Origin: Candidatus Nitrospira inopinata
GTDB lineage: Bacteria; Nitrospirota; Nitrospiria; Nitrospirales; Nitrospiraceae
Length of the DNA: 32,000 nucleotides
Direction: 5' to 3'
Assembly: GCF_001458695.1 (NCBI RefSeq)
Contig: NZ_LN885086.1
Span: 1,530,001 to 1,562,000 of the forward strand
Shown here: piece by piece, positions 1 through 32,000 of the stretch
Layout: the number at the start of each line of letters is the position of its first letter
Numbering within the stretch: the first letter of the stretch is position 1
Notes under the pieces: model-generated
Seen by the model: only the letters and a program-made list of their open reading frames with translations
Databases searched by the model: none
What the model was told of the DNA's origin: nothing
Program-made: the position numbers and the translations under genes

Positions 1-351
1 AAAGACACCAAGATTGCTTACGGTCAAGTTGTTAAAACGGATAGCGACGGATACTACAAAGCGATCTTTCACCTCCATAACGACAACCTTGGCGACCCTA
101 TTCTGGTTGAGGCAAGGGGGGAACAGCAAAACCACAGAGTCCAGTTCGATCCGAAAGATCTGGAGTCCGAGCGAAAGATTCGGGTCAATTTTGGAACCGG
201 CTGCGAAGCGAGCGATTCTCCTCCGTGGTTGTGGATGGGGATGGGGGTTATAGTTGCGGGAGCCGGAGCGCTTCTTGGGTTGAAAGTGGTCCGTTCCGGG
301 CGCAAACCGGAACGGACGAAGGAAAAGTCGCAGGGCAAGCGAAAATCGTAA
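1..351 (+). CDS. 3' end of a gene entering from the left edge; hypothetical exported protein with a C-terminal membrane anchor
   Basis: Frame 1 is open from base 1 to TAA at 349-351. It is absent from the ORF track because no start lies in the window. The translation (...KTDSDGYYKAIFHLHNDNLGDPILVEARG...) ends in a hydrophobic helix WLWMGMGVIVAGAGALLGLKVV plus a basic tail RSGRKPERTKEKSQGKRKS. Confidence 0.5.
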   Translation, partial: KDTKIAYGQVVKTDSDGYYKAIFHLHNDNLGDPILVEARGEQQNHRVQFDPKDLESERKIRVNFGTGCEASDSPPWLWMGMGVIVAGAGALLGLKVVRSGRKPERTKEKSQGKRKS

Positions 352-574
352 TCGTTTTTTAATGATAGCCCGTGGGGGCCGTACCGATCTCATGTGTCGG
401 TCGGGGTGAGTTCGAGGTTTCGTGGGCGGGACACTGTGTGCGGTTGCAATGGTGAGCGCTTTTACAGGATGTTGTCATCCATGTAGAAGCGTTTTTTTAT
501 TTTTATCCGTCTTCATAAAACCCCGTGGGTGTCCGAAGGTGGGCCGGGAGTAAGGGGTCATCAGGAGAGAAGTC

Positions 575-1084
575 GTGCGTGTCGCGGTGCAAGCCGTATT
601 GATTGTCAGCCTGGGGTTACTGGTCTCCTGTAGCGCCGAAGAGGGTGGATTGGGAGACGGACCGATCGTTCCCCCTCCTCCGCCGCCGCCGGAATATGCT
701 GAGAAACATATGCCTGCAGGGTGGTGGAACGACCAGGCCAAAATGGAAGAGGGGCGAAAGATCTACCTGGGTGAGGCGAACCCCGACGTCAATTGCGCCA
801 GTTGTCATGGGAAAGACGGAAAACCGGTCAAGGCTGGCGCGCGCGACTTTCGCAATGTCGAACGGATGAAGCTTGCCTCCGATTCGGTATGGTTTTGGCG
901 CATTGCCGAGGGAGTTCCCAACACGAAGATGAAGGGCTGGAAGAGCAAGCTTTCGGAAGAAGATATGTGGAAGCTGGTGCTCTATGAACGGAGTTTTGCG
1001 TTGTCCGGAAAGGCATGGAGCGACGAGAAAAAGCAGTGGGTTGATGTCGGGAGCATTCCAACGCCCCCAGCCGGTGAGGAATAG
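575..1084 (+). CDS. monohaem c-type cytochrome, lipoprotein
   Basis: GTG start lies 7 nt after AGGAG (563-567). Lipobox-like signal LGLLVSC/SAEE, a poly-Pro linker (PPPPPPP), a single CxxCH (CASCH) and a distal Met region (NTKMKGWKS). Confidence 0.85.
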   Translation: MRVAVQAVLIVSLGLLVSCSAEEGGLGDGPIVPPPPPPPEYAEKHMPAGWWNDQAKMEEGRKIYLGEANPDVNCASCHGKDGKPVKAGARDFRNVERMKLASDSVWFWRIAEGVPNTKMKGWKSKLSEEDMWKLVLYERSFALSGKAWSDEKKQWVDVGSIPTPPAGEE

Positions 1085-1088
1085 GCGC

Positions 1089-1142
1089 GAAGGTCTGAAG
1101 GTCTGGTGGGGCAAAGATTCTTTTGTGTGACCTTTTGTGTGA
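1089..1142. repeat. two perfect short tandem duplications in the 58-nt spacer before bd-like oxidase 1
   Basis: gaaggtct occurs twice back to back (1089-1096, 1097-1104). cttttgtgtga occurs twice, 1 nt apart (1120-1130, 1132-1142), ending directly at ATG 1143. Confidence 0.9.
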
Positions 1143-2867
1143 ATGGGACGTCACGCTATGAACATACGGCTTCGTAATCTCACTGCGATCGTCGTGTTTC
1201 TCGGGCTTGTTTCAGCGGGGCTTTCCGACGTCTATGCGCAAATGCCTGGGGCGGCGGTCGAGTTTCCGTACACGGGGAACCGAACCGCCGTGTGGATTGT
1301 CGCGCAGCTCCATACGCTTCTCGGCGCGTTCATTCTCGGGGCTCCGATGTTCATCGTCATGGCTGAATGGCTTGGACATCGCAAGCAGGATTCCCGGTAT
1401 GATCGCATGGCTCAAGAGATCACAAAGATCACGGTCATTCTTTTCAGCATGACGGCTCTGACCGGCGGACTCTTTATTTTTGTACTTCTGGCCGCCTATC
1501 CCCAGTTCACGACCTGGTTCATCAATCAATTTTATCTTGTGTTCGCCGTGATCTATCCGCTGCTGTTCATCGTCGGGACGATCGTGCTCTACGCATACTT
1601 TTACAGTTGGGACGCCTGGAAAGGAGAGAAAAAAGGGCGTCATATCGCTTTGGGCGTGCTGCTTAATCTGATCTGTCTGGCGACGATGTTCGTGATCAAC
1701 GGCCCGACGTCGTTTATGAATACCCCCGTCAGAAGCGAGGGGGTGTCGCCGATGGAAGCCCTGGCCGCGGCGACCTTGTGGGACAAAATCGCGAACACGA
1801 GCTGGATGCCGCTTAATCTCCATCGCATCGACGGAAACGTCGCGTTTGGGGGGTTTGTGGCGGGCTTGATCGCCGCCTATATGTACATGGGGGCGCAGAA
1901 CAGGGAAGATCGTGCCTATTACGACTGGATGGGTTTTGTTGGAAACCTGATCGCCGTGGGCGCCATGCTTCTTCAGCCCTTTACCGGATTATTGTTGGCC
2001 TACGAGATGTGCGATTATGACTTTTCGTTTTGCCCCTACATGATGGCCGATCAGCTTTCGATGTTTTTCGAGATGCAGGGCGCCGTTGTGGGCGTGATGT
2101 TCCTGGGCTGTAATTATTACGTCTGGCTCAGCCTGCGGCGCATTGAGGGGGTGGAGCAGGTCAGGATGACGGCGTTGGCTCCGCTCATGATGGTCTTGTC
2201 TCCCGTGGTCATGGTCGTCGTCTTCACGGAATATTGGATTCCTGATCCGATGTCGCTCGCGTTCCTGATCCCCTTCGTGCTGAGCCCGTTCATCTTGGGT
2301 CGATTCGTGCCGATGACGGTATCCGTGCAAACGGTGATGAAGATCGGGTTTTTGATGGTCGTTGTGAGCGACGCGCTGTGGGTGATTCCCAACGGATTTG
2401 CGGCGACCGGAGCCAAGATGGCGGAAGACGTTCAATTGCCGGAGGCGTGGGAAGTGCTCGGTAAAATGCCGACCAAGCTCGGCGCTATCTTCTCGCTGGT
2501 ATTCGTTACAGTAATCAATTACATCGTTTATGGCCGGGCCATTCGGCAGGGAACCATCGCGTGGGGCAAGATCGACGGCGTCTCTCAATTTGTCCTTATT
2601 TTTCTGGCGTTCACGTCGATTTGGGCGATGGGATTGATGGGGGCCGTCCGGTCGTTGTTGCGCAAGTTTTTCCACGCCTACAATTTGGTGCCGGATTTTA
2701 CGGCTGAGTCGTTCACGCCGACATTGTCCTATTCCGCTTGGCTGATTACAGGGATCACGGTGTTCTTTTTTATCGTCGTGAGTGTGGCGGTTTTTCTGGC
2801 CCTTCGGTCCGTCGAGGCGAAAGAGCGCGAGCCGCAGGGGGTTCCCGTTCCCGCCGGAAGCAAGTAA
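1143..2867 (+). CDS. cytochrome bd-like oxidase, CydA-related subunit only (paralogue 1)
   Basis: A 574-aa polytopic membrane protein. The N-terminal half carries CydA-like blocks shared with the paralogue at 6867-8714: VWIVAQLHTLLG vs IWIVAQLHLLLAG, LNLHRI vs INIHRL, and EDRAYYDWMGFVGN vs EDREHYDWMGYVGN. The N-terminus is signal-peptide-like. An alternative start is ATG 1158. No cydB-like gene follows. Confidence 0.8.
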   Translation: MGRHAMNIRLRNLTAIVVFLGLVSAGLSDVYAQMPGAAVEFPYTGNRTAVWIVAQLHTLLGAFILGAPMFIVMAEWLGHRKQDSRYDRMAQEITKITVILFSMTALTGGLFIFVLLAAYPQFTTWFINQFYLVFAVIYPLLFIVGTIVLYAYFYSWDAWKGEKKGRHIALGVLLNLICLATMFVINGPTSFMNTPVRSEGVSPMEALAAATLWDKIANTSWMPLNLHRIDGNVAFGGFVAGLIAAYMYMGAQNREDRAYYDWMGFVGNLIAVGAMLLQPFTGLLLAYEMCDYDFSFCPYMMADQLSMFFEMQGAVVGVMFLGCNYYVWLSLRRIEGVEQVRMTALAPLMMVLSPVVMVVVFTEYWIPDPMSLAFLIPFVLSPFILGRFVPMTVSVQTVMKIGFLMVVVSDALWVIPNGFAATGAKMAEDVQLPEAWEVLGKMPTKLGAIFSLVFVTVINYIVYGRAIRQGTIAWGKIDGVSQFVLIFLAFTSIWAMGLMGAVRSLLRKFFHAYNLVPDFTAESFTPTLSYSAWLITGITVFFFIVVSVAVFLALRSVEAKEREPQGVPVPAGSK

Positions 2868-2937
2868 CAATCGGCGCCATCGGGTTGTCGCATCGGCGGG
2901 CGTACGGAGTCGAGTGGGCGTAACCAGGGGAGTCCTT

Positions 2938-3747
2938 ATGGGGAAGGCAATGGTCAAAATCGTTGTCGGCCTGGCGGTCGCCGCCGGTCTCTGGTTCGGG
3001 TCGATGGCGATGGAGTTCCCGCCGGTGTTTCAGGGGCTGTTCGTCGGATTCGCGATCGTCGGTACGTTGATGTTTCTGTTGTTGGACGCACCGCGGACAA
3101 ACGGACCGACCGGATGGCCGGCAGCCGTGTCCGTCGTGGCGTTCTATTTGATTCTCTGTTTCGGGTATGGAGCCACGGCGTCGCTCTGGCCGCAGTTTGA
3201 TCCCGAGGACGAGAGAGAAAAGATCGCCAAGATTCTCGACGGCAAAGAAAACCCGCTTGATCCCTGGAACGCGGCCGAGGTGACCAAGCGAATTCAAGAG
3301 CTCGATGAGAAGGCCAAAATGCTGGCCGAACGGATTCAGGCGTTGGGAGGCGATCAAGCTCCCGTTGTGGCTCAGAAGGCCGTCGCTTCCGCTGCGACTG
3401 CTGTGAGTGCGAGCGCAGATTCCGGTGACCTCATGAAAATAGGGGAAGAGCAGTGGCAGCTCCAGGAGTGTTACAACTGCCACAAGTTGAGAGGCGAGGG
3501 AGGGAAAAAGCGAGGTCCGGAGCTGGATAACATCGGGTCCTACCTGACGGTTGAAGAGATCAAGCAAAAGATCATCGATCCCAAGAGTTTCATGGCCGAG
3601 GGATTTGAAAAAGAGTGGGAGAAGGGGCGAATGCCGGACAAATTCAAGGACGTGATGAGTGACGGAGAAATAACCGCGCTTGCCTCGTGGCTCTATACGT
3701 TTAAGAACACGGCGGTCGCCACGCCGAAACCGATTAAGAAAAAGTGA
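2938..3747 (+). CDS. membrane-anchored monohaem cytochrome c (about 3 N-terminal TM helices, linker, C-terminal cyt c domain)
   Basis: The track ORF 2782-3747 overlaps the upstream gene. Internal ATG 2938 follows GGGGAG (2927-2932) and gives MGKAMVKIVVGLAVAAGLWFG. CxxCH is CYNCH, followed by GPELDNIG ... RMP. Confidence 0.85.
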   Translation: MGKAMVKIVVGLAVAAGLWFGSMAMEFPPVFQGLFVGFAIVGTLMFLLLDAPRTNGPTGWPAAVSVVAFYLILCFGYGATASLWPQFDPEDEREKIAKILDGKENPLDPWNAAEVTKRIQELDEKAKMLAERIQALGGDQAPVVAQKAVASAATAVSASADSGDLMKIGEEQWQLQECYNCHKLRGEGGKKRGPELDNIGSYLTVEEIKQKIIDPKSFMAEGFEKEWEKGRMPDKFKDVMSDGEITALASWLYTFKNTAVATPKPIKKK

Positions 3748-4682
3748 TGTTGCAGCCGAAACTGAAGTCCAAGGTTCGTTGCACGGACCGAGATATTGGT
3801 GAAGTGACGAGGGTCGTTCTGGACCCCATTTCCCACGACATCAGTCATCTTGTGGTGTCGCTGGACGACGGCGTCGAACGGCAGGTCGCCATGGAACACG
3901 TGCGAGCCGTCTTGGAAGGCGTCGTCGAATTGGGGGTATCTTCATCCGAGATCGCGGCTCTCCCGCCCTTCAATCGCGCGGATTACGTCACCACGCACGA
4001 GGTTGAGATCTCGCATCTGGAAGACAATCTCGACGTCGTTCCCGGCGAAGTGCTTGTTCCGCTGCCCGATCTTGAAAAGGACATCAAACGCAGAACCTTC
4101 TTCATGAACTTCACACACGCCGTCGGTCTTCTGATCGGTTTGCCGATGGTCTATCCGGTGCTGCGTTATCTGATGAAGCCGATGTATGCGCCGTTCGACA
4201 ATGGATGGCTGAAGGTCGGAAACGTCGGCAAGATCAAGCAGGACGACATCGGGGTGCAGTTCCAATACAAGAAAACGGTCAAAGAAGCCTATATGCCGGA
4301 AGCCGAGATCGAAAAGTCGGTGTGGATTTTAAAAGCCACCCCTTCGGTGCTCGATCAGATTTATCAAGGCAAGGATCAAGATTTCCGCGACCCGTCCGGG
4401 AAACTCATCTGGACGAACAAAAAAGACGTTCCCTACGTCGCGTTTTCGGGCAAATGCCCTCATCTGGGTTGCGCGTATAAATGGCGGCAACACAAGACTC
4501 TGGGAGAGGTGTTTCTTTGCCCCTGTCACTTGAGCATTTATGATGCGGCGGGGAAAGTGCTTGACGGCCCGGCGCCCAGGCCGCTCGATGCCCTGCCGAT
4601 CAAGGTGGCAGCCAACGGCGACGTGGAAATCATCGACATGGAGTTCAAGGCCGGAGTCAAGTCTCAAATTCGGATCATGTAA
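3744..4682 (+). CDS. Rieske [2Fe-2S] protein with an N-terminal PRC-barrel-like extension
   Basis: GTG 3744 or ATG 3747 overlaps the upstream stop (TGATG). Rieske boxes CPHLGC and CPCHLS are present. A twin-arginine motif KRRTFF plus a TM helix lies at residues ~115-140. Residues ~10-75 (DRDIGEVTRVVLDPISHDISHLVVSLDDG..RQVAMEHV) look like a PRC barrel. Confidence 0.9.
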   Translation: MMLQPKLKSKVRCTDRDIGEVTRVVLDPISHDISHLVVSLDDGVERQVAMEHVRAVLEGVVELGVSSSEIAALPPFNRADYVTTHEVEISHLEDNLDVVPGEVLVPLPDLEKDIKRRTFFMNFTHAVGLLIGLPMVYPVLRYLMKPMYAPFDNGWLKVGNVGKIKQDDIGVQFQYKKTVKEAYMPEAEIEKSVWILKATPSVLDQIYQGKDQDFRDPSGKLIWTNKKDVPYVAFSGKCPHLGCAYKWRQHKTLGEVFLCPCHLSIYDAAGKVLDGPAPRPLDALPIKVAANGDVEIIDMEFKAGVKSQIRIM

Positions 4683-5795
4683 ATGCAGCACCCGTCCGTT
4701 TCCAACGTTCCCTCGACCGCCGTCGAGAAGATCGTCGCGTTTCTCGATCAACGCGTCGGCTTGAAGGAAATTCAAGCCAAGATGCTCAACGAGCCGATCC
4801 CCGGCGGCTCACGGTGGGCCTATGTGTTCGGCTCCATCCTGCTGTTTCTCTTCATCATGCAGGCGATCACCGGCGTGTTGCTGATGTTTTATTACGTCCC
4901 CACGGCGGACCATGCCTATGCCAGCACCCAATACATCATTCACGAGGTGGATTACGGGTGGTTTCTGCTGGGCTATCACTTTTGGGGATCCAGCGCCATG
5001 GCCGTCTGTGTCGTCGCGCACATGTCGCAGGTGTTTCTCTGGGGGGCCTATAAGCCGCCGCGCGAGCTTCTGTGGATCGTCGGGCTGGCGTTGTTCGGCA
5101 TCGTCATCGGATTCGGATTTACCGGGTATTTGTTGCCGTGGGACCAACGGGCCTATTGGGCCACGACGGTGGGAGTCGAAATTCTCGACAAAACGCCGAT
5201 CCTCGGCGATTTCATGGCGCGGTTCCTGAAGGGAGGACCGACGCCGGGCCAACTGACATTGAGCCGGTTTTTCGTCATTCACGTAATGATTCTGCCGGCC
5301 GCGCTCATGGCCTTGGCCGGGTTGCACCTGTACTTGTTTCGAGTGGCCGCCCCGGCCGGTCCGTTCCGGGGAACTCCGGAAGAGATCAAGGCGAAAACCG
5401 ACTACTTTTTCCCCCGGCAAGTGTGGAAGGACATTGTGGGCATGGCCGTCGTCTTCGCCACGATTTGCGGGTTGGCGTTCTGGGAGCCGGTGGTGTTGTT
5501 GGAAGAAGCCACGCCAGATCCGGGCGAGTATCACCCCGAACCGGAATGGTATTTTCTTTTCTACTTCCAACTGCTCAGGCTCAAGATGTTTTCCGGCGAA
5601 TTCGGGCAGTTCATGGGAGCCGTGGCGTTGCCGGTCATTTTTATGGGTCTGCTCGTGGCGCTCCCCTTTTTCGACCGAGATCCGGAACGGAATATTTTCA
5701 AGCGCCCCGTGGCGTTGATCAGTTGGATTGCGATGATGGCGATCATGGCGATTTTCACGGTCTCCGCCGTGATCAACCGAGAGTTTCTAGACTAG
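4683..5795 (+). CDS. cytochrome b (fused b6 + subunit IV type, about 8 TM helices)
   Basis: ATG directly abuts the TAA of the Rieske gene. H-x13-H sits in helix B (YHFWGSSAMAVCVVAH) and H-x14-H in helix D (IHVMILPAALMALAGLH). It also has LLPWDQRAYWATTVG and the Qo-site PEWYF. Confidence 0.95.
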   Translation: MQHPSVSNVPSTAVEKIVAFLDQRVGLKEIQAKMLNEPIPGGSRWAYVFGSILLFLFIMQAITGVLLMFYYVPTADHAYASTQYIIHEVDYGWFLLGYHFWGSSAMAVCVVAHMSQVFLWGAYKPPRELLWIVGLALFGIVIGFGFTGYLLPWDQRAYWATTVGVEILDKTPILGDFMARFLKGGPTPGQLTLSRFFVIHVMILPAALMALAGLHLYLFRVAAPAGPFRGTPEEIKAKTDYFFPRQVWKDIVGMAVVFATICGLAFWEPVVLLEEATPDPGEYHPEPEWYFLFYFQLLRLKMFSGEFGQFMGAVALPVIFMGLLVALPFFDRDPERNIFKRPVALISWIAMMAIMAIFTVSAVINREFLD

Positions 5796-5830
5796 ATTAG
5801 GAGCGGCGCGGCGGCGCCGACGGATGACCA

Positions 5831-6820
5831 ATGGCCGGCGAGCGAGACTCTTTGTCGCCAACACAGATAGGAATCGGAGTGCTCTGGCCTACCTGTTGGA
5901 CAGGGCTTCCCATCAAGCTGCCGTTGGCCGTGATCGCCTTGGCCGTCGGCTTGATGCACCTGGAGGCCCGGCTGGGGCTGGCCTTTTTGATGTTGCTCGC
6001 CAGTCCGGTGACGGTCTTTGCCGTGCCGATCATTTCTCTCGCACTGGATGGAAATTTCGGTGAAGGGATCGGGTTGCCGCTGCTCCTCTTTCTCTCTATT
6101 CCAATCGATATCTGGGCGTTCGGAGTCGTCGGTCAAACGTTTTTTCTCGAGCGACTCAGAAAGGAGCCTCCTCCGAGACTGGGATTCACTCTCTGGTGGA
6201 AATCTTCGGTCGTCGGCGCCTTCTTTCTGCCGATCCTTTGGGTGGTGGTCGGCTCGGTCACGGAAACAGCGATGTCGACGTCTCATTCCTTGGCACAAAT
6301 GGAAAGTCTCCGGCATCTGTTCCATACCGGACTTCCGGTAGCCGAACGGATCGGGCTCGAGGTCACGATCTGGGGCACCATCGCGTTCGGAGTTTTAATG
6401 GTTCTGTTGACCATCGGAGTCTCAACCATCGGCCGCATAATCCGCGACATTGCCGCCGACGCGTCGCCGGCCTCCGGCACCTATCAGGCGCTGATTACGC
6501 GATGGGATTTGATGCGCGTGCCTCGTGATCAGGGGCTGTTCGCTACGACGGTCGTGGGAGTGGGACTCGTCTTTTGCATCCTGTTCTGGGTCGTCCTGCC
6601 GGTGACGACGCCGCATCCTCACGAATGTTGCCCCAAGCCGGAGGTCGTGGTCCATCGGCCGTTCAAACCGATGGAGACTCTGGCGCGCGATGAGCAACAG
6701 ATAGAGAACCTGATCGCCCAAGTCGAGGCGTTGGAAGAGAAGAAGGCGGGCGAGGCGGTTGTCAAGGAAAAGGGCGGGGCCAAGGCCGAACACAAGACCG
6801 GAGCAAAAGCCGACGATTGA
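5831..6820 (+). CDS. hypothetical 6-TM membrane protein with an HPHECC motif and a charged coiled-coil tail
   Basis: Six hydrophobic segments by eye, same strand, lying between cyt b and bd-like 2. The C-terminal tail reads TTPHPHECCPKPE ... EQQIENLIAQVEALEEKKAGE. The start is uncertain because ATG 5831 has no good SD. Confidence 0.6.
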   Translation: MAGERDSLSPTQIGIGVLWPTCWTGLPIKLPLAVIALAVGLMHLEARLGLAFLMLLASPVTVFAVPIISLALDGNFGEGIGLPLLLFLSIPIDIWAFGVVGQTFFLERLRKEPPPRLGFTLWWKSSVVGAFFLPILWVVVGSVTETAMSTSHSLAQMESLRHLFHTGLPVAERIGLEVTIWGTIAFGVLMVLLTIGVSTIGRIIRDIAADASPASGTYQALITRWDLMRVPRDQGLFATTVVGVGLVFCILFWVVLPVTTPHPHECCPKPEVVVHRPFKPMETLARDEQQIENLIAQVEALEEKKAGEAVVKEKGGAKAEHKTGAKADD

Positions 6821-6866
6821 TCCGCCCTCGGCAAACCGTAACGTGCGAGGTGAAGAGGTGAGCTTC

Positions 6867-8714
6867 ATGCGCCATGGGGAAAGAATGATTCAACGAGCGA
6901 TCCGTAGCGGAGGCGCTCACGCGGGATGGCTCACGGGCCTGTTGCTCATGGCGGGCTGGCTGGCTCTGCCCGCCGTCGGTTTCGCGGCCGAGGGAACCGC
7001 GGCCGGTCCGACGGAGTATCGGGATATTCCGTACATCGGCAGCAGGAATCTGATTTGGATTGTCGCGCAGCTCCATCTGCTGCTGGCGGGGTTCGTCTTG
7101 GGGGTCCCGATTTTTGCCTGGCTCTGCGAGATTATCGCGTGGAAAGGGGGAGAGCAGCGGTACGACAAGCTGGCCAAGGAGTTTACCAAGCTGCTCACGT
7201 CCGCCTACGCCACCACCGCCCTGTTCGGCGGGATTTTGCTGTTCCTGCTCATCGTTTTCTATCCCAAGCTCATGAACTATCTGACGGACATTTTCTTTCC
7301 GTCCTTCCTTGTGTACTGTCTTCTGTTCTTGTTTGAGACCGCGACGCTGTACCTCTATTGGTATGGGTGGGACGCGATGCAGCATGGCGGCAAGAAGACC
7401 TTGCACATCTTCCTCGGCTTTCTCCTGAACTTTTTTGCCATCTTCATCATGATCGTCCCCAATGCCTGGGCGACGTTCCAATCAAGCCCGGTTGTGATCT
7501 CCGAAGGCACGGCCATCGAACGGGCATGGGCCGCCACCTGGAACCCGACCTGGTGGCCGATCAACATCCACCGGCTCATCGCCAACGTCGTGCTCGGCGG
7601 CTACATTTGCGGCGCGTACGCCGGCGTTCGCTATTTGTCGGCCAAAAGCGCAGAAGACCGCGAACATTACGATTGGATGGGGTACGTCGGCAACTTTATC
7701 GGCGTGTTCGGTCTCTTGGCCCTGCCGTTCGCCGGGTACTGGCTGATGCGCGAGATCTATCAATACAACCAGCAGATGGGCATTACGTTGATGGGGGGCT
7801 TTCTCTCCTGGCTCTTTATCATCCAGGCGATGTTGATCGGAGTCCTCTTTTTGGGTTCCAACTACTATTTCTGGCTGGGGATTACCTATCGGATTCCCGG
7901 GTCGGAGAGCAAATATCGAAAGCCCATTCTCTGGATGTTGGTCAGCTTGTTGTTGTGTCTCGCCGTGTGGATGACGCCCCACTCGCTGGTGGCCAGCATT
8001 GAAGAAGCTCAAAAAATGGGGGGTGCGCACCATCCGCTGCTCGGCGTTCTCGGCGTCATGTCAGCCAAAATGACGGTGTCGAACCTCATGATTCTCATCA
8101 CGTTCATGAGTTTCGTCATGTACTGGCGGGCGGGAAAACAAGACGCGGCTCCATGGGCGAAACTGGCCAAGGCGGTCATGGGCGCCGTGTTGGTCTTGGC
8201 CAGCCTTGCCGTCATCGTGCTCGGCGTGTGGGGATATTTCGTGCCGGCGATCGTCCGGATCAACTATTTCTCCACCTCTCAGGTGCTGATCGTCATTTTC
8301 GTGATCCTGACGATCACGCCCTTGACGGCCCTGTTGCTGAAGAGCGCCAAAACGACGACGGAGATGGTCTGGGGTAGGATGCCCCCGCGGGCCGGATACG
8401 CCTTGGTGTTGAACGCCATCATGGTTATCTTGCTGATGGCGTTGATGGGCTATGCGCGGTCCTCGTCTCGCGTCCATTGGCACGTGTATGGGGTGATGCG
8501 CGATACGTCTCCCTATGCGTACTCGCCCGCTCTCGGCAGCGCTTCGCTGATCATGGCCTTCTGCACGTTTTTCTTCTGCCTGCTCGTGGCGTTTATCTTC
8601 TGGGTCGCCACGATGGGCGACAAGGCCAAGGGCGCTCAGGGAACGGTGAAAAAGGAGCTGCCCCATGGCATTCCGGCTATTGCCGGAGGGGCGCCGGATC
8701 GCGGGCAACCGTGA
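6867..8714 (+). CDS. cytochrome bd-like oxidase, CydA-related subunit only (paralogue 2)
   Basis: The track ORF 6759-8714 overlaps the upstream gene. ATG 6867 (after GAAGAGG) or ATG 6885 is a more plausible start. It has the same conserved blocks as paralogue 1, plus an extra His cluster in the C-terminal half (TPH, AHH at 8028-8033, HWH at 8475-8483). Confidence 0.8.
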   Translation: MRHGERMIQRAIRSGGAHAGWLTGLLLMAGWLALPAVGFAAEGTAAGPTEYRDIPYIGSRNLIWIVAQLHLLLAGFVLGVPIFAWLCEIIAWKGGEQRYDKLAKEFTKLLTSAYATTALFGGILLFLLIVFYPKLMNYLTDIFFPSFLVYCLLFLFETATLYLYWYGWDAMQHGGKKTLHIFLGFLLNFFAIFIMIVPNAWATFQSSPVVISEGTAIERAWAATWNPTWWPINIHRLIANVVLGGYICGAYAGVRYLSAKSAEDREHYDWMGYVGNFIGVFGLLALPFAGYWLMREIYQYNQQMGITLMGGFLSWLFIIQAMLIGVLFLGSNYYFWLGITYRIPGSESKYRKPILWMLVSLLLCLAVWMTPHSLVASIEEAQKMGGAHHPLLGVLGVMSAKMTVSNLMILITFMSFVMYWRAGKQDAAPWAKLAKAVMGAVLVLASLAVIVLGVWGYFVPAIVRINYFSTSQVLIVIFVILTITPLTALLLKSAKTTTEMVWGRMPPRAGYALVLNAIMVILLMALMGYARSSSRVHWHVYGVMRDTSPYAYSPALGSASLIMAFCTFFFCLLVAFIFWVATMGDKAKGAQGTVKKELPHGIPAIAGGAPDRGQP

Positions 8715-8716
8715 CG

Positions 8717-8744
8717 CTCCGTCCGCAAACGGGGGCGTACGGAG
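8717..8744 (+). other. intercistronic stem-loop immediately after the bd-like 2 stop codon
   Basis: ctccgtccgc / gcgtacggag forms 9 of 10 pairs around loop aaacgggg. It starts 3 nt after TGA 8712-8714 and has no U-tract. Confidence 0.4.
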
Positions 8745-8801
8745 GGAAGACTGTCGTCGTGAGAACGAGTCGTTCATGCCATTCGACGGGGAAGGGGCGT
8801 T

Positions 8802-9425
8802 ATGAGTGAACTTGCGCAGCTTCAGTTGATCGCGCTCGCGATCGTCCTCTTTGGAATCCTGATTCTTCTCTTCATCAAATCGAACTTCTTTCGAGTGACA
8901 GGGTTCGTCTCCATCGTGCTGGGGCTGTTTTCGCTGATGTCTCTCGCGGTGCCGCAGATGGCGTCTCTTCCCCCGGCTGATGAAACCATCGACATCGCCA
9001 GCATCAAGACGCCGACCGACATCGCGGCGCTGGGGCAAACGATTTTTTTCAGCAAGGGGCAATGCGCGCTGTGCCATTCCATCGGGCCCAGCGAGTCGGC
9101 CCGTTGTCCGGACTTAAAGGGGATCGGCGCCAAGTTGACCAAGGCGTTTCTGTATGAAAGTCTGACGGACCCTCAAGCCTTCATCTATCAAGATTACCGG
9201 CATGGAGGGGTGCCGAAAGAATATCCGGCGACGATGCCGAGCATCGACAAAGATCCGATCGGCTTATCGAAGAATGAAATCTTGGCCGTGATCGCGTTTC
9301 TTCAACAAATGAGCGGAGAGCCGATCTCCGTCAGTCCGTCGGAACTTGAAATACCGGGTCAGGGACCGCCCGCTTCGGTCGCCGTCGCAGGGTCCGCTCC
9401 GTTGGCCGTCGCGCAGGCGCAATAG
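8802..9425 (+). CDS. membrane-anchored monohaem cytochrome c (2 N-terminal TM helices)
   Basis: SD GGGGAAGGGG precedes the ATG. It has CALCH, and its cyt c domain is collinear with that of 2938-3747 (C..CH...GP.L..IG ... DP ... MP ... EI.A...(F/W)L). Confidence 0.85.
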   Translation: MSELAQLQLIALAIVLFGILILLFIKSNFFRVTGFVSIVLGLFSLMSLAVPQMASLPPADETIDIASIKTPTDIAALGQTIFFSKGQCALCHSIGPSESARCPDLKGIGAKLTKAFLYESLTDPQAFIYQDYRHGGVPKEYPATMPSIDKDPIGLSKNEILAVIAFLQQMSGEPISVSPSELEIPGQGPPASVAVAGSAPLAVAQAQ

Positions 9426-9440
9426 GCAGAGGGGGAAATC

Positions 9441-10160
9441 ATGGGGCATTCGTTGGTCAGGCCGATTATCATCATGGGAGTCATGTACGCGGTGCTCAAG
9501 TTTGTGCTGCCGAACATCCCGGGGTCCGCGGCGCTTCCATCCAGCCTCATTCTGCTGTATCTGCTGCTGACGTTGTCAGGGATCATCATTTTCGAAACCG
9601 TAAGCGCCGAGTCCAAGGACGCCTTCTGGGGGCCGATGCAGAAATTTTTGACAGGAGACAACATCGGCGGGTTGAAGCCGTTTCGATACGGGATTCTCAT
9701 TTTCTTTCCTCTTCTGGTCGGATGGCAGACGTACAATGCGACGGCTCCGAGCGGTCAGCCTCCCGCCGAAAGCCGAGTGATTCATCCCGCCCCGCCGGGC
9801 GAATACACCGGGCTGGCGAATCCGGTTCCCAGGACCCCGGAAAACATCATGCAAGGCAAAGGGTTCTATGCGGCGTTTTGCTCGCCTTGCCATGGCGCGA
9901 ATTTCGACGGGAAAGGGCCGGCGGCCCGGGGATACAATCCTCCGCCGGCCAATTTTGCCGACCCCACGACCATTGCGATGTTGCAGGAAAGCTATCTGTT
10001 CTGGCGCATCAAAAAGGGCGGGGTCGGGCTCCCGATCGAAGGAATGCCGTGGAAGTCGGCGATGCCGCGTTGGGAGCTTGAGTTGCCGGATGAATGGATC
10101 TGGAAAATCATCATGGGCGAATACGACGGTGCGCATCAGTCTCCGCGCACGTGGGAATAG
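9441..10160 (+). CDS. membrane-anchored monohaem cytochrome c (3 N-terminal TM helices)
   Basis: SD GAGGGGGA precedes the ATG. It has CSPCHGANFDGKG, and LFWRIKKG..GMPWKSAMP resembles WFWRIAEG..KMKGWKS of the 575-1084 protein. Confidence 0.85.
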   Translation: MGHSLVRPIIIMGVMYAVLKFVLPNIPGSAALPSSLILLYLLLTLSGIIIFETVSAESKDAFWGPMQKFLTGDNIGGLKPFRYGILIFFPLLVGWQTYNATAPSGQPPAESRVIHPAPPGEYTGLANPVPRTPENIMQGKGFYAAFCSPCHGANFDGKGPAARGYNPPPANFADPTTIAMLQESYLFWRIKKGGVGLPIEGMPWKSAMPRWELELPDEWIWKIIMGEYDGAHQSPRTWE

Positions 10161-10175
10161 CGAGAGGGGGAGCCG

Positions 10176-11045
10176 ATGTCGCCCGGATCGCCGTGGGGAA
10201 ACGAGGCCAGCATGAATCCCGTGAAGTTGACGGCTCAATGGAGCGCATATGTGAAGGGGGTCCTGATCGCGGCCCTGATCGTGGGGGGAGGGACGGACGG
10301 CTTGGCGCAGGAAAGCGTGGCGGTTCGCGCGTCCCTTGTCTCGGGCGCCTTGCCTGTCGATGATCCGAACGCAGCGGCTTGGAACAGCGCCGCGCCGGCC
10401 GTCTTTCCGATGTCGCCGCAAGTCCATTGGCCGGACCGCATTCAGGAAGTGACCGTGCAGGACCTGACCGTGCGCGCCTTGCACGACGGGACGCAAGTGG
10501 CGTTTCTCTTGGAATATGACGATCCCACGGAGGATCCTGACGACGCGGCGGCGATTGAATTCATGGTCGGAGATAAGAAAGCGCATTTTGCGCACGGTCA
10601 GCCGATGCTCTTGGTGGACGGCGGGCCCGTCAACATCTGGTTCTGGAAGCACAAAGACAATAAAGGCGTAGATATGTGGGCCAAGGGGTTCGGCACCCTC
10701 CGGCCGCACTCGCATCAAGACGTGACAGCCAAGGGCGAATACGCGAACGGGAAATGGAGAGTCGTGTTTTCCCGGTCGCTGGTGACCGAGCATCCGGATG
10801 AGGATATGCAGGTCACGCCCGGCGAGTTCATCAATATCGCCTTTGCGGTCTGGGATGGAAGAAAAGACGCCACGGGGCAGCTCATTGAAAAGGGATCGCA
10901 AAAAGCCGTGTCGTCATGGTGGTATTTTCGGGCGGAACCGCCTCCTGATTATTCCGGATACCTGTACGCGGGCGTGGCCGCCGTGTTGGCGTTGGGGTTT
11001 CAGTTCGTTCTGATCCGTAAACTCAAGGAAGGGCAGTCAGCATGA
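10176..11045 (+). CDS. EB_dh-domain haem-b protein (gamma subunit of type II DMSO-reductase-family enzymes, NxrC-like) with a C-terminal TM anchor
   Basis: It has a signal-like N-terminus. AAWNSAAP..MSPQ...VTVRALHDGTQVAFLLEYDDPTED..AAAIEF...NIWFWK...GKWRVVFSRSL...INIAFAVWDG matches my memory of the ethylbenzene-dehydrogenase gamma/NxrC fold family. The C-terminal helix is LYAGVAAVLALGFQFVLI. Confidence 0.75.
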   Translation: MSPGSPWGNEASMNPVKLTAQWSAYVKGVLIAALIVGGGTDGLAQESVAVRASLVSGALPVDDPNAAAWNSAAPAVFPMSPQVHWPDRIQEVTVQDLTVRALHDGTQVAFLLEYDDPTEDPDDAAAIEFMVGDKKAHFAHGQPMLLVDGGPVNIWFWKHKDNKGVDMWAKGFGTLRPHSHQDVTAKGEYANGKWRVVFSRSLVTEHPDEDMQVTPGEFINIAFAVWDGRKDATGQLIEKGSQKAVSSWWYFRAEPPPDYSGYLYAGVAAVLALGFQFVLIRKLKEGQSA

Positions 11046-12067
11046 GAAGGGCGAGGCTGCAAGCCGCAAAAACAGTGGTCGGCCTGTGCGGAGTGGTGGC
11101 GCTGCTTACGGGTGGGTGCGCGAGCGAGCAGGAAAAAAAGGGGCGCGAATTGTACACCCATTACTGCAGCGATTGTCACGGCGAAAGCGGCAGGCAGAAC
11201 GAAGGATTCAATTGGTCGGCCATGCCGGATCCCAAGCCCAAGGATCTTTCCAATAAAAGCGAGATGAGCACCTTCAAAGACGAGGAGCTGTTTGCCACGA
11301 TTTCACGCGATATGTTGGATACGAGCGAAGAGGGAGGCGATGAGATCGGGGACGACGATTTCGCCGTTCCGACGATGCCGACCTTCAAGTATACGTTGTC
11401 CGAAGAAGAAATCTGGGCGATCGTCGGCCATGTGCGCACGTTGCACGGGATGAAGCTGGAGTTCGACGTGGCGGCCCGCAAGCGATCTCTCGAAGAGGGC
11501 TTGAAAGCCGCACAGGCGAAATTCGAGCAAGCAAAACTGGCCTACGAGGAAGCAGAACGAAAAGCCAACGAAGAGGCGGAACGAAAGAGCCAGGAACTCA
11601 ATCAAGACGTCGACGTCGACGAGTCCGCTTACGCCGACGAGCTGGCTGCGATGACAGAGGCCAAGAAAGAGCTGGAGGCGGCTCAGGCAGCCCTGAACAA
11701 CTTCACGACGAGGCCTGGAAAGGGGCAGAGCGTTCCCAGGCCGGACCTCACGACGCCGCCGGCGGAAACTGCGCAATTGGTCGAGCGCGGAAAGCGGCTG
11801 TATGAAAACAAGTATGGATGTAACGGCTGTCATAGCCTTGCCGGTGAGGGGGGGAAAATCGGTCCTCCCTTGGACCGTGCAGGATTCAGGCTGAATCCCA
11901 CTTGGATCTATCGTTGGCTCAAGAATCCCCAGGCCATGGATTCGGCGACGCGAATGCCCGCATTGGGCCTGAGCGACGCGGATGCCAAAGCCGTGACGTT
12001 CTATTTGGAAACCTTGCAGGCGCCGAAGGCTGCGCCTCAAGAGGAAAGACCGGTCGAAACCCCGTGA
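11042..12067 (+). CDS. dihaem c-type cytochrome lipoprotein with a central Ala/Glu/Lys coiled-coil linker
   Basis: An ATGA overlap joins it to the upstream gene. Lipobox LLTGGC, two CxxCH motifs (CSDCH, CNGCH), and the linker KAAQAKFEQAKLAYEEAERKANEEAERK. Confidence 0.85.
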   Translation: MRRARLQAAKTVVGLCGVVALLTGGCASEQEKKGRELYTHYCSDCHGESGRQNEGFNWSAMPDPKPKDLSNKSEMSTFKDEELFATISRDMLDTSEEGGDEIGDDDFAVPTMPTFKYTLSEEEIWAIVGHVRTLHGMKLEFDVAARKRSLEEGLKAAQAKFEQAKLAYEEAERKANEEAERKSQELNQDVDVDESAYADELAAMTEAKKELEAAQAALNNFTTRPGKGQSVPRPDLTTPPAETAQLVERGKRLYENKYGCNGCHSLAGEGGKIGPPLDRAGFRLNPTWIYRWLKNPQAMDSATRMPALGLSDADAKAVTFYLETLQAPKAAPQEERPVETP

Positions 12068-12136
12068 CCCGTCGTCCGAATGGAAAGATGCTCGCCGTGA
12101 ATCTTTCGCGCGTGTAGACGAGGGAGACGTTTCTGT

Positions 12137-12164
12137 ATGAGACGGGCTTGGTCTCGTTCTTTCT
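12137..12164. terminator. weak hairpin between convergent genes (dihaem cyt c and ubiA)
   Basis: The stem is gagac/gtctc, extendable to about 7 bp with a G-U pair, around loop gggcttg. It is followed by gttctttct. Confidence 0.25.
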
Positions 12165-12174
12165 GGATGACGAG

Positions 12175-13065
12175 TCAGCCGATGAATCCAGCCAACAGGC
12201 CGGCCAACACGGCTGCTCCCACCCATGTATGGGCGCGAAACATGCCGAACGCCACGGCGGGCTCGATCGGTTTTCTCAACTGCACGGTTTGCAAGAAGAG
12301 GAAGAGCCCTACGCCCAGTAACGCGACATAGTAGGGCCAGCGAATCTGGACCAGCCATCCGGCTAAGCCCAGCAGCAATATCATCAGGCAATAGGCGACG
12401 CCGACTCCCAGGGGGAGCAATCGCCCGAAAAAGATGGCCGACGATTTCACGCCGATTCGCCGGTCATCGTCCCGATCCTGAATCGCATAAATCGTATCGT
12501 ACGCGACGGCCCATGCGGCCGTCGCTCCAAACAGACACCAGACCGGCGCGTCAAGTTGTCCACGGACTGCCGCCCATGCCATGATGGTTCCCCAGCCGAA
12601 GGCAAGGCCCAACACGGCTTGGGGAATCTGAATCCACCGTTTTGCAAAGGGATACAGAGACGCCAAGGCGAACGCTCCGGGCGCCAACCACGTGACGACA
12701 GGATCGAGCAGCCAGAGGAGGCTTCCCGCCATGAGCAAGAGCACGCTCAGCAGAGCGAGCGCGTGACGTCGGGACAGTTCTCCGGAGGCGAGAGGACGGG
12801 TCTTGGTTCTGACAACCTGCCGATCGAACGACTGATCGGCCAGGTCGTTGAGAATGACCCCGGCGCTTCGCATGAGAAACGATCCCGCGATGAATATCGC
12901 CACGAGAGGGGGCGGCGGCACTCCTTCCGTCGCGAGCACCAGCGACCACAGCGTCGGCAGCATTAAGAGATAGGTTCCCGTCTGATTCGGTAAGCGGATC
13001 AGACGGATCAAGGCGGACCATGGAAGGCCGGAGGCTTCGACAGTCGGAGAGGGCGTTGACGGCAT
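12175..13065 (-). CDS. ubiA: 4-hydroxybenzoate polyprenyltransferase (UbiA)
   Basis: It is collinear by eye with E. coli UbiA: LPTLWSLVLA, the first Asp-rich motif NDLADQSFD, QAVLGLAFGWG, and the second motif YDTIYAIQDRDDDRRIGVKSSAIFFG. Confidence 0.9.
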   Translation of the reverse strand: MPSTPSPTVEASGLPWSALIRLIRLPNQTGTYLLMLPTLWSLVLATEGVPPPPLVAIFIAGSFLMRSAGVILNDLADQSFDRQVVRTKTRPLASGELSRRHALALLSVLLLMAGSLLWLLDPVVTWLAPGAFALASLYPFAKRWIQIPQAVLGLAFGWGTIMAWAAVRGQLDAPVWCLFGATAAWAVAYDTIYAIQDRDDDRRIGVKSSAIFFGRLLPLGVGVAYCLMILLLGLAGWLVQIRWPYYVALLGVGLFLFLQTVQLRKPIEPAVAFGMFRAHTWVGAAVLAGLLAGFIG

Positions 13066-13170
13066 GGCTCAAAAATACGCAGAGGGAGGAAGCCTTGTCA
13101 ATTTTCAGGCACGGCCTCCGGCGATTGTGCGAGACACCATAAATTGGGTATAACCACCTGAAAGAGAACA

Positions 13171-15231
13171 TTGCTTGTGACTACAGGATATTTACACGTT
13201 CGTTCCTTTATCGCCGTTGTCATCCTCGCGGCCTTCGCGCTGTCGGCAGCCGGTTGCTGGTGGTCGAGAGAGAAACCAAAGGTATCGGATGGCGGAGCGG
13301 AAACCTCTGATAGTCAAGCGCCAGCCATTGCGCTGAAGCCGTCGCTCTGGCTTGCTCCAAGCATGACCGGTGCGTCGCTCTCTTACACCAACGCCTGCGG
13401 GGAACCGAGCATCGTCTCGATTTCGGGCGTACTGACGGAAATCGTTCCCGCGAAGCTTGGCCAGGCGTTTTCCGGTCTTTTGCTCCATGAAGGAGAAGGG
13501 CAGGCCGGAGGAGAGGATAGTTTTATCGAAATCGGTCTGGGATCGAAACGAGTGGATCTTGTTGTTCCCCGTCAGACGCCGGGGACATATCCGGCGCGTG
13601 TCACGCTTGGAGTCGAAGCAGCCTTGCTCGCCGAGGATGGCGCCCCGCTGTTCCATGCCAAGCTTCAAGGCGTGGGCCATGGCGAGGTGGAAGTGACCGG
13701 CCAGTCTTGTGAAGTCAAAGGGTTGGAGCCCATTGTTCGGCAGGCGGTTGAAACGGTGGGCGACAGTTTGTTCAAACAGGTGACCGGAGCCGATCGAATT
13801 CGCGAGTATGCTCAACAGAGAGCGGCGGCCCGATCAAAGGCTCCCGCCGCAAAGGCTCCCGACGCGGCGATCCCAGGAGTGCAGAGTCCTCACGCCGGGG
13901 CGGCAATGGGGGGAGGCGCGGTTTTCAACCAGCTTGCTCCACCTCCCGCCTTCCCGCATTCGACGGCCCTTGCCTTTCTTGCCATCCTGCGGGATGAAAG
14001 CCAAGATCACATGATTGAACCGGGCGAGCCGCTCACGATCGAAGTGGAAGTCAAAAACGAGGGAGAGGTGGAGGCCAGGAACGTGGAAGTCGTCGTGGGA
14101 GGGAACGGGCCATTGGCCGCGCATTTTCCGTCGACGATCCCGATCGGCGACGTGCGGCCCGGAGAAATCAAGTACGTTTCGGTGACTAAACCGATCACGG
14201 ACCTCAAGGGCGAGCCGCGCGGCGAGTTGATGTTGAGCGTCCGCAGCCTCACGCCGCTGGACCCGCCGCCGCATCCCAAGCAGTTCGCCCTCGTCGTCAA
14301 GACGGACAAAGGCGTCGAGGATACGGAGGCGCTCAAGATCGACCGTCCTCCGGCGCCTCTGAGCTTATCCAAACAGACAAAGGCGGTGGTCATTGCGATA
14401 GGGGTCGGCGCATTTCGGGACGAGCGCGTCCCCCACGTCAAGTACGCGGAGCGGGATGCCGAGGCGATGGCGACCTATCTGCGAACGATTGCGGCGATTC
14501 CAGACCATCGTGTTCGTCTATTGGTGGATCGCTATGCGCTGAAGCAAGATATCGAAGAGACGTTTGACGAGTGGCTCCCCAAGCAGGTGGATGCGGCGAC
14601 CGTCGTGTACATTTTTTTCGCGGGGCGCGCGCTGGTTGACGGTGCGACCGGGTCGGTTTCCCTCGTGCCGTTTGACGGGAACATCACGTCAACGCGGCGC
14701 TTGTATCCGGTCCGGCGCATGCAGGAAGTTCTGTCGCGTTTGCCGATGCAACGGGCGATCATGATGTTCGATGTGTCGTTGGACCCCTCGCCGGGCGCAA
14801 ACCCGGCGACGACCCCTCATGCCGATTGGGGAGAAGGGGCGGACGAGGAAAAAGATCACGTGATGTGGATGGTGGGCAACAGGGGTCTTCAGGAAGCCCA
14901 TGCTTATGAATCGGCGAAGCACGGGTTGTTTACGTATTCTCTGCTAAGGGGATTGCAGGGGTTGGCCGATATTGATCGGGACGGGACCGTTGCCGCCGGA
15001 GAACTGTGCACTTATGCCCGCAATGAGGTCATCCATGTGTCGAGAAAACAGTTCGGCAACCCGCAGCGTCCGCTCTGTTCCCCGCCGCCCGGACAGGGGG
15101 CCGTCGTGAGGATTCATCCGATGGCGAGGGGCAATAACCCGAAATCGTCCGATGCCGTGAAGAAGGCGGCGCCGGCAGAAGAGACTCCCGCGCCGACCAG
15201 TCCGCTGCTTGATGTGGGGCCAAAGCTGTAG
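13171..15231 (+). CDS. lipoprotein with a CARDB-like Ig domain and a caspase (peptidase C14)-like domain lacking both catalytic residues
   Basis: TTG 13171 or GTG 13177 start. Lipobox LSAAGC. The middle region LTIEVEVKNEGEVEARNVEVVVGG...GEIKYVSV is CARDB-like. In the C14-like block VVIAIGV..Y...YAERDAEAMATYL, the canonical (S/A)GHG is AGRA (Arg codon 14626-14628) and the D-x-C is DVS (Ser codon 14776-14778). Confidence 0.75.
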   Translation: MLVTTGYLHVRSFIAVVILAAFALSAAGCWWSREKPKVSDGGAETSDSQAPAIALKPSLWLAPSMTGASLSYTNACGEPSIVSISGVLTEIVPAKLGQAFSGLLLHEGEGQAGGEDSFIEIGLGSKRVDLVVPRQTPGTYPARVTLGVEAALLAEDGAPLFHAKLQGVGHGEVEVTGQSCEVKGLEPIVRQAVETVGDSLFKQVTGADRIREYAQQRAAARSKAPAAKAPDAAIPGVQSPHAGAAMGGGAVFNQLAPPPAFPHSTALAFLAILRDESQDHMIEPGEPLTIEVEVKNEGEVEARNVEVVVGGNGPLAAHFPSTIPIGDVRPGEIKYVSVTKPITDLKGEPRGELMLSVRSLTPLDPPPHPKQFALVVKTDKGVEDTEALKIDRPPAPLSLSKQTKAVVIAIGVGAFRDERVPHVKYAERDAEAMATYLRTIAAIPDHRVRLLVDRYALKQDIEETFDEWLPKQVDAATVVYIFFAGRALVDGATGSVSLVPFDGNITSTRRLYPVRRMQEVLSRLPMQRAIMMFDVSLDPSPGANPATTPHADWGEGADEEKDHVMWMVGNRGLQEAHAYESAKHGLFTYSLLRGLQGLADIDRDGTVAAGELCTYARNEVIHVSRKQFGNPQRPLCSPPPGQGAVVRIHPMARGNNPKSSDAVKKAAPAEETPAPTSPLLDVGPKL

Positions 15232-15253
15232 GACGCTTCACGGGGACCGTTGA

Positions 15254-15282
15254 TTGACACTCCCTCTCGCCACCGGTATCAT
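15254..15282 (+). promoter_or_regulatory. sigma70-type promoter for tRNA-Thr
   Basis: -35 TTGACA (15254-15259), a 17-nt spacer, then -10 TATCAT (15277-15282). The tRNA starts about 27 nt downstream. Confidence 0.6.
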
Positions 15283-15308
15283 GGCCGCTCGACAGCCTGA
15301 ATCGACAC

Positions 15309-15384
15309 GCCGGCGTAGCTCAGTCGGTAGAGCAGCGGTTTCGTAAACCGCAGGTCGCCCGTTCAATCCGGGTCGCCGGCTCCA
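15309..15384 (+). tRNA. tRNA-Thr (anticodon CGU), CCA encoded
   Basis: The cloverleaf was folded by hand. Acceptor GCCGGCG/CGCCGGC, D arm GCTC-AGTCGGTA-GAGC, anticodon arm GCGGT-TTCGTAA-ACCGC, variable loop AGGTC, T arm GCCCG-TTCAATC-CGGGT, then T-CCA. Confidence 0.95.
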
Positions 15385-15695
15385 TGCCATACGTATCCCG
15401 ACCCGTCGCCTTTCGATGCTCTTGGCTTCTGCTGTCTTTCCTCATACAGCCGTTAACCGATAATCTCCGCGTTCGATTGCTTTGATCCGTATCTGCGAGC
15501 CGTATTGTGTCGCATCATGCCTCTTACGCGCGAGTCTCGGCTGATCGGGAGAGACCACCTCCAAATGACGTCTGACATCTCACTGACGATCCGATCATCC
15601 CCTCCTTTTGAAGTACTCCTTTGGGGTCTGGCGCAGATCGGCGCGACTGTTAGGCTTTAAGCCAGAATCGACGCACTTCTGAAAGGAGATTCACC

Positions 15696-15935
15696 ATGAC
15701 CTGCTCTCGATGTGAAGGCTTGATGTTGGAGGAGTATCTGTTTGATCTGGACGGAGGCTGTGCAGAGAGATGGGCAACGTCCTGGCGCTGCGTGAATTGC
15801 GGTCAGAGGGATGATGCCGTCATTCGGCAGCACCGCCGAGCCAAGCCGGCGGTCGTCGCTCCCGCGGCTTGCATGGTGCCGGAGATGACGCGCCTGCCGC
15901 GCGAATTCGACAATCTCGAACGATTCGCGGCCTGA
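15696..15935 (+). CDS. small zinc-ribbon protein (two CxxC pairs), hypothetical
   Basis: A strong SD AAGGAG lies 7 nt before the ATG. The sequence is MTCSRCEGLM...WRCVNCGQ, and a strong hairpin follows it. Confidence 0.6.
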   Translation: MTCSRCEGLMLEEYLFDLDGGCAERWATSWRCVNCGQRDDAVIRQHRRAKPAVVAPAACMVPEMTRLPREFDNLERFAA

Positions 15936-15971
15936 GAGCGGATTCAGGCGGATTCGGAAGGAGGGGCAACA

Positions 15972-16008
15972 GCCTTTCCGGAGCCGTCGGGGAGACGGCT
16001 CCGGAAAG
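15972..16008. terminator. perfect 16-bp GC-rich hairpin between convergent genes
   Basis: cctttccggagccgtc - gggga - gacggctccggaaagg, with no flanking U-tract. A second hairpin ggcatc-aaccc-gatgcc sits at 16011-16027. Confidence 0.55.
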
Positions 16009-16034
16009 GACGGCATCAACCGATGCCTTGTGAT

Positions 16035-16080
16035 GTGAGGGAACGATGCAAATCGGCGCCCCCGCCGTTTGCTCCCTCAC
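16035..16080 (-). terminator. long imperfect hairpin overlapping the stop of the 39-aa ORF
   Basis: The arms gtgaggga...tccctcac enclose inner pairings gcaaa/tttgc and cggc/gccg, about 17 bp in total. Confidence 0.4.
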
Positions 16081-16196
16081 TTGATAAAGCCTGCGGTCAT
16101 CAGGGCGAACGAGAGAATCCCGATGAGGAACGCCCCAAGGAGGAAGACCCATCCTTTATTCTCCTTGAGCTCGTCCATGATATGCACGTCGCGCAT
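16077..16196 (-). CDS. 39-aa single-TM micro-protein (below the track's apparent ~60-aa size cut-off)
   Basis: The minus strand reads AAGGAGGTGAGGAAG-ATG, a strong SD. The peptide is MRDVHIMDELKENKGWVFLLGAFLIGILSFALMTAGFIK. It is the 3' part of track ORF 16077-16523, whose 5' part overlaps the response regulator. Confidence 0.45.
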   Translation of the reverse strand: MRDVHIMDELKENKGWVFLLGAFLIGILSFALMTAGFIK

Positions 16197-16359
16197 CTTC
16201 CTCACCTCCTTCGGCCGACATTCCATCCGAGAGAACGCAAGATCTTCTTTCTCGGCTGACTCAGGCTCATGTGGAAAATATATCGAGGCCCCTTTTATCG
16301 TGCCATCACCCGAAGGATGGAATTGATATACACCGTTCGGGTGAGAACGCGACCAAGGG

Positions 16360-17037
16360 CTATTTGGTCTGCAGAAAGGCCAGCACCGCTTCCACTCGCC
16401 CGTTGACGGAAAGTTTCCGATAGATGTGATGCAGGTGCGTTTTGACCGTATCAAGCGACACGCACAATTGGTCGGCGATTTCCTTGTTGGTGCGGCCCAT
16501 GGCTGCGCAGGCCAAGATTTCACGTTCCCGTTCGGTCAGGCCGGACAACGAGGCCGTTTCATGGGGATGGGTCTGCTCGACCGCCGCCAACGCGCGCCGT
16601 GCGAAATGATCCGGGGTAAACGGCGAGAGCAGATGTTCCCCCCGGTGGGCGGCGCGAATGCAGCGCAAGAGGTCATCAGAGTCCGCGTCCTTGAGGATAT
16701 AGCCGAACGCGCCGGCTTGCACGGCTTCGACGATGCGCGCGTCGTCGTCATCGGCCGACAGCACCAACACCCTGGTGTCGGGCACGCACCCGTGAATCAA
16801 TTTGGTGGCCGTGACCCCGTCGCGGCTCGGCGTGTCCAGGTCGATCAGCGCGAGGTCGGGTTTGTGGGCCATGGCCAGATTCAGCGCCTCGCGTCCGTCA
16901 GCCGCCTCGGCGACGACACGGATATCTCGTTCCCTTTCCAGGAGCGCGCGCAGACTTCGTCTTATCAGGCGGTATCGTTCGGCCAGCAGCAGCCGAATCG
17001 ACACCGCCCGCTCTTTTTTGGAGGGCTCTCGGATCAT
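16360..17037 (-). CDS. NarL/LuxR-family response regulator (REC + LuxR HTH), orphan
   Basis: The REC domain has the phospho-acceptor context LALIDLDTP, LVLSAD and GYILKD. The HTH reads LTEREREILACAAMGRTNKEIADQLCVSLDTVKTHLHHIYRKL. The usual N-terminal acidic pair DD reads AE (LLLAERYRLIR). Start is ATG 17037 (or TTG 17040). No histidine kinase is in the window. Confidence 0.9.
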   Translation of the reverse strand: MIREPSKKERAVSIRLLLAERYRLIRRSLRALLERERDIRVVAEAADGREALNLAMAHKPDLALIDLDTPSRDGVTATKLIHGCVPDTRVLVLSADDDDARIVEAVQAGAFGYILKDADSDDLLRCIRAAHRGEHLLSPFTPDHFARRALAAVEQTHPHETASLSGLTEREREILACAAMGRTNKEIADQLCVSLDTVKTHLHHIYRKLSVNGRVEAVLAFLQTK

Positions 17038-17055
17038 CAAGCGCTCATCACGGAC

Positions 17056-17229
17056 TTACGCGGCTTGGCGATGCCCGCCGCCGACATGTCCGACCGCCGT
17101 CCCCTCGACGGCTTCTCCCTCCGGAGGAAGTCGCCGCGTTCCTCTGGAGGCCGAGAACATGACGCAAGCAAGGGTCAAGCCCACCAGAATGACGAGGGCT
17201 CCGACGATTCCCCAATATCCCCACGACAT
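17056..17229 (-). CDS. 57-aa single-TM micro-protein (below the track's apparent size cut-off)
   Basis: The minus strand reads GAGGGGGTGATTT-ATG. The peptide is MSWGYWGIVGALVILVGLTLACVMFSASRGTRRLPPEGEAVEGTAVGHVGGGHRQAA. It sits between the 2-TM protein and the response regulator on the same strand. Confidence 0.5.
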   Translation of the reverse strand: MSWGYWGIVGALVILVGLTLACVMFSASRGTRRLPPEGEAVEGTAVGHVGGGHRQAA

Positions 17230-17271
17230 AAATCACCCCCTCGCGTCCGAATGACGCGAGTCCTTTTCGTG

Positions 17272-18225
17272 TCATGACGCCATGCGGTAGACCCACCGAG
17301 AGGCGTCGTGTTGCGCCTTGGCGAGTTCCTTTTCTTCTCTGCTTCGAGCCGCCCAGGACAGGCCGACTGCGAAGATCGCCGCCAGGATGCAGGCGGCGGC
17401 GACGAGATAGACGAACGGAACGTCGAGCCAGGCGGTCGATCGCTCGGATGCAACCGAGGCCGTGGCCGGAACCGCCACGACGGCCGTGATTGGAACGGCA
17501 CGATCGGCCACAGCTTGCGCGCGGGCGGCCGCGAAGACGAGGCTTCCCATCTTTTCTTGCTGCATGGCTCGGACCTGCTCGGCTTCCAGTTGAGCCAGCG
17601 CCAACTGAACCAGCGCCGCGCCCAGCCGTTCCTGAATCGCTTCGGCCTGCTTGCGATGGGCCCGGATGGCCTCAACGATGCGGTTTCCCAGTGTCACTTG
17701 CCACGTGGAAAAGAATTGGTGATTCATCATGTCTCTCCGAGCCTCGACGAGACCAATCATCTTGCTGTTGAAGGTTGAATGGAGCTGATCCGCCGACACA
17801 AGGCCGGCTCGCACGCCTCGGCCGGTGAAATTGACGATTGCGCGCCCCATCACTTCTTGGATTCGCCCCATGTGCTGGGCGGGGATTGTTGCCGCGTCGT
17901 GGATGACGGCTCCGAGTGGCCCGCCGGGCCTCGACACAAACTCCTCGTAGGCGAGCGTGGCTCGGTTCCATTCGGCTGCGGCCAGGGAAATGGCTCGGTT
18001 GACTCTACGCTCGAAGAGCGTCTGTTCGACGACGGCCTGCCCTATCGCCGGCTGGAGCCAGACCATCCCGGAATTCAAGCCTACGGATTGCTCAAAAGGA
18101 GAAGGTTGCGGAAGAGTCATCTGATATGTACCGCCGGCTGCGGCAAAGAACAACAACGCCCCGAACAGAATCGCGCACATACCGACGCCGACGGCGACGT
18201 CGATGGTGTTGTAACGGTAAGACAT
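17272..18225 (-). CDS. hypothetical membrane protein with N- and C-terminal TM helices flanking a ~230-aa helical domain
   Basis: I chose internal ATG 18225 because it follows AAGGAGG (track ORF starts at 18255). TM1 is VAVGVGMCAILFGALLFFAAA and the C-terminal TM is VPFVYLVAAACILAAIFAVGL. I recognise no family. Confidence 0.7.
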   Translation of the reverse strand: MSYRYNTIDVAVGVGMCAILFGALLFFAAAGGTYQMTLPQPSPFEQSVGLNSGMVWLQPAIGQAVVEQTLFERRVNRAISLAAAEWNRATLAYEEFVSRPGGPLGAVIHDAATIPAQHMGRIQEVMGRAIVNFTGRGVRAGLVSADQLHSTFNSKMIGLVEARRDMMNHQFFSTWQVTLGNRIVEAIRAHRKQAEAIQERLGAALVQLALAQLEAEQVRAMQQEKMGSLVFAAARAQAVADRAVPITAVVAVPATASVASERSTAWLDVPFVYLVAAACILAAIFAVGLSWAARSREEKELAKAQHDASRWVYRMAS

Positions 18226-18585
18226 AGAGACCTCCTTGCCACCGGCAACGATCACTCGTGTGGCTGCGAGTTGCTCGGACGATCAATCGAGGAGTCCGTT
18301 AAAGGCGCCTCTTTTCGATTGTCAGTGGAAGAAAGAGAAAAGAAGACGGAGAGGAAGTTGCACCTGCCACGTCCGTCCTGTTCGATCCCTGCGTCACGGA
18401 GGATCATGGCGACCACCCCCCTGAAAATAGACGGGCGGCACAGGTTCACTCTACGCCCCCTGGTCATGGCGGTCAAGGGGGGCGAATGCCTGGATTGTCG
18501 CTGGGAGAAAGAATCGAGAGTTGGTTGCTTGTGAGGGCTTATCTTATGAGGGGCAGGAGACGGCCCTCTCAACCCAAGAGATCTC

Positions 18586-18615
18586 TTGACAAGGCCCCGA
18601 TAGGGGAACGATAGT
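18586..18615 (+). promoter_or_regulatory. candidate sigma70 promoter for the 18737-20948 operon
   Basis: -35 TTGACA (18586-18591), an 18-nt spacer, then -10 GATAGT (18610-18615). The -10 lies inside the first copy of an 11-bp direct repeat. Confidence 0.35.
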
Positions 18616-18631
18616 TGCCGACGATAGTTGC
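18608..18631. repeat. 11-bp direct repeat acgatagttgc x2 (13-bp period) over the candidate -10/+1 region
   Basis: Copies lie at 18608-18618 and 18621-18631, both perfect. Confidence 0.9.
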
Positions 18632-18736
18632 AGATGTTGTTTGCGAGCAAGCAAGCAAGTCTGAAAAATCCATACTTCTCTACGGATCGGTGGTCCGATT
18701 CCAGTCACCGCTGGACCAGGTTGACAGGGGGGAGAG

Positions 18737-19294
18737 ATGGACCAAAGGCGGACAATCGTTCTCGTCGGCATCATCATCGTCGCAGCGGCATTCCGACTGC
18801 TTCCCCATCCGCCAAATGTGACGCCGATTGAAGCGTTGGCCTTGTTCGGAGGCGCCGTCTTTGCCGACAAGCGAGCGGCGTTTCTGGTGCCATTGACGGC
18901 CTTGTTGATTAGTGACCTTGCCGTTGGTCTGATCAGCGGAAATCTGTCGTTGGGGCTCCACAGGCTGCTCCCCGTCGTGTACGGGAGCTTCGCCCTGATG
19001 GTGTGTCTCGGGTTTTGGCTGCGTCGGCGGCGTCGAGTCTTGCCGATTGCCGGGGCGACGGTGACGGGATCGACGGTATTCTTTGTGCTGACCAACGTCG
19101 GCGTCTGGGCACTGGCCGATCTTTATCCCAAGAGCTGGGATGGGCTGATCGCCTGTTACATCGCCGCTATTGCATTCTTCCACCATACGGTGCTCGGCGA
19201 TGCGCGCTATGTCTCTCTGCTGTTCGGCGGGTTGGCGCTTGTCGAGAGAGGCTGGCCGCTTGTGCGCGAGCCGGAGCTCAGTTCGGCTCGATAG
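18737..19294 (+). CDS. small polytopic membrane protein (about 6 TM helices), DUF6580-like / ECF S-component-like
   Basis: SD GGGGGGAGAG precedes the ATG. The N-terminal signature RLLPHPPNVTPIEALALFGGAVF matches my recollection of the uncharacterised family with R(L/I)xPHxPNFxPIxAxALFGG. Confidence 0.65.
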   Translation: MDQRRTIVLVGIIIVAAAFRLLPHPPNVTPIEALALFGGAVFADKRAAFLVPLTALLISDLAVGLISGNLSLGLHRLLPVVYGSFALMVCLGFWLRRRRRVLPIAGATVTGSTVFFVLTNVGVWALADLYPKSWDGLIACYIAAIAFFHHTVLGDARYVSLLFGGLALVERGWPLVREPELSSAR

Positions 19295-19302
19295 GAGGTG
19301 CA

Positions 19303-20256
19303 ATGAGGATTGTCTCGCTGCTCCCCAGTGCGACGGAGATGATTTGCGCGCTTAGATTGGAAGCACATTTGGTCGGGGTCACCCACGAGTGCGATTTCCC
19401 ACCGTTCGTGATCACTGTACCCAAGGTCACGCACACCTTGATTCCAACAGATTCATCCAGCGCCGACATCGATCGACTGGTCCGCGAGCAGTTGCGGACG
19501 ACACAAGCTCTGTACCGCCTTGACTTTCCAACGTTGGAACAATTGCGTCCCGACCTGATCGTCACGCAAGCCTTGTGCGATGTCTGCGCGGTGGCCGAGG
19601 ACGAGGTTCGTTCTGCCGCCTGTGCTCTTCCCGGAACGCCTCAGGTTGTCAGTTTGGAGCCGCAAGCCCTTTCGGAGGTCTTCGACGCCATCCGCCATCT
19701 TGCCGAGATCACGGGAGTTCGGCAGCGGGGTGAGGAAGTGGTCCATGGGTTGAAGGCCAGGGTAGAGGCAGTCGCCATCAAAAGCGCGGGGCTTCAATAC
19801 CGACCGCGCGTCGCATTGCTGGAATGGCTCGATCCGCCGTTCTCCAGTGGACATTGGGGCCCGGAGTTGGTCCGATTGGCGGGCGGCGTGGAAGGGTTAG
19901 GCCGCGAGGGGCAACGGTCAAGAACCTTACATTGGGATGAAGTGATGGAGTGGCAGCCGGAGGTGATCGTCATCGCCTGTTGCGGCTTCTCCGTGGAACG
20001 GACCTTGGCGGACCTTCCTCGGCTGTGGGCCGTGCCGGGCTGGTCGACGTTGCCGGCTGTTCGATCAGACCGCGTGTATGTGGTGGACGGATCGCAGTAT
20101 TTTAGCCGTCCAGGTCCTCGGCTGGTCGATAGTCTGGAGATCTTGGCCCATGCGCTTCATCCGGACGTCCATCCATTGCCGCATGGATTGCCGCCGCCTC
20201 TTCGTGTGGAGCGGTCGATGAGGGCAAGCCACGGTTCCAAGGCCCAAGTCGGATGA
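19303..20256 (+). CDS. BtuF-like (Peripla_BP_2 family) cobalamin/chelate-binding protein without a signal peptide
   Basis: ATG 19303 follows AGGAGG, which overlaps the upstream stop codon. The 100-codon N-terminal extension in the track overlaps the upstream gene. MRIVSLLPSATEMICALRLEAHLVGVTHECDFP resembles the BtuF N-terminus (..SP..TE......G....VGV....DYP). Confidence 0.8.
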   Translation: MRIVSLLPSATEMICALRLEAHLVGVTHECDFPPFVITVPKVTHTLIPTDSSSADIDRLVREQLRTTQALYRLDFPTLEQLRPDLIVTQALCDVCAVAEDEVRSAACALPGTPQVVSLEPQALSEVFDAIRHLAEITGVRQRGEEVVHGLKARVEAVAIKSAGLQYRPRVALLEWLDPPFSSGHWGPELVRLAGGVEGLGREGQRSRTLHWDEVMEWQPEVIVIACCGFSVERTLADLPRLWAVPGWSTLPAVRSDRVYVVDGSQYFSRPGPRLVDSLEILAHALHPDVHPLPHGLPPPLRVERSMRASHGSKAQVG

Positions 20257-20948
20257 CCCGCAGAGTCCTCCTTTCCTGGAGCTCAGGAAAAGACAGTGCC
20301 TGGACCTTGCACGTGCTGCGAGCAGAGCCGGATGTCGAGGTGATCGGTCTCTTGACGACCGTCAACACCGCCCATGGCCGGGTTTCTATGCATGCGACCA
20401 GGCTTGAAATTCTTCAAGCGCAGGCCCGCTCGGTCGGACTCCCGCTTCAGACGATTCCCCTTCCGCAACCCTGCTCCAATGAGGTCTATGAAGAAGCCAT
20501 GCGCCGTGCGATCGAAGACGGGATCAAGATCGGCGCGACGCACATCGCCTTCGGCGATCTATTGCTGGAAGACATCCGTGCGTATCGGATCAAACAGCTC
20601 GAAGGGACCGGGTTGGCTCCGCTCTTTCCACTGTGGCAGGAGCCGACGGCACTGCTGGCGCGTCGCATGGTTGATGCTGGACTCAAGGCGGTGGTGACCT
20701 GTGTGGATCTCAAGCGACTGCCTCCTTCATTTGCTGGCCGATCGTTTGACCATTCCTTTCTCGACGACCTGCCGTCCGGCGTCGATCCATGCGGCGAGAA
20801 CGGTGAGTTTCATACTTGCGTGCTCGATGGCCCGATGTTTTCCGGACCAGTGCAGGCGATGGTCGGTGAAGTCGTGGAGCGGGACGGATTCTGCTTCGCT
20901 GATCTCGTGCCGGAAGAGGATCGGGGGAGTGAACACACACCGGCTTGA
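20253..20948 (+). CDS. PP-loop ATP pyrophosphatase of the MJ0570/Dph6-related (diphthamide synthase-like) family
   Basis: An ATGA overlap joins it to the upstream gene. PP-loop LSWSSGKDS, then THIAFGDLLLEDIRAYR, PLFPLW and CGENGEFHTCVLDGPMF. Confidence 0.8.
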   Translation: MTRRVLLSWSSGKDSAWTLHVLRAEPDVEVIGLLTTVNTAHGRVSMHATRLEILQAQARSVGLPLQTIPLPQPCSNEVYEEAMRRAIEDGIKIGATHIAFGDLLLEDIRAYRIKQLEGTGLAPLFPLWQEPTALLARRMVDAGLKAVVTCVDLKRLPPSFAGRSFDHSFLDDLPSGVDPCGENGEFHTCVLDGPMFSGPVQAMVGEVVERDGFCFADLVPEEDRGSEHTPA

Positions 20949-21037
20949 CCGGAACCCCGCTGATCAACGATGTTGGATCACGGTTGGCCGCGCGTTCGTC
21001 GATTTTTAGAGACAGTGACCCAAGCGGGAAAGTTTAC

Positions 21038-21066
21038 TTGACAGGTCGCCGTACCTTCTGTATAAG
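21038..21066 (+). promoter_or_regulatory. near-consensus sigma70 promoter
   Basis: -35 TTGACA (21038-21043), a 17-nt spacer, then -10 TATAAG (21061-21066). Confidence 0.6.
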
Positions 21067-21073
21067 CCGACCA

Positions 21074-21107
21074 ATACTCAGGTTTTTTAGCGATACTCAG
21101 GTTTTTT
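21074..21107. repeat. 15-bp direct repeat atactcaggtttttt x2 (19-bp period) at the predicted +1
   Basis: Copies lie at 21074-21088 and 21093-21107, both perfect, starting 8 nt after the -10 element. Confidence 0.9.
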
Positions 21108-21152
21108 CAGTTGGTACAGTGCATCGTTCAAACAATCTTCGTGGAGGAAAGC

Positions 21153-21257
21153 ATGGATCCCAGCGGTAGTAGCGACCATAGAAGCACAGGTGGTTCATTG
21201 TCCGCCTCCACGGCCACGGGTGTTTGCCTTCCTGCTCACCTCTTCTGTTGCTCCTGA
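21153..21257 (+). CDS. candidate 34-codon micro-ORF with a Cys-rich C-terminus
   Basis: GGAGG lies 5 nt before ATG 21153. The peptide is MDPSGSSDHRSTGGSLSASTATGVCLPAHLFCCS, and TGA is at 21255-21257. It lies between the promoter and the barrel gene and falls below the track cut-off. Confidence 0.3.
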   Translation: MDPSGSSDHRSTGGSLSASTATGVCLPAHLFCCS

Positions 21258-21317
21258 CTCTTGGGTGACATGACGGCTCCTGCCCAGTCCGTGAAGGCTG
21301 GGCGGAAAGGAGTGGTC

Positions 21318-22166
21318 ATGATGCCCGTAAGTGTCTCCCCTCGCGCAAAAACGGTTGAAGGCGCGAGATCCATTTCGATTGTTCAGGCATTCGTTCTTCT
21401 TATCGTTGTGTTTGATGGGCAACAGGCACTCGCCGTCCGACCGTTTGTCACGGATGACGCCCGCATCACCTATCCGGGCCAGCTTGAGACCGAATCATGG
21501 ATTGAACTAGGAACTGCCCGTGGGCAAAAGCCGGAGTGGGGTCTCCATGTCTTGACGGGCACCACGGTCAGCGATCGGCTGGAGATCATCGCGGGTTGGA
21601 CTGGGGTCTCGTACCAGGATCGTCGGATTCATCTCGACGATCTCGTCGTGCAGCCCAAGTACCTGCTCTACCGGTCTTTCGGTGCGATCCCTTCCGTGTC
21701 GGCCGCCGTGGGGGTTCTCGCGCCGATCAGTGGCAATCGGCAGCTCTGGAACAGTTACGCGATGGTCCATGTGAGCTGGTTCTTAGACATGCCGGAAGGC
21801 AGCACCGATCCCTATGACAATGGGTTGGCGATCCATATCAACCTGGGGACCAAGTCTCAATATCACGCCGGACTGAGCGGCCGTTATACGACGAAACCCT
21901 ATTGGGGCGTAGGGTTCGAGGTGAAAACGCCGATCTCCAGGGACTTTCGCTTTCTCGGCGAAGTCTTCAACGCGGATCCATTTCATTTCGAGGGGGAATT
22001 TCCCGCGTTTCAGACCGGTTTCCGTTGGTACAAAAGCCCCAATGTGCAATGGGACGTTGTCTATGGCGGGTTTCGAAGTCCGCCTGGGGAGGAGGACCGC
22101 CCATGGAATCACACATTCCAAATCGGTTTGCGTGTGCTGTTCGACGATGTGTTTCCGTTCCGATGA
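21318..22166 (+). CDS. putative outer-membrane beta-barrel protein (MetA-pathway/transporter-like family)
   Basis: ATG 21318 follows AAAGGAG (track ORF starts at TTG 21261). The signal peptide ends ..GQQALA. The mature N-terminus VRPFVTDDARITYPGQLETESW and the alternating hydrophobic pattern are typical of small barrels. Confidence 0.6.
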   Translation: MMPVSVSPRAKTVEGARSISIVQAFVLLIVVFDGQQALAVRPFVTDDARITYPGQLETESWIELGTARGQKPEWGLHVLTGTTVSDRLEIIAGWTGVSYQDRRIHLDDLVVQPKYLLYRSFGAIPSVSAAVGVLAPISGNRQLWNSYAMVHVSWFLDMPEGSTDPYDNGLAIHINLGTKSQYHAGLSGRYTTKPYWGVGFEVKTPISRDFRFLGEVFNADPFHFEGEFPAFQTGFRWYKSPNVQWDVVYGGFRSPPGEEDRPWNHTFQIGLRVLFDDVFPFR

Positions 22167-22222
22167 CAGCGGAACATTGGAACATGGGAACATGCTTCGG
22201 AATAGGCTTCAAGGAGGGCAAC

Positions 22223-22492
22223 ATGAAAACATGCTTGTGGAAACCGGCCGTGACCCTGGCGCTGGGGATCATCTGCACCGGTTGTGGAGGATTAGACGGC
22301 ATCAGGGGTACGATCGTCACGATCGAGGGGAATCATCCGGAATATGTGGTCCGTGATGCGCGGGGCCGGGAGCGGCGCCTCTGGACGGACGAGCACACGA
22401 GAAAGGATCTGGTTGAGCTTGGCGACGAAGTCCGCGTGTTTGCCGAGAAGGACGGCTACGCGGCCTATATCATGAAGCTGGACGGTCAGTAG
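22223..22492 (+). CDS. small lipoprotein, hypothetical (89 aa)
   Basis: ATG 22223 follows AAGGAGGG. The lipobox is LALGIICTGC. The 5' part of track ORF 21902-22492 overlaps the barrel gene. Confidence 0.6.
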   Translation: MKTCLWKPAVTLALGIICTGCGGLDGIRGTIVTIEGNHPEYVVRDARGRERRLWTDEHTRKDLVELGDEVRVFAEKDGYAAYIMKLDGQ

Positions 22493-22598
22493 ACGCATGG
22501 GCATGATCGGCGAGGAGGTTGGATTTCTAGCAATTGGTCTCCGGCTGTTGGTTGAGGTGCAGGCATAACGGGATAACGGACTGACGGGAAGCGTAACC

Positions 22599-25364
22599 AT
22601 GACCCTGACTTGGCTCAAAGAGTTGTTCGCGGCGTTTCTCCGCACCCGCCGGATCGCCAGACACTTCCGCCGTCTGGCGTGGATCGACACGCTTACGCAG
22701 GTCACCGTAAGCCGAGCGGTGCCGCCGAGCCTGGCTCAAACTCTCGTCAAGGCGGCCACGGCCGACCCCGATGTCCTGTTGGCTGAGTTGAACAGTCATG
22801 CGGACGGATTGTCCGAGGCCCAGGCCGAGGTCGTTCGGGATCGGGTCGGCTTCAATGAGGTCGATCACGAGAAGCCCCTCTCCTGGTGGCAACGGCTGTG
22901 GCTCTCCTACCGGAACCCCTTCAACCTGCTCCTGACGCTGCTGGCGGTGATTTCATGGCTGACCGAAGACGTGGAGGCTACTGTCGTCATCGGCGCGATG
23001 GTGGCGCTCTCCACGTTGCTCCGTTTTTGGCAAGAAGCCAAGGCCAACAAGGCGGCTGATGCGCTCAAGGCCATGGTCACCACCACCGCGACGGTCGTCC
23101 GCCGAGACGTTTCGGAGGACGCCGCGCCGATCTTTGAAAAGTTTTACGGCGTCCAGCTCCACGTGAAGCTGGCTCGACGGGTGGAGGTCCCCATTCGGCT
23201 GTTGGTGCCCGGCGACGTCATCGCGCTCTCGGCGGGCGACATGATTCCGGCAGATTGCCGCGTCCTTACGGCCAAAGATCTGTTTGTGTCGCAGGCGGCC
23301 ATGACGGGCGAGTCGATGCCGGTGGAGAAGTTCGCAGTCCAGCGAGACGCCAAGACGGTCGGCCCGCTCGAATTGGACAATATCCTGTTCATGGGGACCA
23401 CCGTCGTGTCCGGTTCGGCCACGGCCGTCGTGATCGCCACCGGCAACAGGACGTACTTCGGCGCGCTCGCAAGCCGCGTCACCGCCGCCGACCGGGCGCC
23501 GACCTCGTTTCAAGCCGGGGTCAACCAGGTGAGCTGGCTCCTGATCCGTTTCATGCTCGTGATGGCGCCGTTGGTCCTCGTCATCAACGGCTTCACCAAG
23601 AACGATTGGACGGAGGCGCTCTTATTCGCGTTGTCCATCGCCGTGGGGCTCACGCCGGAGATGCTGCCGCTCATCGTGACCTCGACGTTGGCCAAAGGCG
23701 CGGTGTTTCTGTCCCGCAAAAAGGTGATCGTGAAGCGGCTGGAGTCGATCCAGAATTTCGGCGCGATGGACGTGCTCTGCACCGACAAGACCGGCACGCT
23801 GACCCAAGACAAGATCTTTCTGGAGCGGCACGTCGACGTCTGGGGTGAAGACTCGGACGAAGTGCTCCACATGGCGTACCTCAACAGCTATTACCAGACC
23901 GGCTTGAAAAACCTGTTGGACATCGCCGTGCTGGAGCACGCCGAGGTGCGTCGCAAGCTGGATCCGGCCAAAAACTACCGCAAGGTCGATGAGATTCCGT
24001 TCGATTTTACCCGCCGCCGCATGTCGGTGGTGGTCAGTGAGCGCGAGGATCATCATGAGCTGATCTGCAAGGGAGCCGTGGAGGAAATTCTGAACGTCTG
24101 TACGCACGTGCGGCGCGGAGAACGCGTCGAGCCGTTGACGACCGATCTGTTGGCCGGCGTGCGAGAAGTCACCGCCGAATTGAACAAAGAAGGCTTGCGA
24201 GTCGTGGCCGTCGCCGCCAAGGAGGTCCCGCCGAGCAAAGAGACCTACGGCGTGGCCGACGAGTCGGAGCTGACCCTGATCGGCTACGTGGCCTTCCTCG
24301 ATCCGCCGAAGGAGTCCGCTGAGCCGGCGCTTAAGGCTCTGGCCGCACATGGTGTGTCGGTCAAGGTGCTGACCGGGGATAACGAACTGGTCACCGCCAA
24401 GATTTGCCGCGAGGTCGGGCTGGAGCAATGGGGGGTCCTGTTGGGCGGTGACATCGAGACCATGAGCGACGAGGAACTCGCCAAGGCCGTCGAGTCGCAC
24501 ACGGTGTTCGCCAAGCTGACTCCGGCGCACAAGGAGCGGATCGTGCGCCTCCTCAAGTCCAACGGCCACGTGGTGGGTTTCATGGGCGACGGCATCAACG
24601 ACGCCCCGGCCCTACGGACCGCCGACATCGGGATCTCGGTCGATACGGCGGTGGATATCGCCAAGGAGGCGGCGGACATCATCCTGTTGGAAAAGAGCCT
24701 GATGGTGTTGGAGGAGGGAATCGTGGAAGGTCGCAAGACCTTTTGCAACATGCTCAAGTACATCAAGATGACGGCCAGCTCCAACTTCGGCAACGTCTTC
24801 TCGGTGCTGGTGGCGTCGGCTTTCCTGCCGTTTCTGCCGATGTTGCCGATGCAACTGCTTGTCCAGAACCTGCTTTACGATGTCTCCCAGATTGCCATCC
24901 CCTTCGACAATGTCGATGACGAGCTGCTCAAGAAGCCTCAACGGTGGCAGCCGGCCGATATCGGGCGCTTCATGGTGTTTTTCGGGCCGATCAGCTCGCT
25001 GTTTGACATCCTCACCTATGCCATGCTGTGGTTCGTGTTCAGCGCCGACACACCGGAGGAGCAGACTCTCTTTCATTCCGGGTGGTTCATCGTCGGCCTC
25101 TTGACGCAAACGCTGATCGTGCACTTGATCCGCACACCCAAGGTTCCATTTATCCAGAGCCGGGCGTCGATGCCGTTGCTGGCGATGACGGGGGCGATCA
25201 TGGCCATCGGCGTCTTCATTCCGATGGGGCCGCTGGCCGACTACTTCAAACTGCAAGCGTTGCCGCCGTTGTACTTCGTGCTGCTCCCGATGATTCTCCT
25301 GGGGTATATGGCGCTGACCCAAGCGATGAAGGGGGTCTATGTTCGCCGTTATGGCTGGCAGTAG
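22599..25364 (+). CDS. mgtA: magnesium-translocating P-type ATPase
   Basis: A 921-aa protein with TGES (AAMTGESMP), the phosphorylation site DKTGTLT, TGDN, MGDGINDAPAL, and an MgtA-type N-terminus (GLSEAQAEVVRDRVGFNEV). Confidence 0.95.
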   Translation: MTLTWLKELFAAFLRTRRIARHFRRLAWIDTLTQVTVSRAVPPSLAQTLVKAATADPDVLLAELNSHADGLSEAQAEVVRDRVGFNEVDHEKPLSWWQRLWLSYRNPFNLLLTLLAVISWLTEDVEATVVIGAMVALSTLLRFWQEAKANKAADALKAMVTTTATVVRRDVSEDAAPIFEKFYGVQLHVKLARRVEVPIRLLVPGDVIALSAGDMIPADCRVLTAKDLFVSQAAMTGESMPVEKFAVQRDAKTVGPLELDNILFMGTTVVSGSATAVVIATGNRTYFGALASRVTAADRAPTSFQAGVNQVSWLLIRFMLVMAPLVLVINGFTKNDWTEALLFALSIAVGLTPEMLPLIVTSTLAKGAVFLSRKKVIVKRLESIQNFGAMDVLCTDKTGTLTQDKIFLERHVDVWGEDSDEVLHMAYLNSYYQTGLKNLLDIAVLEHAEVRRKLDPAKNYRKVDEIPFDFTRRRMSVVVSEREDHHELICKGAVEEILNVCTHVRRGERVEPLTTDLLAGVREVTAELNKEGLRVVAVAAKEVPPSKETYGVADESELTLIGYVAFLDPPKESAEPALKALAAHGVSVKVLTGDNELVTAKICREVGLEQWGVLLGGDIETMSDEELAKAVESHTVFAKLTPAHKERIVRLLKSNGHVVGFMGDGINDAPALRTADIGISVDTAVDIAKEAADIILLEKSLMVLEEGIVEGRKTFCNMLKYIKMTASSNFGNVFSVLVASAFLPFLPMLPMQLLVQNLLYDVSQIAIPFDNVDDELLKKPQRWQPADIGRFMVFFGPISSLFDILTYAMLWFVFSADTPEEQTLFHSGWFIVGLLTQTLIVHLIRTPKVPFIQSRASMPLLAMTGAIMAIGVFIPMGPLADYFKLQALPPLYFVLLPMILLGYMALTQAMKGVYVRRYGWQ

Positions 25365-25405
25365 CGCGGGCAGAAGATTGGCCTCTCACGGATAGGCGGC
25401 GCTCC

Positions 25406-25435
25406 TTGACACCCTGTTTGGGGCAACGATATTCT
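25406..25435 (+). promoter_or_regulatory. candidate sigma70 promoter for the HD-YjbQ-HtrA unit
   Basis: -35 TTGACA (25406-25411). The -10 is either GATATT (16-nt spacer) or TATTCT (18-nt spacer). Confidence 0.35.
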
Positions 25436-25491
25436 GCCGCGTGTCCGCCTTTCGTCAACAGGAGAACCCAGAACGGCGCTCCGAGTGATTT

Positions 25492-26427
25492 GTGAACGGC
25501 CTCAACCGAGATGGAGAATCCGTTAATACCGCGGCGAGAAAAAAGGCCGCGCAGCCCGCTAGTGCGAGGCCTTCGTTGCTGGTGGTTCCCCGTCCCCTCA
25601 TCAGAGAATTGATGCGCCTCTATGAGTATCCTCATCCGTCCAAGCCGGGCGCCGTCATTCGAGGATACGACCGGGCCCACGCGATTCGCACGGCGATGAT
25701 GTGCGCGGTGGTGGCCGAACGGCTGGGTCATCCGGCGGATCGGCTCGTTGATTATCAAGTCGCCTGTCTGTTGCACGACGTGAGCCGAGCCGGACTCGAC
25801 CGACGGCTTTTCGGCAAGATCTGGTCATGGGCCAAGGCCCATGGCATTCCCACGAGACCTCGTGAGTGGCGCGCGAAGTATCCCGCCACTCCCTATGGGC
25901 GAGAAACGGAAGCCTTTGTCGCTCGTTATGGAAAGGAGTTAGAGGCGGCCGGCGTCCCCCTGACTGCCTGGGCCAAGGAGCAAATCGAGATTCGGCTGGG
26001 GCACGCTCGCCGTCTCCGGAGACGCCTGGCGGTCGTCAAACCGGCCCTGCGTCACTTGGGAATCAGGTGGGTGCCGTGGATGCAGGAGGTGATGCTCTAC
26101 TACTACTATCCAGAGAAGTTGTCGTGTGCGAAACCCTGGGTCAAACAATTGGCGGAGATTTTGGTGGCCTGCGAACAACTCGAAGCCTACAGCAACCGAC
26201 AGCGCGGCCGGGATTATTACGCGCGGAAGCAGGAGTCGTTTCCCGAGGCCTTTGCCTACCTGAATCGGCTTCAAACGGAGGGGCTAATCAGCCGACCGGT
26301 CATGGCGGCCCTGCGTGAGCTCGTCGCGGAGGGCAAGTTTGACAGGATTTTGGAACAGGCGCGAGGAAGCTCGCTCACTGAGCAGGAGCGGCGATACCTT
26401 CGCGGGCTGGCGCAGGAGAGACGGTGA
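25492..26427 (+). CDS. HD-domain protein (metal-dependent phosphohydrolase superfamily), function unknown
   Basis: H...HD pattern: RAHAIRTAMMCAVVAERLG ... VACLLHDVSRAG. The start is uncertain: GTG 25492 has no clear SD, and an internal Met lies at ELMRLYEY. Confidence 0.55.
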   Translation: MNGLNRDGESVNTAARKKAAQPASARPSLLVVPRPLIRELMRLYEYPHPSKPGAVIRGYDRAHAIRTAMMCAVVAERLGHPADRLVDYQVACLLHDVSRAGLDRRLFGKIWSWAKAHGIPTRPREWRAKYPATPYGRETEAFVARYGKELEAAGVPLTAWAKEQIEIRLGHARRLRRRLAVVKPALRHLGIRWVPWMQEVMLYYYYPEKLSCAKPWVKQLAEILVACEQLEAYSNRQRGRDYYARKQESFPEAFAYLNRLQTEGLISRPVMAALRELVAEGKFDRILEQARGSSLTEQERRYLRGLAQERR

Positions 26428-26849
26428 TGAGGGTAAAGACCGTTCCACTCCGCCTTGAGATGGCCGGTGAGACGCACATCGAAAATATCACGAAACGGGT
26501 ATCGTCCGCCGTGGAAGAGTCCGGCATGTCCGCCGGCATCGTGACCGTGTTCGTCAAACACACGACCGCCTCGGTCATGATCATCGAGGATGAGCCGGGC
26601 ATTCGCGCCGACACGAAAGCTTTCTGGGATCGGGTCGTGCCTTCCGATCCAGCGTGGCAACATAATCGCAGAAACCCTGGAGAAGACAATGCCCACAGTC
26701 ATCTGCGGGGGCAATTGCAGGGACCGTCGGTGACGATTCCCTTTGCCGACGGCGTTCTCCTCTTGGGGACATGGCAACAGATCGTCGTGGTGGATTTTGA
26801 CACGAGGCCTCGGCGTCGCGAATTGGTTCTGCAACTCATGGGTGAATGA
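26427..26849 (+). CDS. YjbQ/UPF0047 family protein (secondary thiamine-phosphate synthase-like)
   Basis: ATG 26427 overlaps the upstream stop (TGATG); the track ORF starts at GTG 26424. KHTTASVMIIEDEPG, NAHSHLRGQL and LLLGTWQQIVVVDFDTRPRRR are collinear with E. coli YjbQ as I remember it. Confidence 0.85.
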   Translation: MRVKTVPLRLEMAGETHIENITKRVSSAVEESGMSAGIVTVFVKHTTASVMIIEDEPGIRADTKAFWDRVVPSDPAWQHNRRNPGEDNAHSHLRGQLQGPSVTIPFADGVLLLGTWQQIVVVDFDTRPRRRELVLQLMGE

Positions 26850-27979
26850 CGATGAAACAACTCGTGGCGGTCTTGGTTGGTCTGGGGATTGTGGGCGGTC
26901 TTGTGTTGATGGTTTCAATGAACGGGGTGGCGGAGTGGGGCAAACCGATGGGCGCCACCTATGATGGACCGGAAGGGAAGCCTCGTCCCATTACTCCACC
27001 CCCTGCTGAACTGAGCCCGGATGAGCGGGCGACGATCGCCGTCTTCGAACGGGCGTCAAAGTCGGTCGTGTTCATCGCCAATACGGCGATCCAGCGGGAC
27101 TTCTGGTCGCTCGATACCTTCGAAGTGCCGCAGGGGGCTGGATCGGGATTCATTTGGAACAAACAGGGCCACATCGTCACCAATTTTCACGTCATCTATG
27201 GCGCCAACGCTATCAAGGTCACCTTAGCCGATCGCAACGAATATCAGGCCAGGGTGGTCGGCGTGGATCCGGATCATGACCTGGCGGTGTTGCAGATTCA
27301 GGCGCCGGACGGTTCATTGGAGCCGCTGGCGATCGGAACGTCGAATGACCTGCGGGTCGGACAAAAAGTCCTGGCCATCGGCAATCCTTTCGGGCTCGAC
27401 CACACCTTGACGACCGGGGTGGTGAGCGCCTTGGGGCGAACGATCAAGTCGATGACGAATCGGACCATCGAGGGAGTCATTCAGACCGACGCGGCGATCA
27501 ATCCGGGCAATTCCGGCGGGCCACTGCTCGACAGTGCTGGCAGGCTGATTGGCGTGAACACGCAAATCATCAGCCCCAGCGGCGCCTATGCGGGTATCGG
27601 CTTTGCCGTGCCGGTCGATACGGTCAATCGCATCGTGCCTGAGCTCATCAAACACGGCAAGCGGATCAGGCCGGGATTGGGCGTCTCGCTCGTGCCGGAC
27701 TCCATGGCGAGGCGGTGGGGGATCAAGGGGCTGATCATCGGCAAGGTGGCGCGAGGCGGAAGCGCCGATCGAGCCGGCTTGCGCGGGGTGCGTGAAGCGG
27801 CCGGTGGGCGGATCGAACTGGGAGATATCCTCGTCGCGGTCGAAGGAACGCCGGTTGAGACCGTCGATGATTTGCTGGACGTCTTGGAAAAGTTTAAGGT
27901 CGGCGATCGGATCAAGGTTGACGTGATTCGAAACAATAAACGAACGTCCGTGGACGTGACGCTGCAAGCGGTCAATTAG
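26846..27979 (+). CDS. htrA: HtrA/DegP-family serine protease (trypsin-like domain + PDZ)
   Basis: An ATGA overlap joins it to yjbQ-like. N-terminal TM anchor, catalytic triad contexts HIVTNFHVI, DLAVLQI and GNSGGPLLD, then a C-terminal PDZ (GLIIGKVARGGSADRAGLR..GDILVAVEG). Confidence 0.95.
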   Translation: MTMKQLVAVLVGLGIVGGLVLMVSMNGVAEWGKPMGATYDGPEGKPRPITPPPAELSPDERATIAVFERASKSVVFIANTAIQRDFWSLDTFEVPQGAGSGFIWNKQGHIVTNFHVIYGANAIKVTLADRNEYQARVVGVDPDHDLAVLQIQAPDGSLEPLAIGTSNDLRVGQKVLAIGNPFGLDHTLTTGVVSALGRTIKSMTNRTIEGVIQTDAAINPGNSGGPLLDSAGRLIGVNTQIISPSGAYAGIGFAVPVDTVNRIVPELIKHGKRIRPGLGVSLVPDSMARRWGIKGLIIGKVARGGSADRAGLRGVREAAGGRIELGDILVAVEGTPVETVDDLLDVLEKFKVGDRIKVDVIRNNKRTSVDVTLQAVN

Positions 27980-28067
27980 AGAGAAGAACGATTCCGTCGA
28001 GCGGCGACCGTCCGGCGGAGAGGCCGACGGCGATGCGCGTGGGCGTTCCACCGCGAGAGGCAAAGGG

Positions 28068-29831
28068 GTGCTGTCCATGAGTGATCATCGACCAGTTGAA
28101 ACCGGAGGCGGAAAGTCCGGCGAAGAATCGGATCGCGAACAGGCCAAACGGACCGCTCAGACCGGCATCGATCCGTTGGAATTGATCGAGCAATGTCTGG
28201 CCTCCTTCGCGGAGGACGATCCCCGGCAGAAGCTCCTCTATAAGCTGCGTCACGCGGTCATGCTGACGATCGCTTCCAATCAGCAGCGAGACGTAGAATT
28301 GAAAAAAACCAACGAAGCGGTCGCCAAACTGACCGCTCCGGCGAATCGCGTCGGTCTGTTGCTGGACGTGCCGGAGCAAGGGCTCGCGCGCATCCTGGTC
28401 GGCGGCGCCGAATACTATGCGAACGTCGATCCCCGCGTGCCGACCGACGACCTGAGGGTCGGCGCGCAGATCCTTGTCAATGAGGCGTACGCGGTCATCA
28501 AGACGCTGGGTTACGACCGGAGCGGACCCGTGCTCAAACTGGCGGAGGCGATGGCCGACGGCCGCCTTCGGTTCGAGCAGGAACCGGGGCGGCAGCCGAT
28601 CATCGTTCAACGGTCCGCAGACTTGGCCGGAGCGTCGTTCCAGGCCGGCGACGAGATTCGGCTCGATCCGTCGTATCGCGTCGCCATTGAGAAACTCTCT
28701 GACCGGAAGACCGGCGCCCATGTTCTACGCGAACTGCCGACGGTGACGTGGGACCAGATCGGCGGACAACGGGAGGCCATCGGCGCCATCAGAAAAGCGA
28801 TCGAGTATCCGCTCCTGCACGGCGACCTGTATCGGCAATTCCGATTCGCCCGGCCCAAGGGGTTTCTTCTCTACGGCCCTCCCGGCTGCGGCAAAACGCT
28901 GATCGGACAGGCGACGGCCGGCAGCCTCTCCAAGTTGGCAAGCCGGCCTTTTGGAGACCGGTCGGCCGACGGGAGCGGGCGCCCTCCGATCACGGGAGGA
29001 GTCTTTCTCCACGTGAAGGGACCGGAGATCCTGAACATGTGGTTGGGCGAATCGGAACGGATGGTCCGCGATTTGTTCGCGCAGGCGCGGACAAGAAGGA
29101 AGGAAGGGTCGTTGCCGTTCATTTTTATAGACGAGGCCGAGTCCGTTTTGGGAACGAGGCGGGCGAGCAGATCGTTCAATATTTCAAGCACCCTCGTGCC
29201 GATGTTTTGCAGCGAGATGGACGGGATTGAGCCGCTGGAAGACGTCGTCCTGATCCTGGCGTCCAACCGGCCTGACCTTATCGATCCCGCCATCTTGCGT
29301 CCAGGTCGCATCGATCGGAAGATCAAGGTCGGCCGTCCGGACCGGGATGCCGCGGCCGAGATCCTCGGGATTTATCTGGCGGAGGACCTTCCTCTTGATC
29401 CGAACGTTGTTGCCACCTATGGCGGCGAGAAAGCCAACGCTCGGATCTCGATGATTGAACGGGTCCTTGACGCGATGTTCCGGAAGACGGCCGAGAACCG
29501 GCTCCTGTCCGTTCGGTTACGCAACGGCCGACAAACCGTACTGTATCGCGGCGATCTCGTCAGCGGCGCCATCCTTGCGTCGATCGTCCAGCGAGCGAAG
29601 GAACGGGCGATTGATCGGGCCGTCGAGTCTGGAGCGCCGCCCGGCTTGTTGATGGAAGACTTGCTTGAATCGGTCGAGGAAGAGTTTCGAACCGGAGAAG
29701 TCCTGCCACCTGACGATGCGGCGGAGGAGTGGCTTAAACTGTTGGACCACGATCCGGATCAGGTCGTCGGGATTTCATCGTTTCGTCGGGGCCGACAGTC
29801 CGAGGAGCAGATCGTTCCCCAGATCATCTAG
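28068..29831 (+). CDS. arc: proteasome-associated AAA ATPase (ARC/Mpa homologue)
   Basis: It is collinear with Mtb Mpa from memory: Walker A GPPGCGKTLIG, KGPEILN, Walker B FIFIDEAES, SNRPDLIDPAILRPGRIDRKIKVGRPD. An N-terminal coiled coil and an OB-like region precede these. An alternative start is ATG 28077. Confidence 0.9.
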   Translation: MLSMSDHRPVETGGGKSGEESDREQAKRTAQTGIDPLELIEQCLASFAEDDPRQKLLYKLRHAVMLTIASNQQRDVELKKTNEAVAKLTAPANRVGLLLDVPEQGLARILVGGAEYYANVDPRVPTDDLRVGAQILVNEAYAVIKTLGYDRSGPVLKLAEAMADGRLRFEQEPGRQPIIVQRSADLAGASFQAGDEIRLDPSYRVAIEKLSDRKTGAHVLRELPTVTWDQIGGQREAIGAIRKAIEYPLLHGDLYRQFRFARPKGFLLYGPPGCGKTLIGQATAGSLSKLASRPFGDRSADGSGRPPITGGVFLHVKGPEILNMWLGESERMVRDLFAQARTRRKEGSLPFIFIDEAESVLGTRRASRSFNISSTLVPMFCSEMDGIEPLEDVVLILASNRPDLIDPAILRPGRIDRKIKVGRPDRDAAAEILGIYLAEDLPLDPNVVATYGGEKANARISMIERVLDAMFRKTAENRLLSVRLRNGRQTVLYRGDLVSGAILASIVQRAKERAIDRAVESGAPPGLLMEDLLESVEEEFRTGEVLPPDDAAEEWLKLLDHDPDQVVGISSFRRGRQSEEQIVPQII

Positions 29832-29860
29832 AGCGAGCGGGAGCCACGGACCGGAGCATC

Positions 29861-29880
29861 ATGGTGACGGATGGTGACGG
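29861..29880. repeat. perfect tandem duplication atggtgacgg x2 in the ARC-Dop spacer
   Basis: Copies lie at 29861-29870 and 29871-29880. Confidence 0.9.
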
Positions 29881-29924
29881 GGTAATGGAAAGGCGCAGCG
29901 TCGGAGAAAATCGTCGGTGAGCGG

Positions 29925-31451
29925 ATGAGGCTGTTCGGCGTCGAAACGGAATACGGCATCACGAGGGACGACGTTTCCGAAGTCGATCCGGTCGTGGAAT
30001 CGATGGAGCTGGTCCGCGCTCACCTCACGGCCTCCTTCGAGCGGCGATGGGATTACGCCGGTGAAGATCCCCACGAAGACGCGCGGGGCTTTCGCGTGCG
30101 GGAGTTGGCGCAAGATAGGGAAGAGGACGAGTTTTCACGGCGCGACGCCCGGCGGCCGTTCTCGTTTCACGAGATGAAAAGCGATCTGGTCTTGCCGAAC
30201 GGCGCGCGGTTCTACAACGACCATACCCATCCGGAATATTCGACGCCTGAGTGCCGCACGCTCAAAGATCTGCTGGCCCATGACCGGGCCGGCGAACTGA
30301 TCGCGCAGCGGGCGGCGGATCGCCGCAACCGGACGTTGGGCGGAAGCCACGTGCAGTTGTACAAAAACAACACGGACTTTCACGGACACAGTTACGGTTG
30401 CCATGACAACTATCTCGTACCCCGATCCATTCCCTTCGCCGGATTGGCGTCCGGGCTGCTTCCGTTTCTGGTGAGCCGTCAAGTGATCGCCGGCGCGGGA
30501 AAAGTCGGCGTCGAATCGCAGGAGGAAGGATGGGCGCCGGGGCCCTACCAGCTTTCTCAACGGGCGGACTTCATGGAAACGGAGTTGAGCGTCGATACCA
30601 TGCACAACCGACCGATTCTAAACACGCGCGATGAGCCGCACGCCGATCCGAGCAAATATCGCCGCCTGCATCTCATCATCGGCGACGCCAATCTGTGCGA
30701 ATACGCAACGGCGCTGAAGGTCGGCACCACCGCGCTCGTTCTGGAATTGATCGAGCGGGAGGGAGCGCCTTCTCTTGAGTTGGATCATCCGGTGGAGGCC
30801 GTCAAACGCCTGTCGCGCGACAGCGAGCTCAAGGCGACAGTTCGGCTGCGAAACGGCAAGGCCGTGACCGCCCTGGAGATTCAAGAGCAGTACCGGCGCG
30901 CCGCCGAGCGAACGTTGGGCGGCCGCGACGCCGAGACGGACTGGATCCTCAAGGAATGGGGTGAGACGCTCCGGTGGCTGGCCGAAGATCGCCGCCGCCT
31001 CGTCGGGAAATTGGACTGGGTCACGAAACTCTGGTTGCTGGAGACCTTCATGGAGGAAGAACGAATCGAGTGGAATGATCCTTGGCTCGCGAGCTTGGAC
31101 CTGGAATATCACAATATCAATCCCGAGCGCGGCCTCTATCTGGGATTGGAAGCGGAGGGCAGAGTCTGGAGAATGACGACCGACGCCGATGTCGAACGGG
31201 CTTTGTCGGCCGGTCCTCCCGACACCCGAGGAGGAGTGAGGGGGCTGTGCGTCAAACGGTTTGCTTCGTCGATCAAGGCCGTGCAGTGGGAGAGGATTCG
31301 ATTTGCCGAGGGAGCGGACCCCGGCGTGTTGGAAATGGGCGATCTTTTCGAGCCATCCGCCGTGGCGCGTTGCATGGCCCTGTTTCAAGCGGCGACGTCT
31401 CCTCTCGACGCGCTGAAGGAGTGGAATGGCGGGCAGGAGGGACGATCATGA
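29925..31451 (+). CDS. dop: Pup deamidase/depupylase (Dop-type member of the PafA/Dop family)
   Basis: It has MRLFGVETEYG and a long Dop-type insert containing RRWDYAGEDPHEDARGFRV (compare Mtb Dop RWDYE..SPLRDARGFDL). NGARFYNDHTHPEYSTPE is Dop-like (DHAHPEYS), not PafA-like (DVGSHPEYAT). Confidence 0.9.
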   Translation: MRLFGVETEYGITRDDVSEVDPVVESMELVRAHLTASFERRWDYAGEDPHEDARGFRVRELAQDREEDEFSRRDARRPFSFHEMKSDLVLPNGARFYNDHTHPEYSTPECRTLKDLLAHDRAGELIAQRAADRRNRTLGGSHVQLYKNNTDFHGHSYGCHDNYLVPRSIPFAGLASGLLPFLVSRQVIAGAGKVGVESQEEGWAPGPYQLSQRADFMETELSVDTMHNRPILNTRDEPHADPSKYRRLHLIIGDANLCEYATALKVGTTALVLELIEREGAPSLELDHPVEAVKRLSRDSELKATVRLRNGKAVTALEIQEQYRRAAERTLGGRDAETDWILKEWGETLRWLAEDRRRLVGKLDWVTKLWLLETFMEEERIEWNDPWLASLDLEYHNINPERGLYLGLEAEGRVWRMTTDADVERALSAGPPDTRGGVRGLCVKRFASSIKAVQWERIRFAEGADPGVLEMGDLFEPSAVARCMALFQAATSPLDALKEWNGGQEGRS

Positions 31452-31639
31452 GAGTCACGATGGCGCCGGAGCGGCGAGAAGGGCCGGTCGATCCGTTTCC
31501 GAAACCGCCGTCTCCTTCTCCGGAACAGGGACCAAGAAGGCCGGACGTTGGGTCGCCGGACAAGGACAATCTGCTGAAGCGGATGAGAAAAGTCGATCCG
31601 AAACAGGCCGAACGGTATCGCCAACGAACGGGGGAGTAG
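31448..31639 (+). CDS. pup: prokaryotic ubiquitin-like tag (Pup family, 'UBact'-like), C-terminal ...RYRQRTGE
   Basis: An ATGA overlap joins it to the dop stop; an alternative start is ATG 31460. The 60-64-aa Pro-rich basic peptide ends in Gly-Glu and sits between dop and prcB, as pup does in actinobacteria. In the track it is buried in the 3' end of ORF 31082-31639. Confidence 0.8.
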   Translation: MRVTMAPERREGPVDPFPKPPSPSPEQGPRRPDVGSPDKDNLLKRMRKVDPKQAERYRQRTGE

Positions 31640-31689
31640 GTCTCATTCGTCGCCTGCCGGTCGAAAAAGGAGCCTTCTCCTCCGGCGGG

Positions 31690-32000
31690 ATGACAACCGA
31701 AGGGAACGATCAGGAAATGCTGAGCGATTTCTACCAACTGCTCAAGGAACGGGGGTATCGGTTGTGCGCGCCGGTCTCCGACGGCCGGGCCGCCGATATT
31801 CCGAAAGCGACCACGATCGTGGCGTTCAAGTATCGGGACGGCGTCTTGGTGGCGGGCGACCGCCGCGCGACGGCCGGCAACGTGGTGATGTACGACCGAA
31901 CGGACAAGGTGTTGGAGCTGGACCGGTCCTGTGTCATGGCGATCGCGGGCGTGCCGGCCACCGCCTACGAGATGGCCCGTATTCTGGAACATTCCTTCAA
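31690..32000 (+). CDS. prcB: 20S proteasome beta subunit, 5' part (runs off the right edge)
   Basis: An open frame runs from ATG 31690 to the window end. It is not in the track because it has no stop. A propeptide is followed by the catalytic-Thr context KA/TTIVAFKYRDGVLVAGDRRATAGN, close to Mtb PrcB [21 protein letters not shown]. Confidence 0.9.
   Translation, partial: MTTEGNDQEMLSDFYQLLKERGYRLCAPVSDGRAADIPKATTIVAFKYRDGVLVAGDRRATAGNVVMYDRTDKVLELDRSCVMAIAGVPATAYEMARILEHSF

Follow-up and report, generated by a model that had tools for sequence, protein, structure and literature searches.

A complete example of the conserved Nitrospirales respiratory gene cluster in Candidatus Nitrospira inopinata, probably assembled from two evolutionary modules

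Our study examined a 32-kb stretch of DNA from Candidatus Nitrospira inopinata (the window), in which positions 575–12067 hold eleven tightly packed ORFs on the plus strand, all of which were confirmed. These genes (g1–g11) and their convergent downstream neighbour are as follows:

575..1084, + strand: g1, monohaem cytochrome c (Pfam Cytochrome_CBB3 and Cytochrom_C)
1143..2867, + strand: g2, cytochrome bd-like protein of the OR-N1 type, bd-like_1 (Cyt_bd_oxida_I, 68.6 bits)
2938..3747, + strand: g3, membrane-anchored monohaem cytochrome c (Pfam Cytochrom_C; CYNCH)
3747..4682, + strand: g4, Rieske [2Fe-2S] protein (Pfam Rieske, 35.9 bits against a cutoff of 20.3; NCBIfam Rieske_proteo/PetC)
4683..5795, + strand: g5, cytochrome b (Cytochrome_B, 159 bits, and Cytochrom_B_C)
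5831..6820, + strand: g6, conserved hypothetical protein (about six TM helices, charged tail at the C terminus; no family in Pfam or NCBIfam)
6867..8714, + strand: g7, cytochrome bd-like protein of the OR-N2 type, NIDE0901-like, bd-like_2, putative O2-reducing subunit (Cyt_bd_oxida_I, 66.0 bits)
8802..9425, + strand: g8, membrane-anchored monohaem cytochrome c (Pfam Cytochrom_C)
9441..10160, + strand: g9, membrane-anchored monohaem cytochrome c (Pfam Cytochrome_CBB3 and Cytochrom_C; two TM helices)
10176..11045, + strand: g10, NxrC/EbdC-like periplasmic haem b protein of the alt_NxrC_1 type (Pfam EB_dh, 83.8 bits against a cutoff of 33.3)
11042..12067, + strand: g11, dihaem cytochrome c with a lipoprotein-like signal (two Cytochrom_C/CBB3 stretches)
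12175..13065, − strand: UbiA-family 4-hydroxybenzoate polyprenyltransferase, a convergent neighbour and not a subunit (Pfam UbiA, 195 bits)

The cluster encodes one Rieske protein, one cytochrome b of the b6 type, a pair of CydA-like paralogues, five cytochromes c, one EB_dh/NxrC-like protein and one membrane protein without a family, and Pfam and NCBIfam profiles backed every domain assignment between 575 and 12067. Exactly six CxxCH motifs are present, spread 1+1+1+1+2 over the five cytochromes c, whose Pfam domains lie at 575–1084, 2938–3747, 8802–9425, 9441–10160 and 11042–12067. The initial annotation had listed a Rieske/cytochrome b complex, bd-like proteins, an NxrC-like (EB_dh) protein and six c haems, and running the profiles that it named (Cyt_bd_oxida_I, EB_dh, Rieske, Cytochrome_B/Cytochrom_B_C and Cytochrom_C) supported all of these assignments. 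Its description of eleven packed same-strand genes was exact, including the junctions TGATG (3745–3749), TAAATG (4680–4685) and ATGA (11042–11045); with the most plausible starts (ATG 2938 for g3, ATG 3747 for g4 and ATG 6867 for g7), spacing ranged from a 4-nt overlap to 87 nt. It had also reported no cydB, haem-copper oxidase or NxrA/B, and none of these was matched in a profile scan of most of the larger ORFs of the window. Similarly, no COX1-type subunit I family was matched in g1–g11 or the other scanned ORFs of the window, and no CydB was found next to either CydA-like gene when all ORFs of the locus were searched with Pfam and NCBIfam. All five cytochromes c and g10 carry TM anchors or lipobox-like signals, as judged from hydropathy and N-termini, and this tethering of all c haems and the NxrC-like protein would fit a membrane-bound electron wire. 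The downstream UbiA-family gene (NCBIfam TIGR01474, 282.1 bits against a cutoff of 275.45) recurs in 55 related loci, likewise on the strand opposite to the cluster.

The two CydA-like proteins, g2 and g7, are paralogues that align over their full length (32 % identity, E 2e-73). They had been annotated as two CydA-only bd-like oxidases; the CydA-like part of that description stands, but counting two oxidases is probably a misreading of a pair of OR-N1/OR-N2 paralogues. The Cyt_bd_oxida_I match is limited to profile positions 3–240 (g2) and 3–242 (g7) of 418, alignments of CydA chains from the PDB to g7 span only residues 55–293, and no close relative of g7 was found in the PDB. Canonical CydA was rejected as an identity for either protein, the Q-loop and the C-terminal Met393-ligand helices being uncovered by the matches. 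Since both proteins are without the CydA Q-loop region, cytochrome bd function is not transferable to them. They share only the first CydA helices, have no quinol site and contain about 14 TM helices, as is characteristic of OR-N proteins, a family in which the absence of CydB is usual. For g2 approximately 13–14 helices were counted (about 13 by hydropathy), and for g7 DSSP assigned about 14 long helices in an AF2 model whose pLDDT of 52.0 was too poor for fold or site geometry. The ORF of g7 is open from 6759, and the start at ATG 6867 agrees with homologues of 615 aa.

Following the naming scheme of Murali et al. (2021), g2 is classed as OR-N1 and g7 as OR-N2 on the basis of residue pattern and of orthology to the NIDE0901-like protein, including synteny with Ca. 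N. defluvii, where the gene near 877.6 kb encodes a protein 83 % identical to g7. At the equivalents of H19, E99, E107, H126 and H186 (the columns of Table S6 of Murali et al.), g2 has H57, Y138, G145, H167 and H227, matching the OR-N1 row (H52, Y133, G140, H162 and H222) with a constant offset, and g7 has H70, Y150, E157, H180 and H235, matching the OR-N2 row (H99, Y183, E190, H213 and H269). The His19/His186 equivalents (H70/H235 in g7, H57/H227 in g2) are invariant among orthologues. The E107-equivalent Glu is retained in 76/78 OR-N2 orthologues; this position is Gly in g2 and in 5/52 of its orthologues, and Glu in the other 47. The gene contexts agree with the classification, as g2 is followed by a cytochrome c (g3), a Rieske protein (g4) and a b6 plus subunit IV protein (g5), and g7 by g8, g9, the EB_dh protein g10 and g11. 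In the supplement of Murali et al., the typical partners of OR-N1 are petA/B/D and those of OR-N2 are several cytochromes c and an EbdC homologue, and the two proteins are treated as parts of two different modules.

Among 78 orthologues of g7, H70, H180, H235, H372, H388, H389, H537 and H539 are invariant. Positions H372, H388, H389 and H537 are occupied by residues other than His in at least 25 of 27 aligned g2-type or other paralogues; in total, five His positions were counted as invariant in OR-N2 and missing from OR-N1, g2 included. The proposal of a terminal oxidase rests on these extra histidines, which occur in OR-N2 only. Proposed copper and haem b binding sites are among the features that Lucker et al. 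(2010) describe for the NIDE0901-like protein; that the OR-N2-specific histidines may form these sites is our own suggestion. The electron donor to g7 is probably a cytochrome c and not quinol. No report of the purification, activity or structure of any OR-N protein was found in the literature searched.

Between the two CydA-like genes lies the Rieske/cytochrome b block. The ORF of g3 is open from 2782, with a likely start at ATG 2938 or 2950 and about three N-terminal TM helices, and its product is a candidate for the c subunit of the complex. The start of g4 overlaps the stop of g3 (TGATG); g4 contains both cluster-binding boxes (CPHLGC and CPCH), one TM helix and an extra N-terminal domain of approximately 110 aa that is weakly PRC-barrel-like (PRC E=0.021, below cutoff). 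The N-terminal part of g5 is b6-like and continues in the same chain into a C-terminal part resembling subunit IV (NCBIfam cytochrome b6, 204 bits, plus cytb6_f_IV), and two His pairs, His99/His113 and His200/His215, show b6-type spacing. No family match to a dedicated cytochrome c1 or f was obtained, and only generic monohaem Cytochrom_C proteins (g3 and g1) were seen. The remaining gene of the block, g6, had no family match even at E<=10, CydB included. Among 1135 scored homologues of g6, the best 120 carry no Pfam domain and, where named, bear almost only 'hypothetical protein' and Nitrospira labels. It occupies the same position in 65 loci with a median identity of 48 %, is the fastest-evolving gene of the cluster and is confined to Nitrospirales-type loci. 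H264 of g6 is invariant, CC266/267 is found in only 35/63, and the AF2 model (pLDDT 63.5) was too poor for testing the fold.

The other cytochromes c are encoded outside this block. A lipoprotein-like signal (LLVSC) and CASCH at residue 74 were identified in g1. Downstream of g7 lies g8; the protein P0121 matches g7 in its N-terminal part (60 % identity) and carries a C-terminal extension that aligns with g8 (44 % identity, E 1e-42), and g7 and g8 form one ORF in four Troglogloeales-type genomes (L072, L076, L078 and L079). This fusion suggests that g8 is likely to be the direct electron-entry partner of g7. The next gene, g9, always comes after g8, Manganitrophaceae-type loci included. The dihaem protein g11, the start of which overlaps the stop of g10 (ATGA), has CSDCH at residue 42, CNGCH at residue 260 and a charged coiled linker between its two c domains.

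The haem b protein g10 has a signal peptide and a C-terminal TM anchor (helix 262–280). In the PDB it best matches subunit C of Kuenenia NXR (7b04_C, 1.3e-15) and EbdC (2ivf_C, 5.9e-14), and against DMSO_red_II_gam (TIGR03477) it scored 105.2 bits, below the cutoff of 169.85. In a short pairwise alignment, His137 of g10 aligns to the 'AMF' of EbdC; this histidine is present in 66/72 orthologues and a candidate Lys243 in 65/72. The axial ligands of the haem b of EbdC are Met and Lys. No alpha or beta subunit gene adjoins g10, and no NxrA/B was found among the scanned ORFs of the window. The equivalent of g10 was classed as an 'alternative' NxrC by Mundinger et al. (2019, PMC6606698).

Synteny was surveyed in 80 retrieved related genome loci, as the initial annotation had proposed for Nitrospirota. 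All eleven genes were found in order in 45/80, and an order-consistent sub-run, as far as contigs reach, in 73/80; clustering of g1–g11 in the same order in 73/80 is not chance. This synteny is strictly conserved across Nitrospirales. In Manganitrophaceae, the g7–g10 block is present without the Rieske/cytochrome b/OR-N1 block, and loci of the Troglogloeales/Manganitrophaceae carry it by itself, in some cases as tandem copies, g7 being immediately preceded there by g11-like and g1-like genes; in Manganitrophaceae-type loci the g1-like gene (37–41 % identity) is directly upstream of the OR-N2 gene. From approximately seven distant loci, on which this modular reading is based, the OR-N1/bc block appears to be nested inside an OR-N2/cytochrome c/NxrC-like module in Nitrospirales. 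Among closer relatives, one cluster protein is 92 % identical to a Nitrospira MAG protein, the MAGs L001 and L068 show protein identities of 98–99 % and a nucleotide identity of ~93 %, and nucleotide identity to the MAGs JZ-4_Bin198 and W63 is ~93 %. The locus is already known as a conserved Nitrospira cluster described between 2010 and 2019 (Lucker et al. 2010; Mundinger et al. 2019). The initial annotation was right that its composition is not described biochemically, but both the locus and the supercomplex idea had been published in that period. Our study makes three modest additions: the OR-N2-specific histidines, the g7–g8 fusion and the nested module layout.

Taken together, we consider it highly probable that g1–g11 form a conserved core respiratory cluster of Nitrospirales in which two evolutionary modules are kept as one co-expressed block. 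One module (g1 and g7–g11) would be a putative terminal oxidase branch. Electrons from a periplasmic nitrite oxidoreductase would enter via the NxrC-like g10 and the tethered c haems and then pass via g8 into OR-N2 (g7), reducing O2 at a site that may be built from the first four CydA helices and the OR-N2-specific histidine cluster. The other module (g2–g6) would provide the link between these c haems and the quinone pool, oxidizing quinol in the forward direction and, on nitrite, running backwards as pmf-driven reverse electron flow. Docking of NXR by g10 is speculative, because NxrAB is encoded elsewhere and the most expressed NxrC of N. moscoviensis is a different, soluble paralogue (PMC6606698).

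A single supercomplex was the view of the initial annotation, and a CIII–CIV–NXR supercomplex had already been proposed by Mundinger et al. (2019, PMC6606698). In its obligate form, all eleven products would make one stable CIII–CIV particle that docks soluble NXR via g10 and partitions nitrite electrons between O2 and the quinone pool inside one machine. This view draws on the strict retention of the complete eleven-gene order in Nitrospirales, on the placement of the OR-N1/bc block between g1 and g7, which are adjacent genes in Manganitrophaceae-type loci, on the membrane tethering of every redox carrier, and on uniform high transcription of the N. moscoviensis orthologues, at 691–1166 RPKM (Mundinger et al. 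2019, PMC6606698). However, the oxidase module occurs in Manganitrophaceae genomes without the quinone module, separate complexes are often encoded by conserved operons, the gaps of 46–87 nt flanking g7 permit internal regulation, and no physical evidence was found in the literature searched. One co-regulated unit is plausible, but a single obligate eleven-subunit complex is unproven because the g7–g10 block stands alone in Manganitrophaceae, and we regard it as possible but unlikely.

An alternative put forward for most Nitrospirales (PMC12342949) reads OR-N1 and OR-N2 as one CydAA'-type heterodimer, with g2 and g7 as the large subunits of one oxidase, g2 being CydB-like, and the Rieske/cytochrome b genes as an ordinary neighbouring complex III. 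Full-length paralogy of g2 and g7 is as held for CydA/CydB or CydA/CydA', both genes are present in every sufficiently long Nitrospirales locus, and g2 has Gly where g7 has the E107-equivalent Glu. Against this, four other genes separate g2 from g7, and Manganitrophaceae-type loci have OR-N2 without an adjacent OR-N1. Furthermore, most g2 orthologues keep the Glu, and therefore the 'degenerate partner' signature is not general; we find the heterodimer doubtful, if tenable.

A more specific extension of the two-module reading, to which we give a low probability, would make OR-N2 a cytochrome-c-oxidising O2 reductase with a His-ligated copper/haem site on a bd scaffold, fed by g8 as a dedicated, tethered cytochrome c that some lineages have fused to it. 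Insertion of the OR-N1/bc block in Nitrospirales would have created one NXR-docking (g10) machine, in which part of the nitrite electrons go to O2 and part to pmf-driven reduction of quinone. A copper/haem O2-reductase machine of this kind is already a published hypothesis; its proof would be new, as would the nested-module origin and the fusion evidence. That the bd-like proteins are not oxygen reductases and another enzyme reduces O2, as raised for a related Nitrospina protein (Lucker et al. 2013), is improbable: the missing quinol-binding Q-loop, the canonical bd or cbb3 oxidases that many Nitrospirales also carry (PMC12342949) and a related bd-like/alt-NxrC cluster conserved in anaerobic anammox bacteria point that way, but N. 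lenta and Ca. N. nitrosa have no other oxygen reductase (PMC12342949), the His19/His186 equivalents and the E107-equivalent Glu are retained as given above, and the anammox cluster is a different paralogue, bd-like_3 with alt_NxrC_2 (PMC6606698).

Among nitrite oxidizers, Nitrospira dominate in soils, waters and wastewater plants, yet a conventional oxygen reductase is missing from some of the species in culture. The enzyme encoded by g1–g11 is the leading candidate for their O2 respiration and may also drive electrons uphill for CO2 fixation, and proof of its composition and chemistry would answer a question dating from 2010 and establish oxygen reductases of a new class. The present locus re-identifies a published cluster, and its value is that of a clean, complete example, from which three small experimental leads emerge: the joining of g7 with g8, the cluster of histidines particular to OR-N2, and the nesting of one module in the other.

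In comparison with known systems, the cluster is closest to the NIDE0901 region of Ca. N. defluvii, which has an identical eleven-gene order and orientation and protein identities of 47–83 %, and to NITMOv2_0732–0740 of N. moscoviensis, in which the relative spacing of locus tags matches and a PRC-barrel is also annotated in the Rieske protein. In N. moscoviensis, tags 0732, 0734, 0735, 0737 and 0740 correspond to bd-like_1, the Rieske protein with PRC-barrel, cytochrome b, bd-like_2 ('CIV') and alt_NxrC_1 (PMC6606698). No structural difference from these two loci was seen, and the present cluster comes from another Nitrospira species. The OR-N1 and OR-N2 subfamilies (Murali, Gennis and Hemp 2021) are alike in residues, in having about 14 TM helices and in operon contexts, although here the two contexts are joined in one block. 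TO_1 of Ca. Manganitrophus (bd-like clade I), described as a bd-like protein with two cytochromes c and a cytochrome b in the periplasm, its expression lying at the 98th percentile (Yu et al., bioRxiv 10.1101/2021.11.15.468770), is equivalent to g7–g10 with an OR-N2 identity of ~60 %. However, it is without the OR-N1/Rieske/cytochrome b/g6 block, in some cases its OR-N2 and the first cytochrome c make up one fused protein, the cluster is sometimes tandem, and the donor would be Mn(II) rather than nitrite. With canonical CydAB(X) (E. coli, Geobacillus 5DOQ and Mycobacterium 9R2G), g2 and g7 share homologous N-terminal helices with the His19, His186 and E107 equivalents, yet the Q-loop/quinol site and a CydB partner are missing, the TM helices number about five more, and OR-N2 has additional invariant histidines. 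Finally, cytochrome b6f and the Bacillus-type bc complex share the Rieske boxes, the b6-type His spacing and the subunit-IV-like part, whereas here b6 and subunit IV are fused in one protein of 370 aa (g5), a TM-anchored monohaem c (g3) lies upstream in place of cytochrome f/c1, and the Rieske protein g4 carries its extra N-terminal domain.

Between positions 575 and 12067 the window carries eleven ORFs, all on the plus strand, and our analysis upheld the same-strand locus with overlaps and tiny gaps that the initial annotation had described, including its junction strings TGATG (3745-3749), TAAATG (4680-4685) and ATGA (11042-11045), all of which were exact. Starts were chosen as the most plausible (g3, ATG 2938; g4, ATG 3747; g7, ATG 6867, the last agreeing with 615-aa homologues at 100% coverage), and with these the intergenic spacing from g1 to g11 lay between a 4-nt overlap and 87 nt. 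Pfam and NCBIfam backed every bd-like, EB_dh, Rieske, cytochrome b and cytochrome c assignment made previously, as follows.

g2, 1143-2867 (+), Cyt_bd_oxida_I (OR-N1 type)
g4 (+), Rieske protein
g5 (+), cytochrome b, b6-like in its N-terminal part and subunit-IV-like in its C-terminal part
g6, 5831-6820 (+), membrane protein without a Pfam or NCBIfam family
g7, 6867-8714 (+), Cyt_bd_oxida_I (OR-N2 type)
g10 (+), EB_dh/DMSO-reductase-gamma protein (NxrC/EbdC-like)
g1, g3, g8, g9 and g11 (+), cytochrome c domains, two of them in g11

Exactly six CxxCH motifs were counted in the cluster, matching the six c-haems annotated earlier, and CydB, a haem-copper oxidase and NxrA/B, which had been noted as absent, found no match among the other larger window ORFs scanned. 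A TM anchor or a lipobox-like signal is present in each of the five cytochromes c and in the NxrC-like protein, and no soluble carrier is encoded within the cluster. In the Rieske protein g4 (3747-4130, plus strand) the N-terminal ~110 aa form an extra, presumably cytoplasmic domain before the TM helix, to which a PRC-barrel profile gave a weak match below the cutoff (E=0.021). A promoter and terminator scan inside the cluster yielded nothing useful, the many terminator-like matches sitting within T-rich membrane-protein coding sequence; one hairpin (12137-12157) lies 3' of the last gene, g11.

Conservation of the gene order among relatives, one of the checks named in the initial annotation, was borne out by mapping the eleven proteins with tblastn onto 80 loci, which came from scanning one genome for each GTDB species. 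All eleven genes were found in window order in 45 of the 80 loci, and a contiguous, order-consistent sub-run, bounded only by contig ends, in 73/80; Ca. Nitrospira defluvii (FP929003, ~877.6 kb) is among the loci keeping the order. Median protein identity across loci was highest for cytochrome b (81%) and g7 (80%) and lowest for g6 (48%); g7 reached 92% identity to a Nitrospira MAG protein and its best 120 of 6345 scored homologues were all at least 76% identical. Two Nitrospira MAGs (L001 and L068) matched the window at ~93% nucleotide identity over 18.6 kb. Convergent with the cluster lies a gene for a UbiA-family 4-hydroxybenzoate polyprenyltransferase (12175-13065, minus strand; TIGR01474, 282.1 bits against a cutoff of 275.45), in the same position in 55 related loci. 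The retention of a quinone-biosynthesis gene beside quinone-linked respiratory genes hints at a quinone of the ubiquinone type.

Other features were recorded further along the window.

13171-15231 (+), 686-aa ORF with a weak CARDB match (E 1e-4) and a caspase match of the EACC1-associated type (E 1e-6, far below cutoff)
15309-15384, tRNA-Thr(CGT), following that ORF
16426-17277 (+), 17272-18255 (-) and 17779-18534 (+), the longer ORFs of the region 15400-19000 after the tRNA
22599-25364 (+), P-type cation-transporting ATPase of 921 aa with Cation_ATPase_N and _C domains
26846-27979 (+), HtrA-like trypsin/PDZ protease
28068-29831 (+), proteasomal AAA ATPase with OB domains, Mpa/ARC type
29925-31451 (+), Pup-ligase family protein (559 bits)

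The last two (28068-31451, plus strand) are genes of a Pup-proteasome system. The only match of the Rfam scan was a tRNA, and no Pfam or NCBIfam family matched the longer ORFs of 15400-19000. This region is collinear with L001 and L068 at ~90% nucleotide identity and is therefore not a strain-specific island.

The two bd-like proteins, g2 and g7, align as paralogues along their full length (32% identity, E 2e-73), each containing some 13-14 hydrophobic helices. Homology to true CydA was confined to their N-terminal part (positions 3-240 of the 418 in the Pfam profile), with PDB CydA matches to 9R2G and 5DOQ at E ~1e-5 to 1e-4. These proteins have been classified as OR-N1 and OR-N2, with 14 TM helices and no quinol site, the part in common with CydA being the first four helices (Murali, Gennis and Hemp 2021), and our residue mapping is consistent with Table S6 of that study.

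Residues of g7 and g2 aligned to E. coli CydA
His19: g7 H70, g2 H57
Glu99: g7 Y150, g2 Y138
Glu107: g7 E157, g2 G145
His126: g7 H180, g2 H167
His186: g7 H235, g2 H227

Eight histidines (H70, H180, H235, H372, H388, H389, H537 and H539) were invariant in 78/78 aligned OR-N2 orthologues, 10 of them of Manganitrophaceae type. At the positions of H372, H388, H389 and H537, His was absent from at least 25 of 27 aligned g2-type or other paralogue sequences, an alignment pattern that fits the published idea of an extra metal site present only in the NIDE0901-like protein. That g2 is a degenerate 'b-type' partner without the proton-channel Glu was rejected as a general explanation, as residue 145, Gly in the window, is Glu in 47/52 orthologues and Gly in 5/52; Table S6 likewise gives the Ca. 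N. inopinata OR-N1 with Gly at this position (Murali et al. 2021). An AF2 model of g7, built from 24 sequences that were mostly >76% identical, was of low confidence (mean pLDDT 52.0).

Gene fusions bear on how the subunits are partnered. P0121, a g7 homologue of 807 aa, is 60% identical to g7 in its N-terminal part and ends in an extension (TM helix plus cytochrome c) with 44% identity to g8 (E 1e-42). Four Troglogloeales/Manganitrophaceae-type loci join OR-N2 and a g8-like protein in one continuous ORF (782-853 aa, one CxxCH).

L072, 2663-5017 (copy 1), fused OR-N2/cytochrome c
L076, 5700-8048, fused OR-N2/cytochrome c
L078, 3447-6008, fused OR-N2/cytochrome c
L079, 9863-12313, fused OR-N2/cytochrome c

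These fusions argue that g8 would be a physical partner of OR-N2 and its electron entry point. Furthermore, the Troglogloeales/Manganitrophaceae loci keep g11-like, g1-like, g7, g8, g9 and g10 genes, with g1-like genes immediately upstream of g7, and lack g2-g6; the module is sometimes in tandem, with three copies in L072. Most simply read, the block of OR-N1, cytochrome c, Rieske protein, cytochrome b and g6 would in Nitrospirales be nested within an older OR-N2 module. Because that module stands alone in Manganitrophaceae and g7-g8 fusions occur, we favour its being self-sufficient. The cluster may encode two complexes, g2-g6 and g1 with g7-g11.

The nearest relatives of g10 are Kuenenia NXR subunit C and EbdC. 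Its His137 (66/72 orthologues) aligns, in a tentative mapping, to the methionine of the EbdC 'AMF' motif, which we take to be the haem b axial ligand, and haem ligation and redox potential could thus differ in this alternative NxrC. No Pfam domain occurs in the best 120 homologues of g6, nearly all of whose labels read 'hypothetical protein' or Nitrospira. We rejected g6 as a concealed CydB or metal chaperone, with no family match even at E<=10. Directly after the last of its 6 TM helices (residues 257-267) lies the motif TTPHPHECC, for which the positive-inside rule predicts a periplasmic location; 63/63 orthologues conserve H264, 57/63 H262 and only 35/63 both Cys. The motif may be a metal site or of no significance. 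The AF2 model of g6 (30-sequence alignment) was also of low confidence (mean pLDDT 63.5).

From the established bioenergetics of nitrite oxidisers and cited proposals, we mostly infer the following mechanism. Periplasmic NXR would pass nitrite electrons to an NxrC-type haem b protein and on to tethered c haems, and from these to OR-N2, where O2 would be reduced. The Rieske/b6-type complex would join the same c-haem pool to quinone and, during lithoautotrophic growth, would run in reverse, driven by the proton-motive force. Besides the two complexes, the products may form one 11-subunit supercomplex. That the genes in Nitrospirales are nested, strictly conserved in arrangement and evenly transcribed is compatible with a higher-order assembly. 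An OR-N1/OR-N2 heterodimer beside an ordinary complex III may also be envisaged.

The single supercomplex of the initial annotation is partly supported, but it had been anticipated in print in 2010, 2019, 2021 and 2025. The locus is already known and our finding adds no new object, while the underlying biochemical question is important. Our literature search found no purification, complexome, cryo-EM or structure study of a Nitrospira bd-like complex, and no close relative was found in the PDB. OR-N1 typically neighbours petA/B/D, and OR-N2 several cytochromes c together with an EbdC homologue (Murali et al. 2021 supplement). The NIDE0901-like OR-N2, with OR-N1, is considered the likely terminal oxidase in most Nitrospirales genomes, its O2 affinity being stated as unknown (2025 comparative study, PMC12342949). 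In Manganitrophaceae, TO_1 comprises a bd-like protein and two cytochromes c as well as a periplasmic cytochrome b, and has the highest expression among the organism's four bd-like terminal-oxidase clusters (bioRxiv 10.1101/2021.11.15.468770).

In N. moscoviensis the same region contains CIII_1 (Rieske and cytochrome b), bd-like_1, bd-like_2, alt_nxrC_1 and several cytochromes c, and was termed consistently highly expressed; a CIII-CIV supercomplex was explicitly proposed, which might dock soluble NXR via the alternative gamma subunit (Mundinger et al. 2019, PMC6606698). Lucker et al. 2010 is cited there for bd-like_2 as the putative complex IV.

N. moscoviensis counterparts of window genes (Mundinger et al. 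2019 supplementary table)
NITMOv2_0732, bd-like_1, RPKM 1166, g2
NITMOv2_0734, Rieske 'modulated with PRC-barrel', RPKM 935, g4
NITMOv2_0735, cytochrome b, RPKM 691, g5
NITMOv2_0737, bd-like_2, RPKM 815, g7
NITMOv2_0740, alt_NxrC_1, RPKM 725, g10

The spacing of these N. moscoviensis locus tags matches the gene order of the window.

Follow-up and report, generated by a model that had tools for sequence, protein, structure and literature searches.

A DUF6580 membrane protein, a signal-less BtuF-like binder and a DUF71-B12 enzyme as a predicted corrinoid uptake and processing module in Candidatus Nitrospira inopinata

The window analysed here is a stretch of 32,000 nucleotides of the Candidatus Nitrospira inopinata genome. 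Three co-oriented genes with intact frames lie on its forward strand. Gene 1 (18737..19294, +) encodes a membrane protein of 185 aa belonging to DUF6580 (PF20221, E 7e-55), gene 2 (19303..20256, +) a BtuF-like Peripla_BP_2 protein of 317 aa (PF01497, E 1e-17) and gene 3 (20253..20948, +) a PP-loop ATP pyrophosphatase of 231 aa of the DUF71-B12 subgroup (PF01902 Diphthami_syn_2, E 8e-29). The junction of genes 1 and 2 (19292..19305, +), read from the sequence, consists of a TAG stop, a GGAGG Shine-Dalgarno and the ATG of gene 2; the stop (19292-19294) opens the TAGGAGG (19292-19298) that forms the strong Shine-Dalgarno of gene 2. The start codon is the ATG at 19303, not 19304, and the N-terminus reads MRIVSLLPSATE. 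Genes 2 and 3 have an ATGA in common (20253..20256, +), also read from the sequence, and are translationally coupled. The family calls, the overlap of stop and Shine-Dalgarno and the shared ATGA had all been made in the original prediction and agree with Pfam and with the sequence. The same holds for the reported lack of ABC permease and ABC ATPase genes: none was found by tblastn of the window, and likewise no TonB receptor. BtuFCD and BtuB are encoded in the same genome ~940 kb from the trio, the true BtuF standing with BtuCD at C1:2.487 Mb.

The intergenic region upstream of the trio (18256..18736, +) was searched with Rfam and nhmmer and contains no cobalamin riboswitch. None was found in the window with Rfam at the gathering threshold or at E<=10, and neither the nhmmer riboswitch profile nor Rfam at E<=10 revealed a degenerate one 5' of gene 1. 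The screen for RF00174 proposed with the original prediction was thus negative, though homologous operons elsewhere do have such an element. The upstream region holds a weak sigma-70-like site (TTGACA-18-GATAGT, 18586-18615, +), a match that does not exceed shuffled expectation. RF00174 occurs at three other places in the genome, and the host riboswitches stand 5' of nrdAB-metE and of a BtuB/BtuFCD/CbiZ salvage island under their control.

The AF2 model of gene 1 (pLDDT 91.7) shows six helices in an S-component fold. Among solved structures it resembles BtuM most closely (8c7p/8ovv; VIA Z 14.6, rmsd 3.1 A, 167 aa); the next matches are ECF S-components (Z<=11.9), with FolT, BioY, RibU and ThiT at Z 10-12. 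BtuM of Thiobacillus denitrificans (PDB 6FFV, 8C7P, 8OVV) is a solitary S-component-like vitamin B12 transporter (Rempel 2018, PMC6072759). It shares with DUF6580 the small six-helix S-component fold, an invariant Cys with conserved His and Asp near the outer face, hosts without an ECF module and the company of BtuB and adenosyltransferase genes; EcfT (PF02361) has no match in the host genome, which is 99.99% complete. In contrast, the two proteins are 13% identical and belong to different Pfam families (Pfam gives gene 1 DUF6580 only). The invariant residues of DUF6580 are P23, H24, D60, N120 and C140, and this Cys, in helix 6, appears to be placed differently from Cys80 of BtuM. DUF6580, unlike BtuM, is spread over Planctomycetota, Acidobacteriota, Gammaproteobacteria and others. 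Searches of PDB sequences with phmmer and with profile hmmsearch gave no homology of DUF6580 to BtuM or S-components at E<=10, and the proposal that DUF6580 is a BtuM homologue was dropped on the negative profile search. In 13 loci a DUF6580 gene stands beside a TonB receptor, and 9 of these 13 have no FecCD in their flanks. Judging from the structural model, DUF6580 is a candidate inner-membrane corrinoid carrier.

Gene 2 had been predicted to lack an export signal. In the window its reading frame could be extended 5' as far as a GTG at 19003, within gene 1. However, the stop that precedes the conserved M/V-R-I-V-S-L-L-P is often 0-10 codons from it, and in 40 of 69 homologous loci no in-frame start lies between the two. 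Of the best 150 among 1,291 representative clusters (E<=1e-30), nearly all begin at residue 1-16. Both results uphold the prediction. Foldseek searches with the AF2 model (pLDDT 90.8) retrieved the haem binders ShuT, RhuT and PhuT as well as BtuF at TM 0.6-0.8; E. coli BtuF (1n4a) reached TMt 0.83, and 5ysc had an E of 8.5e-15. Like BtuF of E. coli (1N4A) and V. cholerae (5YSC), gene 2 has the class III two-lobe fold of PF01497 and conserves the N-terminal PSxTE loop and a C-lobe RPxPR-type motif. Unlike BtuF, it has no signal peptide and no adjoining BtuCD, falls far under the cut-off of the BtuF equivalog NF002894 (18.8 bits vs 234) and carries an extra helix insertion at about residues 44-70. 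Eight residues are invariant in 68 sequences (H28, C30, D31, C92, C95, H184, W185 and C227), and the His and Cys residues among them appear to lie on cleft-side loops, another difference from BtuF. The binder is 50-76% identical between phyla, which is unlike exported binders. Modelling and conservation make gene 2 a candidate cytoplasmic corrinoid binder or chaperone with a class III binding-protein fold.

The neighbourhoods of binder homologues were analysed in 80 loci from at least nine phyla. Recurrent neighbours were DUF71 (25 loci), DUF6580 (19-22), a TonB receptor (18), an ABC ATPase (12) and FecCD (8), together with adenosyltransferases of the PduO type (7) and of the CobA type (7). 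Cobalamin riboswitches were detected by nhmmer in at least 22 of the 80 loci, and RF00174 stood directly upstream in 8 of 9 binder loci scanned. The presence of the same genes behind B12 riboswitches in other phyla argues that the trio is a real, predicted B12 uptake and processing module, and its ligand class, as read from sequence context, is corrinoid. The similar scores of ShuT, RhuT, PhuT and BtuF among the top Foldseek matches could suit haem, a siderophore or another tetrapyrrole as ligand. We regard this as very improbable since the riboswitches, the corrinoid adenosyltransferases and the DUF71-B12 signature all indicate corrinoids, and haem or siderophore genes did not recur in the flanks of the binder loci.

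The whole trio was found in nine loci of Nitrospira, Planctomycetota, Pseudomonadota and Ignavibacteriales, with varying gene order. In addition, among 62 long homologues about 28 join binder, DUF5522 and DUF71 in one protein with the GEFH signature, one of them in reverse order; DUF5522 was not found in the host genome. Binder-DUF71 fusions occur in algae too, and in green algae that are not B12 producers the binder is fused instead to CbiA+GATase_3 (CobB/CobQ-like) amidotransferases (P0258, P0260, P0300). Recurrence in several phyla with changing order, plus natural fusions, shows that the arrangement exceeds chance. The three families do co-occur beyond the host genome, but they form no obligate unit and can be found apart: 40 of the 80 loci have no B12 neighbour, DUF71-B12 mostly accompanies an ordinary exported BtuF, and the binder mostly occurs without DUF6580 and DUF71 (in five lone-binder genomes, DUF71 was present in 0/5 and DUF6580 in 2/5). 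The binder being usually alone, and fused in one protein (P0250) to PAS-GGDEF-EAL signalling domains, would fit a protein acting mainly as a sensor or store of corrinoids in the cytoplasm, its adjacency to DUF6580 and DUF71 reflecting operon convenience with no hand-off of substrate. This explanation is improbable in view of the roughly 28 independent protein clusters in which binder and DUF71 are covalently joined, and of the ATGA coupling of genes 2 and 3 at the locus.

Gene 3 carries the PP-loop SSGKDS (residues 10-15) and GENGEFH (residues 181-187). The latter fits the ENGEF/YH motif which, in the DUF71-B12 subgroup, replaces the EGGE/DxE of Dph6 and with which a link from PP-loop enzymes to B12 was published in 2012 (de Crecy-Lagard, PMC3541065). 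The Dph6 motif is absent from gene 3, a Glu to His change at the catalytic residue that suggests an altered reaction; the Dph6 equivalog TIGR03679 scores 66.9 vs a cut-off of 197.3, and PDB relatives are 3rjz and 2d13. The signature GE.GE[FY]H is present in all but one of 24 binder-linked DUF71 homologues and in 5/5 Nitrospirota DUF71 examined. Gene 3 is about 30% identical to other Nitrospirota DUF71 and 50-62% identical to binder-linked DUF71 of other phyla. Clustering with genes for the uptake and salvage of B12 is seen among its relatives; in the window its B12-type neighbours are only the uncharacterised binder and DUF6580, with no riboswitch. Most members of the subgroup accompany the exported BtuF of BtuCDF, whereas gene 3 is paired with a cytoplasmic binder and, unlike the reported pattern, has CbiZ in the same genome.

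DUF71-B12 and bacterial CbiZ are reported to be anticorrelated (PMC3541065). Among 151 Nitrospirota, DUF71 was found in 29 genomes and CbiZ in 31, both occurring together in the host genome alone. In five other Nitrospirota, DUF71 lies in riboswitch operons by CobT, CobS, CbiB, CobD and CobU, or by BtuFCD. CbiZ and DUF71 occupy the same operon niche by CbiB, CobD, CobU, CobT and CobS, whereas the folds of CbiZ, an adenosylcobinamide / pseudo-B12 amidohydrolase, and gene 3 are unrelated, the one an ATP-independent hydrolase and the other an ATP pyrophosphatase. Counting against the module, a PP-loop ATPase is no obvious amidohydrolase. The coexistence of CbiZ and DUF71-B12 in the host Nitrospira argues that the two are not simply interchangeable, and algae bearing the binder-DUF71 fusion reportedly have no CbiB (PMC4850488), which is a poor fit to a CbiZ-like role. 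Both facts would suit a variant of the same module in which DUF71-B12 re-amidates corrin side-chain carboxylates, as repair or to complete amidation, with the binder presenting the substrate. The characterised relative Dph6 turns a carboxylate into an amide with ATP and ammonia (PMC3541065), and the algal fusions of the binder to CobB/CobQ-like amidotransferases point the same way. We nevertheless consider re-amidation rather unlikely, because it explains neither why DUF71 and CbiZ exclude each other almost perfectly nor the operon place among nucleotide-loop genes, and because the loss of the Dph6 catalytic Glu suggests a different reaction. A CN_hydrolase of the host btuFCD operon was considered as an ammonia donor by analogy with NadE and was rejected, as it recurs in 0/80 loci.

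CbiC was not found in the host genome, and the host Nitrospira cannot make the corrin ring; it encodes at least eight proteins with a B12-binding domain. The binder is present in 20 of 25 Nitrospiraceae, and binder and DUF71 together in two genomes of the phylum sample. DUF71 itself occurs in 2/26 Nitrospiraceae and DUF6580 in 1/151 Nitrospirota, that of the host. In a quick tree the binder is scrambled across phyla, and the trio was probably acquired horizontally; its GC content (60.4% vs 59.2% for the genome) indicates that any transfer is not recent. The host already has BtuB, BtuFCD and CbiZ, which may make the trio redundant. In the host clade, gene 1 shows signs of relaxation: its dN/dS vs locus L005 is 0.87 (about 22 differences), two near-invariant prolines are lost in L005, and loci L006 and L007 are without it. 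Together with the patchy distribution, the scrambled tree and the missing riboswitch, this would be consistent with a horizontally acquired, largely redundant remnant heading for loss. Such a fate appears improbable given three intact frames with a strong Shine-Dalgarno and coupling, a GC content close to that of the genome, and dN/dS of 0.09-0.23 (dS up to 1.0) for genes 2 and 3, which denotes purifying selection.

We therefore favour, with a probability of about 0.65, a predicted import-and-processing module for corrinoids (the vitamin B12 family), probably acquired horizontally by a Nitrospira unable to make corrin. A corrinoid would cross the outer membrane via a BtuB-type receptor encoded elsewhere in the genome, and DUF6580, as a solitary S-component-like protein, would move it over the inner membrane without an ATPase. 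The leaderless Cys/His-rich binder would then catch it in the cytoplasm, a capture that may give directionality and keep the cofactor for processing enzymes. DUF71-B12 would adenylate a corrinoid carbonyl, converting ATP to AMP and PPi. Our best guess places its action at the cobyric-acid/cobinamide node, from which CbiB and nucleotide-loop assembly are supplied; there it might stand in functionally for CbiZ and salvage corrinoids that are incomplete or carry the wrong base. The original prediction of a membrane carrier, an intracellular binder and an adenylating enzyme acting on a corrinoid gains support from comparative genomics (riboswitches, BtuB, adenosyltransferases, the BtuM-like fold and fusions), but a classical BtuFCD is also present in the genome. 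The view that the combination was undescribed holds only in part, as the DUF71-B12 link had been published (PMC3541065); our literature search found nothing relevant on DUF6580, DUF5522, BtuF-like proteins, or a riboswitch with a PP-loop or diphthamide enzyme.

More tentatively, the signal-less binder could be a widespread intracellular corrinoid chaperone, from bacteria to algae, serving ATP-dependent carbonyl-activating enzymes (DUF71-B12 or CobB-like) in an undescribed repair or remodelling step, and DUF6580 a new family of energy-independent B12 importers that is analogous to BtuM and unrelated to it in sequence. DUF6580 bears on how B12 enters through the inner membrane in the many bacteria that have BtuB yet lack BtuCD, and the module bears on the reaction of DUF71-B12, a question since 2012, and on how algae without CbiZ or CbiB remodel B12 analogues. 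The trio proteins are small and soluble or easily expressed, making direct testing feasible, and the binder-enzyme fusions show which proteins belong together in assays. Nitrospira are key nitrifiers, and their reliance on external corrinoids affects interactions in the community.

The three genes lie in the same orientation on the plus strand: gene 1 (18737-19294, 185 aa; DUF6580, Pfam E 7e-55), gene 2 (19303-20256, 317 aa; Peripla_BP_2, E 1e-17) and gene 3 (20253-20948, 231 aa; Diphthami_syn_2, E 8e-29). As read in the original prediction, the TAG stop of gene 1 begins the Shine-Dalgarno site of gene 2 (TAGGAGG) and ATGA is common to genes 2 and 3; the ATG of gene 2 is at 19303, one base earlier than was implied. 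FecCD, ABC ATPase and TonB receptor genes are absent from the window, as was claimed for ABC permease and ATPase genes. A tRNA was the sole Rfam match in the window, and neither Rfam nor an nhmmer profile revealed a cobalamin riboswitch of the trio, remnant included; RF00174, for which a screen had been proposed, was found upstream of relatives' operons. The trio is flanked by the tRNA gene (15309-15381, +), a LuxR-type response regulator (16360-17040, -) and a P-type cation ATPase of 921 aa (22599-25364, +), none with an evident link to B12. ORFs of 686, 327, 301 and 311 aa (13171-15231, +; 17272-18255, -, divergent from gene 1; 21261-22166, +; 25492-26427, +) had no Pfam match at E<=1e-4.

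The genome is a single 3.295-Mb contig (99.99% complete), its nearest relatives being Nitrospira MAGs with 97% amino-acid identity. CbiC was not found in it, indicating that there is no de novo corrin pathway; at least eight proteins with B12-binding domains and three cobalamin riboswitches are present. One riboswitch (C1:320989-321193, minus strand) precedes the class I ribonucleotide reductase nrdAB and metE; repression by B12 of B12-independent isozymes, such as the methionine synthase metE, is the usual pattern. The remaining two control a classical salvage island (C1:2487175-2500013), about 940 kb from the window, with one operon encoding an exported BtuF, FecCD, ABC ATPase and CN_hydrolase, and another encoding a TonB receptor, PduO-type adenosyltransferase, CobU, CobT, CobS, CbiB, CobD and CbiZ. 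The CN_hydrolase of the btuFCD operon occurs in none of 80 loci carrying gene 2 homologues. Combined, these features indicate that the organism depends on imported corrinoids, for which a predicted textbook uptake route is already present besides the trio.

Homologues of gene 2, 50-76% identical over the full length, were found in Nitrospira, Acidobacteriota, Planctomycetota, Gemmatimonadota, Bacteroidota, Pseudomonadota, Armatimonadota, Actinomycetota and Ignavibacteriota. At E<=1e-30 the family comprises 1,291 representative clusters. Nearly all of the best 150 of these clusters open at M/V-R-I-V-S-L-L-P (residue 1-16), and 40 of 69 loci lack an in-frame alternative start upstream, which argues for a cytoplasmic binder and upholds the view that it has no export signal; in contrast, the BtuF adjoining DUF71 in other Nitrospirota has an obvious signal peptide. 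The NCBIfam BtuF score is 18.8 against a cut-off of 234. The AF2 model has a class III binding-protein fold (pLDDT 90.8), closest to the haem binders ShuT, RhuT and PhuT and to BtuF; SEYSDYP of V. cholerae BtuF aligns with THECDYP of gene 2. The invariant H28, C30, D31, C92, C95, H184, W185, C227 and F267-R273 motif each sit straight after a beta-strand in the model and, as such loops line the inter-lobe cleft in this fold, would face the ligand.

Neighbours of the binder were identified by tblastn, clustering of all ORFs in the 80 loci and Pfam searches on cluster representatives. DUF71 was found in 25 loci, DUF6580 in 19-22, a TonB receptor in 18, an ABC ATPase in 12, FecCD in 8, and PduO-type and CobA-type adenosyltransferases in 7 each. 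Of 9 binder loci scanned with Rfam, 8 have RF00174 directly upstream, and a home-made nhmmer profile detected a cobalamin riboswitch in at least 22 of the 80. Co-occurrence of the three families, which the original prediction proposed to examine, is partial: the complete trio is present in 9 loci from four phyla, in varying order (g1-g2-g3, g1-g3-g2, others), while 40 of the 80 loci have no B12 neighbour. Five genomes with a stand-alone binder carry no PF01902, and only two of them have DUF6580 elsewhere. SAH riboswitches lie a few kb from B12 operons in Gammaproteobacteria (L059:2202-2281, L062:34-112, L067:2239-2312), as does a c-di-GMP-I riboswitch in a Gemmataceae locus (L013:4314-4401).

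A search for longer homologues revealed binder-DUF5522-DUF71 proteins (~28 clusters), all with SGGKDS and E.GEFH, in bacteria and algae (the diatom Cylindrotheca, the red alga Rhodosorus, Volvox, MMETSP transcripts), and one reversed DUF71-binder fusion. These fusions are the strongest sign that the products of genes 2 and 3 may act on the same molecule. DUF5522 is a small Cys-rich domain (CCGxGCRHCP-type motif) that also adjoins or separates binder and DUF71 at L082:12992-13930, L029:1704-1964 and L046:9034-9267; it was not found in the Candidatus Nitrospira inopinata genome. A metagenomic PAS-GGDEF-EAL-binder protein (P0250, 1139 aa, binder C-terminal) could be a corrinoid-responsive c-di-GMP enzyme.

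The gene 1 model is a six-helix bundle (pLDDT 91.7) whose top solved match is BtuM (Foldseek TM 0.67-0.71; VIA Z 14.6, rmsd 3.1 A, 167 residues), with ECF S-components ranking next (Z<=11.9); sequence and profile searches of PDB sequences gave no similarity, and EcfT was not found in the genome. The N-terminus and an RRRRR loop (residues 96-100) are positively charged, pointing to an N-in topology that would bring the invariant H24, D60, N120, W124 and C140 close to the outer face. In BtuM, too, a Cys is employed, and the conserved residues H28 and D67 lie in the pocket (PMC6072759). NCBI names the gene 1 family 'putative transport protein'; in the literature searched we found no paper on DUF6580, and no description of its S-component-like nature or of the cytoplasmic binder. 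In the Halieaceae (L050, L054, L063), DUF6580 paralogues lie on both sides of the binder gene, downstream of a TonB receptor and riboswitch. The homologue at L080:7403-7915 is interrupted by two in-frame stops and may be a pseudogene or reflect sequencing errors.

The link of DUF71 to B12 is already published: in B12-clustered bacterial members ENGEF/YH replaces the EGGE/DxE of Dph6, and these proteins anticorrelate with CbiZ and were proposed to salvage pseudo-B12 in a CbiZ-like way (de Crecy-Lagard et al. 2012, PMC3541065). Gene 3 has GENGEFH and an NCBIfam Dph6 score of 66.9 against a cut-off of 197; GE.GE[FY]H is carried by all but one of 24 binder-linked homologues and by 5 of 5 DUF71 proteins from other Nitrospirota. 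Among 151 Nitrospirota genomes, DUF71 occurs in 29, CbiZ in 31 and both together only in Candidatus Nitrospira inopinata; the binder occurs in 21, all Nitrospiraceae, and with DUF71 in 2. In five other Nitrospirota, DUF71 lies in riboswitch operons (TonB receptor-DUF71-CobT-CobS...CbiB-CobD-CobU-BtuF, or BtuF-FecCD-ABC-DUF71), and Nitrospira has CbiZ exactly at the place held there by DUF71. Two Nitrospirota DUF71 genes (G067, G116) have one internal TAG each, and may be pseudogenes or sequencing errors.

PP-loop enzymes, QueC for example, activate the oxygen of amides and not just that of carboxylates. Based on the phyletic exclusion of DUF71 and CbiZ and on operon position, we tentatively favour a reaction that adenylates a carbonyl at the cobyric-acid/cobinamide node, in place of CbiZ, over side-chain re-amidation; the latter, the main rival, has support from Dph6 chemistry and from CobB-like fusions (CbiA+GATase_3 plus binder, ~7 green algal proteins) but seems rather unlikely. 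Whichever reaction applies, we consider it probable (about 0.65) that the trio is a module in which a corrinoid would be imported, captured in the cytoplasm and processed at the expense of ATP. New for the window are a trio without riboswitch, CbiZ and DUF71-B12 in the same genome, and a DUF6580 gene unique in the sample of 151 Nitrospirota.

Compared with Nitrospira relatives, dN/dS is 0.09-0.23 for genes 2 and 3; for gene 1 it is 0.87 against the relative at L005 (~22 differences), and gene 1 is missing from L006 and L007. The GC content of the trio is unremarkable and phyla are interleaved in a quick binder tree. In our reading the trio was acquired horizontally long ago, and BtuFCD may by now have made its putative transporter redundant.

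Follow-up and report, generated by a model that had tools for sequence, protein, structure and literature searches.

The 3′ end of the window, as we term the whole 32,000 nt stretch of Candidatus Nitrospira inopinata DNA analysed here, contains the 5′ two-thirds of the Nitrospira UBact-proteasome operon, which very probably works in the same way as the Pup-proteasome system. This six-gene locus of nitrite-oxidising Nitrospira is real and intact, and it is already known rather than new. Positions 28077–32000 of the plus strand encode a Mpa/ARC-type AAA ATPase, a Dop-type enzyme, the UBact tag and the 5′ part of PrcB, in the order that the initial annotation had compared to mycobacterial mpa-dop-pup-prcB. 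Its description of a Pup-proteasome-type cluster is borne out by Pfam, which finds the proteasomal ATPase OB domains together with AAA, Pup_ligase and Proteasome. The prcA and pafA genes, proposed to lie just beyond the window, were both found there: PrcA and a PafA-like second Pup_ligase gene continue past PrcB on the same contig, as read from contig CZJZ01000007.1 of GCA_001458755.1 (which matches the window at 100% identity across 12,076 nt).

Of 81 Nitrospira-type loci, 60 are complete and have the gene order ARC-Dop-UBact-PrcB-PrcA-PafA; most of the others are cut by contig ends, and a few contain split or duplicated matches. The best 80 of 376 related genomes all belong to Nitrospira, Nitrospiraceae or Nitrospirota, consistent with the earlier placement of the cluster outside Actinobacteria. 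The analysis shows what the genes are and that they are complete, with intact catalytic motifs, a rigidly conserved operon and strong selection acting on the tag protein sequence. The Pup-proteasome system of M. tuberculosis (mpa, dop, pup, prcB, prcA and pafA) shares both the protein families and the gene order, and the solved structures of Mpa, Dop and PafA are the best structural relatives of the Nitrospira proteins. However, in two actinobacterial loci that were examined, unrelated genes separate mpa from dop and prcA from pafA, whereas the six Nitrospira genes are contiguous; in the same two loci pafBC-like WYL genes follow pafA, while no WYL gene follows the Nitrospira locus. ARC, Dop, the PafA-like protein and the proteasome components all score below the NCBIfam equivalog cut-offs, the models having been trained on actinobacteria.

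The Dop-type enzyme (508 aa, 29925–31451, plus strand; PF03136, E 1.2e-167) contains the motifs GVETEYG (residues 5–11), RRWDY (40–44, the Dop-loop with its conserved Trp), NDHTHPEYSTPE (98–109) and NTRDEPHAD (233–241), and DHTHPEY counts among its catalytic motifs. It scores 470 bits with TIGR03688 (Dop) versus 377 bits with the PafA model, both below the cut-offs, and the alignment with its closest solved relative, Acidothermus Dop (4B0R/5LRT, E 5e-111), spans the Dop-loop. Dop and PafA are told apart by two features, one of them being whether this loop is present (PMC7947786). Of the two Pup-ligase paralogues, the Dop-type enzyme has the loop and the PafA-like protein does not, the distance from the N-terminal motif to the catalytic Asp motif being 87 residues in the former and 57 in the latter. 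By analogy with its relatives, the Dop-type enzyme would remove UBact from proteins. The PafA-like protein is the presumed ligase, but it scores about equally with the PafA (332 bits) and Dop (325 bits) models and carries IVNDFFEWVQxNR in place of the actinobacterial PafA IWEGVSSATTRSR alpha-loop, so that the ligase role is assigned from gene position and the missing Dop-loop. It is also far more acidic than actinobacterial PafA, with a net charge of approximately −23 as compared to −4 and −6 in two actinobacterial homologues.

The ARC/Mpa-type proteasomal AAA+ ATPase (584 aa, 28077–29831, plus strand; PF17758, PF16450 and PF00004) begins at a conserved ATG (MSDHR...), the mechanically called start being GTG 28068 (587 aa). 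Its closest solved relatives are M. tuberculosis Mpa 5KWA and 7PX9 (E ~1e-95), and its TIGR03689 score of 429 bits falls below the 504.75 cut-off. Walker A (GPPGCGKT, 267–274), the pore loop (W-L-G, 322–324) and Walker B (FIFIDE, 348–353) are all present. The N-terminal region differs from that of Mpa in having a conserved acidic helix (DPLELIEQCL, residues 32–41) and then a shorter basic coil segment, which ends in KLTAP (84–88) and is followed by two OB domains. The coil segment has a net charge of +2 to +5 and the tag helix one of +4; with both basic, there is no simple charge complementarity between the tag and the coil. The C-terminus reads VPQII, most relatives having [VI]NQII. The GQYL terminus of Mpa is needed for opening of the 20S gate (PMC8142254), and the QII ending of the Nitrospira protein is an observation that speaks against Pup-like working. 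The last gene in the window, prcB, starts at ATG 31690 on the plus strand and runs off the window at position 32000, leaving the N-terminal 103 of 264 residues in translation; a 40-residue propeptide precedes Thr1 (TTIVA, from nt 31810), Asp17 and Lys33, and the full protein read from the contig matches PF00227 and TIGR03690 (168 bits).

The tag itself (63 aa, 31448–31639, plus strand; MRVTMAPERREGPVDPFPKPPSPSPEQGPRRPDVGSPDKDNLLKRMRKVDPKQAERYRQRTGE) is, judged by its sequence, a canonical UBact, as the initial annotation proposed: it matches Pfam PF20513 (UBact) with an E-value of 1.7e-20 and scores 76.4 bits with NCBIfam NF033388, whose cut-off is 35. All the named ones among its 400 homologues are UBact, e.g. 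"ubiquitin-like protein UBact [Nitrospira]", and the 2017 paper of Lehmann et al. that the initial annotation gave as the source of this name exists. The 59-aa form starting at ATG 31460, whose sequence had been given exactly, contains 14 Lys and Arg versus 10 Asp and Glu residues, in agreement with the earlier count, as well as 12 Pro; it has a pI of approximately 10 and ends in RTGE. Among 150 listed representatives of the family, 118 end in R[TS]G[EQ], all of these carrying a net charge of +2 to +8 over the last 30 residues, and the other 32 are mostly visibly truncated or run-on gene calls; none of the 150 has an acidic C-terminal region or a GG[EQ] end. A basic charge and one Gly ahead of the final E/Q occur in every intact listed member and therefore characterise the family rather than the window alone. 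These features, together with the RTGE end, had been singled out as notable; they are indeed present, but they represent the family consensus and the locus is ordinary for its kind. In comparison with the known UBact-proteasome system, the tag shares scores above both model cut-offs, the C-terminus ...VDPKQAERYRQRTGE, the positive charge and a setting of ARC, PrcB/PrcA and a pair of Pup-ligase paralogues; close relatives are named UBact in Nitrospira genomes, those of N. moscoviensis and Ca. N. defluvii among them. It departs from the Nitrospira consensus by Phe17 in place of Met and by a Glu/Gly stretch shorter by 1–2 residues, and nothing of substance distinguishes the locus from the known system.

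The terminal residue alternates between Gln and Glu, Gln being the commoner among the listed representatives (78 versus 48), while in the 80 Nitrospira genomes RTGE (68) prevails over RTGQ (12); the same alternation is known for Pup. The encoded terminal Glu of the window tag resembles PupE systems such as that of Corynebacterium glutamicum (Pup, PDB 4BJR), in which the tag is encoded ligation-ready, although the Nitrospira tags occur in both forms. Corynebacterium is not known to have a 20S proteasome, whereas the Nitrospira locus encodes one. With a Glu-ending tag in the Pup pathway, Dop is required for removal only, and the encoded Glu would likewise make the Dop-type enzyme of the window necessary for removal but not for deamidation. 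PupE constructs have been described in PMC8599861.

How closely UBact follows Pup is less evident. The tag has no match to PF05639 (Pup) at E ≤ 10, and a profile–profile comparison yielded a probability of 1% (E 0.05), so that homology of UBact to Pup is without statistical support here. Both are small proteins with no predicted fold, a C-terminal helix-break-helix and a Gly-Glu/Gln end. The AlphaFold2 model of the tag shows no fold (pTM 0.24), with the Pro-rich residues 1–36 devoid of secondary structure and helices predicted at 37–48 and 51–61, and Pup likewise adopts two helices when bound to Dop and PafA (PMC8599861). In a weak gapless alignment, Pup L39, L40, I43, V46, A51, E52 and F54 correspond to L, L, M, V, A, E and Y of UBact, which preserves the hydrophobic positions (L39, L40, I43, V46, A51 and F54) together with the layout of two helices, whereas the acidic D41, E42, D44, D45, E49 and D53 are replaced by Lys or Arg, and UBact has 4 residues fewer than Pup beyond the conserved aromatic residue. 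The Pro-rich window tag, with its pI of approximately 10 versus 4.05 computed for M. tuberculosis Pup, also has one Gly in place of GG.

A possible but not favoured explanation is that UBact is simply a divergent Pup recognised by the same surfaces, its separate name reflecting how far the sequence drifted once the entire system had been transferred horizontally, and no difference in function. In agreement with such an origin, the gene lies between dop and prcB as pup does, and the tag resembles Pup in its size, its predicted lack of structure, its G[EQ] terminus and its retained hydrophobic positions; Iyer et al. (2008) counted the Nitrospirae tags as Pup orthologues with a common G[EQ] C-terminus (PMC2588565), and a Dop/PafA phylogeny has been read as showing that Nitrospirae acquired the system horizontally from Actinobacteria (PMC7947786). 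However, the failed profile matches, the six charge reversals, the shortened C-terminal segment and the lack of acidic C-terminal regions and GG[EQ] ends among the 150 listed representatives argue against it, and the partners have changed too, namely in the charge and alpha-loop of the PafA-like protein and in the N-terminal region and QII end of ARC. The initial annotation concluded that recognition must differ from the Pup paradigm; that it may differ is plausible. Given the disordered N-terminal part, the C-terminal helix-break-helix, the kept hydrophobic positions and the terminal G[EQ], the sequences suggest a recognition mode that is broadly that of Pup, with changed electrostatics.

Homology to the Pup pathway suggests that conjugation, tag removal, recognition by ARC and degradation would proceed as follows. 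The PafA-like ligase, of the glutamine-synthetase fold, would activate the C-terminal Glu of the tag with ATP and join it to lysine side chains of targets, the terminal Gly-Glu being the putative conjugation site, while the Dop-type paralogue would take the tag off. In relatives with a Gln-ending tag, Dop would first deamidate Gln to Glu, a step presumably unneeded in the window since its tag already ends in Glu. The N-terminal helices of the ARC hexamer are expected to bind the C-terminal helical part of the tag, whose disordered N-terminal part would be threaded through the pore loops, allowing ARC to unfold the substrate and feed it into the PrcAB 20S core.

It is improbable that the small protein, instead of being a covalent tag, is merely co-transcribed with the system and acts on ARC or the proteasome as a regulator or adaptor without covalent attachment, or is a basic binder of nucleic acid or another ligand. 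No UBact conjugates have been reported in the open literature, in which we found no experimental work addressing the conjugation or removal of UBact, its binding to ARC, or degradation, in keeping with the earlier remark on little or no biochemistry, and none of the solved structures matches UBact. The high pI and the Pro-rich disordered N-terminal part would also suit an adaptor or polyanion binder, and the N-terminal motif PERREGP.DP.PK is conserved in UBact, while no comparable motif requirement is known for the threading segment of Pup. On the other hand, the R[TS]G[EQ] terminus is kept in 118 of the 150 listed representatives, and alternation of E and Q at the last residue is what one would expect if the tag is activated at its terminal Glu and can be deamidated beforehand. 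The locus also always keeps two Pup-ligase paralogues, with and without the Dop-loop, which would have no obvious role if there were no tag.

The sequence evidence shows that the tag gene is no chance ORF. ATG 31448 shares bases with the stop codon of dop (ATGA) and, read from the sequence, is preceded at a distance of 7 nt by a Shine-Dalgarno-like GGAGG (31436–31440, plus strand) within the end of dop; an ATG is found at the aligned position in 78 of the 80 Nitrospira genomes, and gene callers picked the resulting 63-aa form. Across the last 27 codons in these genomes, 8, 5 and 27 sites vary at codon positions 1, 2 and 3, respectively, and codon differences from the window comprise 988 synonymous and 93 non-synonymous changes, which indicates strong selection on the protein sequence. 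That the tag is a chance, untranslated ORF in the dop-prcB spacer, as might be imagined for 63 codons in GC-rich DNA, where spurious ORFs are common, in a region with many overlapping ORFs, is refuted as far as sequence evidence reaches by this selection, the conserved start with its Shine-Dalgarno-like sequence and dop overlap, and the curated family matches above their cut-offs. The same codon-position variation, synonymous excess and kept start weigh against the scenario of an untranslated small ORF that had been named earlier as a ground for rejecting the tag.

Four consecutive genes on the + strand occupy 28068–32000 of the window, with family matches for each, in the order ARC, Dop, tag and PrcB that had been read in the initial annotation. 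The gene encoding the Mpa-type proteasomal ATPase (ARC, 584 aa) starts at GTG 28068 or, more likely, at ATG 28077, the start called on the public contig, and ends at 29831. It is followed by the Dop-type Pup-ligase-family gene (29925–31451; PF03136, E 1.2e-167), by the tag (31448–31639 in its longer form) and by the N-terminus of PrcB, which from ATG 31690 comprises a 40-residue propeptide and then Thr1, Asp17 and Lys33. Over its last 12,076 nt the window is 100 % identical to contig CZJZ01000007.1 (GCA_001458755.1). Past the window end this contig completes PrcB (264 aa) and goes on with PrcA (267 aa) and a second Pup-ligase-family gene, the PafA-like paralogue (503 aa; contig positions 13358–14869); therefore pafA and prcA, which the initial annotation proposed to look for immediately outside the window, are both present after PrcB. 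Among 81 loci of the Nitrospira type, 60 are complete and have the same order, ARC-Dop-UBact-PrcB-PrcA-PafA; most of the remaining loci are interrupted by contig ends. The placement of the cluster outside Actinobacteria likewise held: when one genome per species was scanned, the best 80 of the 376 genomes with a relative all proved to belong to Nitrospira, Nitrospiraceae or Nitrospirota, including N. moscoviensis and Ca. N. defluvii. ARC, Dop, PrcB, PrcA and the PafA-like protein all score below the equivalog cut-offs of NCBIfam, which were trained on actinobacteria. A scan of 26300–32000 revealed no sigma-70-like promoter, and the 7 terminator-like sites in this region are not above the shuffled expectation of 4.1 ± 2.5.

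The tag belongs to UBact, a known family that is encountered here in its best-known host genus. It matches both the Pfam UBact family PF20513 (E 1.7e-20, 73 bits, cut-off 27.8) and the NCBIfam equivalog NF033388 (76.4 bits, cut-off 35), and those among its 400 homologues that bear a name are annotated as 'ubiquitin-like protein UBact' of Nitrospira. The tag sequence and residue counts reported initially are exact for the 59-aa form starting at ATG 31460 (14 Lys and Arg, 10 Asp and Glu), which contains 12 Pro and has a pI of about 10; overall, Pro accounts for 19 % of the tag. A 63-aa form starts at the in-frame ATG 31448, which shares bases with the dop stop codon (ATGA) and is preceded at a distance of 7 nt by GGAGG; this start was picked by the gene callers and an ATG occupies the equivalent position in 78 of 80 related genomes. 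A comparison of the last 27 codons of the tag across 80 genomes shows variation at every one of the 27 third positions but at only 8 first and 5 second positions, and codon differences from the window tag comprise 988 synonymous and 93 non-synonymous changes. As far as the sequence goes, the tag is a real gene, and on every defining feature that can be tested the locus reads as a member of the UBact family.

The C-terminus of the window tag, KRMRKVDPKQAERYRQRTGE, fits the conserved block ...M[RK]KVDP.Q..[RK]YRQR[TS]G[EQ]. Across 34 aligned Nitrospira tags, R45-M46, V49-D50-P51-K52-Q53-A54 and R56 through G62 are invariant, and the chain ends in E or Q. In 80 Nitrospira genomes the tag ends in RTGE (68/80) or RTGQ (12/80), and the net charge of its last 27 residues ranges from +3 to +5. 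A search of 1.84 billion representative proteins with the UBact profile yielded only 162 clusters; among the 150 representatives listed, the R[TS]G[EQ] end occurs in 118, the last 30 residues have a net charge of +2 to +8 in each, and none has an acidic C-terminal region or a GG[EQ] end. The basic charge and the single Gly, highlighted initially as distinctive of this tag, are thus present but not peculiar to the window; they are family traits, since the endings and charges in the 80 genomes and in the 118 of 150 listed representatives share them, and the window's UBact copy is not unusual for its family. Two kinds of candidate were rejected in the course of these searches. Putative poly-UBact proteins (designated P0349 and P0367, with 5 and 7 matched stretches) contain unrelated GPKQPE and TPR-type repeats, and no UBact–Pup intermediates emerged from the 162 clusters found, all listed sequences ending in R[TS]G[EQ] being basic in the C-terminal region.

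Conservation of the tag extends to its Pro-rich N-terminal part, which in the 34 sequences is well kept from PERREGP.DP.PK onward, with R9, R10, P13, P16 and P18 invariant; such conservation would not have been expected for a mere threading segment. Within residues 1–11 (31448–31480), the first five residues are free to vary in the same alignment.

The alignment to the Pup family PF05639 suggested in the initial annotation was run and gave no match at E≤10, whereas the same search scored Pup of M. tuberculosis at 79.7 bits; nor are Pup-family models found among the NCBIfam matches of the tag at E≤0.01. A profile comparison by hhalign of UBact (34-sequence alignment) with Pup (30-sequence alignment) returned a probability of 1 % and an E-value of 0.05; with two profiles this narrow (Neff about 1.6), the result is no proof of homology and no proof against it. 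Its only alignment, which is not statistically significant, is gapless and pairs UBact 27–57 with Pup 24–54. In this alignment the hydrophobic and neighbouring positions L39, L40, I43, V46, A51, E52 and F54 of Pup correspond to L, L, M, V, A, E and Y of UBact, and the acidic residues D41, E42, D44, D45, E49 and D53 correspond to K, R, R, K, K and R; the aromatic position is followed by 6 residues in UBact and 10 in Pup. Whereas Pup ends in Gly-Gly-Gln/Glu, the window tag ends in Thr-Gly-Glu and so lacks the GG[EQ] end. It does carry the broader Pup-type G[EQ] signature of Iyer et al. 2008, who listed Nitrospirae among the lineages with Pup-type tags having a G[EQ] C-terminus (PMC2588565). In Pup, the helix that joins the Mpa coiled coil (residues 21–51) is acidic; the corresponding segment of UBact has a net charge of +4. 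The AlphaFold2 model of the tag (pTM 0.24) has no fold, with residues 1–36 free of secondary structure and helices at 37–48 and 51–61; a tag of 59–63 aa that is predicted to be disordered, with predicted helices in its C-terminal part, resembles Pup, which adopts two helices when bound to Dop and PafA (PMC8599861). Set against the Pup system, UBact therefore departs in its sequence model, in the GG[EQ] end and in the acidic helix, and GQYL is missing from its ARC. The UBact system is a presumed functional analogue of the Pup–proteasome system and probably also a homologue.

The window ARC has the architecture of Mpa/ARC, namely an N-terminal helical region, a double OB domain, an AAA module and a beta-grasp C-terminal domain. 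It matches the two proteasomal-ATPase OB domains PF17758 and PF16450 and the AAA module PF00004, scores 429 bits against the Mpa/ARC model TIGR03689 (under the cut-off of 504.75) and finds its best solved relatives in the M. tuberculosis Mpa structures (E about 1e-95), with an alignment spanning residues 72–579, C-terminal domain included. The pore loop W-L-G is of the Ar-Hb-Gly type, and Walker A and B are intact. The C-terminal tail differs from that of Mpa, whose GQYL is required to open the 20S gate and is used by PafE as well (PMC8142254): the window ARC lacks GQYL and ends in VPQII (last five sense codons 29817–29831), and 73 Nitrospira ARCs end in [VI]xxII or xxxVI, mostly [VI]NQII. PrcA is the most diverged component of the cluster (60.6 bits against a cut-off of 139), which, with the QII end, suggests that the ARC docking tail and its pocket changed together.

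A further difference from Mpa lies in the N-terminal region. Residues 32–46 of ARC (28170–28214) form an acidic helix, DPLELIEQCLxxFxE, conserved in Nitrospira with a net charge of −2 to −5 (mostly −4). The next segment, 42 residues up to and including KLTAP, has a net charge of +2 to +5 in Nitrospira. No counterpart of this helix could be aligned in M. tuberculosis Mpa (the reference sequence used is identical to that of PDB 3M9B), where residues 46–96 have a net charge of +1 and the N-terminal region differs from the one conserved in Nitrospira ARC. The notion of an acidic ARC coil matching the basic tag was rejected, the coil segment being of net +2 to +5 and only the short helix before it acidic, and charge complementarity with the coil proper is not borne out by these sequences. 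As a matter of speculation, the basic UBact helix could dock on the acidic helix, which is a candidate site for it.

The two Pup-ligase-family proteins can be told apart by the Dop-loop, one of the two features separating Dop from PafA (PMC7947786). The window Dop scores 470 bits against the Dop model TIGR03688 (just under the cut-off of 492) and 377 against the PafA model. Like Dop, it combines the Pup-ligase fold with a roughly 40-residue Dop-loop, through which it aligns to Acidothermus Dop, including the conserved Trp (RRWDY), and its motifs GVETEYG, DHTHPEY and NTRDEPHAD are intact. The corresponding motif spacing is 87 residues in Dop and 57 in the PafA-like paralogue, which is devoid of the Dop-loop and scores 332 bits against PafA (TIGR03686) and 325 against Dop, both far under the cut-offs. 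At the site of the actinobacterial alpha-loop, for which the PafA signature is W-E-G-x-S-S-A-x-x-R-S (PMC7947786), the PafA-like protein has a conserved IVNDFFEWVQxNR, and an extra stretch of about 10–12 residues precedes this region. Its mean net charge is −22.6 (n=64) compared with −4 and −6 in two actinobacterial PafAs, which makes it about 17 units more negative. The published PafA rim residues R32, R38, R137, R207, R218, R442 and K444 (PMC10465538) were not placed on the Nitrospira ligase, their numbering being at odds with the actinobacterial reference sequences.

By homology, the UBact system most likely runs as the Pup–proteasome system does. The PafA-like enzyme would use ATP to activate the side-chain carboxylate of the terminal Glu of the tag and would join this Glu to substrate lysines. 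The Dop-type enzyme would take the tag off, and would first deamidate Gln-ending tags, a step not needed in this genome because its tag ends in Glu. ARC would bind the tag, thread its disordered N-terminal part and pass the substrate into PrcAB. No experiment on UBact conjugation, tag removal or the ARC steps was found in the open literature, and no PDB chain matches the UBact profile at E≤10.

The initial annotation held that recognition of the tag must differ from the Pup paradigm. Two readings of that difference may be considered, of which the bolder is that UBact recognition is distinct in kind from that of Pup, with the acidic ARC helix and a remodelled ligase groove at its centre. The acidic helix preceding the basic ARC coil may offer a docking site to the basic amphipathic helix of UBact, and the ligase groove, about 17 charge units more negative than in two actinobacterial PafAs and with another alpha-loop, appears to be remodelled. 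ARC would then dock on a strongly diverged PrcA via a QII tail in place of GQYL, and the Pro-rich N-terminal motif PERREGP.DP.PK may serve a separate function. Were this true, UBact systems would represent a second, independent solution to tag recognition on the same enzyme scaffold. We regard a mode distinct in kind as rather unlikely. The gapless alignment with its retained hydrophobic residues, itself not significant, points to the same overall recognition mode as that of Pup. Given the changed charges, ARC ends, ligase and scores, it is reasonable to suppose that the electrostatics have shifted in concert with some of the contacts relative to Pup.

In wastewater treatment and in soils, Nitrospira have a key role as nitrifiers. 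The cluster and the tag family, including the presence of the latter in Nitrospira, are already documented in Pfam and NCBIfam, in GenBank annotation and in papers of 2008 and 2017. Judging by the PDB and the open literature, UBact is a tagging system known from sequence alone. The demonstration of conjugates, of their targets and of the reading of a basic tag by ARC would extend the Pup paradigm, and such proof would bear on inheritance versus horizontal transfer of bacterial proteasome tagging. On the question of conjugation and reading, the window gives no lever beyond that offered by any other Nitrospira genome.

Directly upstream of ARC, three genes on the same strand span 25492–27979 (+). 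They encode an HD-like protein (25492/25612–26427, weak PF01966 match), a YjbQ/UPF0047 protein (26424–26849) and an HtrA-like protease with Trypsin_2 and PDZ domains (26846–27979), and their positions are kept in 62, 63 and 56, respectively, of the 63 Nitrospira loci with enough sequence upstream of ARC. Their proximity to the operon may reflect either a functional link or genus-level synteny.

Elsewhere in the window, a respiratory cluster extends over 1143–12067 (+). It includes two cytochrome bd-like subunit I paralogues (1143–2867 and 6759–8714, +), whose matches are confined to roughly the first 240 of the 418 profile positions, a Rieske protein (3744–4682, +), cytochrome b (4683–5795, +), an ethylbenzene-dehydrogenase-family (EB_dh) haem protein (10176–11045, +) and four c-type cytochrome genes. 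A set of bd-like oxidase, c-type cytochromes, Rieske/cytochrome b and EB_dh proteins is typical of Nitrospira. Four ORFs have no Pfam match at E≤1e-4, namely 5831–6820 (+, 329 aa), 13171–15231 (+, 686 aa), 17272–18255 (−, 327 aa) and 21261–22166 (+, 301 aa), the last of which is overlapped by a called gene of 282 aa on the public contig. The window also contains a tRNA-Thr(CGT) gene (15309–15384, +) and a gene encoding a LuxR-type response regulator with Response_reg and GerE domains (16360–17040, −).
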